Assembly (NCBI GenBank): GCA_016926405.1
Contig: JAFGOQ010000225.1
Location: 1 to 44,550 of the forward strand
Reading direction: 5' to 3'
DNA length: 44,550 nt
Origin: Bacteroidales bacterium
GTDB taxonomy: Bacteria; Bacteroidota; Bacteroidia; Bacteroidales; UBA6680
A program made the translations under genes and the position numbers. Positions 1 through 44,550 of this stretch are shown in pieces. Under the pieces are notes generated by a model. The model was not told the origin of the DNA. It saw only the letters and a program-made list of their open reading frames with translations, and did not search any database. The first letter of the stretch is position 1. Every line of letters begins with the position of its first letter.

Positions 1-463
1 CCTCTACTCCAGGATACATATACTTTTCGCGAGCAATTTTTTCGGGGTAAACAAAATAACGAACATCTGCCTCAGCACACAAAATATTGTTAGCGTCAAA
101 CAATTCGGCCTTAACAGTTATAAGGCGTCTGTTCACCTCCAATATTTTTCCGGTAATTGTTATTGGTCCGTTGTCTAAAAAAACTGGCTTCTTATATTTT
201 ACATTCATATCGGCAGTAACCCCTGCTGTTTTTTGCTTAACATAAATTGTCCAACAAGCAATTTCGTCGAGCATTGTTGCCTGAATACCTCCATGCAAAA
301 CATTATGATAACCTTCAAACTCGGTATTAGGCTCCCATTTACAAAGAACACCATTTTCATCTTCAAAAAATTTCATTTGGAGCCCGTTAGTATGATTAGG
401 TGAACAACCAAAGCAGCGATAGTTCTTGTCGTTTATTGCAAATGGATTTGAAAGAGGTCTCAT
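1..463 (-). CDS. PaaI/hotdog-fold thioesterase, partial (C-terminus runs off the window edge)
   Basis: Not in the ORF track. My own translation from ATG at 463 downward is open to position 1: MRPLSNPFAINDKNYRCFGCSPNHTNGLQMKFFEDENGV...VLHGGIQATMLDEIACW...VKYKKPV. The CxxC plus HGG..A...DE pattern is typical of the PaaI thioesterase family. Confidence 0.6.
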   Translation of the reverse strand, partial: MRPLSNPFAINDKNYRCFGCSPNHTNGLQMKFFEDENGVLCKWEPNTEFEGYHNVLHGGIQATMLDEIACWTIYVKQKTAGVTADMNVKYKKPVFLDNGPITITGKILEVNRRLITVKAELFDANNILCAEADVRYFVYPEKIAREKYMYPGVE

Positions 464-571
464 AATATTTATAATTTAATTTTTACTACTAAAAACAAAG
501 TAGTAAAGTCCTGTTTTAATTATTCTTAATGTATTTGAGTGTTTAAGTTATTAACTTACGAAGAGTAAAAA

Positions 572-600
572 TATAAAAAAGAGGGCTATTAACCCTCTTA
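572..600 (-). terminator. Intrinsic terminator downstream of the arginine deiminase gene
   Basis: Hairpin aagaggg-ctattaa-ccctctt (579-599). On the minus strand it is followed by a T-run (A-run 574-580 on the plus strand). Confidence 0.6.
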
Positions 601-669
601 TATTATAAAATAGCTGTCATATTCTTAGAATTATAACAGGTTGTATTTTGTATTTATTTGTTAAAAGGC

Positions 670-1938
670 TTACCAATTAACATCTTTACGACGAACAGGC
701 ATTGTCATACAACGAGCACCGCCCCCACCGCGAGGTAGTTCGCTACCATCAAGAGTAATAACATACTTATCGTAATTTTCTGGGCGACGAGTACCACGAA
801 TAACATCGTTAGCCTCAAGAACCTCGAAACCGTGCTTATTCATCTCCTCAATTGTATTAACGTTACGTCCGTAACCAATAACTTTACCCGGACCAACGCT
901 AAAGAAGTTAGCACCACTGTGCCATTGTTCGCGCTCTTGTGTCCACTCGTCTTTTGTTCCTCCACAAATAACAGGCTCAAGATCAAAACCTAATTTCTTT
1001 AATGCAGGTAAAAGTCCCTCTTCACGGTAAATTTTAACAACTTTACCATTTTGAGTTTCGATATGCACAACCTGATGTTTGTTTGGCTTAAGAATAAGTG
1101 GTTCGTAGGCCATACATTTGTTTTTATCAAGGAAAGTGAAAACCATATCTAAATGGATAAACGACTCTGGATGACTTGGTAACTCCTGAATAATAATATG
1201 ACGTTTTTTCTCTTCGTTTTGTGCTAATAAACGACTCAAAATAAAGTCGATACCTTTTGAAGTTGTTCTACATCCGTTACCAATAACTAAAACATCGTCT
1301 CTGGCAATTAACACATCACCACCCTCAATATTAACACCATCGGTAAATCCTTTATGATCTAAAGGATTACAAATTGTTGTTTTAAACTGAGGTGCAAAGT
1401 TAAAGATGCTCTCCATAACCATTGCTTCACGATCGCGAACAGCATTTGCCATTTTACCTATAAGTACTTCGTTATTTACCGACATAGATGCATCGCGAGT
1501 AAAATAGAAGTTATAAAGTGGAGGCAAAGCAAAACGGTCTTTACTTAGGAACGATGTAAGATCGGTAACTTTTAAAGGAACACCTTGAATAAGAATCTTT
1601 GCTAAATCCTCAGCCGATGTTGACATTAAATCGTCTTGAAGGTGAAGAGCCTTTTCGTGATTACAGATTTTACGAATTATACTCTCTTTTCCCTGAGGAT
1701 TTTTTAATGCATCTGTTAAAAGATCGTTAACTTGAAATGTTTGTGTAATTTTTCCTAATACACCGCTCAACTGACGATACTCAGACTGAGCGATTGACAA
1801 ATTCAAAATATCGCTATATAAAGCGCGAGAGGCTGTTTCGGGAGTCATATTCTCTACTTCGGGACCCGGAGTATGCAATACAACACCTTCTAATTCGCCT
1901 ATTTCTGATTGTACTTTAATTTCTAATGGCGTACTCAT
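670..1938 (-). CDS. arcA: Arginine deiminase
   Basis: 422 aa. N-terminal SEIGELEGVVLHTPGPE and C-terminal GSELPRGGGGARCMTMPVRR (catalytic Cys motif) match the arginine deiminase / amidinotransferase fold family. Confidence 0.8.
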   Translation of the reverse strand: MSTPLEIKVQSEIGELEGVVLHTPGPEVENMTPETASRALYSDILNLSIAQSEYRQLSGVLGKITQTFQVNDLLTDALKNPQGKESIIRKICNHEKALHLQDDLMSTSAEDLAKILIQGVPLKVTDLTSFLSKDRFALPPLYNFYFTRDASMSVNNEVLIGKMANAVRDREAMVMESIFNFAPQFKTTICNPLDHKGFTDGVNIEGGDVLIARDDVLVIGNGCRTTSKGIDFILSRLLAQNEEKKRHIIIQELPSHPESFIHLDMVFTFLDKNKCMAYEPLILKPNKHQVVHIETQNGKVVKIYREEGLLPALKKLGFDLEPVICGGTKDEWTQEREQWHSGANFFSVGPGKVIGYGRNVNTIEEMNKHGFEVLEANDVIRGTRRPENYDKYVITLDGSELPRGGGGARCMTMPVRRKDVNW

Positions 1939-1976
1939 AAATTCAACTTTTTAAGTGGTTAGGTTGATTTTAACTG

Positions 1977-1984
1977 CAAAAATA
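1977..1984 (-). promoter_or_regulatory. Bacteroidota sigma-A -7 element (TATTTTTG) for arcA
   Basis: The reverse complement of caaaaata matches TAnnTTTG, 38 nt upstream of the ATG. Confidence 0.45.
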
Positions 1985-2149
1985 CAAATCATAACCATTT
2001 TTATATAATAAAATGTTTATAGTTTAACATATTACTTATTTAACCAAAAGTGTTAAATAACACATTCCGTTTTTATCTTTTGTTGTTGTGTCGAAAATGA
2101 GAAAAAGAAATTCAAAAAATAAGTACTTTCGAGGACTAATAAAGTAAAC

Positions 2150-2722
2150 ATGTCGGATAAATTATTCTCAAACAAACAATATAAAAACGTCGATTTTACT
2201 GCTAAATCGTTGTCGGAAACAGAATTTGAGCAGTGCACATTTACAAATTGTAATTTTTCGGGTAGCGACTTGTCGGGCAACGACTTTAACGAATGTTTCT
2301 TTGAAGATTGCAATTTTAGCACAGTAAAGCTTGAAAACACAGTTATTAACAATGTTACTTTTATAAACTGCAAAGTTGTAGGTACCGACTTTAGCCCATG
2401 TAACGATTTTTTATTCTCGGTTAGTTTTTCGAAATGTTGCCTAGACTACATTGTATTTGTGAATAAGAAGATTAAGAACACCCTTTTTGCCGACTGCAGT
2501 ATTAAAGAAGGACTGTTCTCGGGCAGTGATTTAACAAAATCAGTATTTAAAAATTGCGATCTGGACAGAACAATGTTTTCAAGAAACAACCTGTCAGGTG
2601 TAAATTTTTCTTCGGCAATAAATTATATTATCGACCCCGAAGAGAATAAACTTAAAGGTGCCAAATTCGCTCTAGAAGGTGTTGAAGGCTTACTAAGAAA
2701 ATATGGTATAAAGATTGAATAA
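2150..2722 (+). CDS. Pentapeptide-repeat protein (Qnr/McbG-like size and architecture)
   Basis: 190 aa, almost entirely A(D/N)LXX-type pentapeptide repeats (CTFTNCNFSGSDLSGNDFNECFFEDCNFS...). Confidence 0.8.
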   Translation: MSDKLFSNKQYKNVDFTAKSLSETEFEQCTFTNCNFSGSDLSGNDFNECFFEDCNFSTVKLENTVINNVTFINCKVVGTDFSPCNDFLFSVSFSKCCLDYIVFVNKKIKNTLFADCSIKEGLFSGSDLTKSVFKNCDLDRTMFSRNNLSGVNFSSAINYIIDPEENKLKGAKFALEGVEGLLRKYGIKIE

Positions 2723-2773
2723 AAAAATTAACAAAGAAGATGAAGAAGTCTAATCCTCTTCATCTTCTTTGTT
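2721..2773 (-). terminator. Bidirectional terminator hairpin between convergent genes
   Basis: Perfect 17-bp stem aacaaagaagatgaaga / tcttcatcttctttgtt (2730-2746 / 2757-2773). It has a T7 run on the minus strand and a weaker T-rich tail on the plus strand. Confidence 0.7.
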
Positions 2774-2875
2774 ATCTTTCTTCGATCGACTAAATATCTT
2801 AGCAAACACCAAAACAACGAAAAACAAAACATACACCATTCGGCTAATCCCAATTGGCATTACTTTTAGTATCAT
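2750..2875 (-). CDS. Possible 41-aa small membrane protein (below the ORF-track cutoff)
   Basis: ATG lies 3 nt after the stop of the DUF2007 gene. Translation MILKVMPIGISRMVYVLFFVVLVFAKIFSRSKKDNKEDEED has one TM helix plus a charged tail. The 3' end lies in the terminator stem, so it may be fortuitous. Confidence 0.25.
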   Translation of the reverse strand: MILKVMPIGISRMVYVLFFVVLVFAKIFSRSKKDNKEDEED

Positions 2876-2878
2876 CTC

Positions 2879-3256
2879 TTAAATTCCTACAATTAGTAAA
2901 GTTGGTATTAAAATCACAAGTAAAATAAATGTAATAAAAGCAGGCAGTTGCATATCAAGTGGCAACTTATTAATTAAAGGTAATTTCTGTGTAAAAATAT
3001 TAATAGCACTACTGCTATTATCAAAATTGCTGCTTTTAACATAACCCGCATCTATTAACAATTGTAAAGCTCTCTCGGCTTCACTATCAATAACCTGAAG
3101 CTTAACTCCATCAAAAGTATTGGAATAATGTGGATTTACTTGAGTTGACAACTCATCTTTTAAAAAAACGTTTATTCCCTCCGACTCTAATAATGACTTT
3201 GCCATATAGGCATCCTGAATAAGGAGAAACGATGTAACGGTAATAAATTGCGACAT
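2879..3256 (-). CDS. DUF2007-like (putative signal-transducing) domain protein with a C-terminal TM helix
   Basis: 125 aa. The N-terminal pattern VTSFLLIQDAYMAKSLLESEGINVFLKDE...AERALQLL is typical of DUF2007. The C-terminus LPAFITFILLVILIPTLLIVGI is hydrophobic. Confidence 0.55.
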   Translation of the reverse strand: MSQFITVTSFLLIQDAYMAKSLLESEGINVFLKDELSTQVNPHYSNTFDGVKLQVIDSEAERALQLLIDAGYVKSSNFDNSSSAINIFTQKLPLINKLPLDMQLPAFITFILLVILIPTLLIVGI

Positions 3257-3380
3257 ACCTTAAATATTTATGTTGAGTAAAAGTAACAATAAATTATTCG
3301 CAAATAATTTTTACTGATAGCTAAAAAACATATAAATAATTAAAATTATAAAATATTTACACACTACATTGCACACAGTT

Positions 3381-3496
3381 TACTTCGGGGCAGGGTGTAA
3401 TTCCCTACCGGTGGTTATAGTCCACGACTCCCAATTTATTGGGACTGATTTGGTGAAATTCCAAAACCGACGGTCATAGTCCGGATGATAGAAGAG
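3381..3496 (+). promoter_or_regulatory. FMN riboswitch (RFN element) aptamer
   Basis: Conserved RFN blocks are present: cttcggggcagggtgtaattccctaccggtggt, agtccacga, gatttggtgaaattccaaaaccgacggt and agtccggatgatagaag. It sits directly upstream of ribB. Confidence 0.95.
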
Positions 3497-3550
3497 ACTG
3501 ATATTATTTGCATATAAGCATTTTTGCTATATATAATATTTATTATAACT

Positions 3551-3588
3551 GCCCCGAATAGATTACTATAATCTGTTCGGGGCTTTTT
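3551..3588 (+). terminator. Riboswitch expression-platform terminator
   Basis: gccccgaatag...ctgttcggggc followed by ttttt. The 5' arm gccccgaa can alternatively pair with the P1 strand ttcggggc of the aptamer. Confidence 0.8.
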
Positions 3589-3602
3589 AATTTAACGTAA
3601 TT

Positions 3603-4235
3603 ATGATAACAAAATTTGGTATCGATTATCGCCAACGTGTTGAAAACGCTCTTAAAGAGTTGCAAGCAGGTAAAGGAATTTTACTAGTTGATGATGAAGA
3701 CAGAGAAAACGAGGGCGATATTATATTCTCGGCCCAGAAAATGACTAATGCCGACATGGCATTAATGATTAGAGAATGCTCTGGAATTGTTTGTCTTTGC
3801 TTAACAAACGAAAAATGCCAAGAGTTGGAATTGCCTCCTATGGTTCAAAATAACAACAGTAAAAATCAGACGGCTTTTACTGTATCTATTGAGGCCAAAG
3901 ATGGTGTTACAACAGGTGTTTCGGCTGCCGATAGAATTACAACAATAAAAACAGCTATTGCTAAAGATGCAAAAGCAAGTCATTTAGCTCATCCAGGACA
4001 TGTATTCCCTCTTAGAGCAAAAGACAACGGTGTTTTCGAACGACGCGGTCACACAGAAGGAACAGTAGATTTAATGAAACTTGCAGGCCTTGCTCCTGCT
4101 GGCGTATTATGCGAACTAACAAATTGCGATGGCACAATGGCTCGTCTGCCACAAATAGTTGAATTTGCAGACAAACACAAAATGGTAGTTATTACTATTG
4201 AAGATATTTACCAGTATCGTAAAGAGATTGAGTAA
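3603..4235 (+). CDS. ribB: 3,4-dihydroxy-2-butanone-4-phosphate synthase (monofunctional)
   Basis: 210 aa with [37 protein letters not shown] and [16 protein letters not shown]. It is collinear with enterobacterial RibB over the full length. Confidence 0.95.
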
Positions 4236-4245
4236 TATTTAAACA

Positions 4246-4285
4246 AAATGGATGCCTATATATTATAAGCATCCATTTTATTTAC
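4246..4285 (+). terminator. Terminator after ribB
   Basis: 10-bp stem aaatggatgc / gcatccattt followed by a T-rich tail. Confidence 0.55.
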
Positions 4286-4399
4286 ATTTACGTTAGCAAC
4301 ATGTTAACCACATGCTTTAACCAATTGACAATCTGTAAAAATTTAAAATTTATTTTAAAATTGTTTTTGTTTGTTAATAAAAAACATTTTAAAACGATA

Positions 4400-4407
4400 T
4401 AGTTTTG
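4400..4407 (+). promoter_or_regulatory. -7 promoter element TAGTTTTG
   Basis: Matches TAnnTTTG, 27 nt upstream of the ATG at 4434. Confidence 0.45.
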
Positions 4408-4433
4408 TTTCATAACGCAATAAAAAATGAATT

Positions 4434-5036
4434 ATGACAGATATTATTAAACTTGCTGAGCCTCAGAAAGATCTTGATTTTCCATTAATGAAAGCTATTG
4501 AAAAGCGGAGAACAAAAAGAAAATGGAAAGATTCAAACCTTTCTGAACAAGAAATTTCAAATTTATTATGGGCTGCTTGTGGAGTTACACAAAATGAGAC
4601 AAAGAAAAGTAAAAGTAGAAGAAGTGCCCCATCTGCATGTAACTCACAAGAGATTAAAATTTATATTGCTTTATCGACTGGAGTTTACCTTTACGATGAA
4701 AAAAATCACCAATTGATTAAAATTCTTGAGAAAGATATTAGAGAAAATATTGGAAAACAAAAAATGATGCGCTCTGCTCCTGTTGGATTGATTTATGTTT
4801 CGGATTATTCAAAACTAAAAACATTTCAATTCAAGAAAGACGAAAATAAATGGTTTACATCAACAGCCGATACAGCATTCATTAGTCAAAATGTCTATCT
4901 GTATTGTGCAGCAGCCAATTTAAGCACTGCCATTATTGGATTAGTAGATAGAAATAAATTACATAAGACTCTTGAGTTAACCGAAAATGAGAAAATTATT
5001 TACACACAGGTTATCGGAATATCATTAGAGAATTAA
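4434..5036 (+). CDS. Nitroreductase-family protein
   Basis: 200 aa. AIEKRRTKRKW...EISNLLWAACGV is the typical nitroreductase N-terminal signature. Confidence 0.65.
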   Translation: MTDIIKLAEPQKDLDFPLMKAIEKRRTKRKWKDSNLSEQEISNLLWAACGVTQNETKKSKSRRSAPSACNSQEIKIYIALSTGVYLYDEKNHQLIKILEKDIRENIGKQKMMRSAPVGLIYVSDYSKLKTFQFKKDENKWFTSTADTAFISQNVYLYCAAANLSTAIIGLVDRNKLHKTLELTENEKIIYTQVIGISLEN

Positions 5037-5201
5037 CACCTATCGTATTTTTAGAGTAACTAAAAACTCCCTACTAACAAGCATAAATAAAACACGCAAG
5101 TTTCAGTAAGTTTTAAGACCTTCGATATTGCTTAAAGGTATTTAAACGAAGAATTGTGTCGCAGCCAGTCAACATAGTACGTTTCATACTTTCAATATAA
5201 T

Positions 5202-5756
5202 CTACTCTCCAATCATCATTCTATAAGTAATGGTTTTATTTGGGATATCGTAAATTTCCATCACTGGTCCATTAGCAATATTATTCTCTTGCAGATATTT
5301 ATTTAGTGCAGGATAAACTTTGGTCAATCCAACAACAACCGACATCTGACCTTTATAAGGAAAAACAGCTACAACGCATTTTTGAAGTTCTAACTTATTC
5401 ACTTTAAATTTAGCCTCAATAGCAGAAAGAGTTGTAGAATCAATGTTATCAACAATACAACCTAAATCCGATCGGCAGTTATCTGGATCTACAACCTGAG
5501 GATTATCGTAATAAATACCAAACCCACGCGTTGTCGAAATATTAAAATCGGTTAATAATGAATTATAAACCTTATCCATAACAACAGGACTATTTTTATA
5601 ATTACCAATCATCTCTTCCCAAACAATTGTTTCGCCACCAAGCTCAGCTTCCTCAAATGCAATTTTTGTAAATCCTCCGTAATATGCGTAAACAGCAGTA
5701 AATATTGCAATAATAGCAACAATAATAAATAGTAAAACCTTAACAATCCTCATCAT
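5202..5756 (-). CDS. GyrI-like (small-molecule-binding) domain protein with an N-terminal membrane anchor
   Basis: 184 aa. N-terminal TM helix (VKVLLFIIVAIIAIFTAVYAYY), then FGIYYDNPQVVDPDNCRSDLGCIV and VMEIYD, typical of the GyrI-like/SOUL fold. Confidence 0.45.
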   Translation of the reverse strand: MMRIVKVLLFIIVAIIAIFTAVYAYYGGFTKIAFEEAELGGETIVWEEMIGNYKNSPVVMDKVYNSLLTDFNISTTRGFGIYYDNPQVVDPDNCRSDLGCIVDNIDSTTLSAIEAKFKVNKLELQKCVVAVFPYKGQMSVVVGLTKVYPALNKYLQENNIANGPVMEIYDIPNKTITYRMMIGE

Positions 5757-5862
5757 TATAAATTTAGTTAGTAACTAATTACAAGATATTAAGATTTTAA
5801 TAAAATCAATAACACAAAAAGGTAAAAAACAATACCCTATATTTATCGAAAAATGACCAACA

Positions 5863-6327
5863 ATGAACACCGACGTATTAAAACTGAAAGAAGATATTTT
5901 TCTAGCCTGTAAAGCTATTATCGAAGATAGAGTACTATCATACAAAAACGCAATAAAAATGGCACAAGAGGCTGTAGGTAGCGAGAGTAAAAGCACAGCA
6001 GGCGACAAGCACGAAACAGGCCGAGCTATGGCTCATCTTGAACAAGAAAAAAATAGCCATCAGCTAAAAGAGACACAAAATTTGTTGCAAACAATTAACA
6101 GAATAGACTACTCAAAAATATACACAAACGCAGTTTTAGGAAGTGTAGTTGAAACAAACAAAGGTTCATTTTTTTTATCGGTAAGTGCAGGAAAGATTAA
6201 TGTTAATAACGAATTATTCATTGCAGTTTCCCTTCAATCGCCAATAGGATTAGCAATGGTAAATCTTAAAAAGAAAGATTCGTTTAAGGTTAACAACCAA
6301 GATTTCATAATCAAGAATATTTTTTAA
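5863..6327 (+). CDS. GreA/GreB C-terminal-domain-like protein (Bacteroidota family often mislabelled 3-oxoacyl-ACP synthase)
   Basis: 154 aa with the motif STAGDKHETGRAM and a C-terminal SPIGLAMVNLKKKDSFKV resembling the GreA C-terminal domain. Confidence 0.45.
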   Translation: MNTDVLKLKEDIFLACKAIIEDRVLSYKNAIKMAQEAVGSESKSTAGDKHETGRAMAHLEQEKNSHQLKETQNLLQTINRIDYSKIYTNAVLGSVVETNKGSFFLSVSAGKINVNNELFIAVSLQSPIGLAMVNLKKKDSFKVNNQDFIIKNIF

Positions 6328-6381
6328 ATACAAAGTATTAAGCTTAAGACTATGACAAGCAATTTAATTCGTATATAGTAA

Positions 6382-6567
6382 TTAAAAAGGTACTCTATAT
6401 TTTAAATGCGAACCATCGCAAAAAGGAGATTTCTTACTCTTCTGACAACGGCATATTTTAATAGGAGTAATATTTTCTTGCTCTTCACCATTGTATACAA
6501 ATGTATATTCGCCCGAAATATTTATCGAACCGCTCTTTTCAAATTCTATAATAACTCTTTTACTCAT
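6382..6567 (-). CDS. CDGSH iron-sulfur domain protein (second of a tandem pair)
   Basis: Motif CRCQKSKKSPFCDGSH. I prefer the start at MSKRVIIEF (ATG 6567) over the track start at 6657, because 6657 lies inside the upstream CDGSH gene. Confidence 0.7.
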   Translation of the reverse strand: MSKRVIIEFEKSGSINISGEYTFVYNGEEQENITPIKICRCQKSKKSPFCDGSHLKYRVPF

Positions 6568-6757
6568 AGTCTTGTTCAAAATTATATTTAAAATGAACCC
6601 CATCACAATAGGGCATATTACCCGATAACCCACACCGACAGAGCGATACCATCTCAACTATTTTAACCTTGTGGGTTGCTTCATCTATAATCTCAATTTT
6701 ACCAGAGATTACTAAGGGACCACCTTTTTTAATCACTACTCTATTCTTTTCAAACAT
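6560..6757 (-). CDS. CDGSH iron-sulfur domain protein (first of a tandem pair)
   Basis: 65 aa with GGPLVISG...CRCGLSGNMPYCDGVH. It overlaps the next gene by 8 nt (ATGAGTAA). Confidence 0.8.
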   Translation of the reverse strand: MFEKNRVVIKKGGPLVISGKIEIIDEATHKVKIVEMVSLCRCGLSGNMPYCDGVHFKYNFEQDYE

Positions 6758-6790
6758 AACTTATCAACGGAGTATTAAGTTTTTTGTTTA

Positions 6791-6826
6791 ACCAAAAACA
6801 GCTGCCTTTGCAATTAAGACAGCTGT
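6791..6826 (-). terminator. Candidate terminator after the RDD gene
   Basis: 7-bp stem acagctg / cagctgt with a 15-nt loop, followed on the minus strand by ttttgg. Confidence 0.4.
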
Positions 6827-6846
6827 AAAACTATAATTATTCAGAA

Positions 6847-7341
6847 TTATTTTTTGTAAATCACATATGTAGCAGCAATAAAATCGTGAAGGGCTTGCTT
6901 TCTATCTGTAAAAGCAGCAATAATATATCCAATAGACATAATCATTCCCGATAATATTTTCGAGAAATATCGTCCTGTAGCTCGGGCAAATGATATTCTC
7001 TGAAAATTATGATCAACTACAATAATACCAACAGCCATTTTACCAGGAGTAGCTTGGTGCTTCGACGAAGTAAAAAAGGCAAAATACAACCAATAAAGTG
7101 CTATACTAATTAACGAGCAATAAGCTATAAACGATAATATTGCTGGAAGAGCAAATAAAACATTTTCTGGTTCATGGTCATTCATATAAGGTAATGCAAT
7201 AGAAAAACCTAATGCTCCAGCCGCAGGTAAAATAAAAATAGAAACAGCAGCACTTAGTATAAGATAGTCTAAAAGATATGCTACAAATCTAATCCAGAAT
7301 CCAGCATATTTAACATCTTGTTTGTTTTCGATAATTTCCAT
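6847..7341 (-). CDS. RDD-family membrane protein
   Basis: 164 aa. YAGFWIRFVAYLLDYLIL, multiple TM helices and C-terminal RKQALHDFIAATYVI match the RDD family pattern. Confidence 0.75.
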   Translation of the reverse strand: MEIIENKQDVKYAGFWIRFVAYLLDYLILSAAVSIFILPAAGALGFSIALPYMNDHEPENVLFALPAILSFIAYCSLISIALYWLYFAFFTSSKHQATPGKMAVGIIVVDHNFQRISFARATGRYFSKILSGMIMSIGYIIAAFTDRKQALHDFIAATYVIYKK

Positions 7342-7458
7342 AGTTATAATTATTAGTTTGAAAAATTTTCGCTTGATTTGACTCTATTTAAACACAATAG
7401 TTTATCTGATATTCATTAGATTGGTCATAAAAATAATACTTTTTGAATAATAGCAATG

Positions 7459-7466
7459 TATATTTG
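7459..7466 (+). promoter_or_regulatory. -7 promoter element TATATTTG
   Basis: Perfect TAnnTTTG, 33 nt upstream of the ATG at 7499. Confidence 0.5.
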
Positions 7467-7498
7467 CTTCTTATATTGTGCATATTAAATATTAACTA

Positions 7499-8107
7499 AT
7501 GTATCGACTACTGTTTTTAATAACTATAATAACTTGTTCTTGCTTTGTTTCCGAAGGCCAGCAAAGTTCGTTTATAGCAGCTAAAATGCAAAACGATACA
7601 ATTGTTGTAGACACCTTAGAGCCTGTTTATGTAGTTCGCAACAAAGGAATTTTCGAACGCTATCGTCAATGGCGCTATAACCGAAATGTACGCAACTTTA
7701 TAAAAGTTTACCCATACGCAAAACGAGCAGGTGTAATATTAAGCGATATAAACAAAGAATATCTTGCAATAAAAACCGAAAAAGAGCGCAAAAAATTTAT
7801 TAAGGTAGCCGAGAAAAAACTATTTGCCGAATTTGAGCAAGACCTTAAGAATATGACTATCTCGCAAGGCAGAATGCTAATAAAACTTGTCGATCGCGAA
7901 ACAGGAAACACAACTTACGAAATTGTGAAAGAGTTTAAAGGTGGCTTTAGTGCATTCTTTTGGCAATCGCTTGCTGTGCTTTTTGGTTCGTCGCTAAAAT
8001 ACGAATACGACAAGGATGGAAAAGACGCCAATATAGAACGTCTTGTAGATTTATACGAGAAAGGATTATTACACGACACAAAAAAACGTCTATCGAATAA
8101 ACAATAG
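7499..8107 (+). CDS. Secreted DUF4294-like protein
   Basis: 202 aa with a signal peptide. Blocks VYPYAKRAG, QGRMLIKLVDRETGNTTYEIVKEFKG and FFWQ fit my recollection of DUF4294. Confidence 0.5.
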   Translation: MYRLLFLITIITCSCFVSEGQQSSFIAAKMQNDTIVVDTLEPVYVVRNKGIFERYRQWRYNRNVRNFIKVYPYAKRAGVILSDINKEYLAIKTEKERKKFIKVAEKKLFAEFEQDLKNMTISQGRMLIKLVDRETGNTTYEIVKEFKGGFSAFFWQSLAVLFGSSLKYEYDKDGKDANIERLVDLYEKGLLHDTKKRLSNKQ

Positions 8108-8132
8108 ACGTCTCTTACTAAAATATTTTCGT

Positions 8133-8783
8133 TTAAAGCGTTTCCATTATCTTATTAACAACGTTTTGCGCTCCTCTATAAATATCTCCTATCGATGCTT
8201 TAAGCATATAACATGGATTAGTAAAAATATTATTCTCGGTATCGTGAATTACTTCACCATTATTTGTGTTTTCGTGAACAGCACCAAGCATTTCTGCATG
8301 AGTTACCGATTCGTTATTTTGTCCCAATGTAACGTGACTTCCAGGAAATAATTTAGAAATAATCATTGGAGCAATACACAGAGCACCAATAGGTTTTTTA
8401 CTATTTTTAAAATCGGTTATTTTTTCAGCAACAAGAGTGTCAACCTCCATTAAAGGACCCTTAAATGCATAATCGCACAAATTTTTAGCGGCACCATAAC
8501 CTCCTGGAATAATTAATGCATCGTATTTAGAAGCATCCAATTTATCAAGACTATCAATTTTGCCACGAGCAATTCTTGCCGATTCAACTAAAACATTTCG
8601 CTCCTGATCTATCTCCTTACCATTAATATGATTTATTACATGATGCTGATTTTTATCGGGAGCAAATATTGAATATTGGGCACCAGCTAAATCAATTGCT
8701 AAAAGAGTCATTGTAGCCTCGTGTATCTCCGAACCATCTTGACTACCACAACCCGCCAAAATTACCGCAAACTGTTTCTTCAT
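8133..8783 (-). CDS. elbB: Isoprenoid biosynthesis glyoxalase ElbB (DJ-1/PfpI superfamily)
   Basis: 216 aa with AVILAGCGSQDGSEIHEATMTLLAI, IIPGGYGAAKNL and GALCIAP. Confidence 0.8.
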   Translation of the reverse strand: MKKQFAVILAGCGSQDGSEIHEATMTLLAIDLAGAQYSIFAPDKNQHHVINHINGKEIDQERNVLVESARIARGKIDSLDKLDASKYDALIIPGGYGAAKNLCDYAFKGPLMEVDTLVAEKITDFKNSKKPIGALCIAPMIISKLFPGSHVTLGQNNESVTHAEMLGAVHENTNNGEVIHDTENNIFTNPCYMLKASIGDIYRGAQNVVNKIMETL

Positions 8784-8900
8784 TTTATTTAAAATTTATA
8801 TTACAAAAACAAGGTAATCAAAATTACAGTAGTTACGTTTGAGTGAAACATCAATTTTAAGAATCATTTAAAAAATCATGAATTACCGTAGCAATCAATT

Positions 8901-9767
8901 CTACAAAAATCGGTTTATCTTCTCTTCAATAATATCTGTAAGAATAACAGAATTCTCTAATCGAAATAAGTTATTATAATTAGACTTTTTCTCCTGATCA
9001 GAAACTTTATCCATCAATACATCCAAAAAATTATTCTCCTTAAGTATCATAGTACTTTCATTTACATTATTCTTCTCTATTGATAACTTATTTAAAACAA
9101 AGTCAACTTGAACAATAACATTAGACGAGTATAAATTAAGCTGAGATTTTTGGTGAGTTTGATTTAAAAGCAAGAACAAATTTGCCGATGTTCCATTCTC
9201 GAAGTTAAGAATAACATTTATAAGATAAGGCTTCCCATTATGATCGGGAACAACATCAACAGTATTTCGTAAGCAGTCGCAATTAGCAATTGTTAGAATA
9301 TAATCTATTCCATTAAAAATATGTTTGCGCAAACTTATCTCAGATGAGTTTTTATTAACATTAATCTTAAAATCGATAAACCTAGGATGAACAACCATAT
9401 TTTTAATATAGTCGTTTGCTGGTAAAAGTTCCCAATGATTTGATGTTGTAAAAATGGCCTCCGATTCGTGAGCTATTTTAACAAAATTCTGAATTGCATC
9501 TAACGAATATTTACTGACATCGGATACAAGAACGTTTTTCTGCTTCTTTAACGATTGTTCTATTATATGAGTATCTATTTCAGAACCAAAAAATAAAAGC
9601 GCATCGTTATCGGTAATGAAAGAATGAAGATCGGGAAAACGATACATTCCTTTTTCACCTAATACTAAGTTAGAACCAAAAAAGCCACTCGTTAATTCGG
9701 CTATTTTGTCAACAGAAATAGTGTTTTTTGTTAATTTATCTTCCGAAATAGAAATACCTATTCTCAT
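8901..9767 (-). CDS. Hypothetical protein, possibly a degenerate Gfo/Idh/MocA-like fold
   Basis: Start placed at MRIGISI (ATG 9767); the track start is 9800. No dinucleotide-binding GxGxxG motif and no recognisable catalytic motif. Confidence 0.35.
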   Translation of the reverse strand: MRIGISISEDKLTKNTISVDKIAELTSGFFGSNLVLGEKGMYRFPDLHSFITDNDALLFFGSEIDTHIIEQSLKKQKNVLVSDVSKYSLDAIQNFVKIAHESEAIFTTSNHWELLPANDYIKNMVVHPRFIDFKINVNKNSSEISLRKHIFNGIDYILTIANCDCLRNTVDVVPDHNGKPYLINVILNFENGTSANLFLLLNQTHQKSQLNLYSSNVIVQVDFVLNKLSIEKNNVNESTMILKENNFLDVLMDKVSDQEKKSNYNNLFRLENSVILTDIIEEKINRFL

Positions 9768-9921
9768 TATTATGGCATTTAGTGCAATACAATTATACAA
9801 TAATACATTGTAAACTACATAAAGTACTTTTTTTTGTTTTTAACAATTAATTAACAATATTGTAATGCATTATGTTGTTTATATTAAACCTTAGAGTTAA
9901 CCAATAAATAATTGTACAAAT

Positions 9922-10569
9922 ATGTGTAGTATAAACGATTTTGAGATTGAACGAATTCAGCTTGTAAACGGTATCAGAAGCCGTGGAATTACTTGCGAAA
10001 GAGTTTTAGATGCTATTGGAAAAGTTGAAAGACACTTATTTATGGACTACAGATTTGTGAAAAAATCGTATCAAGATAACGCCTTTCCTATCGATTGTGG
10101 ACAAACCATATCACAACCTTTTACTGTAGCCTACCAAACACAACTTCTAGATGTTTTCGACAACTGCGATGTTTTAGAAATTGGTACAGGATCGGGTTAT
10201 CAAACCGCTATACTTTTGCAAATGGGTGCAAATGTTTTTTCTATAGAAAGACAAAAAGGCTTATACAACAAGGTTATCTCACGCTTCGAGGAGTGTGAAA
10301 ATGTGAAGATTATTTTCGGCGATGGATATTTAGGATTACCACAATATGCTCCTTTCGATAGAATATTAATAACAGCTGCCATTGAAGAGATTCCTCAAAC
10401 TCTTATCGACCAACTAAAAATTGGAGGCAAACTTGTTGCTCCTGTCGGTAAAATTGGTCAACAAACTATGGTTTTGATAAAAAAAACTGGCTCTAATTCA
10501 ACAGAAAAATCTACTTTTGGAAACTTTTCGTTTGTTCCAATGTTACATGGAGTAGATAATGATATATAA
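9922..10569 (+). CDS. pcm: Protein-L-isoaspartate O-methyltransferase
   Basis: 215 aa with GQTISQPFTVAYQTQLL and the SAM motif VLEIGTGSGYQTAIL. Confidence 0.9.
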   Translation: MCSINDFEIERIQLVNGIRSRGITCERVLDAIGKVERHLFMDYRFVKKSYQDNAFPIDCGQTISQPFTVAYQTQLLDVFDNCDVLEIGTGSGYQTAILLQMGANVFSIERQKGLYNKVISRFEECENVKIIFGDGYLGLPQYAPFDRILITAAIEEIPQTLIDQLKIGGKLVAPVGKIGQQTMVLIKKTGSNSTEKSTFGNFSFVPMLHGVDNDI

Positions 10570-10578
10570 AAGATAATT

Positions 10579-11220
10579 ATGATAACTGTTAAGAATTTTA
10601 TTTTTAATCCTTTTCAAGAAAATACCTACTTGTTATTCGACGAGTCGGGCGAGTGTATAATAATAGATCCAGGATGTTACGAAGAGGATGAGAGACTTGA
10701 ATTGGAGAATTTTATTTCCAAAAACAACCTTAAACCTGTTGGCATTGTTAATACACATTCGCATGTAGACCATATTTTGGGGAACGCTTGGTTTAAGGCT
10801 AAGTACAATGTTCCTGTTTATGCATCGAAAAAAGATGCTCATATTCTTGCCACTTCGGTTGAACATGGCAGAATGTACGGTATTGTATTAACAGAACCAC
10901 CTGTTATCGACATCGATATCGACTCTTCGTCGGTTATTACTTTTGGTAATTCGTCGCTTAAGGTTTTAGATATTCCTGGTCATACTCCTGGATGCGTTGG
11001 CCTTTACAACGAACAGCAAAAATTTGTTTTCTCTGGCGATATTCTTTTTAAAGGAAGTATTGGAAGAACAGACTTACCTGGCGGCGACTACGACCAAATT
11101 ATTGACAGCATAAAAAACCAACTTTGTAAGTTAGGCAACGATTATGTTGTATTTGCCGGACACGGTGGCCCATCGGAAATTGGAATTGAAATGGTTACAA
11201 ATCCGTTTTTAACACATTAA
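10579..11220 (+). CDS. MBL-fold metallo-hydrolase (glyoxalase II-like)
   Basis: 213 aa with THSHVDHILG, GHTPG and GDILFKGSIGRTDLPGGD. Confidence 0.85.
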   Translation: MITVKNFIFNPFQENTYLLFDESGECIIIDPGCYEEDERLELENFISKNNLKPVGIVNTHSHVDHILGNAWFKAKYNVPVYASKKDAHILATSVEHGRMYGIVLTEPPVIDIDIDSSSVITFGNSSLKVLDIPGHTPGCVGLYNEQQKFVFSGDILFKGSIGRTDLPGGDYDQIIDSIKNQLCKLGNDYVVFAGHGGPSEIGIEMVTNPFLTH

Positions 11221-11246
11221 GCAATAATATTAAACAATATACCAAT

Positions 11247-11287
11247 AGCGTGTTATATATTTAACCATATACAACACGCTTTTTTTA
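11247..11287 (+). terminator. Terminator after the pcm/MBL pair
   Basis: Stem agcgtgttatat / atata(ca)acacgct followed by tttttt. Confidence 0.65.
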
Positions 11288-11423
11288 TACATAATCATTT
11301 GTAAAGTAGAGTTATAAGCTACTAGTATGTTTTTTTACAAATACTAAATTCTATTAAAGATTTCTTGTAACTTTACAACTCAAAATTTTATAGATTTTAA
11401 TTACTAAATAATAATTAAGCACA

Positions 11424-14291
11424 ATGGCTACAGATAAGTTTTACAACAGACACATTGGTCCACGTGATCACGAAATTGGACAAATGTTGGAAACTATTGG
11501 AGTAAAATCGATTGATGAATTAATCGATCAAACTATTCCTAAAAACATTCGTTTGCAAGAGCCACTTAATCTTACGCCAGCATTGAGCGAGGCAGAATTT
11601 GCCGCTAAGATTAAAAATATTGCATCGAAAAATAAGATGTATAAGTCGTTTATTGGTATGGGATACTACGGAACAGCTTCTCCTGCAGTTATTATCCGTA
11701 ACATTTTCGAAAACCCATCATGGTATACTTCTTACACTCCGTACCAAGCTGAAATTTCACAAGGTCGTCTTGAGGCTTTGTTGAATTATCAAACGGTAGT
11801 GTCATCGTTAACAGGTATGGAGTTAGCCAACTGTTCGCTTCTTGACGAAGGTACAAGTGCTGCAGAGGCTATGATTATGATGTTTAACACTCGTTCGCGT
11901 AAAGCAGTTAAAGAGGGCAAAAACGTTCTTTTTATCGACGAAAACATCTTTCCTCAAACACTTGACGTAATTATTACTCGTGCAGAGCCTCTTAACATTG
12001 AGGTTATTGTTGCCGACTTTACAAAAGATTACGATAAATCGAAAGCTTTTGGTGCTATTGTTCAATATCCTGCTGCTTCGGGTGAAATTAGAGATTACTC
12101 TGCTTTCACAAAAGAGGCTCACGATAACGAAATGATGGTTACTGCTGTTTGTGATTTATTAAGTCTTGCTGTTCTTACTGCTCCTGCCGAGTGGGGTGCC
12201 GATATTGCTGTTGGTACTACACAACGTTTTGGTATCCCTATGGGATTTGGTGGTCCTCACGCTGGTTATTTTGCTACTCAAGATAAGTTTAAGCGTACTA
12301 TGCCAGGTCGTATTATCGGTATTTCGGTTGACCGTCATGGTAACCAAGCTCTTCGTATGGCTCTTCAAACACGCGAGCAACATATTAAACGCGAAAAAGC
12401 TACTTCAAATATCTGTACTGCTCAGGCATTACTTGCTACTATGGCAGGTATGTACGCTGTTTACCACGGACCTCAAGGTATTAAGCGTATTGCTATGCAC
12501 TCGCACAACGCAGCTATTGAAATTAACAATGCTATTACAAAATTAGGATATACTCAGAACAATAAAGATTTCTTCGATACTCTTGAAGTTTCTATTCCTG
12601 CTGGTGTATCTATCGAAAAAATTAAGGAATTAGCTCTTGAGAGAGAGATAAATTTCTTCTATACAAAAAACAACACTGTTAAAATTAGTACCGACGAAAC
12701 AACTATTGAAGCTGATATTAACAAGGTTATCGAAGTATTTGCTATTGCTGCTGGCAAGCCTGCATTTACAGTTGATGCTATTGGTAACGAAGTTGCTTTC
12801 GACAGCAAGTATGCTCGTAAGTCGGATATCTTAACAGAGAAAATTTTTGGTCTGTACCACTCAGAAACTGAGTTGATGCGTTACATCAAAAAGCTTGAGC
12901 GTAAAGATATTTCTCTTACTCATAGTATGATTCCTCTTGGATCGTGTACTATGAAGCTTAATGCTGCTGCCGAAATGCTTCCTGTTTCGTTTGCCGAATT
13001 TGGTAATATGCACCCATTTGTTCCTTCAAATCAAGCAGAAGGTTACAACGAACTTATTACTGAGTTATGTGCCGACTTAGCTACTATTACTGGCTTTGCT
13101 GGTGTTTCTGTTCAGCCAAACTCTGGTGCTTCGGGCGAATACACTGGTCTTTTAGTTATTCGCGAATATCTTAAGTCTATAGGTCAAGAAAAGCGTAATA
13201 TTTGTTTAATTCCTTCATCGGCTCACGGTACTAACCCTGCTTCGGCTGCTATGGCTGGTATGGATATAGTTATTGTTGGCTGCGACGATAAAGGTAACAT
13301 CGATATGGACGACCTTAAGAAAAAGGCCGAAGAGCATAAAGATGACTTAGCTGCTTATATGGTTACTTACCCATCTACTCACGGTGTATTTGAAGTACAT
13401 ATTAAAGAGATGATGGATATTATCCACAACAACGGTGGTCAGGTTTATATGGATGGTGCTAACATGAATGCTCAGGTTGCTCTTACAAATCCTGGATTTA
13501 TTGGTGCCGACGTTTGTCACCTTAACCTTCACAAATCGTTTGCTATTCCTCACGGTGGCGGTGGTCCTGGTGTTGGTCCTATTGGAGTTGCGGCTCATTT
13601 AGTTCCTTTCTTACCAAACAATCCTATTGTAAATATTAGTAGCGAACAAGCTGTTAAGGCTGTTTCTTCTGCTCCTTTCGGATCGGCAAGTGTTCTTCCT
13701 ATTACTTACGCATATATTAAGATGCTAGGCGAAGAAGGTCTTCGTAAATCAACTCAGATGGCTATTTTAAATGCTAACTATATGGCTAAGCGCATCTCTG
13801 AGCGTTACGAAATTCTTTATACTGGCGCAACTGGTCGTGTTGGTCACGAGATGATTGTTAACTGCCACGGTTTTAAAGCTAAGTATGGTATTGAAGCTGG
13901 CGATATAGCTCGTCGTTTGATGGACTTCGGTTTCCACGCTCCTACTCTTTCGTTCCCTGTTCACGAAACTCTTATGGTAGAACCTACCGAAAGTGAGTCG
14001 TTACAAGAGCTTGACCGTTTTATCGATACTCTATTTATGATTAAAGACGAAATGGAAGAGATTGAAGCAGGTAAATACGACCAAGAAGACAATGTTCTTA
14101 AAATGGCTCCTCACACTGCCGACGAACTTACTGCCGACGAGTGGAACCACCCTTATAGCCGTGCTAAAGCTGCTTACCCATTAGATTGGATTAGAATTAA
14201 TAAATTCTGGCCTGCTGTTGGTAAAATTGATAATGGTTATGGCGACCGTAACCTTGTTTGTACTTGCGCTCCTATTGAAGATTACATGTAA
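11424..14291 (+). CDS. gcvP: Glycine dehydrogenase (aminomethyl-transferring), single-chain P protein
   Basis: 955 aa, collinear with GcvP. Contains YTPYQAEISQGRLEALLNYQT and the PLP-lysine region NLHKSFAIPHGGGGPG. Confidence 0.97.
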   Translation: MATDKFYNRHIGPRDHEIGQMLETIGVKSIDELIDQTIPKNIRLQEPLNLTPALSEAEFAAKIKNIASKNKMYKSFIGMGYYGTASPAVIIRNIFENPSWYTSYTPYQAEISQGRLEALLNYQTVVSSLTGMELANCSLLDEGTSAAEAMIMMFNTRSRKAVKEGKNVLFIDENIFPQTLDVIITRAEPLNIEVIVADFTKDYDKSKAFGAIVQYPAASGEIRDYSAFTKEAHDNEMMVTAVCDLLSLAVLTAPAEWGADIAVGTTQRFGIPMGFGGPHAGYFATQDKFKRTMPGRIIGISVDRHGNQALRMALQTREQHIKREKATSNICTAQALLATMAGMYAVYHGPQGIKRIAMHSHNAAIEINNAITKLGYTQNNKDFFDTLEVSIPAGVSIEKIKELALEREINFFYTKNNTVKISTDETTIEADINKVIEVFAIAAGKPAFTVDAIGNEVAFDSKYARKSDILTEKIFGLYHSETELMRYIKKLERKDISLTHSMIPLGSCTMKLNAAAEMLPVSFAEFGNMHPFVPSNQAEGYNELITELCADLATITGFAGVSVQPNSGASGEYTGLLVIREYLKSIGQEKRNICLIPSSAHGTNPASAAMAGMDIVIVGCDDKGNIDMDDLKKKAEEHKDDLAAYMVTYPSTHGVFEVHIKEMMDIIHNNGGQVYMDGANMNAQVALTNPGFIGADVCHLNLHKSFAIPHGGGGPGVGPIGVAAHLVPFLPNNPIVNISSEQAVKAVSSAPFGSASVLPITYAYIKMLGEEGLRKSTQMAILNANYMAKRISERYEILYTGATGRVGHEMIVNCHGFKAKYGIEAGDIARRLMDFGFHAPTLSFPVHETLMVEPTESESLQELDRFIDTLFMIKDEMEEIEAGKYDQEDNVLKMAPHTADELTADEWNHPYSRAKAAYPLDWIRINKFWPAVGKIDNGYGDRNLVCTCAPIEDYM

Positions 14292-14312
14292 TAAATACAT
14301 TTATATATTAAA

Positions 14313-14343
14313 AGAGCCGACAGTAATGTCGGCTCTTTTTTTT
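14313..14343 (+). terminator. gcvP intrinsic terminator
   Basis: agagccgaca-gtaa-tgtcggctct followed by T8. Confidence 0.9.
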
Positions 14344-14353
14344 GGGTTTTGTT

Positions 14354-14445
14354 TGTAAAGACGTTGCATAATCCTGTACAGACGTTGCATGATCCTGTAC
14401 AGATGTTGCATGATCCTGTACAGACGTTGCATGCAACGTCTCTAC
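14354..14445 (+). repeat. REP ladder 1: three 21-nt half-REP units plus a full 28-nt hairpin
   Basis: The units are tgtaaagacgttgcataatcc, tgtacagacgttgcatgatcc and tgtacagatgttgcatgatcc. They are followed by gtacagacgttgcatgcaacgtctctac (14418-14445), a 14-bp stem with one C-C mismatch. Confidence 0.9.
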
Positions 14446-14502
14446 GGAATACTTGAAATGAATAACAGAATTTCTTATTTTTTTCCTCTAAAACAGCAAA
14501 AT

Positions 14503-15105
14503 ATGTCTGAAGAGAGATACAAAGATTTATATAGAGTTAAATCGGCAAGGTTACCAGGCTGGGATTATAGAAATGAGGGTGGATATTTTGTTACTATTTG
14601 CACAAAGAATATGGAATGCTTTTTTGGCGATGTTGTTAATGGTAAAGTAATATTATCTGAAATTGGATTATTGGCACATAAATTCTGGAACAATATACCT
14701 GTACATTTTCCATTTGTTATATTAGATGCATTTATAATTATGCCTAATCATATTCATGGGATTTTAATATTAGATTCTACAGTAGAGACGTTTCATGAAC
14801 CTGCAGAGACGTTGCATAATCCTGTACAGACGTTGCATGCAACGTCTCTACCAGAAGACAATTCAAAACAAATCAACAAAAAAATGTCCCAAATATCTCC
14901 TGTTTATGGTTCGTTGTCAACAATTATAAGATCTTATAAATCGGCCGTTTCAAAAGAATCAAGACTTATTAATTCAGATTTTAACTGGCTGCCACGTTTC
15001 TATGATCGCATTATTCGTAATACTAAAGAATACAATAATATAAAAAATTATATTTTCGAAAACCCTGATAGATGGATGTTGAAGAAACATTGCATTGCAC
15101 AGTAG
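14503..15105 (+). CDS. REP-associated tyrosine transposase (RayT / IS200-like Y1 HUH enzyme)
   Basis: HUH motif MPNHIHGIL (His codons 14749-14757) and the catalytic-Tyr region LPRFYDRIIRN (Tyr codon 15001-15003). Start moved to MSEERYKDLY, because the track start 14389 lies inside REP ladder 1. Confidence 0.8.
   Translation: MSEERYKDLYRVKSARLPGWDYRNEGGYFVTICTKNMECFFGDVVNGKVILSEIGLLAHKFWNNIPVHFPFVILDAFIIMPNHIHGILILDSTVETFHEPAETLHNPVQTLHATSLPEDNSKQINKKMSQISPVYGSLSTIIRSYKSAVSKESRLINSDFNWLPRFYDRIIRNTKEYNNIKNYIFENPDRWMLKKHCIAQ
14781..14851 (+). repeat. REP ladder 2, located in frame inside the RayT coding sequence
   Basis: agtagagacgtttcatgaacc, then tgcagagacgttgcataatcc, then tgtacagacgttgcatgcaacgtctctac. 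It is translated as TVETFHEP-AETLHNP-VQTLHATSLP. Confidence 0.9.
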
Positions 15106-15150
15106 AGACGTTGCAATGCTTTGTACAGACGTTGCATGCAACGTCTCTAC
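15080..15150 (+). repeat. REP ladder 3, overlapping the RayT stop codon
   Basis: tgaagaaacattgcattgcac (degenerate), then agtagagacgttgcaatgctt, then tgtacagacgttgcatgcaacgtctctac (hairpin 15123-15150). Confidence 0.9.
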
Positions 15151-15254
15151 CGATAAAAACCACTGCAGTTTGGGATAATATAATTAATAAACTTATTTCA
15201 GTTCGTGCCAAATGTTTTTATTGTAACATGCTTGATAAAAGAAGGAAGCTTGAA

Positions 15255-15773
15255 TTAGCTCTGTAAAAAAGCTATATAATCAATTTCGCTTTCAAACATT
15301 TTATATAGTAAATGGTCAATATTGAAGTCATTATTTTCAATAAGCTCTTTATTATGTTTTTCAATAAACTCTTTGTTAATTTTTATCCCAAAATATTCAG
15401 ACGGTAAATTTCCGTTTATATCAACATATCCTCTCTCATTGCTTAAAGCAGTATAATCATGAACTTTATTGTTTTCAGCATTAAATCCATGAAAAATGAA
15501 AGTGTCATTATGTTTTACAAATCCCTCATAATAATCGAGACCTTCTTCTAGTGCTATTATTTGTGAGTTTCCAAAGCATCTCCCAGCAATATTTTTATCG
15601 CCATTAACTAAAAGTGTATTAGGAGAGGTTGTTACATTCAATTTAACAACTCTCTTACAAAACCATTCCCAAAATTTATTCTTATTTTCATTATTTAGAA
15701 TTAAAACATTTTGATCAAAACCTGTATAAAAATCCTGTCTTATTTCTTCTAACGTATATTCATCAATAGCCAT
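15255..15773 (-). CDS. Orphan hypothetical protein with a possible Cys-His-Asp (transglutaminase/papain-like) core
   Basis: 172 aa, very AT-rich, bracketed by REP arrays. The pattern GRCFGNSQIIALEEGLDYYEGFV...FIFHGFN...KVHDYT resembles a C..H..D thiol-peptidase core. This is a by-eye call only. Confidence 0.3.
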   Translation of the reverse strand: MAIDEYTLEEIRQDFYTGFDQNVLILNNENKNKFWEWFCKRVVKLNVTTSPNTLLVNGDKNIAGRCFGNSQIIALEEGLDYYEGFVKHNDTFIFHGFNAENNKVHDYTALSNERGYVDINGNLPSEYFGIKINKEFIEKHNKELIENNDFNIDHLLYKMFESEIDYIAFLQS

Positions 15774-15932
15774 AATATTTATTTTTTATTAGCATAAAGT
15801 GAGAAATATTACTTCTCCTTCCAACCCCACTAAAATACCACAGCAATATTAAAAAGCCCTCTTTAAAAACAATTAATTACCAACAAAATACCAACTGCTA
15901 ATATTAAATTCAGTCATTTTAAGTTTTATATT

Positions 15933-15980
15933 AACCCTATACAGACAAGGCAGTGCCTTGTCTCTACGACAACTAGGGTT
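15933..15980 (+). repeat. REP variant-2 hairpin nested in an outer 7-bp inverted repeat
   Basis: aacccta-tacagacaaggca-g-tgccttgtctcta-cgacaac-tagggtt. It keeps the acagac / gtctctac outer stem of variant 1 but has a different, self-complementary inner stem. Confidence 0.85.
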
Positions 15981-16004
15981 CGCATTTAAATATTAAAATA
16001 ATTG

Positions 16005-16135
16005 TGTTCAGACAAAGCGGAGTATTATCAATACATATCAAATAATACTGTACAGACAAGGCAGTACACTATCAATACATATCAAATTATGCTGTAGAGA
16101 CAAGGCAGTGCCTTGTCTCTACGACAACTAGGGTT
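16005..16135 (+). repeat. REP variant-2 ladder: two 44-46-nt half units plus a full hairpin
   Basis: gtgttcagacaaagcgg...ataatact (46 nt), then gtacagacaaggcagtacact...attatgct (44 nt), then gtagagacaaggcagtgccttgtctctac-gacaactagggtt. The last 40 nt (16096-16135) repeat 15941-15980 with one mismatch (c15942 vs g16097). Confidence 0.85.
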
Positions 16136-16269
16136 GTTGAAATAATAGCGGGTAATAATGAGAAGCATAGCCGCACTTTTATAGGGCTAGCACACATACA
16201 AACAAGCTGATACAGTAATAATTACATACTATAACAGCCTTTTATAATAGTAATATATCCGACAATATC

Positions 16270-16395
16270 AACCAAACGCCAAGCAACTTCAACCGAGCGC
16301 CAGACAACCTTAACCGAGCGTCCGGCAACTTCAACCGAGCGCCAAGTAACCTTAACCGAGTGGCAAGCAATTGCAACCGAATGGCAGGCAATATA
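16270..16395. repeat. GC-rich tandem array, 6 x 21 nt
   Basis: The units are aaccaaacgccaagcaacttc, aaccgagcgccagacaacctt, aaccgagcgtccggcaacttc, aaccgagcgccaagtaacctt, aaccgagtggcaagcaattgc and aaccgaatggcaggcaatata. The first four unit ends alternate cttc / cctt, giving a 42-nt super-period. Confidence 0.9.
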
Positions 16396-16406
16396 AAATA
16401 ATGGGC

Positions 16407-16451
16407 AAAAAAAAGCAGACTCACACTCTTTTAAAAGAAGTGCAAGTCTGC
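16407..16451 (-). terminator. Intrinsic terminator of the hydrogenase-like operon
   Basis: On the minus strand: gcagacttgcacttctt-ttaa-aagagtgtgagtctgc followed by T8. Confidence 0.85.
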
Positions 16452-16476
16452 GTGTCAAAAAAAAAACTATAATATT

Positions 16477-17901
16477 TTAATTCCTATTCAGGTATTTTGC
16501 TAATTGACGCTTTGCTACTCTTATATCGGCAATACACGAAGGACCAGCTACGCAGCCATCGGTACAAACCATAACCTCAACAAAATTACCATCGCATTTT
16601 CCTTTACCCATCGATTTAAGGGCGCGCATATTTGGCTTGTCAAGTCCGTTAATAATAATTTCGTTAACACCTTCTGGAATAGCTGTTTTAATAGCAGCGG
16701 CAACACCTCCACTTTGTGCAAAACCACGTCCAACGGGTCCAGCTCCTGCAATATCAACCTCGGTTGATTGTTCAGATAGCTCTATACCTTTCGAAATAAG
16801 CATAGCACCAAGTTCTTCGAAGTTAAGAACATACTTAACATCCGACTTGTTAATTGCTTCGCTACGTTTAGCAACACAAGGACCAACAAAAACGGTAATA
16901 GCATCGGGATGTGTTGTTTTAACCCAACGATCGGTTAAAACCATTGGACTAGGTGTTGTAGAAACAAAAGGCTTAAGATCGGTAATATGCTTTTCGGCAA
17001 GCTCAACATAAGCCGGGCAGCACGATGTTGTCATAAACTTAGCTCCTTCTTCCATTCGCTCTTTCCACTCGTGAGCCTCTTCGGCAGCAGTCATCTCGGC
17101 ACCTACAGCAACCTCAACAACATCAAAAAAGCCAAGCTCTTTTACTCCCGAAATTATTTTTTCTAAATCAACATTATACTGACCAATAACAGCAGGGGCA
17201 AGCATTGCAATAACCTTTTTGCCATTGTCTATTGATTTCATTACATCGTACAAATGCGATTTTTGTGTAACAGCACCATAAGGACAAGCAGTAATACATT
17301 TTCCGCAATGAATACACTTATCTTCGTCTAGGCGGGCAATACCATATTTATCTTTAGAGATAGCATCAACAGGGCAAGCTTGCTCGCAAGGAACAGGCGT
17401 GTTAATAATTGCATGAAAAGGGCAAACATTACGGCAAATACCACAGTTTACGCATGTATCGGCATTAATTTCGGCTTTACCGTCGATAAATGAGATTGCA
17501 TTTTTTGGACAGTTAAGCATACAAGGTTGTGCCACACAACCACGACAGTGATTGGTAACCACATGCTGCTCTTTTGAGCACGAACTACAAGCAGCATCAA
17601 TAATATTTAGTCGACAAGTTGGGGTCTCCTCGCGCTGTTTTGCTATTTCAATGTAATCGCTAGGACGCATAAGCTCGTCCATGGTAGGAGTAATAGGAAT
17701 TCCCAACAAACTAATTAGTCTGTTATTAACAACTTCGCGTTCTTTGTAAATACAACAACGAACAGGCTTCTTTGCCATCTTAGGCGAAATTATTAGAGGA
17801 ATTTTATCAATCTCTGTTTCAAGCTTTCCTTCGTAATATAATTTTGTAAAGCGGTTGGTTATTTCACGCTTAATAAGCATTGCACCATTAGTGTAACCCA
17901 T
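16477..17901 (-). CDS. [FeFe]-hydrogenase-family H-domain protein with non-canonical active-site motifs and three 4Fe-4S motifs
   Basis: 474 aa with CRGCVAQPCMLNCP, CVNCGICRNVCP and CIHCGKCITACP. H-cluster motifs read TTSCCPAYV, VGPCVAKRSE and VMVCTDGCVAGP (canonical forms are TSCCP, MPCxxK and CxxGCxxGGGQP). Confidence 0.8.
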   Translation of the reverse strand: MGYTNGAMLIKREITNRFTKLYYEGKLETEIDKIPLIISPKMAKKPVRCCIYKEREVVNNRLISLLGIPITPTMDELMRPSDYIEIAKQREETPTCRLNIIDAACSSCSKEQHVVTNHCRGCVAQPCMLNCPKNAISFIDGKAEINADTCVNCGICRNVCPFHAIINTPVPCEQACPVDAISKDKYGIARLDEDKCIHCGKCITACPYGAVTQKSHLYDVMKSIDNGKKVIAMLAPAVIGQYNVDLEKIISGVKELGFFDVVEVAVGAEMTAAEEAHEWKERMEEGAKFMTTSCCPAYVELAEKHITDLKPFVSTTPSPMVLTDRWVKTTHPDAITVFVGPCVAKRSEAINKSDVKYVLNFEELGAMLISKGIELSEQSTEVDIAGAGPVGRGFAQSGGVAAAIKTAIPEGVNEIIINGLDKPNMRALKSMGKGKCDGNFVEVMVCTDGCVAGPSCIADIRVAKRQLAKYLNRN

Positions 17902-18154
17902 CTTCTAATTCCTTTTTAATCTGATTTATTAATTTTGTTATGCTCGCTCGTGATACACATTTGCCATTAACCGAGGCAAACGGTGGCTTTTCGTCTTCAT
18001 TACTATTACAAAAACCTAAACATATGGAACCTTCAATATCCACACGCTTTTTTAACTCTTCTGGAAGATGCTCTTCTAGAAGTTGAAGTTCAGAACCGCC
18101 CATAACGTAGCAGAGAGTCCCGATGCAGATTTTAACTTTTATTTTCTTTTCCAT
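17888..18154 (-). CDS. Thioredoxin-like [2Fe-2S] ferredoxin (NuoE/HydC-like small protein)
   Basis: 88 aa with ICIGTLCYVMG ... CLGFCNS. It overlaps the downstream hydrogenase-like gene by 14 nt. Confidence 0.7.
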   Translation of the reverse strand: MEKKIKVKICIGTLCYVMGGSELQLLEEHLPEELKKRVDIEGSICLGFCNSNEDEKPPFASVNGKCVSRASITKLINQIKKELEDGLH

Positions 18155-18189
18155 ATGTTTGATTTTAACAATGACATTGTCATTGAGAG

Positions 18190-19374
18190 TTAAATAAATT
18201 CAAGATTTATTTTTTTTAAAAATTTATCTTCAAGCAGCTTTATTATCTTTTTTACAACACTACGTCTAATCTCTAATTCAACAGGTAAACTAGGATCTTG
18301 GTGAGCATTATTTATTCTTGTTCCTATTAAAAAATCAATCTCGTCGCTCTCAAAAAACATTTTAACAATTTTATGAGCAGGACTATCCTGATTAATATCT
18401 TCGCCATTGTAATTTTCTAGTATTTCGCTCACTTTTCCAATGGTTAAAATACCTTCTGTTAACAAATCAACACCTTCCATTTTCGATTCTGGCGGTAGTC
18501 CCAAAATGTTTGGCGACAACCCCACCTGAATATCTTTATTTAGCTCGCGCGAAATAATTTGCGATGTTGTACCACCACAAACAACCTTATAGCCTGGAAA
18601 AGATTCAATTATACTTGCCAGCTTTTTGTCGTTTTCGCTATTATATGGCGGACCCGAAAGTAGTAACATTCTTCGAGGATTCCGAAAATAAATCACTCCA
18701 CATGAGGTGTCATCTTTAGGTTTCATCAAATCGTTCTTCCAAGCCTGCATAACCATATTCTTAGCTAAGGCACTAGCCGAAATATTCTCGTTACGTTGAA
18801 TCTGATTTTTGGCAAATTTGTTTATATCGTTAATACCCCATCCAAAGGGCATATTTTTGGTTCCCATTCCCGATTGGCTTATACCATCGGAAAAAGTAAT
18901 TATTCTATCTTCCTTTTCGCTAATAAACGAAGTTATAAACATCGATTTATCGCGAGTATCTTTTCGGTTTATAGCAATCTGTTTCCATTCGGGATGAAAA
19001 AGCTCGCCCCGTCTGAAAATCATACACGATGGATTTCCGTACTCAACAATACGAGTTTCGCCATCGCAGTCTATATCTATAATTGTGAATGTAGCGTATG
19101 CAATTTTTCGGGTTCCACAAACAGGAAGAGTATTAAAAATTGTTTCGGCAGTTCGTTGTATTGGTTGATTTTCGATGGTGAAGTTAAGAGCCATGCTGGC
19201 GGTCATTGTAGCAAGCACATTTGCCTTAATACCGCTTCCTAAGCCATCGGAAAGAATAGCAATAACCCTATTTTCGTCCTTAACTTTTCGAGAAAGGAAC
19301 ACGTCGCCACAAACGTGCGTACCGTTTTTGGAAAACTGGTAACTGTCAACCTCTATAAATGTGTTAGACCCCAT
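18190..19374 (-). CDS. SpoIIE/PP2C-family serine phosphatase with an uncharacterised C-terminal domain
   Basis: 394 aa with VCGDVFLS...VIAILSDGLGSGIKANVLATMTASMAL and FSDGISQSG, which are PP2C metal-binding blocks. The C-terminal ~165 aa (VVCGGTTSQI...VDLLTEGILTIGKV) are unassigned. Confidence 0.8.
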   Translation of the reverse strand: MGSNTFIEVDSYQFSKNGTHVCGDVFLSRKVKDENRVIAILSDGLGSGIKANVLATMTASMALNFTIENQPIQRTAETIFNTLPVCGTRKIAYATFTIIDIDCDGETRIVEYGNPSCMIFRRGELFHPEWKQIAINRKDTRDKSMFITSFISEKEDRIITFSDGISQSGMGTKNMPFGWGINDINKFAKNQIQRNENISASALAKNMVMQAWKNDLMKPKDDTSCGVIYFRNPRRMLLLSGPPYNSENDKKLASIIESFPGYKVVCGGTTSQIISRELNKDIQVGLSPNILGLPPESKMEGVDLLTEGILTIGKVSEILENYNGEDINQDSPAHKIVKMFFESDEIDFLIGTRINNAHQDPSLPVELEIRRSVVKKIIKLLEDKFLKKINLEFI

Positions 19375-19410
19375 GTTCTTCTCTATATTAATTAATTACA
19401 ATAAAGTTTT

Positions 19411-21141
19411 TTAATTACTATTATGTTCGTCGATACTGTGCGACTCAACAATAGAGTTAAGAATAGCCTCCGTACGCGAAGCATTCTCGCCAAGTAAATA
19501 AGCAATTCGTTGAACAGTGTTTAAGTTTTCGGTAATAACCTTCTTCGATCGTTTAATAACCTCTTCGCGTCGCATTTCGGGCATAGTAAGGTCGCGAATA
19601 ATTCCACCAACAATTTTGTGTGGTTGAATTGAGAAAAGAGACATGTGCAGAAGCTTTCCGTTGTGCTTAACGTCGCACTCAATATTCTCCGATCCCGACG
19701 AAAGTAACGAAGCAAAGAATTTATGAAAAGAGACAAGCTTAGTTAAATTAGCCCCTCCAAGACCTGGGTTAACATCCCAAATCATAAGAGTCTCTTCGCC
19801 TAAAATTTTAGCAAAACTTTTATTCGACTCAATAATTTTTAAGTTATCGTCGATAATAACAACCCCAGAAGGAATTTTCTGAAGCAAAACAGTTGCTTTA
19901 TCGTGGGCTACTTTTCGCATATACGAGGCGCACATACTACGTTCGGCACGATCTTCGAGAATTGCATGAGCAAACTCACGGCACGAGTCGTAGCCACAAC
20001 CACCACAGTTTAGCTCGTCTTTTTCCGACAGTTTACCAACTATCTGAAGAGCCTCTTTATACTGCTTTTCGGTATACTTTTGCTCATTAACATCTTGTGG
20101 TAAGTACTGACATTTAATTGCGCTATACTCTATATGTAATTTTTTATCGTTCTGTTTTTGGCGACCGCGAGTTTCGTCAATTATTTTAAGATTCTTAACC
20201 GCCGACGAATATTTACTGTCGCTTCCAGGACCATTTATACAGCCCCCAGGACAAGCTAACAACTCAAGAAAAAGCTTGTTAGTAATATTTTGTTTGTTAA
20301 TATCTTTTAAAACTTCCTTCACATTCTGCATCCCCGAGAAGTTCATAAGAGTAGTATCGTCAATACTACCACATTTCTTTATTCCCTTGGCCATTCCACC
20401 ATCAAGAGGGTAAAGAGCAGCAATACCTGCTTCGTGAGGAAACAACGATATGTTTTGCTCTGCATCAACTTCATCTAAAATAATTTGCTCTTGTTCGAAC
20501 CAATTATTCAGATCGGAAAATGTAATAGCAACATCAACATCGTGAGGATATTTGTCCGACTCGCGCTTTTTAGCAATGCAAGGACCAATAAAAACAACAG
20601 GAGTCTCTTTGCCAAGCTCTGCTTTTAACATCTTAGCATGAGCCATTAATGGCGAAAAAATGGGAATTATATTTTCTATTAACTCGGGGTGGAATTTCTC
20701 AACAAACTCAACAACGGCAGGGCATGCCGACGATAAAAAAAGATGTTTGTTAGATTCCTGAATATATTTAGCCGAGAACTCAGATACTTTTTCGGCACCA
20801 ATAGCAGTTTCGGAAATGTGAGTAAAACCTAACATTTTAATTGCTGTAAACAATTTCTCTTTCGAAATATTACTCCACTCCGAGATATACGACGGAGCAA
20901 TAGATACAGCCACTTGACTATTTACAGCAACAAGTTTTTGTGCTTTCCATAAATCGTTACGCACTTTTTTAGCTCCCGCTGGACAAACTTCGGTGCAGCG
21001 ACCACAAAAAATACATAACTCGGAAATCACCGAAGCTCTTCCTTTTTCAACTTTAATTGCCTTTACAGAACATTCTCTAATGCACTTATAGCAATCCTGA
21101 CAGTTGTTTTTTTCTGTAAAAACAGGCAAAAATGGTGTCAT
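19411..21141 (-). CDS. hydS: Putative sensory [FeFe]-hydrogenase (HydS / group C type) with a C-terminal PAS domain
   Basis: 576 aa with two CxxCxxCxxxC motifs and an H-domain reading LSSACPAVV, IGPCIAKKRE and LLACPGGCINGPG. It also has an extra CGGCGYDSC...C motif, followed by a PAS-like region (LLQKIPSGVVIIDDNLKIIESNKSFAKILG). Confidence 0.8.
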   Translation of the reverse strand: MTPFLPVFTEKNNCQDCYKCIRECSVKAIKVEKGRASVISELCIFCGRCTEVCPAGAKKVRNDLWKAQKLVAVNSQVAVSIAPSYISEWSNISKEKLFTAIKMLGFTHISETAIGAEKVSEFSAKYIQESNKHLFLSSACPAVVEFVEKFHPELIENIIPIFSPLMAHAKMLKAELGKETPVVFIGPCIAKKRESDKYPHDVDVAITFSDLNNWFEQEQIILDEVDAEQNISLFPHEAGIAALYPLDGGMAKGIKKCGSIDDTTLMNFSGMQNVKEVLKDINKQNITNKLFLELLACPGGCINGPGSDSKYSSAVKNLKIIDETRGRQKQNDKKLHIEYSAIKCQYLPQDVNEQKYTEKQYKEALQIVGKLSEKDELNCGGCGYDSCREFAHAILEDRAERSMCASYMRKVAHDKATVLLQKIPSGVVIIDDNLKIIESNKSFAKILGEETLMIWDVNPGLGGANLTKLVSFHKFFASLLSSGSENIECDVKHNGKLLHMSLFSIQPHKIVGGIIRDLTMPEMRREEVIKRSKKVITENLNTVQRIAYLLGENASRTEAILNSIVESHSIDEHNSN

Positions 21142-21166
21142 GGATGTAATTTTTTAGTGTTAATAA

Positions 21167-21418
21167 TTACCCTTTAACAAACACCGAGTCGAGTATATCG
21201 GTAACCGAATCGGGATCAACACTCTCGAAACAAGTGTCGTTAATATATATTACAGGCCCCTTATTACACATATTAGAACAAAGCTTACCCCTAAAATCGA
21301 TCTGGGCATTAAGACCATTCCTTTGTATATAGGTTTTAATAATACCCAACGTTTTTTCGTTTCCTCGTGCAAAACAAGAAGATCCCATACAAATAGTAAT
21401 TTTGTGTTGAGTGTCCAT
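21167..21418 (-). CDS. Thioredoxin-like [2Fe-2S] ferredoxin
   Basis: 83 aa with ICMGSSCFARG ... CSNMCNKGP. Confidence 0.7.
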   Translation of the reverse strand: MDTQHKITICMGSSCFARGNEKTLGIIKTYIQRNGLNAQIDFRGKLCSNMCNKGPVIYINDTCFESVDPDSVTDILDSVFVKG

Positions 21419-21463
21419 AATATGCTTTATTAAAATGAAAAAGAAACTTTATTATTTAATAAA

Positions 21464-21582
21464 AAGGAGTCCAAAAACAGATTATTTAAAAGTCATGTTA
21501 ACCCTAGTTAAAGGTTATTATTCTAATTATAATCCTTTGTCTTTACTCAGAATGACTTTAATTAATAGTTTTTGGACTCCTT
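21464..21582 (-). other. 119-nt extended hairpin with perfect 15-bp terminal arms (terminator, 5'-UTR structure or MITE-like element)
   Basis: aaggagtccaaaaac (21464-21478) pairs with gtttttggactcctt (21568-21582). An inner imperfect pairing aaagtcat / atgacttt extends it, and tttatt follows on the minus strand. Confidence 0.6.
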
Positions 21583-21590
21583 GAAATATA

Positions 21591-22991
21591 CTAGTTATAC
21601 TTTTCTGAAATATATTTGTCAATAGCTACAGCCGATTTTTTACCAGCACCCATAGCTAAAATAACAGTAGCAGCACCAGTTACAGCATCGCCACCAGCAA
21701 AAACACCATCAAGCGATGTTTTTCCAGTCTCTTCGCAAGCATCAATACATTCCCACTTATTAAGCTTCAAACCTTCGGTAGATTTGTTAATAATAGGGTT
21801 TGGATTTGTACCCAACGACATAATAACAGAATCGGCCTCAATAATAAATTCCGATCCAGGAACAGGAATTGGACTTCTACGACCCGAAGCATCAGGCTCG
21901 CCAAGTTCCATTCTTAAACATTTAACTCCTTTAACCCATCCGCTAACTGTACCAACAATTTCGGTTGGATTACAAAGAACGTCGAAAATAATTCCCTCTT
22001 CTTGTGCGTGATGAACCTCTTCAACACGAGCAGGTAACTCTTCAATTGAACGACGATAAACGATATGTACCTCGGCACCAAAACGAAGAGCAGTACGAGC
22101 TGCATCCATAGCAACGTTACCGCCACCAACAACAACAACTTTTTTACCAACAAAAACAGGAGTATCGTACTCGTCGCGGAAAGCTTTCATAAGGTTACTA
22201 CGAGTAAGAACCTCGTTAGCACTGAAAACACCGTTATAGTTCTCGCCAGGAATACCCATAAACTTAGGCAAACCAGCACCAGAAGCAAGATAAACAGCTT
22301 TGAAACCTTCTTCGGTAAGAAGTTTTGCAACAGTTACCGTACGACCAATAATAACGTCAGTCTCAATCTTAACACCTAAATTGCGAATGTTATCAATCTC
22401 TTTTTTAACAACTCTCTCTTTAGGAAGACGGAATTCTGGAATACCATATTCAAGAACACCACCAGCTTTATGTAAAGCCTCGAAAATAGTAACATCGTAA
22501 CCAGCTTTAGCAAGCTCGCCAGCACACGAAAGACCAGCAGGACCACTACCAACAATAGCTACTTTGTGACCATTAGCAGGTTTCTTAACAACTTTTAATG
22601 TTTTGTTTTCGTTAACATAGTCGGCCACAAAACGCTCTAATTTACCAATGCTAACCGAGTCGCCTTTTTTATTAAGCACACAAACACCTTCGCACTGACT
22701 CTCTTGAGGACAAACACGTCCGCAAATTGCAGGAAGAGTAGAACCGTCGAAAAGAATCTCGCCAGCTTTCTCTAAATTACCTTGCTTTATCTGACCGATA
22801 AAACCAGGAATGTTAATAGAAACAGGACATCCAGCAACACACGATGGTTTTTTACATTCCAAACATCTGCTAGCTTCAGCCGTTGCTTCTTCAATATTAT
22901 ATCCTAAACAAACCTCTTCGAAATTTTTGTTACGCACATCGGCATCTTGGTTTCTTACAGGTATTGCAGTGAATCTATCTATCTTACTCAT
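21591..22991 (-). CDS. nfnB: NfnB / GltD-family NADPH-dependent oxidoreductase (large subunit of NADH-dependent ferredoxin:NADP+ oxidoreductase; SudA-like)
   Basis: 466 aa with RCLECKKPSCVAGCPVSINIP, CGRVCPQESQCEGVC, VAIVGSGPAGLSCA and VFAGGDAVTGAATVILAMGAGK. Confidence 0.8.
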   Translation of the reverse strand: MSKIDRFTAIPVRNQDADVRNKNFEEVCLGYNIEEATAEASRCLECKKPSCVAGCPVSINIPGFIGQIKQGNLEKAGEILFDGSTLPAICGRVCPQESQCEGVCVLNKKGDSVSIGKLERFVADYVNENKTLKVVKKPANGHKVAIVGSGPAGLSCAGELAKAGYDVTIFEALHKAGGVLEYGIPEFRLPKERVVKKEIDNIRNLGVKIETDVIIGRTVTVAKLLTEEGFKAVYLASGAGLPKFMGIPGENYNGVFSANEVLTRSNLMKAFRDEYDTPVFVGKKVVVVGGGNVAMDAARTALRFGAEVHIVYRRSIEELPARVEEVHHAQEEGIIFDVLCNPTEIVGTVSGWVKGVKCLRMELGEPDASGRRSPIPVPGSEFIIEADSVIMSLGTNPNPIINKSTEGLKLNKWECIDACEETGKTSLDGVFAGGDAVTGAATVILAMGAGKKSAVAIDKYISEKYN

Positions 22992-22997
22992 CTTTGC

Positions 22998-23876
22998 TTA
23001 TCCTTTACAAGAACATTTATGTCCTTCTTTCTCTTTTTGTAACTTAATTAACGCCTGTCCCTCTTCCGATTTAAACATTAATTGGCGACGCATAGCCTCG
23101 TCGAAATTAACCTCGTGAGCGTTAAACTCAGGGCCATCAACACAAGCAAATTTAGTTTTACCACCAATACTTACTCTACAAGCACCACACATTCCTGTTC
23201 CGTCAACCATTAAGGTATTTAACGAAGCAATAGTTTTAATGCCATATTCTGCAGTAAGTTCAGAAACAGATTTCATCATTATCATTGGTCCAATAACAAT
23301 AATTAGATCGTAATTAAACTCGTTCTTCTCGCGAAGATCTTTCATCACGTCTGTAACAAATCCCTGACGACCAACCGATCCGTCGTTTGTACATAAGTGA
23401 AGATTGTTTGTTACCTCTTTAAGTTCGTCAACAATAATAAGTTGCTCTTCAGAACGTGCTCCAAGAATCATGTCCGCTTTAATGCCTTTATCGGCTAACC
23501 ATTTTACCTGAGGGTAAATAGGCGCAGCACCAACACCACCACCAACAAAAAGAATTTTCAGATCTTTAAGATCCTCAATTTTCTCGTCAATAAGTTCTGT
23601 TGGATGCCCTAAAGGACCAGCAAAATCAAGGAAACTATCACCTTCTTTTAAATCAACAATACGGTGTGTAGCTTTACCTACTGCCTGAATTACAATTGTT
23701 ACCGTACCTTTTTCGGCATTGTAATCGGCTACAGTTAAAGGAATTCTCTCTCCCTCTTCGTGTGTTCTAACAATAACAAATTGCCCTGGCAAAGCCGACT
23801 TAGCAACTCTAGGAGCGTAAACCTGATATAATGAAATACCAGATGCAAGAACTCTGTGTTTTTTAATTTCGAACAT
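22998..23876 (-). CDS. nfnA: NfnA / sulfide-dihydroorotate dehydrogenase-like FAD/NAD-binding subunit (SudB-like)
   Basis: 292 aa with PGQFVIVRTHEEGERIPLTVADY, FVGGGVGAAPIYP and the 2Fe-2S motif GTGMCGACRV...FACVDGPEF. Its stop lies 6 nt upstream of nfnB. Confidence 0.8.
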   Translation of the reverse strand: MFEIKKHRVLASGISLYQVYAPRVAKSALPGQFVIVRTHEEGERIPLTVADYNAEKGTVTIVIQAVGKATHRIVDLKEGDSFLDFAGPLGHPTELIDEKIEDLKDLKILFVGGGVGAAPIYPQVKWLADKGIKADMILGARSEEQLIIVDELKEVTNNLHLCTNDGSVGRQGFVTDVMKDLREKNEFNYDLIIVIGPMIMMKSVSELTAEYGIKTIASLNTLMVDGTGMCGACRVSIGGKTKFACVDGPEFNAHEVNFDEAMRRQLMFKSEEGQALIKLQKEKEGHKCSCKG

Positions 23877-23944
23877 TTTCTCTCTTTTTTTGTCCTTTAT
23901 TTCTTTTACCTTTGTAACGTTGTTTCATTTACAATGAAATGGTT

Positions 23945-23997
23945 AAGAAGGGAAGCGTAACTAGTTTGCAATAAGAGATAGCTTCCCTTCTTTTTTT
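23945..23997 (+). terminator. Plus-strand-oriented terminator-like hairpin inside a minus-strand gene block
   Basis: 12-bp stem aagaagggaagc / gcttcccttctt followed by a T-run on the plus strand only. Confidence 0.4.
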
Positions 23998-24026
23998 GTA
24001 CTATTTATGTCAAAATTTTACAATCA

Positions 24027-25193
24027 TTAATAGTCCACTTCGTTACCATAATATATTGAGGTAAACAGTTTTTTAAATTCATTATTAGTTGTTCTTCTTG
24101 GATTTGCACCTGTACATGCATCCGACTCAGCATTTTCAGCAATCTTGTCTAGATTATCAAAGAAAAACTTCTCGTCAACTCCTAAATCTTTAAGATTTAA
24201 AGGAATATTCAAACTTTTATTTATTTCATTCAATCTTCGCTTTAACGAAGAAATAAGTTGATCTTCAGTTTTCCCTTCAAGACCAAGTTGATTTGCCACC
24301 TCGGCATATTTACTACCACAAACAGATTTGTTATAATCAATCACATAAGGCAAATAAATAGCATTAGCAAAACCATGATGAACATTCAACACACCACTTG
24401 TTTTGTGCGACATACTATGAACAATTCCCAAAAGAGCATTTGAGAAAGCCATTCCTGCCATACATTGAGCAATATGCATGTCTTCTCTTGCTTTTTTATC
24501 TTTTTTATATGAGTTAACAAGATTATCGTTAATCATTTGCATAGCTTTTAGCGCCAAAGTATCAGTAATTGGCGTTGAAAGAGCTGCCACATAAGCTTCA
24601 AGAGCGTGAGTAAAAGCATCCATTCCTGTGTATGCTGCAGTTTCGGGTGTCATTAACTGAGCTAATGCAGGATCTAAAATTGCAATATCTGGAGTTATTT
24701 CATAATCAGTAAGAGGATACCTTATTTTAGTATCGTAATCTGTAATGATTGAAAAAGCAGAAACCTCCGATGCTGTTCCACTAGTAGTAGGAATAGCAAT
24801 AAATTTTGCTTTTGTTCGTAATTCAGGAATTGCAAAAGGGTCTTTAATATCTGTTATCGAAATATTTGGATACTCATAAAATATCCACATTGCTTTTGCA
24901 GCATCCATAGTAGCACCACCACCAATAGCTATTATCCAATCGGGCTCAAAACTAAGCATAGCAGCAGCACCCTTATTAACTGTATCAACAGAAGGGTCTG
25001 GTTCTATTCCTTCGAACAGACTAGTCTCTATTCCCGCCTCTTCTAAATAGTCAATACAGTTTTTAATAAAACCTTTTTGCTTTAAAGAGTCGTCTCGAGT
25101 AATAATAATAGCCTTTTTACCTTTAATGGTCTTAAGAGTCTGTAAACTATTGACTCCATAATATATGTCCCTAGGTAGTGTAAAGCGTGCCAT
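24027..25193 (-). CDS. Iron-containing (group III) alcohol dehydrogenase
   Basis: 388 aa with IAIGGGATMDAAKAM, PTTSGTASE, and the metal-binding His blocks FTHALEAY and HSMSHKTSGVLNVHHG. Confidence 0.85.
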   Translation of the reverse strand: MARFTLPRDIYYGVNSLQTLKTIKGKKAIIITRDDSLKQKGFIKNCIDYLEEAGIETSLFEGIEPDPSVDTVNKGAAAMLSFEPDWIIAIGGGATMDAAKAMWIFYEYPNISITDIKDPFAIPELRTKAKFIAIPTTSGTASEVSAFSIITDYDTKIRYPLTDYEITPDIAILDPALAQLMTPETAAYTGMDAFTHALEAYVAALSTPITDTLALKAMQMINDNLVNSYKKDKKAREDMHIAQCMAGMAFSNALLGIVHSMSHKTSGVLNVHHGFANAIYLPYVIDYNKSVCGSKYAEVANQLGLEGKTEDQLISSLKRRLNEINKSLNIPLNLKDLGVDEKFFFDNLDKIAENAESDACTGANPRRTTNNEFKKLFTSIYYGNEVDY

Positions 25194-25795
25194 TTTAATT
25201 ATTAGTTTTATGCTGTTATTCTGTTAACAATTTAGATGCCATTAGACTCAAACCATTAATAATTACAAACTTAAATGCTTCATATTAAAATAAGGGGGAT
25301 ACATTGATTGTTTATGCTTGATTTTAGTACACAATAAAACATGGCAGTGTACTAAATAAAGACAGTGTCATTTAAACGAACAAACTCAAACCTTAAACAT
25401 TGAATTTTAAAAGATATATTAGTCTATAAAACAAGTTATAATATCAGGTAAAACATTTATTTACTAACTAAAATTATTAGTTAGGTGTAATAGGGTATTG
25501 TAGAGATCTATTAAATTTTAAAAATCAAGGTGTTCAGTCTATACTAATTAGATAGCACAAACTGAAGAGCTGCAAAAATAGCTTTTAAGAATTAATTTTC
25601 AACAAAATATTATTTTATAAAACCTATCGTTTTTAATCCAAATCGTTTGATTTAAACATTTTATTAAGCAAACTATTTCAAGAAGTAACAACTTTCAAGA
25701 AATAGACAAAAAACAATTTCAGTTTGTTAATTATTAAGGCTATTATTCAACATAATATTATTTAAAAACATGTTTCTTTCTTAATCAATTAACAT

Positions 25796-25803
25796 TATTT
25801 TTG
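25796..25803 (+). promoter_or_regulatory. -7 promoter element TATTTTTG
   Basis: Matches TAnnTTTG, 38 nt upstream of the ATG at 25841. Confidence 0.5.
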
Positions 25804-25840
25804 CACAAACAATTGTTTAAAAAACAAAACATAATAAGAG

Positions 25841-27037
25841 ATGCCAAAGATATCACAAAAAGGAGCTAACATGCCAAGCTCTCCAATCAGAAAATTAGTT
25901 CCTTTTGCCGAAGAGGCTAAGAGACAAGGTAAAAAAGTTTATCACCTAAATATTGGTCAGCCAGACATCGTTACTCCAAAGGTAGCTTTAGAAGCTGTAA
26001 AAAATTGGGACGTTGATGTACTTGAGTATAGTCACTCTGCTGGTAACGAGTCGTACAGAAAAGGTCTTGCCGAATATTACAAAAGTGTTGGTATTGACAT
26101 AACATCTGATCAGATTTTGATTACTACTGGTGGATCGGAAGCTATCACATTTGCTCTAATGAGTACTTTGGACGAAGGTGATGAAATTATTATTCCTGAG
26201 CCATTCTACGCTAACTACAACGGTTTTGCTGCAGCGGCAGGTGTTAAAGTAAAAACTATTTACTCTAGCATTGATACAGATTTTGCTCTTCCTTCAATTG
26301 AGGAGTTTGAAAAGGCTATCACTCCACGCACAAAAGGTATCGTTCTTGTTAACCCAAACAACCCAACAGGATATTTATACTCTAAAGAGGAGTTAGAATC
26401 TCTTCGTCAGATTGTTCTTAAGCACGATCTTTATTTATATGCCGACGAGGTTTACAGAGAATTCTGTTACGATGGACACGAGCATTTCTCTGCTATGAAT
26501 CTTGAAGGAATTGAGCAAAACGTAATTCTTATGGACTCTGTTTCTAAACGTTACAGTATGTGTGGTGTAAGAATCGGTGCTCTTATTACTCGTAACAAAG
26601 AGGTTTACAATACTGCAATGAAATTTGCTCAGGCACGTCTTTGTCCACCTAGCTACGGACAAATTGCTGGCGAGGCTGCTTTAAACACTCCTAAAGAGTA
26701 TTTCGAAGAGGTTTATAACGAATATATCGACCGCAGAAACTTTATGGTTGAAGAGTTAAACAAAATTGAAGGTGTTTATTGTCCAAAACCAAAAGGTGCT
26801 TTCTACACTGTTGTTCAAATTCCGGTTGACGATGCTGACTACTTCGCTCAGTGGATGCTTTCTGATTTCGAGTATAAAGGACAAACTGTTATGGTTGCTC
26901 CTGCTTCTGGTTTCTACGCTAACCCTGAGTTAGGAAAACAACAAGTTCGTATTGCTTACGTTCTTAAAAAAGAAGATTTAAAGAATGCTGTTGAAACATT
27001 TGCAGCAGCTCTTAAAGCTTACCCAGGAAAGAAATAA
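25841..27037 (+). CDS. Class I PLP-dependent aminotransferase (aspartate aminotransferase-like)
   Basis: 398 aa with MPSSPIRKL, NIGQPD, NPNNPTG and DSVSKRYSMCGVRIG (PLP lysine). Confidence 0.85.
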   Translation: MPKISQKGANMPSSPIRKLVPFAEEAKRQGKKVYHLNIGQPDIVTPKVALEAVKNWDVDVLEYSHSAGNESYRKGLAEYYKSVGIDITSDQILITTGGSEAITFALMSTLDEGDEIIIPEPFYANYNGFAAAAGVKVKTIYSSIDTDFALPSIEEFEKAITPRTKGIVLVNPNNPTGYLYSKEELESLRQIVLKHDLYLYADEVYREFCYDGHEHFSAMNLEGIEQNVILMDSVSKRYSMCGVRIGALITRNKEVYNTAMKFAQARLCPPSYGQIAGEAALNTPKEYFEEVYNEYIDRRNFMVEELNKIEGVYCPKPKGAFYTVVQIPVDDADYFAQWMLSDFEYKGQTVMVAPASGFYANPELGKQQVRIAYVLKKEDLKNAVETFAAALKAYPGKK

Positions 27038-27057
27038 TTTTCTAAATATATTTTTTA

Positions 27058-27090
27058 AAGCCGTTGTAATTATTTGCAACGGCTTTTTTG
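27058..27090 (+). terminator. Terminator after the aminotransferase
   Basis: aagccgttg-taattattt-caacggctt followed by ttttg. Confidence 0.75.
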
Positions 27091-27196
27091 TTACCCATAA
27101 ATAAAGGTAAAACCACTAATTTTTGTTAATTTCTGCTTTAACTAAAATATTTGGCACTATTTTTATACTACTTCAGAATAAATTAATACTACAATT

Positions 27197-27874
27197 ATGA
27201 GAAAGAATATCGCATTATTTATTGTTTTTGCATTATGCAGTTTAAGTTCAGCTTTTGCACAGATAAATTATCAAGAAGATCCTTACATTGAAGTTACAGG
27301 AGTGGCTGAAAAAGAGATCTTGCCCGATGAAATCTATTTATCTATTACAATAGACGAAGAAAAGTCGAAACAGACATTAACTGTTTTAGAGAAAAAATTA
27401 CAAAAAGCTGTTTCGGATCAGGGTATCGACCTAAAAAACCTTACTGTTATTGACGCATACAGCGAATTAGACGAAGGCTTTTGGTCTAACAAAATTCAAT
27501 CGAAAAAAAGTTATCAACTAAAAGTTTCGACCGCTAAAGAGACGGCTTTGATAATACGCGAGCTTAATAAACAGGGAATTGCCCAAGTTAGATTACAACG
27601 TGTTGACCATAGCCAATTAGAAAAATTTAAGCTTGAATTAAAGGTAGAAGCAATAAAATCGGCACAAGCAAAGGCCAAGTTGTTGCTTGAAGCAATTAAC
27701 TGCAAAGCAGGAAAACCTCTTCGTGTAATTGAAAGAGACAACTACTACCAACCTGTTATGATGTCGTACCAAAAACGAGGAGTGGCATCGGCTGAGGAAG
27801 CTAATTTTCCAGAAATAGAGTTTAAAAAGATTACTCTTAAATACACTGTTGAAGCACGATTTGCTATAGAATAA
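27197..27874 (+). CDS. SIMPL-domain (DUF541) secreted protein
   Basis: 225 aa with a signal peptide, then IEVTGVAEKEILPDEIYLSITI and later AIKSAQAKAKLLLEAIN, typical of SIMPL. Confidence 0.65.
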   Translation: MRKNIALFIVFALCSLSSAFAQINYQEDPYIEVTGVAEKEILPDEIYLSITIDEEKSKQTLTVLEKKLQKAVSDQGIDLKNLTVIDAYSELDEGFWSNKIQSKKSYQLKVSTAKETALIIRELNKQGIAQVRLQRVDHSQLEKFKLELKVEAIKSAQAKAKLLLEAINCKAGKPLRVIERDNYYQPVMMSYQKRGVASAEEANFPEIEFKKITLKYTVEARFAIE

Positions 27875-27889
27875 CAGTCTGAAAATTTA

Positions 27890-28600
27890 TTATTTATATA
27901 GACTTTTGCAGTAATTGTAAAAGTCTATATCTTTTTTATACCATTTAGTAAGATTATCAATTGCTAATTCAGAAAGAAACACATCTTGACTATCTAAAGA
28001 GGAATGTTTTTTTATGGAATCAGAAGGCAAGCCAACCAACGAAGGCAAATTCAAAGCTGTTTTCAACTTATCAAAATCCAAATCTAACCTCTCTTGAAAA
28101 CCTACAAACAAAATATCATTTTTACGCTGTGCAAAATACTCATCGCTAATAACCCAATTGTAGAACGAACTTTTTACATGAGTAATACTTCTCATAGCAC
28201 ATTCAGCCTTATACTTTATATCTGCATTGGAACTATTTAACGACTCTGCAAGAGTGTTGGCTGTTGTAAAATTTGCAAAAGCAATCTTTTCATTATCGCT
28301 CCAAGGATAAAAATAGCGAGGCTGCCCTTGTCGCTGTCGCGAATTAAAACCGCTTACAAATCGAGTGATAGGGTCTCTGAGAACAAAAAATATTTTATCG
28401 CCATTTGGTATATCTTGTAATGATACATTATGCTTATGAAGGAAAATGAAGTGTTTTTTAGGTACCATATCTAATAAAGCTTCTTTAATTGCAGTTCCGC
28501 CAGTTTTACCAATATGCAAAAAATGGACATTCGTTTTGCCAGTCAATCTGTTTACAATTGATTTAATAGCAATCCTTATTTTTTGAGAGTCGATAATCAC
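27890..28600 (-). CDS. Sulfotransferase-family protein
   Basis: 236 aa with FLHIGKTGGTAIKEAL (PAPS 5'-phosphosulfate binding loop) and VLRDPITRFVSGF. The only in-frame start upstream of the P-loop is GTG at 28600. Confidence 0.65.
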   Translation of the reverse strand: MIIDSQKIRIAIKSIVNRLTGKTNVHFLHIGKTGGTAIKEALLDMVPKKHFIFLHKHNVSLQDIPNGDKIFFVLRDPITRFVSGFNSRQRQGQPRYFYPWSDNEKIAFANFTTANTLAESLNSSNADIKYKAECAMRSITHVKSSFYNWVISDEYFAQRKNDILFVGFQERLDLDFDKLKTALNLPSLVGLPSDSIKKHSSLDSQDVFLSELAIDNLTKWYKKDIDFYNYCKSLYK

Positions 28601-28786
28601 AATTATTTGCCTTTTATAAAATTAAAAAACAAGGTAGTACATTTTTAAAACAGTGCTTCACTATAGTAAAAAGTTTTAAACATAACAGGCAACGATGATA
28701 AACACATAACTCAACAACTACAATACTAGAATAGCATTCGGAAGTTATCAACAATTTAGTTACTGATTAAACATCTCCATAAAGAC

Positions 28787-28821
28787 AAAAAAAAGAGACT
28801 GTCACAAAAATACAGTCTCTT
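28787..28821 (-). terminator. Terminator of the purM-prfA-pyrF block
   Basis: On the minus strand: aagagactgt-atttttgtg-acagtctctt followed by T8. Confidence 0.8.
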
Positions 28822-28828
28822 TTAAAAT

Positions 28829-29659
28829 CTAAATTATATTGTGTTTTTTAAGTAGGTGTTCCATCTCTTGCTGAAGCTCATGCGCTGCTTTATTTGCCAT
28901 TTCGGCAAAATCTTCTTTGTCGGAGTTGTATATAATAGCTCTCGACGAGTTTATAAGCAATCCACACTTGCTATTTATACCATTTTCGGTTACCTCTTGC
29001 AAACTTCCTCCTTGGGCACCAACGCCCGGAACAAGCAGAAAATGATCTGGAATAATATTTCTAATATCTTTAAGCATATCGGCTTTAGTAGCACCAACAA
29101 CATACATCATATTATCGGCCGAGCCCCATTTACTTGTAGTTTTCAACACCTTCTGATACAATGTCTCGCTCTCTTTATCTTCGGTAAACTGAAAATCGAA
29201 AGCGCCTTTGTTTGAAGTTAATGCTAATACTATTGCCCATTTATTTGGGTGCTGAAGAAAAGGGGTAACCGAATCTTCGCCCATATACGGAGCAACAGTA
29301 ATAGAGTCGAAATTCATTGCATCGAAAAAAGCACGAGCATACATTAACGAAGTATTACCAATATCGCCACGCTTAGCATCGGCTATTGTAAAAACATCAG
29401 AATAATTACTGTTAATGTAATTAATAGTCTTCTCTAAACTTTTCCAACCACTAATTCCATGAGCCTCGTAAAAAGCAATATTTGGTTTATAAGCTACAGT
29501 ATACTTATGTGTTGCATCAATAATTGCCTTGTTAAATTCAAAGATAGGATCTTCGGTAGTTAACAAATGAGCAGGTATTTTTTTGATATCGCTATCTAAA
29601 CCAACACACAAATAACTTTTTTTGCGCTTAATATTTTCAAAAAGTTCGTCTCTAGTCAT
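28829..29659 (-). CDS. pyrF: Orotidine-5'-phosphate decarboxylase (type 2)
   Basis: 276 aa with [23 protein letters not shown] and [10 protein letters not shown]. Confidence 0.9.
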
Positions 29660-29671
29660 AGCTACAAAATA

Positions 29672-30760
29672 TTACAAATCGCTCTCTTTAAGTCTTTCTG
29701 CATTTTCCGCCATCTGAAGTTTCGAAATAATCTCTTCAATATCGCCATCTAAAACAGCCGAAAGGTTATATAAAGTAAGATTTATACGGTGGTCGGTAAC
29801 ACGTCCTTGTGGATAGTTATACGTTCTAATTTTTGCCGAGCGGTCGCCTGTTGAAACCAAAGTTTTTCTGCGCGACGAAATTTCGTCTAAATACTTTTGG
29901 TGTTCCATATTGTACAGACGAGTACGAAGCTCTTTCATTGCCTTATCGAGGTTTTTAAGCTGCGATTTCTGATCCTGACAAGTAACAACAATTCCCGATG
30001 GTATGTGTGTTAAACGAATAGCCGAATAAGTTGTATTTACCGACTGTCCACCAGGTCCCGACGAACAGTAAGTATCTTTACGAATATCCGATACATTAAG
30101 TTCAATATCAAACTCTTCGGCTTCTGGTAAAGCTGCTACTGTAGCTGCCGATGTATGAACACGGCCTTGTGTTTCGGTTTGTGGCACACGCTGAACACGG
30201 TGTACTCCCGATTCGTATTTTAATACTCCGTAAACACCATCGCCAGTAACGTTCATAACAACCTCTTTGTAACCACCCGATGTTCCTTCGGTGAAAGATG
30301 TTACGTCAACTTTCCATTTTTTCGATTCGCAGAATTTAGTGTACATGCGGTATAAATCGCCTGCAAACAGACAAGCCTCATCGCCTCCTGTTCCTGCACG
30401 AATCTCTAGTACAGTATTTTTAGCGTCTTCCGGATCGGCTGGTATAAATAAGAATTTAATATTCTCTTCCATCTCTGGCAATTTTTCTTGAATCTCTTCA
30501 AGCTCCATTTTTGCCATTTCGCGCATCTCTTCGTCTGTTTCGTTTGCTAAAATCTCTTTAGCATCATCTAGATTCGACAAAGTTAATTTATACTCTTTTA
30601 GCGCTTCCATAATAGGCTCAAGGTCTCTATATTCCTTGTTTAGCTTGATAAAGCGCTTCATATCGGCAATTACATCTGGATCGGTAATTGCTTCAGCAAC
30701 TTCGTCGAAGCGAATTTTTATAGCCTCTAATTTTTCTAATATGCTAGTTCTACTACTCAT
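29672..30760 (-). CDS. prfA: Peptide chain release factor 1
   Basis: [14 protein letters not shown] (PxT tripeptide) and [11 protein letters not shown] (GGQ). Start placed at [12 protein letters not shown] (30760); the track start 30790 is also possible. Confidence 0.95.
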
Positions 30761-30810
30761 CGTGATTAAAAAATTGAATTTAGTGTGCAAAGATAGCTAC
30801 AAAATGTTGT

Positions 30811-31980
30811 TTAGTATTCAAAAACACCATACTTACTTGATATTGTAAGTTTTTTTGTCTCCGACGACTCAACCCTTCCAACAATTTTAGCATCAATATT
30901 AAAGCTTTTCGATATTTCTATAATATCTTCAGCAATCTCTTTAGGAGCGTAAATCTCCATACGGTGACCCATATTAAAAACTTTATACATCTCGGCCCAG
31001 TCGGTTTTCGATTCTTTTTGAATGATATCGAAAAGCGGTGGCGTGTCAAATAAGTTGTCTTTAATAATATGTAGATTATCGATAAAATGCAGAATTTTTG
31101 TCTGTGCACCGCCCGAGCAGTGAACAAGTCCGTGAATTTGATCACGATATTTATCTAAAATTGGCTTAATAACAGGCGCGTAAGTTCTTGTTGGCGATAA
31201 AACTAGTTTACCAGCATCAATATTAAGGTTATCAATTTTATCGGTTAATTTATATCCTCCACTGTAAACTAAATCTTCGGGAACAGTTGAGTCGAAACTC
31301 TCGGGATATTTTTGCGCCAAATATTTACTAAACACATCGTGGCGAGCCGATGTTAATCCATTACTACCCATTCCACCATTATATTCGGTTTCGTATGTAG
31401 CCTGTCCAAACGATTCTAATCCAATAATAACATCGCCAGCGGCAATCTTCTCGTTTGTAATAACATCTTCGCGCTTCATACGAGCGGTAACAGTAGAATC
31501 AACAATAATTGTTCTAACCAAGTCGCCAACGTCGGCAGTCTCGCCACCAGTAAGGAAAATATCAATACCTAGCTCTCTTAAACCAGCAAGTAACTCTTCG
31601 GTTCCGTTAATAATAGCCGAGATAACTTCGCCAGGAATAACATTTTTGTTACGTCCAATTGTCGACGAAACAAGAATATTATCAACAGCACCAACGCACA
31701 ATAGGTCGTCGATATTCATAATAAGGGCATCTTGTGCAATGCCTTTCCAAACAGATAAATCGCCCGTTTCTTTCCAATACATATATGCCAACGACGATTT
31801 TGTTCCTGCACCATCGGCATGCATAATATTACAGTAATCGGTGTCGCCACCAAGAATATCTGGGATTATCTTACAAAATGCTTTTGGGTAAAGACCTTTG
31901 TCAAGGTTTTTAATTGCGTTATGAACATCTTCTTTAGAGGCCGAAACACCTCTTTTCATATATCTTGAATCAGAACTCAT
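30811..31980 (-). CDS. purM: Phosphoribosylformylglycinamidine cyclo-ligase (AIR synthetase), Bacteroidota type
   Basis: AIR-synthase-like blocks ADGAGTKS, DDLLCVGA and LTGGETADVG. Start placed at MSSDSRYMKRG (31980), because a TAnnTTTG motif lies inside the longer track ORF. Confidence 0.8.
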   Translation of the reverse strand: MSSDSRYMKRGVSASKEDVHNAIKNLDKGLYPKAFCKIIPDILGGDTDYCNIMHADGAGTKSSLAYMYWKETGDLSVWKGIAQDALIMNIDDLLCVGAVDNILVSSTIGRNKNVIPGEVISAIINGTEELLAGLRELGIDIFLTGGETADVGDLVRTIIVDSTVTARMKREDVITNEKIAAGDVIIGLESFGQATYETEYNGGMGSNGLTSARHDVFSKYLAQKYPESFDSTVPEDLVYSGGYKLTDKIDNLNIDAGKLVLSPTRTYAPVIKPILDKYRDQIHGLVHCSGGAQTKILHFIDNLHIIKDNLFDTPPLFDIIQKESKTDWAEMYKVFNMGHRMEIYAPKEIAEDIIEISKSFNIDAKIVGRVESSETKKLTISSKYGVFEY

Positions 31981-31994
31981 GGCGGTTTTTTTTG

Positions 31995-32002
31995 CAAAAA
32001 TA
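31995..32002 (-). promoter_or_regulatory. -7 promoter element TATTTTTG for purM
   Basis: Reverse complement of caaaaata, 14 nt upstream of the ATG at 31980, which implies a very short leader. Confidence 0.35.
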
Positions 32003-32197
32003 CACTTCCATTTCATTATCCGAAAATTAAACTCCCTTTAATGGCTCTTTTTTTTCGATAAAAATAAAAAAAGAACCACTTTGGCCTTTTTATCTGTTTT
32101 AAATATGGCCAGTTAACAGCTTTTATTTTTCGAATAGCTTTTTATTATAAATTGTTTATTAGAGTTTTTAACCTACAAAATAAAATTACGAACCCTT

Positions 32198-32290
32198 AGG
32201 ATAAGGTTTTAGCCCAATCGGATAAGGTTTTAACCCATCCGGATAGAGTTTTACCCCCTTCGGATAGGGTTTTACCCCCTTCGGATTGAA
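32198..32290. repeat. Phased array of four and a half 21/22-nt units, each with a GG(G/T)TTTTA(A/C)CC palindromic core
   Basis: The units are aggataaggttttagcccaatc, ggataaggttttaacccatcc, ggatagagttttacccccttc and ggatagggttttacccccttc, then ggattgaa. Confidence 0.85.
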
Positions 32291-32401
32291 TATGGACTAA
32301 TAGATTCGGGGCTTTCAGCGGTTTTATGAGAATAACACTATAACCAAAAGCCTCTGCTTAAAGATTAATTTATTTACACAAAAGCATTCAACTAAAAGAG
32401 C

Positions 32402-32428
32402 AAAAAAAAAGCACCTAAGTGGTGCTTT
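32402..32428 (-). terminator. Terminator after the OmpA-family gene
   Basis: aaagcacc-taagt-ggtgcttt with a T9 run on the minus strand. Confidence 0.8.
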
Positions 32429-32445
32429 TTATATTATTAATTTTC

Positions 32446-34464
32446 CTATTCGTTACGCTGACCAGGTATATTACTTCGGTTAGATTTCACCTCTTGATAA
32501 TCGGCCGAAATAACTTTAAACTCTGTTCGACGGTTTATCTGATGAGCAATTTCTTTCTGAGCTTCGTTTTGCAAACTATTTATATACTCTTTTGTAAGTA
32601 ACGAACCTTCGCGTAAGAAGTTAAATTTATCGGCTATTGTTTTATCAACCTCTTTTGAGTTAGACGAACCGTATCCTCTAGAGCGCAAACGAGCCTTTGA
32701 AATACCTTTATTAACAAGATAATTAACTACCGATTCGGCACGCTGATGCGATAACTTATTATTATGATTCTCGTCGCCACGGAAGTCGGTATGTGCACCA
32801 AGCTCAATAATAATATTAGGGTTATCGTTTAATATTTCAACAAGTTTATCTAATTCCGAAGTCGACTCGGCTCTTAAATCCCACTTATCAAAGTCGTATA
32901 AAATATTAGGAATCTCGATAGGCTTTTCGTACGATTTCATTGTTAATGCAACTTCAATAGTTTTACTCTCGTCGGCATCCATAGTATTTGCTTTTGCCTT
33001 ACCATTTAAATAATTGTCTAACGACGAAACAACAACATATTGAGTATTTCGGCGAAGCGAGAATTTAAAGTTACCTTTTTCGGTAGTTGTTGTTGTTAAT
33101 AACGAACCATCGTTACCAATAAGCTTAACATCGGCTTTTGCCAAAGGCTCTTTAGTGTCAACATCTGTAATAGTACCAGCAATAGCCAATCGCATAGGAG
33201 GTAAATGAAATCTGTAAATATCGTCGGAACCAACGCCACCAACTCTGTTAGAAGAGAAATATCCGGTCTCGTTCTCGCTTTCGAAAACAATACCAAAATC
33301 GTCAAACGACGAATTTAATGGGTAACGCATATTCTCAACCAAATAACCAGCATCGGTTTTCTTTGCACGGAAAATATCTAAACCTCCCATTCCTTCGTGA
33401 CTATCTGACGAAAAATAGAACTCACTATTATCGCGAATAAACGGATACATTTCGTTTCCGGCAGTGTTAATATCTTTTCCAAGATTTTCGGGCTTGCCCC
33501 AATCGCCCGATTCGGTAGCACGAGTAACCTTCCAAATATCTTTTCCACCATATCCACCAGGAATATCGGCAGTAAAAAACATTGTTAAACCATCGGGCGA
33601 AATAGAAGGATGAGCAACAATAGACGAGTCTTCGGCTAACTTAAGGTTAGTTGGAGTTAACCACTCGTCGTCGCTATATTTTACCGAATAAATACGACAG
33701 CCAAACTTACCTTTCTTCTTTGTTATACAGCGAGTGAAATACATCTCTTTACCATCGGGGGTAATAGCTGTAGACCCTTCGTCGAATTCGGAGTTAACAC
33801 CTTCGGGTAAAACTTCTGGCTTAGTCCATTTTTGGCTTCTTTGCAACTCTACCTGAAAAATATCGGTGAATTTTTCGCCTGTTACGTTCGATACTTTTTT
33901 ACCCATAGCACCATCGCGCGACGATGTAAATATAATTTTTGTGTAATCGCTATTTAAAAATGCAGGCGAGAAATCGCTCTGCTTAGAGTTCCACGGACGA
34001 ACATTTTCGACAAGATATCCCGACGGATTCTGACTCCACAATTCTGCTAATTCACATTGTTTAAGCCCTAGTTGACCTCTTTTATCGGAAGGACGCAACG
34101 AATTATATTTTTCGTAAGCCAAATTAGCGGTTTCGTAATCGCTTAACTGCAAAAGACAGTCGCCATAATAAAGATATACAATAGGATCGCTATATTTTTT
34201 GCTAATAGCTTTTTTATACGAGTTAACTGCTTTTTTAGGCTCACTAATCAAACGATAGCACTCTCCTATTTTAAAAAGAATCTCGGCTTTTTTAGTATTG
34301 TCGTTACTAGGATGAGTATACGATTCTTTATATAAAGCTGCTGCTTCGTTATATCCACCAGCTCTAAAAGTAGCTTCGGCACGTTTATATTTAGCCGATT
34401 GAGCATTTATTGATAATGCAATAAATAGAGTTAAAATTACGGTAATAATTTTTCGAGAGAACAT
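32446..34464 (-). CDS. OmpA-family outer-membrane protein with N-terminal TPR and TolB-like beta-propeller repeats
   Basis: 672 aa with a signal peptide, a TPR-like N-terminus, repeated SP(D/A)G...(Y/F)F(T/S)S motifs, and a C-terminal OmpA domain (GHTDFRGDENHNNKLSHQRAESVVNYL...NRRTEFKV). Confidence 0.85.
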   Translation of the reverse strand: MFSRKIITVILTLFIALSINAQSAKYKRAEATFRAGGYNEAAALYKESYTHPSNDNTKKAEILFKIGECYRLISEPKKAVNSYKKAISKKYSDPIVYLYYGDCLLQLSDYETANLAYEKYNSLRPSDKRGQLGLKQCELAELWSQNPSGYLVENVRPWNSKQSDFSPAFLNSDYTKIIFTSSRDGAMGKKVSNVTGEKFTDIFQVELQRSQKWTKPEVLPEGVNSEFDEGSTAITPDGKEMYFTRCITKKKGKFGCRIYSVKYSDDEWLTPTNLKLAEDSSIVAHPSISPDGLTMFFTADIPGGYGGKDIWKVTRATESGDWGKPENLGKDINTAGNEMYPFIRDNSEFYFSSDSHEGMGGLDIFRAKKTDAGYLVENMRYPLNSSFDDFGIVFESENETGYFSSNRVGGVGSDDIYRFHLPPMRLAIAGTITDVDTKEPLAKADVKLIGNDGSLLTTTTTEKGNFKFSLRRNTQYVVVSSLDNYLNGKAKANTMDADESKTIEVALTMKSYEKPIEIPNILYDFDKWDLRAESTSELDKLVEILNDNPNIIIELGAHTDFRGDENHNNKLSHQRAESVVNYLVNKGISKARLRSRGYGSSNSKEVDKTIADKFNFLREGSLLTKEYINSLQNEAQKEIAHQINRRTEFKVISADYQEVKSNRSNIPGQRNE

Positions 34465-34493
34465 TTATTTATGTTTTTGATTGTGTTAAATAC

Positions 34494-34525
34494 TAAAAAA
34501 CCAGACACGAAAATGTCGTGTCTGG
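34494..34525 (-). terminator. glnN terminator
   Basis: 10-bp stem ccagacacga / tcgtgtctgg followed on the minus strand by T6. Confidence 0.8.
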
Positions 34526-34573
34526 CGTAAAAATAACCATTTTTTTTAAAAATAGTTACGGATGAGAGATTCT

Positions 34574-36772
34574 TTATAATGAGAACAGCATCTCCCTATA
34601 TTTTGGGAGTGGCCATATTTCGTCGTCTATTATTAGCTCTAGCTTATCTATCTGATATCTTATTGATTCTAAATAAGGTTTTATATCGGCCGAATATATC
34701 TGAGACTTCTTTTCGATAGACTCTATTCTGTTAGCCTCTTTACGTTTTTCAACCATCTCTTTTACCTCTTTTCTGATAACAGATATATGTTTTCCGATTT
34801 TCTTTATCGACTCTATTTGCGGCTTAACACTTTCGGTTATATCGTCAATTTGCAAAGCAGTAAGGCTAGATACGTTCTGAGCTAAAGTGTTTTGATATTT
34901 TATTGCCGTTGGAATAAAATGGTTTATTGCCAAATCGGCTAGCACTCTCGATTCAATCTGAATTTTCTTCATAAAAGTCTCCAAACGAATTTCGTATCTG
35001 GCTTCAAGCTCGCGCTTAGTAAGAATTTTAGTCTCCTCAAAAAGCTTAACTGTTTTATCGTGTAAGAAAGCAGATGTTGCTGTTGGAACATCGACAATAT
35101 TCGACAAGCCACGCTTTTTAGCCTCATCGGCCCACTCTTGGCTATATCCATTCCCTTCGAAACGAACTTTTTTAGACGAAATAATATATTCGCGTAACAC
35201 ACGGAAAATAGCTTCATCTTTTTTAAGTTCCGAATGCTTATCTAAAATTTTATCAACCTCAGCCTTAAAATCTATAAGCTGTTTTGTAACGGCACTATTT
35301 AAAGCTATTAAAGCCGAAGAACAGTTTGCCGACGAACCAACCGCTCTAAACTCAAATCGGTTTCCAGTAAAAGCAAATGGCGATGTTCTGTTTCTGTCGG
35401 TATTATCTAAAAGTATCTCCGGAATTTTACCAATAATATCGAGCTTAAGCTCTGTTTTCTCGTCGGGAGTCATCTTCTTGTCGGAAACTTTCTCCTCTAT
35501 TTCGTTAAGAACCTCGGTAAGTTTTTCGCCAATAAAAACAGACATTATTGCCGGAGGAGCTTCGTTGCCTCCTAATCTATACTGATTACTCTCTGTTAAA
35601 ATACTAGCTCTAAGCAAATCGTTATACTCGTCAACAGCCTTAATGGTATTTACCAAGAATGTTAAAAACTGAAGATTGTTCTTAGGCGTTTTTCCAGGCG
35701 ACAATAAATTTACACCTGTATTTGTTGCCAACGACCAGTTATTGTGTTTACCCGAACCATTAATTCCTTTATAAGGTTTTTCGTGAAGCAAAACCTCCAA
35801 ATCGTGCTTTCGGCCAATGGTTTTCATTAACGACATTAAAAGCTGATTATGGTCGACAGCCAGATTTGCCTCTTCGAAAATTGGAGCACACTCAAACTGA
35901 CTAGGAGCAACTTCGTTATGTCGGGTTTTTAATGGTATACCCAATTTAATCGACTCTATCTCCAATTCTTTCATAAACGAAAGAACACGCTCGGGGATAG
36001 CACCAAAGTAATGGTCGTCTAACTGCTGATCTTTTGCCGAGGCATGACCAATTAAGGTTCGTTTTGTAAGAGCCAAATCGGGACGAGCATTAAAAATTGC
36101 CCTATCGATAAGAAAATACTCTTGCTCCCATCCTACATTTGAAATAACCTTTGTTACATTTTTATCGAAATAACCACATATATCAACAGCTGCCTTATCT
36201 AACACAGAAAGCGATTTAATAAGAGGTGTTTTATAATCTAAAGCCTCGCCCGTATACGAAACAAATATTGTAGGAATACAAAGTGTGCGATCTAAAATAA
36301 ACGCTGGCGACGACGGATCCCAAGCAGTGTATCCACGTGCTTCGAAAGTGTTTCTAATACCACCATTAGGAAAACTAGATGCATCGGGCTCTTGCTGAAT
36401 TAACAGCTCGGCACTGAAGTCTTCGAAAGAGTTTGCTTTATCGTCGGTTAAGTCGAAAAAACCATCGTGCTTTTCGGCTGTTGATCCTGTTAAAGGATGA
36501 AACCAATGAGTATAATGAGTTGCCCCATTCTCTATAGCCCAAAGTTTCATACCATTGGCTACCTGCGCAGCAATTTTACGATCAATTCGTGTTCCATCGT
36601 CAATAGAGTTAACAACTCCTTGAAACGCCTCCTTAGAGATATACTTGCGCATTTTCTCTCTATCGAAAACATTTACACAATACAACTCGGAATGCCTATT
36701 CGGCTCCTTTTCAATTTTTACAGCTTTTCGTGAAGAAGCTTCCTTTAATGAATTAAATCGTAGTGTTGCCAT
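34574..36772 (-). CDS. glnN: Glutamine synthetase type III
   Basis: About 730 aa, collinear with Bacteroides-type GSIII. Start placed at MATLRFNSLKEAS (36772); the track start is 36826. Confidence 0.9.
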   Translation of the reverse strand: MATLRFNSLKEASSRKAVKIEKEPNRHSELYCVNVFDREKMRKYISKEAFQGVVNSIDDGTRIDRKIAAQVANGMKLWAIENGATHYTHWFHPLTGSTAEKHDGFFDLTDDKANSFEDFSAELLIQQEPDASSFPNGGIRNTFEARGYTAWDPSSPAFILDRTLCIPTIFVSYTGEALDYKTPLIKSLSVLDKAAVDICGYFDKNVTKVISNVGWEQEYFLIDRAIFNARPDLALTKRTLIGHASAKDQQLDDHYFGAIPERVLSFMKELEIESIKLGIPLKTRHNEVAPSQFECAPIFEEANLAVDHNQLLMSLMKTIGRKHDLEVLLHEKPYKGINGSGKHNNWSLATNTGVNLLSPGKTPKNNLQFLTFLVNTIKAVDEYNDLLRASILTESNQYRLGGNEAPPAIMSVFIGEKLTEVLNEIEEKVSDKKMTPDEKTELKLDIIGKIPEILLDNTDRNRTSPFAFTGNRFEFRAVGSSANCSSALIALNSAVTKQLIDFKAEVDKILDKHSELKKDEAIFRVLREYIISSKKVRFEGNGYSQEWADEAKKRGLSNIVDVPTATSAFLHDKTVKLFEETKILTKRELEARYEIRLETFMKKIQIESRVLADLAINHFIPTAIKYQNTLAQNVSSLTALQIDDITESVKPQIESIKKIGKHISVIRKEVKEMVEKRKEANRIESIEKKSQIYSADIKPYLESIRYQIDKLELIIDDEIWPLPKYREMLFSL

Positions 36773-36955
36773 ATTATTTTTTATTATCAACGCCACAAAA
36801 CTACATTTAATTTTTGTTGTCGCCAATTTTTAGAGGGGCATTATTAATTTTTATATGTTTTTCACAAAGCACCCCCTTGTGTTTTTAAGGGGTACACCTA
36901 ATTTATTTTACTTTATTAATATTTCGGCAGCTTTAGGTATTCGATAATACTTTCA

Positions 36956-36963
36956 TATATTTG
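36956..36963 (+). promoter_or_regulatory. -7 promoter element TATATTTG for the tatA operon
   Basis: Perfect TAnnTTTG, 47 nt upstream of the ATG at 37010. Confidence 0.5.
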
Positions 36964-37009
36964 CATATTGATAATACTATATCTATTACAGACAAAACAT
37001 TATACAGAT

Positions 37010-37279
37010 ATGAACCCTTTTTTATTATCACTAGGAGGAAACGAGATTATATTTATAATACTAGCCTTAATTCTCCTTTTTGGTGTTAAAAGAATACCCG
37101 AACTAGCCAGAATGCTGGGTAAAGGTGTAGCCGAATTTAAAAATGCCACCGACGAAATAAAACGAGAAATTAACGACGCGGCCGATTCTATTAACAGTAA
37201 TAAGAATGTAGAAAAGCCTATTTCTAAAAAAGATAAAGCTGAAGACAAATCAAATGATAATACAAGCAAAAGGGATTAA
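37010..37279 (+). CDS. tatA: Twin-arginine translocase TatA/TatE-family subunit
   Basis: [46 protein letters not shown] is the TatA TM helix plus amphipathic helix. The track start (TTG at 36968) was rejected in favour of this ATG. Confidence 0.85.
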
Positions 37280-37916
37280 TAAAAACTACGGAGAGCTTCA
37301 AGTTCTAAAAGATGTAGATTTAGAAATAACTGCTGGCGAAGTTGTAACACTGGTTGGAACAAGCGGAGCAGGCAAAACAACATTACTACAGATATTAGGA
37401 TCGCTAGGATCGCCAAACAGCGGATCGGTAACAATTGACGGAGTTGATCTGTTTTCGTTACCAGAGAAAGCTCTTTCTCGTTTTAGAAACACCCAAATAG
37501 GTTTTGTTTTTCAATTTCATCAGCTTTTGCCCGAGTTTACAGCTTTAGAGAATGTTTGCATTCCGGCATGGATTGGTGGAGCAGACAAAAAAGAGACAGA
37601 AAAACGAGCATTAGAACTTTTTAAATTTCTGAATATATCGCATAGAATAACTCACAAACCAAGCGAACTGTCGGGTGGAGAACAACAGCGAGTTGCAGTG
37701 GCACGTGCACTAATAAATAACCCAAAAGTTGTTTTTGCCGACGAACCATCGGGTAACCTAGACAGCGTTAACAAAAAAGAATTACACGAACTTTTCTTTA
37801 AACTTCGTGATCAATACGGTTATACTTTTGTTATAGTAACTCACGATTTTGATCTGGCTAAAATGTCGGACAGAACATTAGAGATGAAAGACGGAAGAAT
37901 AATTAACTATGAATAA
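37254..37916 (+). CDS. ABC transporter ATP-binding protein (LolD/MacB-ATPase-like)
   Basis: 220 aa with Walker [10 protein letters not shown], the signature [15 protein letters not shown] and Walker [13 protein letters not shown]. It overlaps tatA by 26 nt. Confidence 0.85.
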
Positions 37917-38688
37917 ACAAGAAACAGATGGTGTAAAAGATCTTTTAGACCATAAATACGACGAATTTTGCCAGAGTCATTTTATTGACACTGACCCTAT
38001 TCAAATACCAAAACAGTTTACCAGCAAAGAAGATATTGAGATAGCAGCATTTTTTGCAGCTACTTTGGCTTGGGGAAACAGAAAGATGATTATATCCTCG
38101 GCAAACAAGCTTATAAATATAATGGGCAATTCGCCTTACGATTTTGTTATGTCGTACTCACCGGCGCAAAGAAAACAGATTGAAGATTTTAAGTACAGAA
38201 CATTTAACTCTGTTGATTTAGACTTTTTCATTCAATCGTTAAATAATATTTATACTAACCACCACGGACTAGAGAATATATTTACCAAAGGATACAATGT
38301 TGATAAGTCGATAAAATCGGCTATTTCACACTTTCGAGAAGTTTTTATTTCGGTAGATCACGAGAAACGATCGGAAAAACATTTAGCTAATGTAGATAAA
38401 CAATCGGCAGCAAAACGACTAAATATGTTTTTGCGCTGGATGGTTAGAAGCAATTGCGAAGGTGTTGATTTTGGCTTATGGAAAAATATTAACCCCAGCG
38501 ATTTAATAATACCATTAGATGTGCATTGCGCTAGAACGGCTCGAGCATTAAATCTATTAACACGACAACAAACCGACTGGAAAGCAGCAATTGAACTAAC
38601 TAACAAACTAAAAGATTTTGATAGTAACGATCCTGTTAAGTACGACTTTGCACTTTTTGGATTGGGGGTATTCGAAAAATTTAGATAA
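37909..38688 (+). CDS. TIGR02757/DUF2400-family protein
   Basis: 259 aa. The blocks [15 protein letters not shown] and [16 protein letters not shown] fit my recollection of this family. It overlaps the ABC gene by 8 nt (ATGAATAA). Confidence 0.55.
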
Positions 38689-38690
38689 AT

Positions 38691-39392
38691 ATGGCAGGAT
38701 TTAGATTTAAAAAGTTCACTATTAATCAGGATAATTGTGCCATGAAAGTTGGTACCGATGGTGTTTTACTTGGTGCATGGGTTAACACAAACCAAACCAA
38801 CCAAATTCTAGATATTGGAACTGGAACAGGGTTAATATCGCTTATGATTGCACAACGAAGCAATGCAAAAATTGATGCTATTGACATTGATTACGATGCC
38901 TACAATTGCGCTTGCCAAAATGTTGAACAATCGGAATGGAAAGAGAGAATTAAAGTATTTAACAAAAGCCTTCAAGATTTTTCGACAGATTACAAATACG
39001 ATTTAATTGTATCGAACCCGCCATTCTTCGAGAACTCTCTAAAAGCTTCTTGCAACAAACGTACACTTGCTCGACACACCGACTCGCTCCCATTTAACGA
39101 TTTTGTTAATATCTGCATTAATCTACTTTCCGAAAATGGACGATTAGCTGTAATTCTACCCGTATTGCAAGGAGAAAGCTTAATAGAAAAGTGCCAAAAG
39201 CAAGGTCTTTTTTTAACCCGAAGAACCAATATAAAACCGACTCCAGAAAAGGAGTCGAAGCGCATATTACTAGAGTTTGGATTCATAAAAGCAGATATCG
39301 AAAATTCTACTTTAGTAATTGAAAGCAACGGACGTCATCAGTATTCAGAACAATACAAATCATTAACAAAAGATTATTATTTGGCTTTCTAA
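38691..39392 (+). CDS. tRNA1(Val) adenine-37 N6-methyltransferase (YfiC/TrmN6-like)
   Basis: 233 aa with FRFKKFTINQDNCAMKVGTDGVLLGAW, the SAM motif ILDIGTGTGLISLMIAQ and the catalytic VSNPPFF. Confidence 0.8.
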   Translation: MAGFRFKKFTINQDNCAMKVGTDGVLLGAWVNTNQTNQILDIGTGTGLISLMIAQRSNAKIDAIDIDYDAYNCACQNVEQSEWKERIKVFNKSLQDFSTDYKYDLIVSNPPFFENSLKASCNKRTLARHTDSLPFNDFVNICINLLSENGRLAVILPVLQGESLIEKCQKQGLFLTRRTNIKPTPEKESKRILLEFGFIKADIENSTLVIESNGRHQYSEQYKSLTKDYYLAF

Positions 39393-39422
39393 ACAACAGA
39401 CACCTCTAAAGAAAAAAAACTA

Positions 39423-40694
39423 TTACTTGACATACATCAGTATCTTTTCTTTAATAGCTTTCTGACAAACTGGACAAAAAGAGTTTGCAGAATGGCTTCG
39501 CATAATACAGTTCCGATAAGGTCTATACAACCCCTTGGCCGAATACCCAGCCCCTTCGAAAACACCAACTTTCTTTGAATACTTATAATTTTCGGGAGTT
39601 GGGATCGGAACATCAGACTCTATCATGTCGCCCCATTTTATACTAAAATTAACAAGATTGGTAATATTTGGATGCCAAGGCTCAAATTTCGGACTAAAAA
39701 AATCGTTATAAGCCACCACAGAATCGTAATACTCATCGGCAAGACCTGCCAATGAGTGACCAAGCTCATGCACCAAAACATAATCGGACACTTCGTGATC
39801 TGATGTAATAACCGAGTAATGATTGTAAATACCACCACCTCCATAACGACTCGAATTAACTACAGCAATATATGCATCGCCAGGAGCGTACGACGACTCA
39901 GAACAGAAATTCCAGTAACTATAAGTTCCTATATATCGTTCGGTACCAAAAAAGTCGAAACTGAAATCCAAATTGGTATCTTGCCACTTATTCCAATGTG
40001 GTTCATCGATACCACGATCAGCAGATGCTGAAAAAACAGCCCAAACATTTATTTTAGACTTAAGCTGCTTATATGGTTCAAATTCAAACAAATCATCAGA
40101 AAAACGTTTAACATCTTTTACAAATTTTTTATAATCCCTTTGTCGGTATCCTTCCGATAGAAAAACCAAATCGAAACAGTTTTGATAATCTCCAGAAACC
40201 AATATCTTATCAACTTTTCTATTTTTTAAATATTTGGTATCAGATATATCCTCGGGAGAAATCTTTTCGGTAAAAAGATCCTGATAATTACCAAGAGTAT
40301 CTAAGCCCTGTATATTAATAAACACGCTATTCTTCGGAAAAGGAACCGAAACACTCTCCTCAAACGCCATATCACCTGTAGAAGCTTGCGAAGTTGTAAC
40401 AAACTCTTCGAAGAGTGTACAAAAACCTTTTACATAGAGTATTTTTTGGGAAACCCCATCGGTAACAACAACTCGGTAATTACCATTATATTCTAATTCC
40501 GATTTAATAGCATGTATAGCTGAAAAATATTTATCATGAGTATAACTGTTAACAAAAACCGAATCTACAGGTTTAGCTTGTTTAATAACAAAATTAATGC
40601 GGAGCGAACCTTCGGAAAAATAATCTGCAAAAGATTGTGAAAACAAACTTGAGTTAAGCAAAAGGAAGAGCCAAAAAAGAGAGATTTTTCGCAT
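39423..40694 (-). CDS. M64-family (IgA-protease-like) zinc metallopeptidase
   Basis: 423 aa with a signal peptide and HEXXH in LVHELGHSLAGLADEY. The overall layout matches Peptidase_M64. Confidence 0.75.
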   Translation of the reverse strand: MRKISLFWLFLLLNSSLFSQSFADYFSEGSLRINFVIKQAKPVDSVFVNSYTHDKYFSAIHAIKSELEYNGNYRVVVTDGVSQKILYVKGFCTLFEEFVTTSQASTGDMAFEESVSVPFPKNSVFINIQGLDTLGNYQDLFTEKISPEDISDTKYLKNRKVDKILVSGDYQNCFDLVFLSEGYRQRDYKKFVKDVKRFSDDLFEFEPYKQLKSKINVWAVFSASADRGIDEPHWNKWQDTNLDFSFDFFGTERYIGTYSYWNFCSESSYAPGDAYIAVVNSSRYGGGGIYNHYSVITSDHEVSDYVLVHELGHSLAGLADEYYDSVVAYNDFFSPKFEPWHPNITNLVNFSIKWGDMIESDVPIPTPENYKYSKKVGVFEGAGYSAKGLYRPYRNCIMRSHSANSFCPVCQKAIKEKILMYVK

Positions 40695-40810
40695 ATCACA
40701 TTAAAATTTGTACAGTTAACAAAATAAGAACTATTTTTCACTAAAAACAGCCCTCATTGATAAACTAAATCACTATTTTCGTTATCGTTTATATAAAACT
40801 AACTAATAAG

Positions 40811-42016
40811 ATGGCTTCAGACTTTTTATCATTAATTGAAAGATGGTTAACAGACCTTAACATTCCTTTGGAATACCTTAAGCTAACTCGCACATTACTT
40901 CTTATTATAGTAATAGGATTATTAGCCTTTTTATCAGATTTTCTAGCAAAGAAAATTTTTCTTAACACTATAAAACAAATTGTAGCTAAAACAAAAAACG
41001 AATGGGACGATGCTCTATTAAACAAAAAAGTATTTAACAGATTAGCTCATTTAGCTCCTACACTAGTAATCTACTACAGTTCTATATTCCTACTTAAAGA
41101 TAGCTATCCTCTTTTATCAACATTTACAACAAACATTATTGAGATAATAATCATCATAATAATTACATTTGTTGTAATCAATATTTTAGACTCTCTTAAT
41201 GAAGTATTGGAAAACTTACCATTATGGCGTAATCGTCCAGTAAAGGGTTATTTCCAATTGATTAAAATCTTCACATATTTTATTGCCGGACTATTAATTA
41301 TATCGATAGGACTAGATCAGTCCATTGGTAAATTAGTAACAGGATTGGGAGCTATGGCCGCAATTCTTCTATTGGTTTTCAAAGATACAATACTTGGATT
41401 TGTTGCTTCTATTCAGCTATCGGCAAATAAAATGGTTAAAAAGGGCGACTGGATTTCGATGCCCTCTCATAATGCCGATGGTACAGTTTTAGACATCACT
41501 TTAAACACTGTTAAAGTACAAAACTGGGATAAAACAATAAGCACAATACCAACTTATGCACTAATATCAAACTCGTTCCAAAACTGGATTGGAATGGAAG
41601 AAAGTGGCGGACGACGAATAAAACGCTCTGTTAATATTGATATGCAGAGTATTAAATTCTGTACACAAGAATTAGCAACACAACTTACCGAGAGCAACTT
41701 GCTAACTATTCGCGACGAACAAATTGAAAACAAAACAACAAACGTAAGTCTTCTTAGAGAATATATAGAAAACTATTTGGCCGACCATCCGCTAATACAT
41801 AACGATATGACATTTTTAGTTCGTCAGCTTCAACCAACAGAAATAGGAATGCCAATTGAGGTTTATGTTTTTAGCACCGATCAACGATGGGCTGAATACG
41901 AAAAAATTCAGGCCGAAATAATTGAACATATAATTGCAGTTGTTCCACTTTTCGAGTTACGTATATTCCAAAACCCAACTGGTCACGATTTTAAAAGCCT
42001 TGCAAACAATGGATAA
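40811..42016 (+). CDS. Mechanosensitive ion channel (MscS family)
   Basis: 401 aa with several TM helices followed by GDWISMPSHNADGTVLDITLNTVKVQNWDKTISTIPTYALISNSFQNW. Confidence 0.85.
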   Translation: MASDFLSLIERWLTDLNIPLEYLKLTRTLLLIIVIGLLAFLSDFLAKKIFLNTIKQIVAKTKNEWDDALLNKKVFNRLAHLAPTLVIYYSSIFLLKDSYPLLSTFTTNIIEIIIIIIITFVVINILDSLNEVLENLPLWRNRPVKGYFQLIKIFTYFIAGLLIISIGLDQSIGKLVTGLGAMAAILLLVFKDTILGFVASIQLSANKMVKKGDWISMPSHNADGTVLDITLNTVKVQNWDKTISTIPTYALISNSFQNWIGMEESGGRRIKRSVNIDMQSIKFCTQELATQLTESNLLTIRDEQIENKTTNVSLLREYIENYLADHPLIHNDMTFLVRQLQPTEIGMPIEVYVFSTDQRWAEYEKIQAEIIEHIIAVVPLFELRIFQNPTGHDFKSLANNG

Positions 42017-42905
42017 AAAACGTCCTATATCACTAGTCCTATCAAGCGGAGGAGCCCGTGGAATAGCTCATATTGGAGTAATTGAAGAGTTAGAAAAGCT
42101 AGGATATAATATAACTTCGGTAACAGGAACATCTATTGGATCTGTAATTGGGGCTTTTTATGCTTGTGGCCAACTTAGCGTTTACCGCGACTGGGTACTT
42201 GATCTTTCTAAAACAGATATTTATAGATTGATGGATTTCACTCTCGACTCTAAAGGTTTTCTAAAAGGGTTTAAGGTTTTTAGAGAGTTAAAAAAGATAA
42301 TCCCAGACCGAGATATATCTGAACTAGACATACCATTTACAGCTATTGCAACAGACATTTTCAATAGAAATGAAATTGTACTAAACAAAGGAAGCATGTA
42401 CGATGCAATAAGAGCATCGGTAGCTATTCCTGGTTTTATAACGCCATACAGAAGTGGTAAAAAAGAATATTTCGACGGAGGATTAATTAACCCTATGCCG
42501 CTTAACAAAACTATTATAACAAACAATGAGCAAATAGTGGCGGTTAATTTAAACCACTGGGATCCAAATTTTAAACCTATTGACGAGAACGAGAAAATTA
42601 AAGAACATCAGCGATTCGATTTCATTATAAATAAATGGGATTCGTTTATTGGTACTAAACTAAAAAAGCCACAATCAACAAGTCAAAAAGCTGGGATGAT
42701 AAAGTTATTTTCGGAGATGTTTGATCTAATGCAAGAACAAATAACGTCGTTTCATTTGCAAGAAACACCACCCGATTTATTAGTTAAAATTCCACGAAAC
42801 GCTTGCAATACTTTTGATTTTCACAAAAGTAGACAACTTATTGAACTAGGACGCACTGCTGTTCACAAAGCTTTAGAAGAGGAAAACGTGAAGATTTCGC
42901 AATAA
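42009..42905 (+). CDS. Patatin-like phospholipase
   Basis: Start at MDKKRPISLVLSSGGARGIAHIGV, with the oxyanion GGxRG, the serine lipase motif GTSIGS and DGG. It overlaps the MscS gene by 8 nt (ATGGATAA). Confidence 0.85.
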   Translation: MDKKRPISLVLSSGGARGIAHIGVIEELEKLGYNITSVTGTSIGSVIGAFYACGQLSVYRDWVLDLSKTDIYRLMDFTLDSKGFLKGFKVFRELKKIIPDRDISELDIPFTAIATDIFNRNEIVLNKGSMYDAIRASVAIPGFITPYRSGKKEYFDGGLINPMPLNKTIITNNEQIVAVNLNHWDPNFKPIDENEKIKEHQRFDFIINKWDSFIGTKLKKPQSTSQKAGMIKLFSEMFDLMQEQITSFHLQETPPDLLVKIPRNACNTFDFHKSRQLIELGRTAVHKALEEENVKISQ

Positions 42906-42950
42906 TCTTTATTACATAAACAAAGGCTAATGTATATATAATAAGTACTT

Positions 42951-44550
42951 CTACTTATAACTAATATCGTAGCGTTTCATCTTTTCGTACAAAGTATTAC
43001 GACTAATACCAAGAGTCTTTGCCACCTTCGACATATTTCTATTATTAATTCTTATAGAGTCAATAATAGCGCGTTTCTCCATCTCCTTAAGAGTTAAAGG
43101 AATTAATTTATCGTCAGATATTTTTAATCCATCGTCGACAGTAGCAGTTGATGTTGAGAAATTAGAAAATGCCGAAAGATCTAGCTGCACATCACCATTA
43201 AAGTTCACAATCTTCTCAACAAAGTTTTCAAGCTCACGGATATTTCCTGGCCAATCGTGCGCCATTATATCATCGTACAACGACTGACGAATAACAGGAA
43301 TATCTTTATTTAACTTAAGAGCTTTGCGATTAAGGAAAAATTTCAACAACGAAGGAATATCGCTTCGTCTGTCTCTAAGTGGTGGAATCTCTATTGGAAT
43401 TACACTCAAACGATAGTAAAGGTCGAGACGGAATTTACCTTCGTCAACAAGTTTTCGCAGATTGCGATTTGTTGCTGCAATAATTCTAACATCAACAGGA
43501 ATAGTTTTTGTCCCACCAACACGAGTAACTTCGGCCTCTTGCAGTGCTCTAAGAAGCTTAACCTGCATGTCCATAGGCATTTCACCAACCTCATCAAGAA
43601 ACAAAGTTCCTGCATTTGCTACCTCAAACTTACCTGGATGACCGCCTTTTTTTGCCCCTGTAAAAGCACCATCGTCGTAACCAAAAAGTTCGCTTTCAAT
43701 AAGATTTTCGGGAATAGCACCACAGTTAATTGGCACAAAAGCATGAGAGGCTCTATCGCTGGCATTATGAATACTTTGCGCAATAACCTCTTTACCTGTT
43801 CCACTCTCGCCCTGAATTAATATTGTTGAAGGACTAGAAGCTACTGTTTGTGCATATTGCACAATACGCTTCATCTGCGGACTTTTATTAATAATGTCTT
43901 TAAAATGATAGCGAGCACGCATACCCGAATACTTATGAACAAGATTCATAATACGCTTAAACTCTCGAAACGAAAGAAGAATACCTGTAAGCTTGTCTTG
44001 AGCATTATATAAAGGATGCGAATTTATAATAAAGCGTTCTTTTCCTGCACCTACCTTAAACTCAACCTCTTCGTCGTGAATAAAAGTATAGGCTCTAACA
44101 ACTTTAAGAATAGTTTTATAATCGGGAATAAAATCACCAATAGACTTTCCAACAAGCTCTTCGTAAGGTTGTTTAAGAAACTTACCAGCAGTTGTGTTGG
44201 CACGTAAAATCTTACCATCTAAATCGAGAGCAAAAACACCAAATGAAAAGGTATTTATTATAGTATTAACATACTGATAAGCTTCGTCTAACTCTGTATG
44301 AATTTTTCTAGATTCAAACCTATCTTCTAAATATTTAGCACCTGCAATTGCTATACCTAAAGTATGCGAGTGAATAGAGTCGCAATGGCCAGCAAGGGTA
44401 AATGTACCTATAATATTTTTTAGCGAATCATGAATTGGGGCAGTAGAACAGGTCCACTTCTTATATGATTTTAAATAATGATCGTCACCAGAAAATTGTA
44501 AAGGTGTATCGGTAACTATAGAAGTGCCAATAGAATTGGCTCCTACTCTA
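42951..44550 (-). CDS. Sigma-54-dependent transcriptional activator, GAF-PAS-AAA+-HTH (AcoR-like), N-terminus beyond the window
   Basis: AAA+ blocks GESGTGKE, GAFTGA, ESELFGY and a C-terminal Fis-type HTH (MSKVAKTLGISRNTLYEKMKRY). My own translation upstream of the track start stays open to 44549 and reads as PAS (VFALDLDGKILRANTTAGKFL) and GAF-like sequence. Confidence 0.85.
   Translation of the reverse strand, partial: RVGANSIGTSIVTDTPLQFSGDDHYLKSYKKWTCSTAPIHDSLKNIIGTFTLAGHCDSIHSHTLGIAIAGAKYLEDRFESRKIHTELDEAYQYVNTIINTFSFGVFALDLDGKILRANTTAGKFLKQPYEELVGKSIGDFIPDYKTILKVVRAYTFIHDEEVEFKVGAGKERFIINSHPLYNAQDKLTGILLSFREFKRIMNLVHKYSGMRARYHFKDIINKSPQMKRIVQYAQTVASSPSTILIQGESGTGKEVIAQSIHNASDRASHAFVPINCGAIPENLIESELFGYDDGAFTGAKKGGHPGKFEVANAGTLFLDEVGEMPMDMQVKLLRALQEAEVTRVGGTKTIPVDVRIIAATNRNLRKLVDEGKFRLDLYYRLSVIPIEIPPLRDRRSDIPSLLKFFLNRKALKLNKDIPVIRQSLYDDIMAHDWPGNIRELENFVEKIVNFNGDVQLDLSAFSNFSTSTATVDDGLKISDDKLIPLTLKEMEKRAIIDSIRINNRNMSKVAKTLGISRNTLYEKMKRYDISYK

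Follow-up and report, generated by a model that had tools for sequence, protein, structure and literature searches.

A Bacteroidales operon joining a putative sensory [FeFe]-hydrogenase and a PP2C phosphatase to a catalytic-type group B hydrogenase

We found that five minus-strand genes in the window (the whole 44,550-nt, or 44.5-kb, stretch of Bacteroidales DNA analysed here) are a Bacteroidales form of a gene cluster known from Ruminococcus and Thermoanaerobacterium. A catalytic-type hydrogenase here shares an operon with a hydrogen-sensor-like hydrogenase and a phosphatase. We consider it probable that the module is orthologous to hydS-phosphatase-hydA2 of R. albus, that is, a ferredoxin-dependent, H2-evolving group B hydrogenase operon with its own H2 sensor. 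The signalling route of this hydrogenase class was called unresolved in the initial annotation, and papers up to April 2026 still describe it so (PMC13104023, PMC12578642).

The five ORFs were confirmed against the ORF list of the window (Table 1). Recomputed from their coordinates, the spacings along this tightly packed module are 25, 36 and 35 nt, followed by a 14-nt overlap of the 3' end of fdxB with the 474-aa hydrogenase gene, and a strong hairpin closes the operon, all as first annotated. The reported absence of a kinase, a STAS partner and hydE/F/G likewise holds among the 40 window ORFs of 100 aa or more covered by the Pfam scans (a set without the 955-aa ORF at 11424-14291); the same ORFs include no hydrogenase beyond the module's two, and Pfam scans of the window returned no sigma-factor gene and no anti-sigma kinase. 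The absence of hydEFG from the window counts against our main explanation, since it leaves H-cluster maturation only putative. A simple terminator scan overlooked the operon terminator at about 16407-16452.

Table 1. Features of the module and its surroundings; the z value of the terminator is its hairpin scored against shuffles.
Feature	Coordinates	Strand	Evidence or remark
Intrinsic terminator closing the operon	16407..16452	-	dG -21.8 kcal/mol, z -5.6, U8 tail
Group B ('monomeric') [FeFe]-hydrogenase, catalytic type, 474 aa (HydB)	16477..17901	-	TIGR04105
fdxB, second thioredoxin-like [2Fe-2S] ferredoxin paralog, 88 aa	17888..18154	-	weak PF01257
PP2C (SpoIIE/RsbU-type) Ser/Thr phosphatase, 394 aa	18190..19374	-	PF07228
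HydS-like putative sensory [FeFe]-hydrogenase, 576 aa	19411..21141	-	domains, ligands, R. albus homology
fdxA, thioredoxin-like [2Fe-2S] ferredoxin, 83 aa	21167..21418	-	PF01257, 38.7 bits
Long structured element, nfnB-fdxA spacer	21466..21580	-	dG -37 kcal/mol, z -5.2
NfnB-like subunit (GltD-type NADPH oxidoreductase)	21591..22991	-	TIGR01316, 572.5 bits; PF14691 + PF07992
NfnA-like subunit (sulfide/dihydroorotate dehydrogenase-like FAD/NAD-binding protein)	22998..23876	-	NF004862, 391.6 bits
Hairpin in nfnA leader, GAAGGGAAGC...GCTTCCCTTC	23947..23990	-	folding + relatives
Iron-containing alcohol dehydrogenase (Fe-ADH)	24027..25193	-	PF00465 + PF25137
Sigma-54-type -24/-12 promoter element TGGCATctaaaTTGtt	25226..25241	-	32 nt before Fe-ADH start codon
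Candidate upstream activator site GACACTGTC	25361..25369	-	~127 nt before -24 element
AdhR-like sigma-54 enhancer-binding protein (PAS, AAA+, HTH_8)	42951..44546	-	N-terminus cut by window end

The 576-aa HydS protein matches Fer4, Fe_hyd_lg_C, PF04060 and, weakly, PAS_8 in Pfam, and its domains run in the order two N-terminal [4Fe-4S] motifs, H-domain, an extra four-Cys motif (Cx2Cx4Cx16C, C379-x2-C-x4-C-x16-C404), PAS and a conserved helical tail of ~55 aa. Its signature motifs (LSSACPAVV, FIGPCIAKK and ELLACPGGCINGPG) and the four-Cys motif were read in the sequence as the initial annotation had given them, and alignment of 31 orthologs bears out the H-cluster ligands, with C140, C188, C297, C301 and K191 invariant. 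The proposed C-terminal PAS domain holds at the family level, PAS_8 matching 24/31 orthologs and PAS 16/31 (the 576-aa protein itself scores 19.4 bits for PAS_8, below the Pfam cut-off of 21.8). The CpI C299 position is Ala, and E279/E282/R286/S319 are replaced by S/Y/S/I, so that the proton relay is lost. Judged by sequence, the fdxA-HydS pair binds an H-cluster without a proton relay. Every defining feature of a putative sensory group C (M2f) [FeFe]-hydrogenase beside a PP2C phosphatase is present, in agreement with the original assignment. For every group C enzyme, to our knowledge, a role in H2 sensing is still termed 'putative', which counts against our main explanation. The corresponding class, C3 or 'phosphatase-linked', is defined in HydDB (PMC5037454). 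HydS of Thermotoga maritima (TmHydS) belongs to group C, M2f, and that of Thermoanaerobacter mathranii (TamHydS) to group D, M2e (PMC8163306, PMC10055695, PMC13104023). Compared with their published descriptions, not their sequences, the window HydS has the M2f architecture and has lost C299 together with the proton relay; in place of M353 it carries Gly, like TmHydS, and M497 is Leu, as in TamHydS, whereas TmHydS has Ser.

The first gene of the module, fdxA, encodes a 2Fe-2S_thioredx protein with cysteines C10, C15, C47 and C51 that shares 29-31% identity with each of the two small (2Fe-2S) ferredoxins encoded ahead of hydS in R. albus. It directly precedes the sensor gene in relatives, and lies upstream of HydS in most of the 80 species-representative loci sampled for locus comparison. 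Such a dedicated 2Fe-2S partner would also suit a HydS that reads the redox state of the cell (the ferredoxin or NAD(P)H pool, by way of fdxA, the FeS clusters and the PAS domain) and not H2, with an H-cluster that is vestigial or merely a redox-active cofactor, and the module does lie among the redox enzymes NfnAB and Fe-ADH here and beside Rex in relatives. However, all four H-cluster cysteines and K358 are invariant across 76 HydS orthologs, which argues for a functional H-cluster in HydS; the eight-gene R. albus cluster (ferredoxin-only hydrogenase, AdhE, sensory hydrogenase) responds to the H2 level, being 111-fold lower once a partner removes H2 (PMC6776011); and TmHydS and TamHydS bind and react with H2 (PMC8163306). 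We regard a redox reading of this kind as quite unlikely.

The 474-aa protein had been taken for a mere H-domain paralog at a locus with no catalytic hydrogenase, a view that our results contradict. The protein (Fer4 and Fe_hyd_lg_C in Pfam) scores 522.9 bits against TIGR04105, the NCBIfam group B "monomeric [FeFe] hydrogenase" model (cut-off 450 bits), and keeps TSCCP, GPCxxK, C499/C503 and all of the CpI proton-relay residues E279, E282, R286, C299 and S319; we therefore place a catalytic-type hydrogenase in the operon. Across orthologs, the proton relay is lost in HydS (n = 76) yet kept in HydB (n = 39). The same model gives 577.4 bits for the R. albus protein at the HydA2 position and 525.4 bits for the stand-alone 'monomeric [FeFe] hydrogenase' of Parabacteroides distasonis (for gut group B enzymes, see PMC12578642). 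The Parabacteroides gene is solitary, with no sensor, phosphatase or ferredoxin partner, whereas the window gene comes last in a sensor operon, with translational coupling to a 2Fe-2S ferredoxin. This ferredoxin, fdxB (cysteines C10, C15, C45 and C49; weak 2Fe-2S_thioredx match), is 24% identical to fdxA with all four Cys in register, and its position between the PP2C and hydrogenase genes is kept in 33 loci. As far as can be read from their residues, fdxB and HydB make up a complete catalytic-type enzyme.

In the 394-aa phosphatase, a SpoIIE domain (residues 1-230) is fused to a conserved 163-aa alpha/beta C-terminal domain. The columns of D24, D43, D163, D221 and D222 are invariant in the PP2C alignment, according to which the protein retains every metal-binding aspartate. 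The C-terminal domain has no Pfam match and no PDB fold match below E 0.05; it occurs in 861 representative clusters, nearly all of them ~390-aa proteins with the same architecture. The AlphaFold model (pLDDT 84.8) has SpoIIE (5mqh, E 4e-14) and RsbX as its closest folds in a structure search. With SpoIIE, RsbX and RsbU-type phosphatases as the nearest solved structures, and STAS proteins as the known substrates of the family (PMC11418112), PP2C could be a partner-switching phosphatase of the RsbU/SpoIIE type, acting through an unlinked STAS anti-anti-sigma on an alternative sigma factor and not on a sigma-54 activator. We consider this unlikely: genes for STAS proteins, anti-sigma kinases and sigma factors are absent from the window and do not recur in the 80 loci, although this is a matter of linkage only. 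More broadly, no phospho-substrate, kinase or STAS protein is found in the window or conserved across those loci, a result that also counts against our main explanation.

The initial annotation had likened the locus to hfs, and a gene-by-gene match was found with the R. albus 7 pRUMAL01 unit, whose genes run Rex, AdhE, phosphotransferase, fdx, fdx, HydS, PP2C, HydA2 (Zheng et al. 2014 as cited in PMC5707799; PMC6776011). The homology is one-to-one and full-length: 30% identity at 98% coverage for HydS, 32% at 96% for PP2C with its C-terminal domain included, and 34% at 95% for HydA2 and the 474-aa protein, both of which pass TIGR04105; the small 2Fe-2S ferredoxins are homologous, and an alcohol dehydrogenase adjoins the module in both. 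By these alignments the 474-aa protein is the counterpart of HydA2 and, by description, of HfsD. In R. albus, however, both ferredoxin genes precede hydS, whereas in the window one precedes hydS and the other the hydrogenase gene; CpI position 299 is Cys in R. albus HydS and Ala here; and in place of the window's Fe-ADH, NfnAB and sigma-54 promoter, R. albus carries Rex, AdhE and a phosphotransferase of 250 aa, for which neither the window nor 83 loci gave a homolog. The R. albus unit has been equated in the literature with Thermoanaerobacterium hfsABCD, to which the likeness of the window module rests on published descriptions, not on hfs sequences. Like the window, T. saccharolyticum hfs has a PAS-containing [FeFe]-hydrogenase (HfsB), a Ser phosphatase (HfsC) and a HydA2-like ferredoxin-linked hydrogenase (HfsD), and is functionally tied to adhE and nfnAB, enzyme types that also flank the window module (PMC5707799, PMC11837493, PMC12288451). 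It has four genes to the window's five, and HfsA, described as aligning poorly with known proteins, is a putative equivalent of fdxA. Deletion of hfsA or hfsB gave higher ethanol yield and adhE expression; high ethanol yield was not seen on hfsC/hfsD deletion (PMC5707799).

The full five-gene order was found in 33/80 species representatives, which span several phyla and include Odoribacter and Butyricimonas from the gut. Marinifilum and Labilibaculum are further carriers of the module. The earlier remark that no work in Bacteroidota was known stands for experiments, none of which we found in the literature, although the module is common among Bacteroidota genomes. Its recurrent neighbours are Fe-ADH, AdhE, Nfn and Rex. 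The fdxA-HydS-PP2C core is kept in nearly all 80 loci, and is elsewhere paired with bifurcating HydABC or with no hydrogenase. This bears on whether all five proteins are subunits of a single hydrogenase, the original annotation of hfsABCD, with HydS as a second, slow catalytic or electron-entry subunit, PP2C acting post-translationally on HydB, HydS or ferredoxin, and no external output partner. Tight packing and the 14-nt overlap agree with such a complex, onto which the private C-terminal domain of PP2C could dock, as do the raised hydrogenase activity of a T. saccharolyticum hfsB deletion (PMC5707799) and the finding that in no phylum is a kinase, a regulator or a STAS protein a conserved neighbour. 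HydS, however, has no proton relay, and its characterised relatives show low turnover (PMC8163306); a phosphatase would still need a kinase, and none is linked. Since the trio also pairs with a different hydrogenase or none, a portable regulator fits better than a fixed subunit, and we hold the single complex to be distinctly improbable.

Under the preferred reading, an H2-evolving operon with its own sensor, HydS would bind and slowly turn over H2 with fdxA as redox partner, and the state of the H-cluster would be relayed through the C-terminal [4Fe-4S]/PAS/helical tail to PP2C, which is probably attached as a subunit by way of its family-specific C-terminal domain. PP2C would then alter the phosphorylation of a regulator whose gene lies elsewhere in the genome. 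The C-terminal cluster of group D TamHydS is not reduced by H2 (PMC13104023), and this weakens the case for a redox relay by that route. If the genetics of R. albus and T. saccharolyticum are taken as a guide, H2 build-up may shift electron disposal between H2 evolution and alcohol/NADPH formation, and the target of control may be the co-directional string itself (Fe-ADH, its first gene, then nfnAB and hyd).

According to the initial annotation, the locus does not reveal what is regulated. This statement was too strong: the operon, NfnAB and Fe-ADH match the R. albus H2-responsive set (PMC6776011), and the window contains a sigma-54-type promoter and an ortholog of AdhR-like activators. Ten loci have an Fe-ADH upstream of the module, and four have AdhE inside it. 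Directly upstream of the module, nfnB is syntenic in loci L001, L004, L033 and L068, and the position of nfnA is also syntenic in relatives. The structured element in the 172-nt nfnB-fdxA spacer has a 15-bp closing stem followed by a U-run, occurs once in the window and is missing from the closest relatives, in which the corresponding gap is 44-77 nt; it could terminate or attenuate transcription between nfnAB and the module. The nfnA-leader hairpin is kept in the closest relatives, there downstream of a sigma-54-like promoter.

The most likely DNA-binding endpoint here would be the AdhR-like activator, acting at the promoter before Fe-ADH. That element is the sole TGGCA[CT]N5TTG on either strand of the window (~0.5 expected by our base-composition estimate); its equivalent follows an adjacent sigma-54 activator gene in 13 relatives and precedes nfnA in L001/L004. 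The activator gene, 21 kb from the module in the window, adjoins it in 13 relatives. Over ~530 aa its product shares 45-49% identity with the module-adjacent activators, on a par with the median of 49.7% among those activators themselves, whereas other NtrC-type proteins align over ~315 aa only; on these alignments it is an ortholog of the module-adjacent activators of other Bacteroidales. The location of the promoter before Fe-ADH and not fdxA, with two intervening hairpins, counts against sigma-54 control of the five genes, and in many relatives Rex replaces, or stands alongside, the sigma-54 activator near the module. AdhR of Clostridium beijerinckii, from a different phylum, is a sigma-54 activator with the domain order GAF-PAS-AAA+-HTH that acts on Fe-ADH genes (PMC7017808); compared by architecture only, the module-adjacent activators of relatives share this arrangement, and the window copy has PAS-AAA+-HTH. 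A -24/-12 promoter before an Fe-ADH is common to both systems, whereas in at least eight Bacteroidales the activator and promoter directly precede the hydS module and not an ADH. Further upstream, ACACTGT/ACAGTGT occurs in 10/17 regions upstream of the orthologous promoters, compared with a density of 0.13 per kb in the window, which makes the copy before Fe-ADH a weak to moderate candidate for an upstream activator site.

The cluster belongs to a known class and is not a new kind of system. Its five minus-strand open reading frames (83, 576, 394, 88 and 474 aa) were recovered at exactly the coordinates of the initial annotation, with the same gaps of 25, 36 and 35 nt and the same 14-nt overlap of the last two genes. 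A simple terminator scan was negative at the operon end; folding detected there the strong terminator that had been described, a hairpin at approximately 16407-16452 followed by U8 (dG -21.8 kcal/mol, z -5.6). Rfam gave no match in or near the cluster.

Features of the module and of the surrounding window
Feature	Coordinates	Strand	Remarks
HydB	16477-17901	(-)	module
fdxB	17888-18154	(-)	module
PP2C	18190-19374	(-)	module
HydS	19411-21141	(-)	module
fdxA	21167-21418	(-)	module
Spacer hairpin	21466-21580	(-)	in the 172-nt nfnB-fdxA spacer; ~115 nt, 15-bp closing stem, U-run; dG -37, z -5.2
NfnB-like	21591-22991	(-)	directly upstream of module, same strand
NfnA-like	22998-23876	(-)	upstream, same strand
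GAAGGGA(A/G)GC...hairpin	23947-23990	(-)	between Fe-ADH and nfnA
Fe-alcohol dehydrogenase (Fe-ADH)	24027-25193	(-)	upstream, same strand
Sigma-54-type -24/-12 element TGGCATN5TTG	25241-25226	(-)	32 nt before Fe-ADH start codon
PAS-AAA+-HTH_8 sigma-54 activator	42951-44546	(-)	right edge; cut by window end
Tandem repeat	16268-16380		21-nt unit x5.4
Tandem repeat	15996-16109		44-nt unit x2.6
FMN riboswitch RF00050, 108 bits	3377-3500	(+)	before DHBP synthase (ribB-like) gene, 3603-4235

The 576-aa protein, HydS, contains the SSACP, GPCxxK and CPGGCINGPG motifs and the extra four-cysteine motif that had been read from it. Both H-domain proteins of the window were aligned with their R. albus counterparts, 76 HydS-like and 39 HydB-like orthologs, and residues 185-453 of CpI, the hydrogenase whose numbering serves as reference. 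HydS residues C140, C188, C297, C301 and K191 align with CpI C300, C355, C499, C503 and K358, and these H-cluster cysteines and the CN-binding lysine are invariant in 31 orthologs and in the 76 of the wider alignment. At CpI positions 279, 282, 286, 299 and 319 HydS has S, Y, S, A and I, with Gly and Leu in place of M353 and M497; among the 76 orthologs, 58 carry Ala and 17 Cys at position 299. In the aligned sequences, HydS keeps the H-cluster ligands without the proton relay, and the description of M2f (group C) hydrogenases agrees with this residue pattern (PMC8163306). In group-model classification (NCBIfam), the protein scored below the cut-offs for group A (TIGR02512, 105.5 against 406 bits), A6 (NF040763) and B1 (TIGR04105, 194.3 against 450 bits), and R. 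albus HydS gave the same score pattern on these hydrogenase models. As the ligands are kept, the relay is gone and the catalytic cut-offs are not reached, the initial assignment of the protein as a putative sensory, HydS-like hydrogenase of group C (M2f) holds.

Besides the H-domain (PF02906, 172.8 bits), HydS has two [4Fe-4S] motifs at its N-terminus (Fer4 dicluster, residues 10-57, Pfam) and a PF04060 match (37.3 bits), here exactly Cx2Cx4Cx16C, in which C379, C382, C387 and C404 are invariant across orthologs. The PAS_8 match of the window protein is weak (19.4 bits against a Pfam cut-off of 21.8); a putative PAS domain is supported at the level of the family, with PAS_8 matched in 24, PAS in 16 and PAS_9 in 10 of 31 orthologs. 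A conserved tail of ~55 aa lies C-terminal to the PAS region. The PP2C gene lies 36 nt downstream of the HydS gene, an adjacency conserved in 76 loci, and with this predicted Ser/Thr phosphatase encoded alongside, HydS has the gene context of HydDB subgroup C3, 'phosphatase-linked (putative)' (PMC5037454).

The initial view of a cluster without a catalytic hydrogenase had to be abandoned. The 474-aa protein, HydB, passes TIGR04105, 'monomeric [FeFe] hydrogenase' (group B1), over residues 7-458 (522.9 bits against a cut-off of 450), and it has a full catalytic-type active site, retaining TSCCP, E279, E282, R286, C299, S319, C300, C355, K358, C499 and C503. Among the 39 module-linked HydB orthologs, E279, E282, C299 and S319 are kept in all, and M353 is Gly in 34, as it is here. 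Judged from these residues, HydB is a group B hydrogenase of complete catalytic type, and its gene is translationally coupled to that of a ferredoxin. Whereas the group B hydrogenase of gut Parabacteroides is stand-alone, HydB of the window lies inside a sensor module. Its ferredoxin partner fdxB (88 aa) and fdxA (83 aa) are paralogous thioredoxin-like [2Fe-2S] ferredoxins, both with the pattern Cx4C...Cx3C. We consider it improbable that the five proteins are subunits of one enzyme under local post-translational control; in Marinifilaceae, HydS and PP2C occur as a tandem duplication in loci without a catalytic hydrogenase.

Pfam assigns the 394-aa protein to the PP2C phosphatases of SpoIIE/RsbU type. 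Its AlphaFold model (pLDDT 84.8) has SpoIIE (5mqh, E 4e-14) and RsbX as top Foldseek matches, and all 33 orthologs compared keep the metal-binding residues D24, D43, D163, D221 and D222, which gives the enzyme a catalytically competent appearance. It ends in a confidently modelled alpha/beta domain of 163 aa (pLDDT 88.8) without a Pfam match. A fold search of the PDB found nothing significant for this domain, the best match being a methylglyoxal-synthase-like alpha/beta fold (E 0.05, TM ~0.4), and a STAS identity was rejected for it. Among 1.84 billion representative proteins the domain was found in 861 clusters, nearly all of them of ~390-aa proteins with the same architecture, which makes it specific to this family of phosphatases. 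We give a small chance to the alternative that PP2C acts in an unlinked STAS partner switch: against it, neither a STAS substrate nor an anti-sigma kinase for a partner-switching PP2C is present in the window (Pfam, 40 ORFs of at least 100 aa, with the 955-aa ORF at 11424-14291 outside the scan) or recurs in 80 loci. More generally, among these scanned ORFs of the 44.5-kb window there is no kinase, STAS protein or HydE/F/G, and beyond the module neither Rex nor a further hydrogenase.

HydS and PP2C have abundant homologs in Bacteroidota (e.g. Marinifilaceae, Labilibaculum, Tenuifilum, Williamwhitmania). GTDB species representatives yielded at least 588 confirmed relatives, the best among the matches listed being 68% identical, and gene order was counted in the best 80 loci of these. 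The fdxA-HydS-PP2C trio is nearly invariant in the 80 loci, and 33 have the full order fdxA-HydS-PP2C-fdxB-HydB, including those of Odoribacter laneus and Butyricimonas virosa (Bacteroidales), Treponemataceae, Planctomycetota and others. In another four loci a bifunctional AdhE gene (~880 aa) separates fdxB from the group B hydrogenase gene (L054, L064, L071 and L074 in our numbering of relative loci, all of Lentimicrobiaceae-type Bacteroidales). In Cloacimonadota and Ignavibacteria the trio follows genes for Rex and a HydCBA-type bifurcating hydrogenase.

Outside this set of genomes, tblastn of plasmids led to pRUMAL01 of R. albus 7, annotated in the order Rex, AdhE, phosphotransferase, fdx, fdx, HydS, PP2C, HydA2. 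HydS (30% identity), PP2C with its C-terminal domain (32%), HydA2 (34%) and the ferredoxins encoded there are full-length homologs of the window proteins; on TIGR04105 the protein annotated in the HydA2 place reaches 577.4 bits, compared with 522.9 for HydB of the window. The genes correspond one-to-one, and the order differs only in the place of the second ferredoxin. When R. albus is grown together with an organism that consumes H2, expression of this cluster is 111-fold lower (PMC6776011). The phosphotransferase was rejected as a candidate kinase, having no homologs in the window or in 83 loci. The likeness to the hfs cluster of Thermoanaerobacterium that the initial annotation pointed out was correct as to the hfs/HydS-like identity of a real and well-conserved module; judged from published descriptions of hfs, the two are of the same type. 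In T. saccharolyticum both ethanol yield and adhE expression rise on deletion of hfsA or hfsB, high ethanol yield is absent when hfsC/hfsD are deleted (PMC5707799), and it requires hfsD, hydA and nfnAB, all three (PMC12288451).

The absence of an output partner, which had been singled out, is a trait of the whole class; the locus itself is less bare than the initial annotation suggested. Fe-ADH and/or NfnA(B) genes lie upstream of the module in 12 of the best 80 loci, and one of them (L068) has the whole eight-gene order of the window plus Rex; gene order marks Nfn and ADH genes as conserved neighbours of the module. Relatives have Rex genes between nfn and fdxA, whereas none is present in the window; as a separate candidate, a Rex operator (TTGTTAAN6TTAACAA, up to 3 mismatches) was rejected, with no sites in the relevant intergenic regions.

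In 13 Bacteroidales loci the module is directly preceded, in the same orientation, by a gene for a sigma-54 activator of GAF-PAS-AAA+-HTH_8 architecture, and in all 13 this gene is followed by a TGGCAC-N5-TTG-like element before Fe-ADH or fdxA itself. The activator of the window is 45-49% identical to these module-adjacent activators over ~530 aa, which equals their mutual median, whereas other NtrC-type proteins align with it over the AAA+ core only. With both strands counted, the pattern TGGCA[CT]N5TTG occurs a single time in the whole window, before Fe-ADH and not before the five module genes; immediately in front of nfnA or fdxA the window has no sigma-54 promoter. In C. beijerinckii, Fe-ADH genes are activated by AdhR, a sigma-54 activator with the domains GAF-PAS-AAA+-HTH (PMC7017808), and the window has the predicted elements of an AdhR-like sigma-54 regulon, a -24/-12 promoter and an ortholog of the AAA+ enhancer-binding protein. 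In the closest relatives, L001 and L004, the same promoter element lies ~160 nt before nfnA and is followed by a leader hairpin that is the one found between Fe-ADH and nfnA in the window. The sigma-54-like promoters of relatives repeatedly have ACAGTGT and GGACAC motifs at a distance of ~100-140 nt on their upstream side; the window has a candidate motif, GACACTGTC, at -127 relative to its promoter.

We propose that HydS would sense H2, with fdxA as its redox partner, and would modulate PP2C through the PAS domain and tail, probably in a complex; a redox relay through the C-terminal cluster has been contradicted for the group D protein TamHydS (PMC13104023). It is unlikely, in our judgement, that HydS senses redox state and not H2. 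On the H2-sensing reading, the target of PP2C would be a regulator encoded elsewhere, and the output would be a re-partitioning of reductant between H2 and alcohol/NADPH via expression of the Fe-ADH/nfn/hyd string. More speculatively, and with a low probability in our own estimate, the Bacteroidales HydS-PP2C pair may signal to the AdhR-like GAF-PAS sigma-54 activator, for example by dephosphorylating the activator or a protein bound to it, with the private PP2C domain, which has no structural relative, as docking module. In that case the transcription of an ADH, Nfn and group B hydrogenase redox operon would be governed directly by H2 partial pressure, and for the first time an [FeFe] H2 sensor would be linked by a complete route to a promoter.

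H2 sensing and H2/alcohol switching in fermenters bear on gas production in gut and rumen and on biofuel strains. The locus presents the sensor-phosphatase-ferredoxin trio as a portable module, which in many Bacteroidales is tied to the group B hydrogenase, an enzyme now recognised as important; among them are the human-gut genera Odoribacter and Butyricimonas. The near-invariant fdxA-HydS-PP2C core, the family-specific phosphatase domain and the recurring sigma-54 activator and promoter are experimental handles. Because the trio is portable, the PP2C domain private and a sigma-54 activator adjacent in relatives, the signalling question becomes somewhat more testable.

Several smaller observations concern the window and its relatives. 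The N-terminal part of the window's activator, probably GAF, lies beyond the window end, as do the neighbours upstream of its gene. In the window, as compared with L001 and L004, the Fe-ADH gene sits between the sigma-54 promoter and the nfnA-leader hairpin; this hairpin is conserved with these two relatives, which are only ~70% identical at the protein level. The hairpin in the nfnB-fdxA spacer is single-copy in the window, and the closest relatives lack it; it could be an attenuator or an element that was inserted. Tandem repeat arrays follow shortly after the operon terminator, within 14354-16380, and more 21-nt units occur at 14354-14433 and 14784-14839, in and around a 238-aa ORF (14389-15105) without a Pfam match. 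The Marinifilaceae duplications (L003, L006, L007, L009, L010, L012, L013 and L048; Marinifilum, Labilibaculum and Ancylomarina) have the order HydS-PP2C-fdx-HydS'(~616 aa)-PP2C, followed by a receiver-domain gene on the opposite strand. In Parabacteroides distasonis (L087, NZ_OY725779.1) a shorter, PAS-less HydS-like gene has as neighbours two genes annotated 'ATP-binding protein', one DRTGG-domain gene and one PHP-domain gene, which makes for another, group D-like putative sensor context among gut Bacteroidales.
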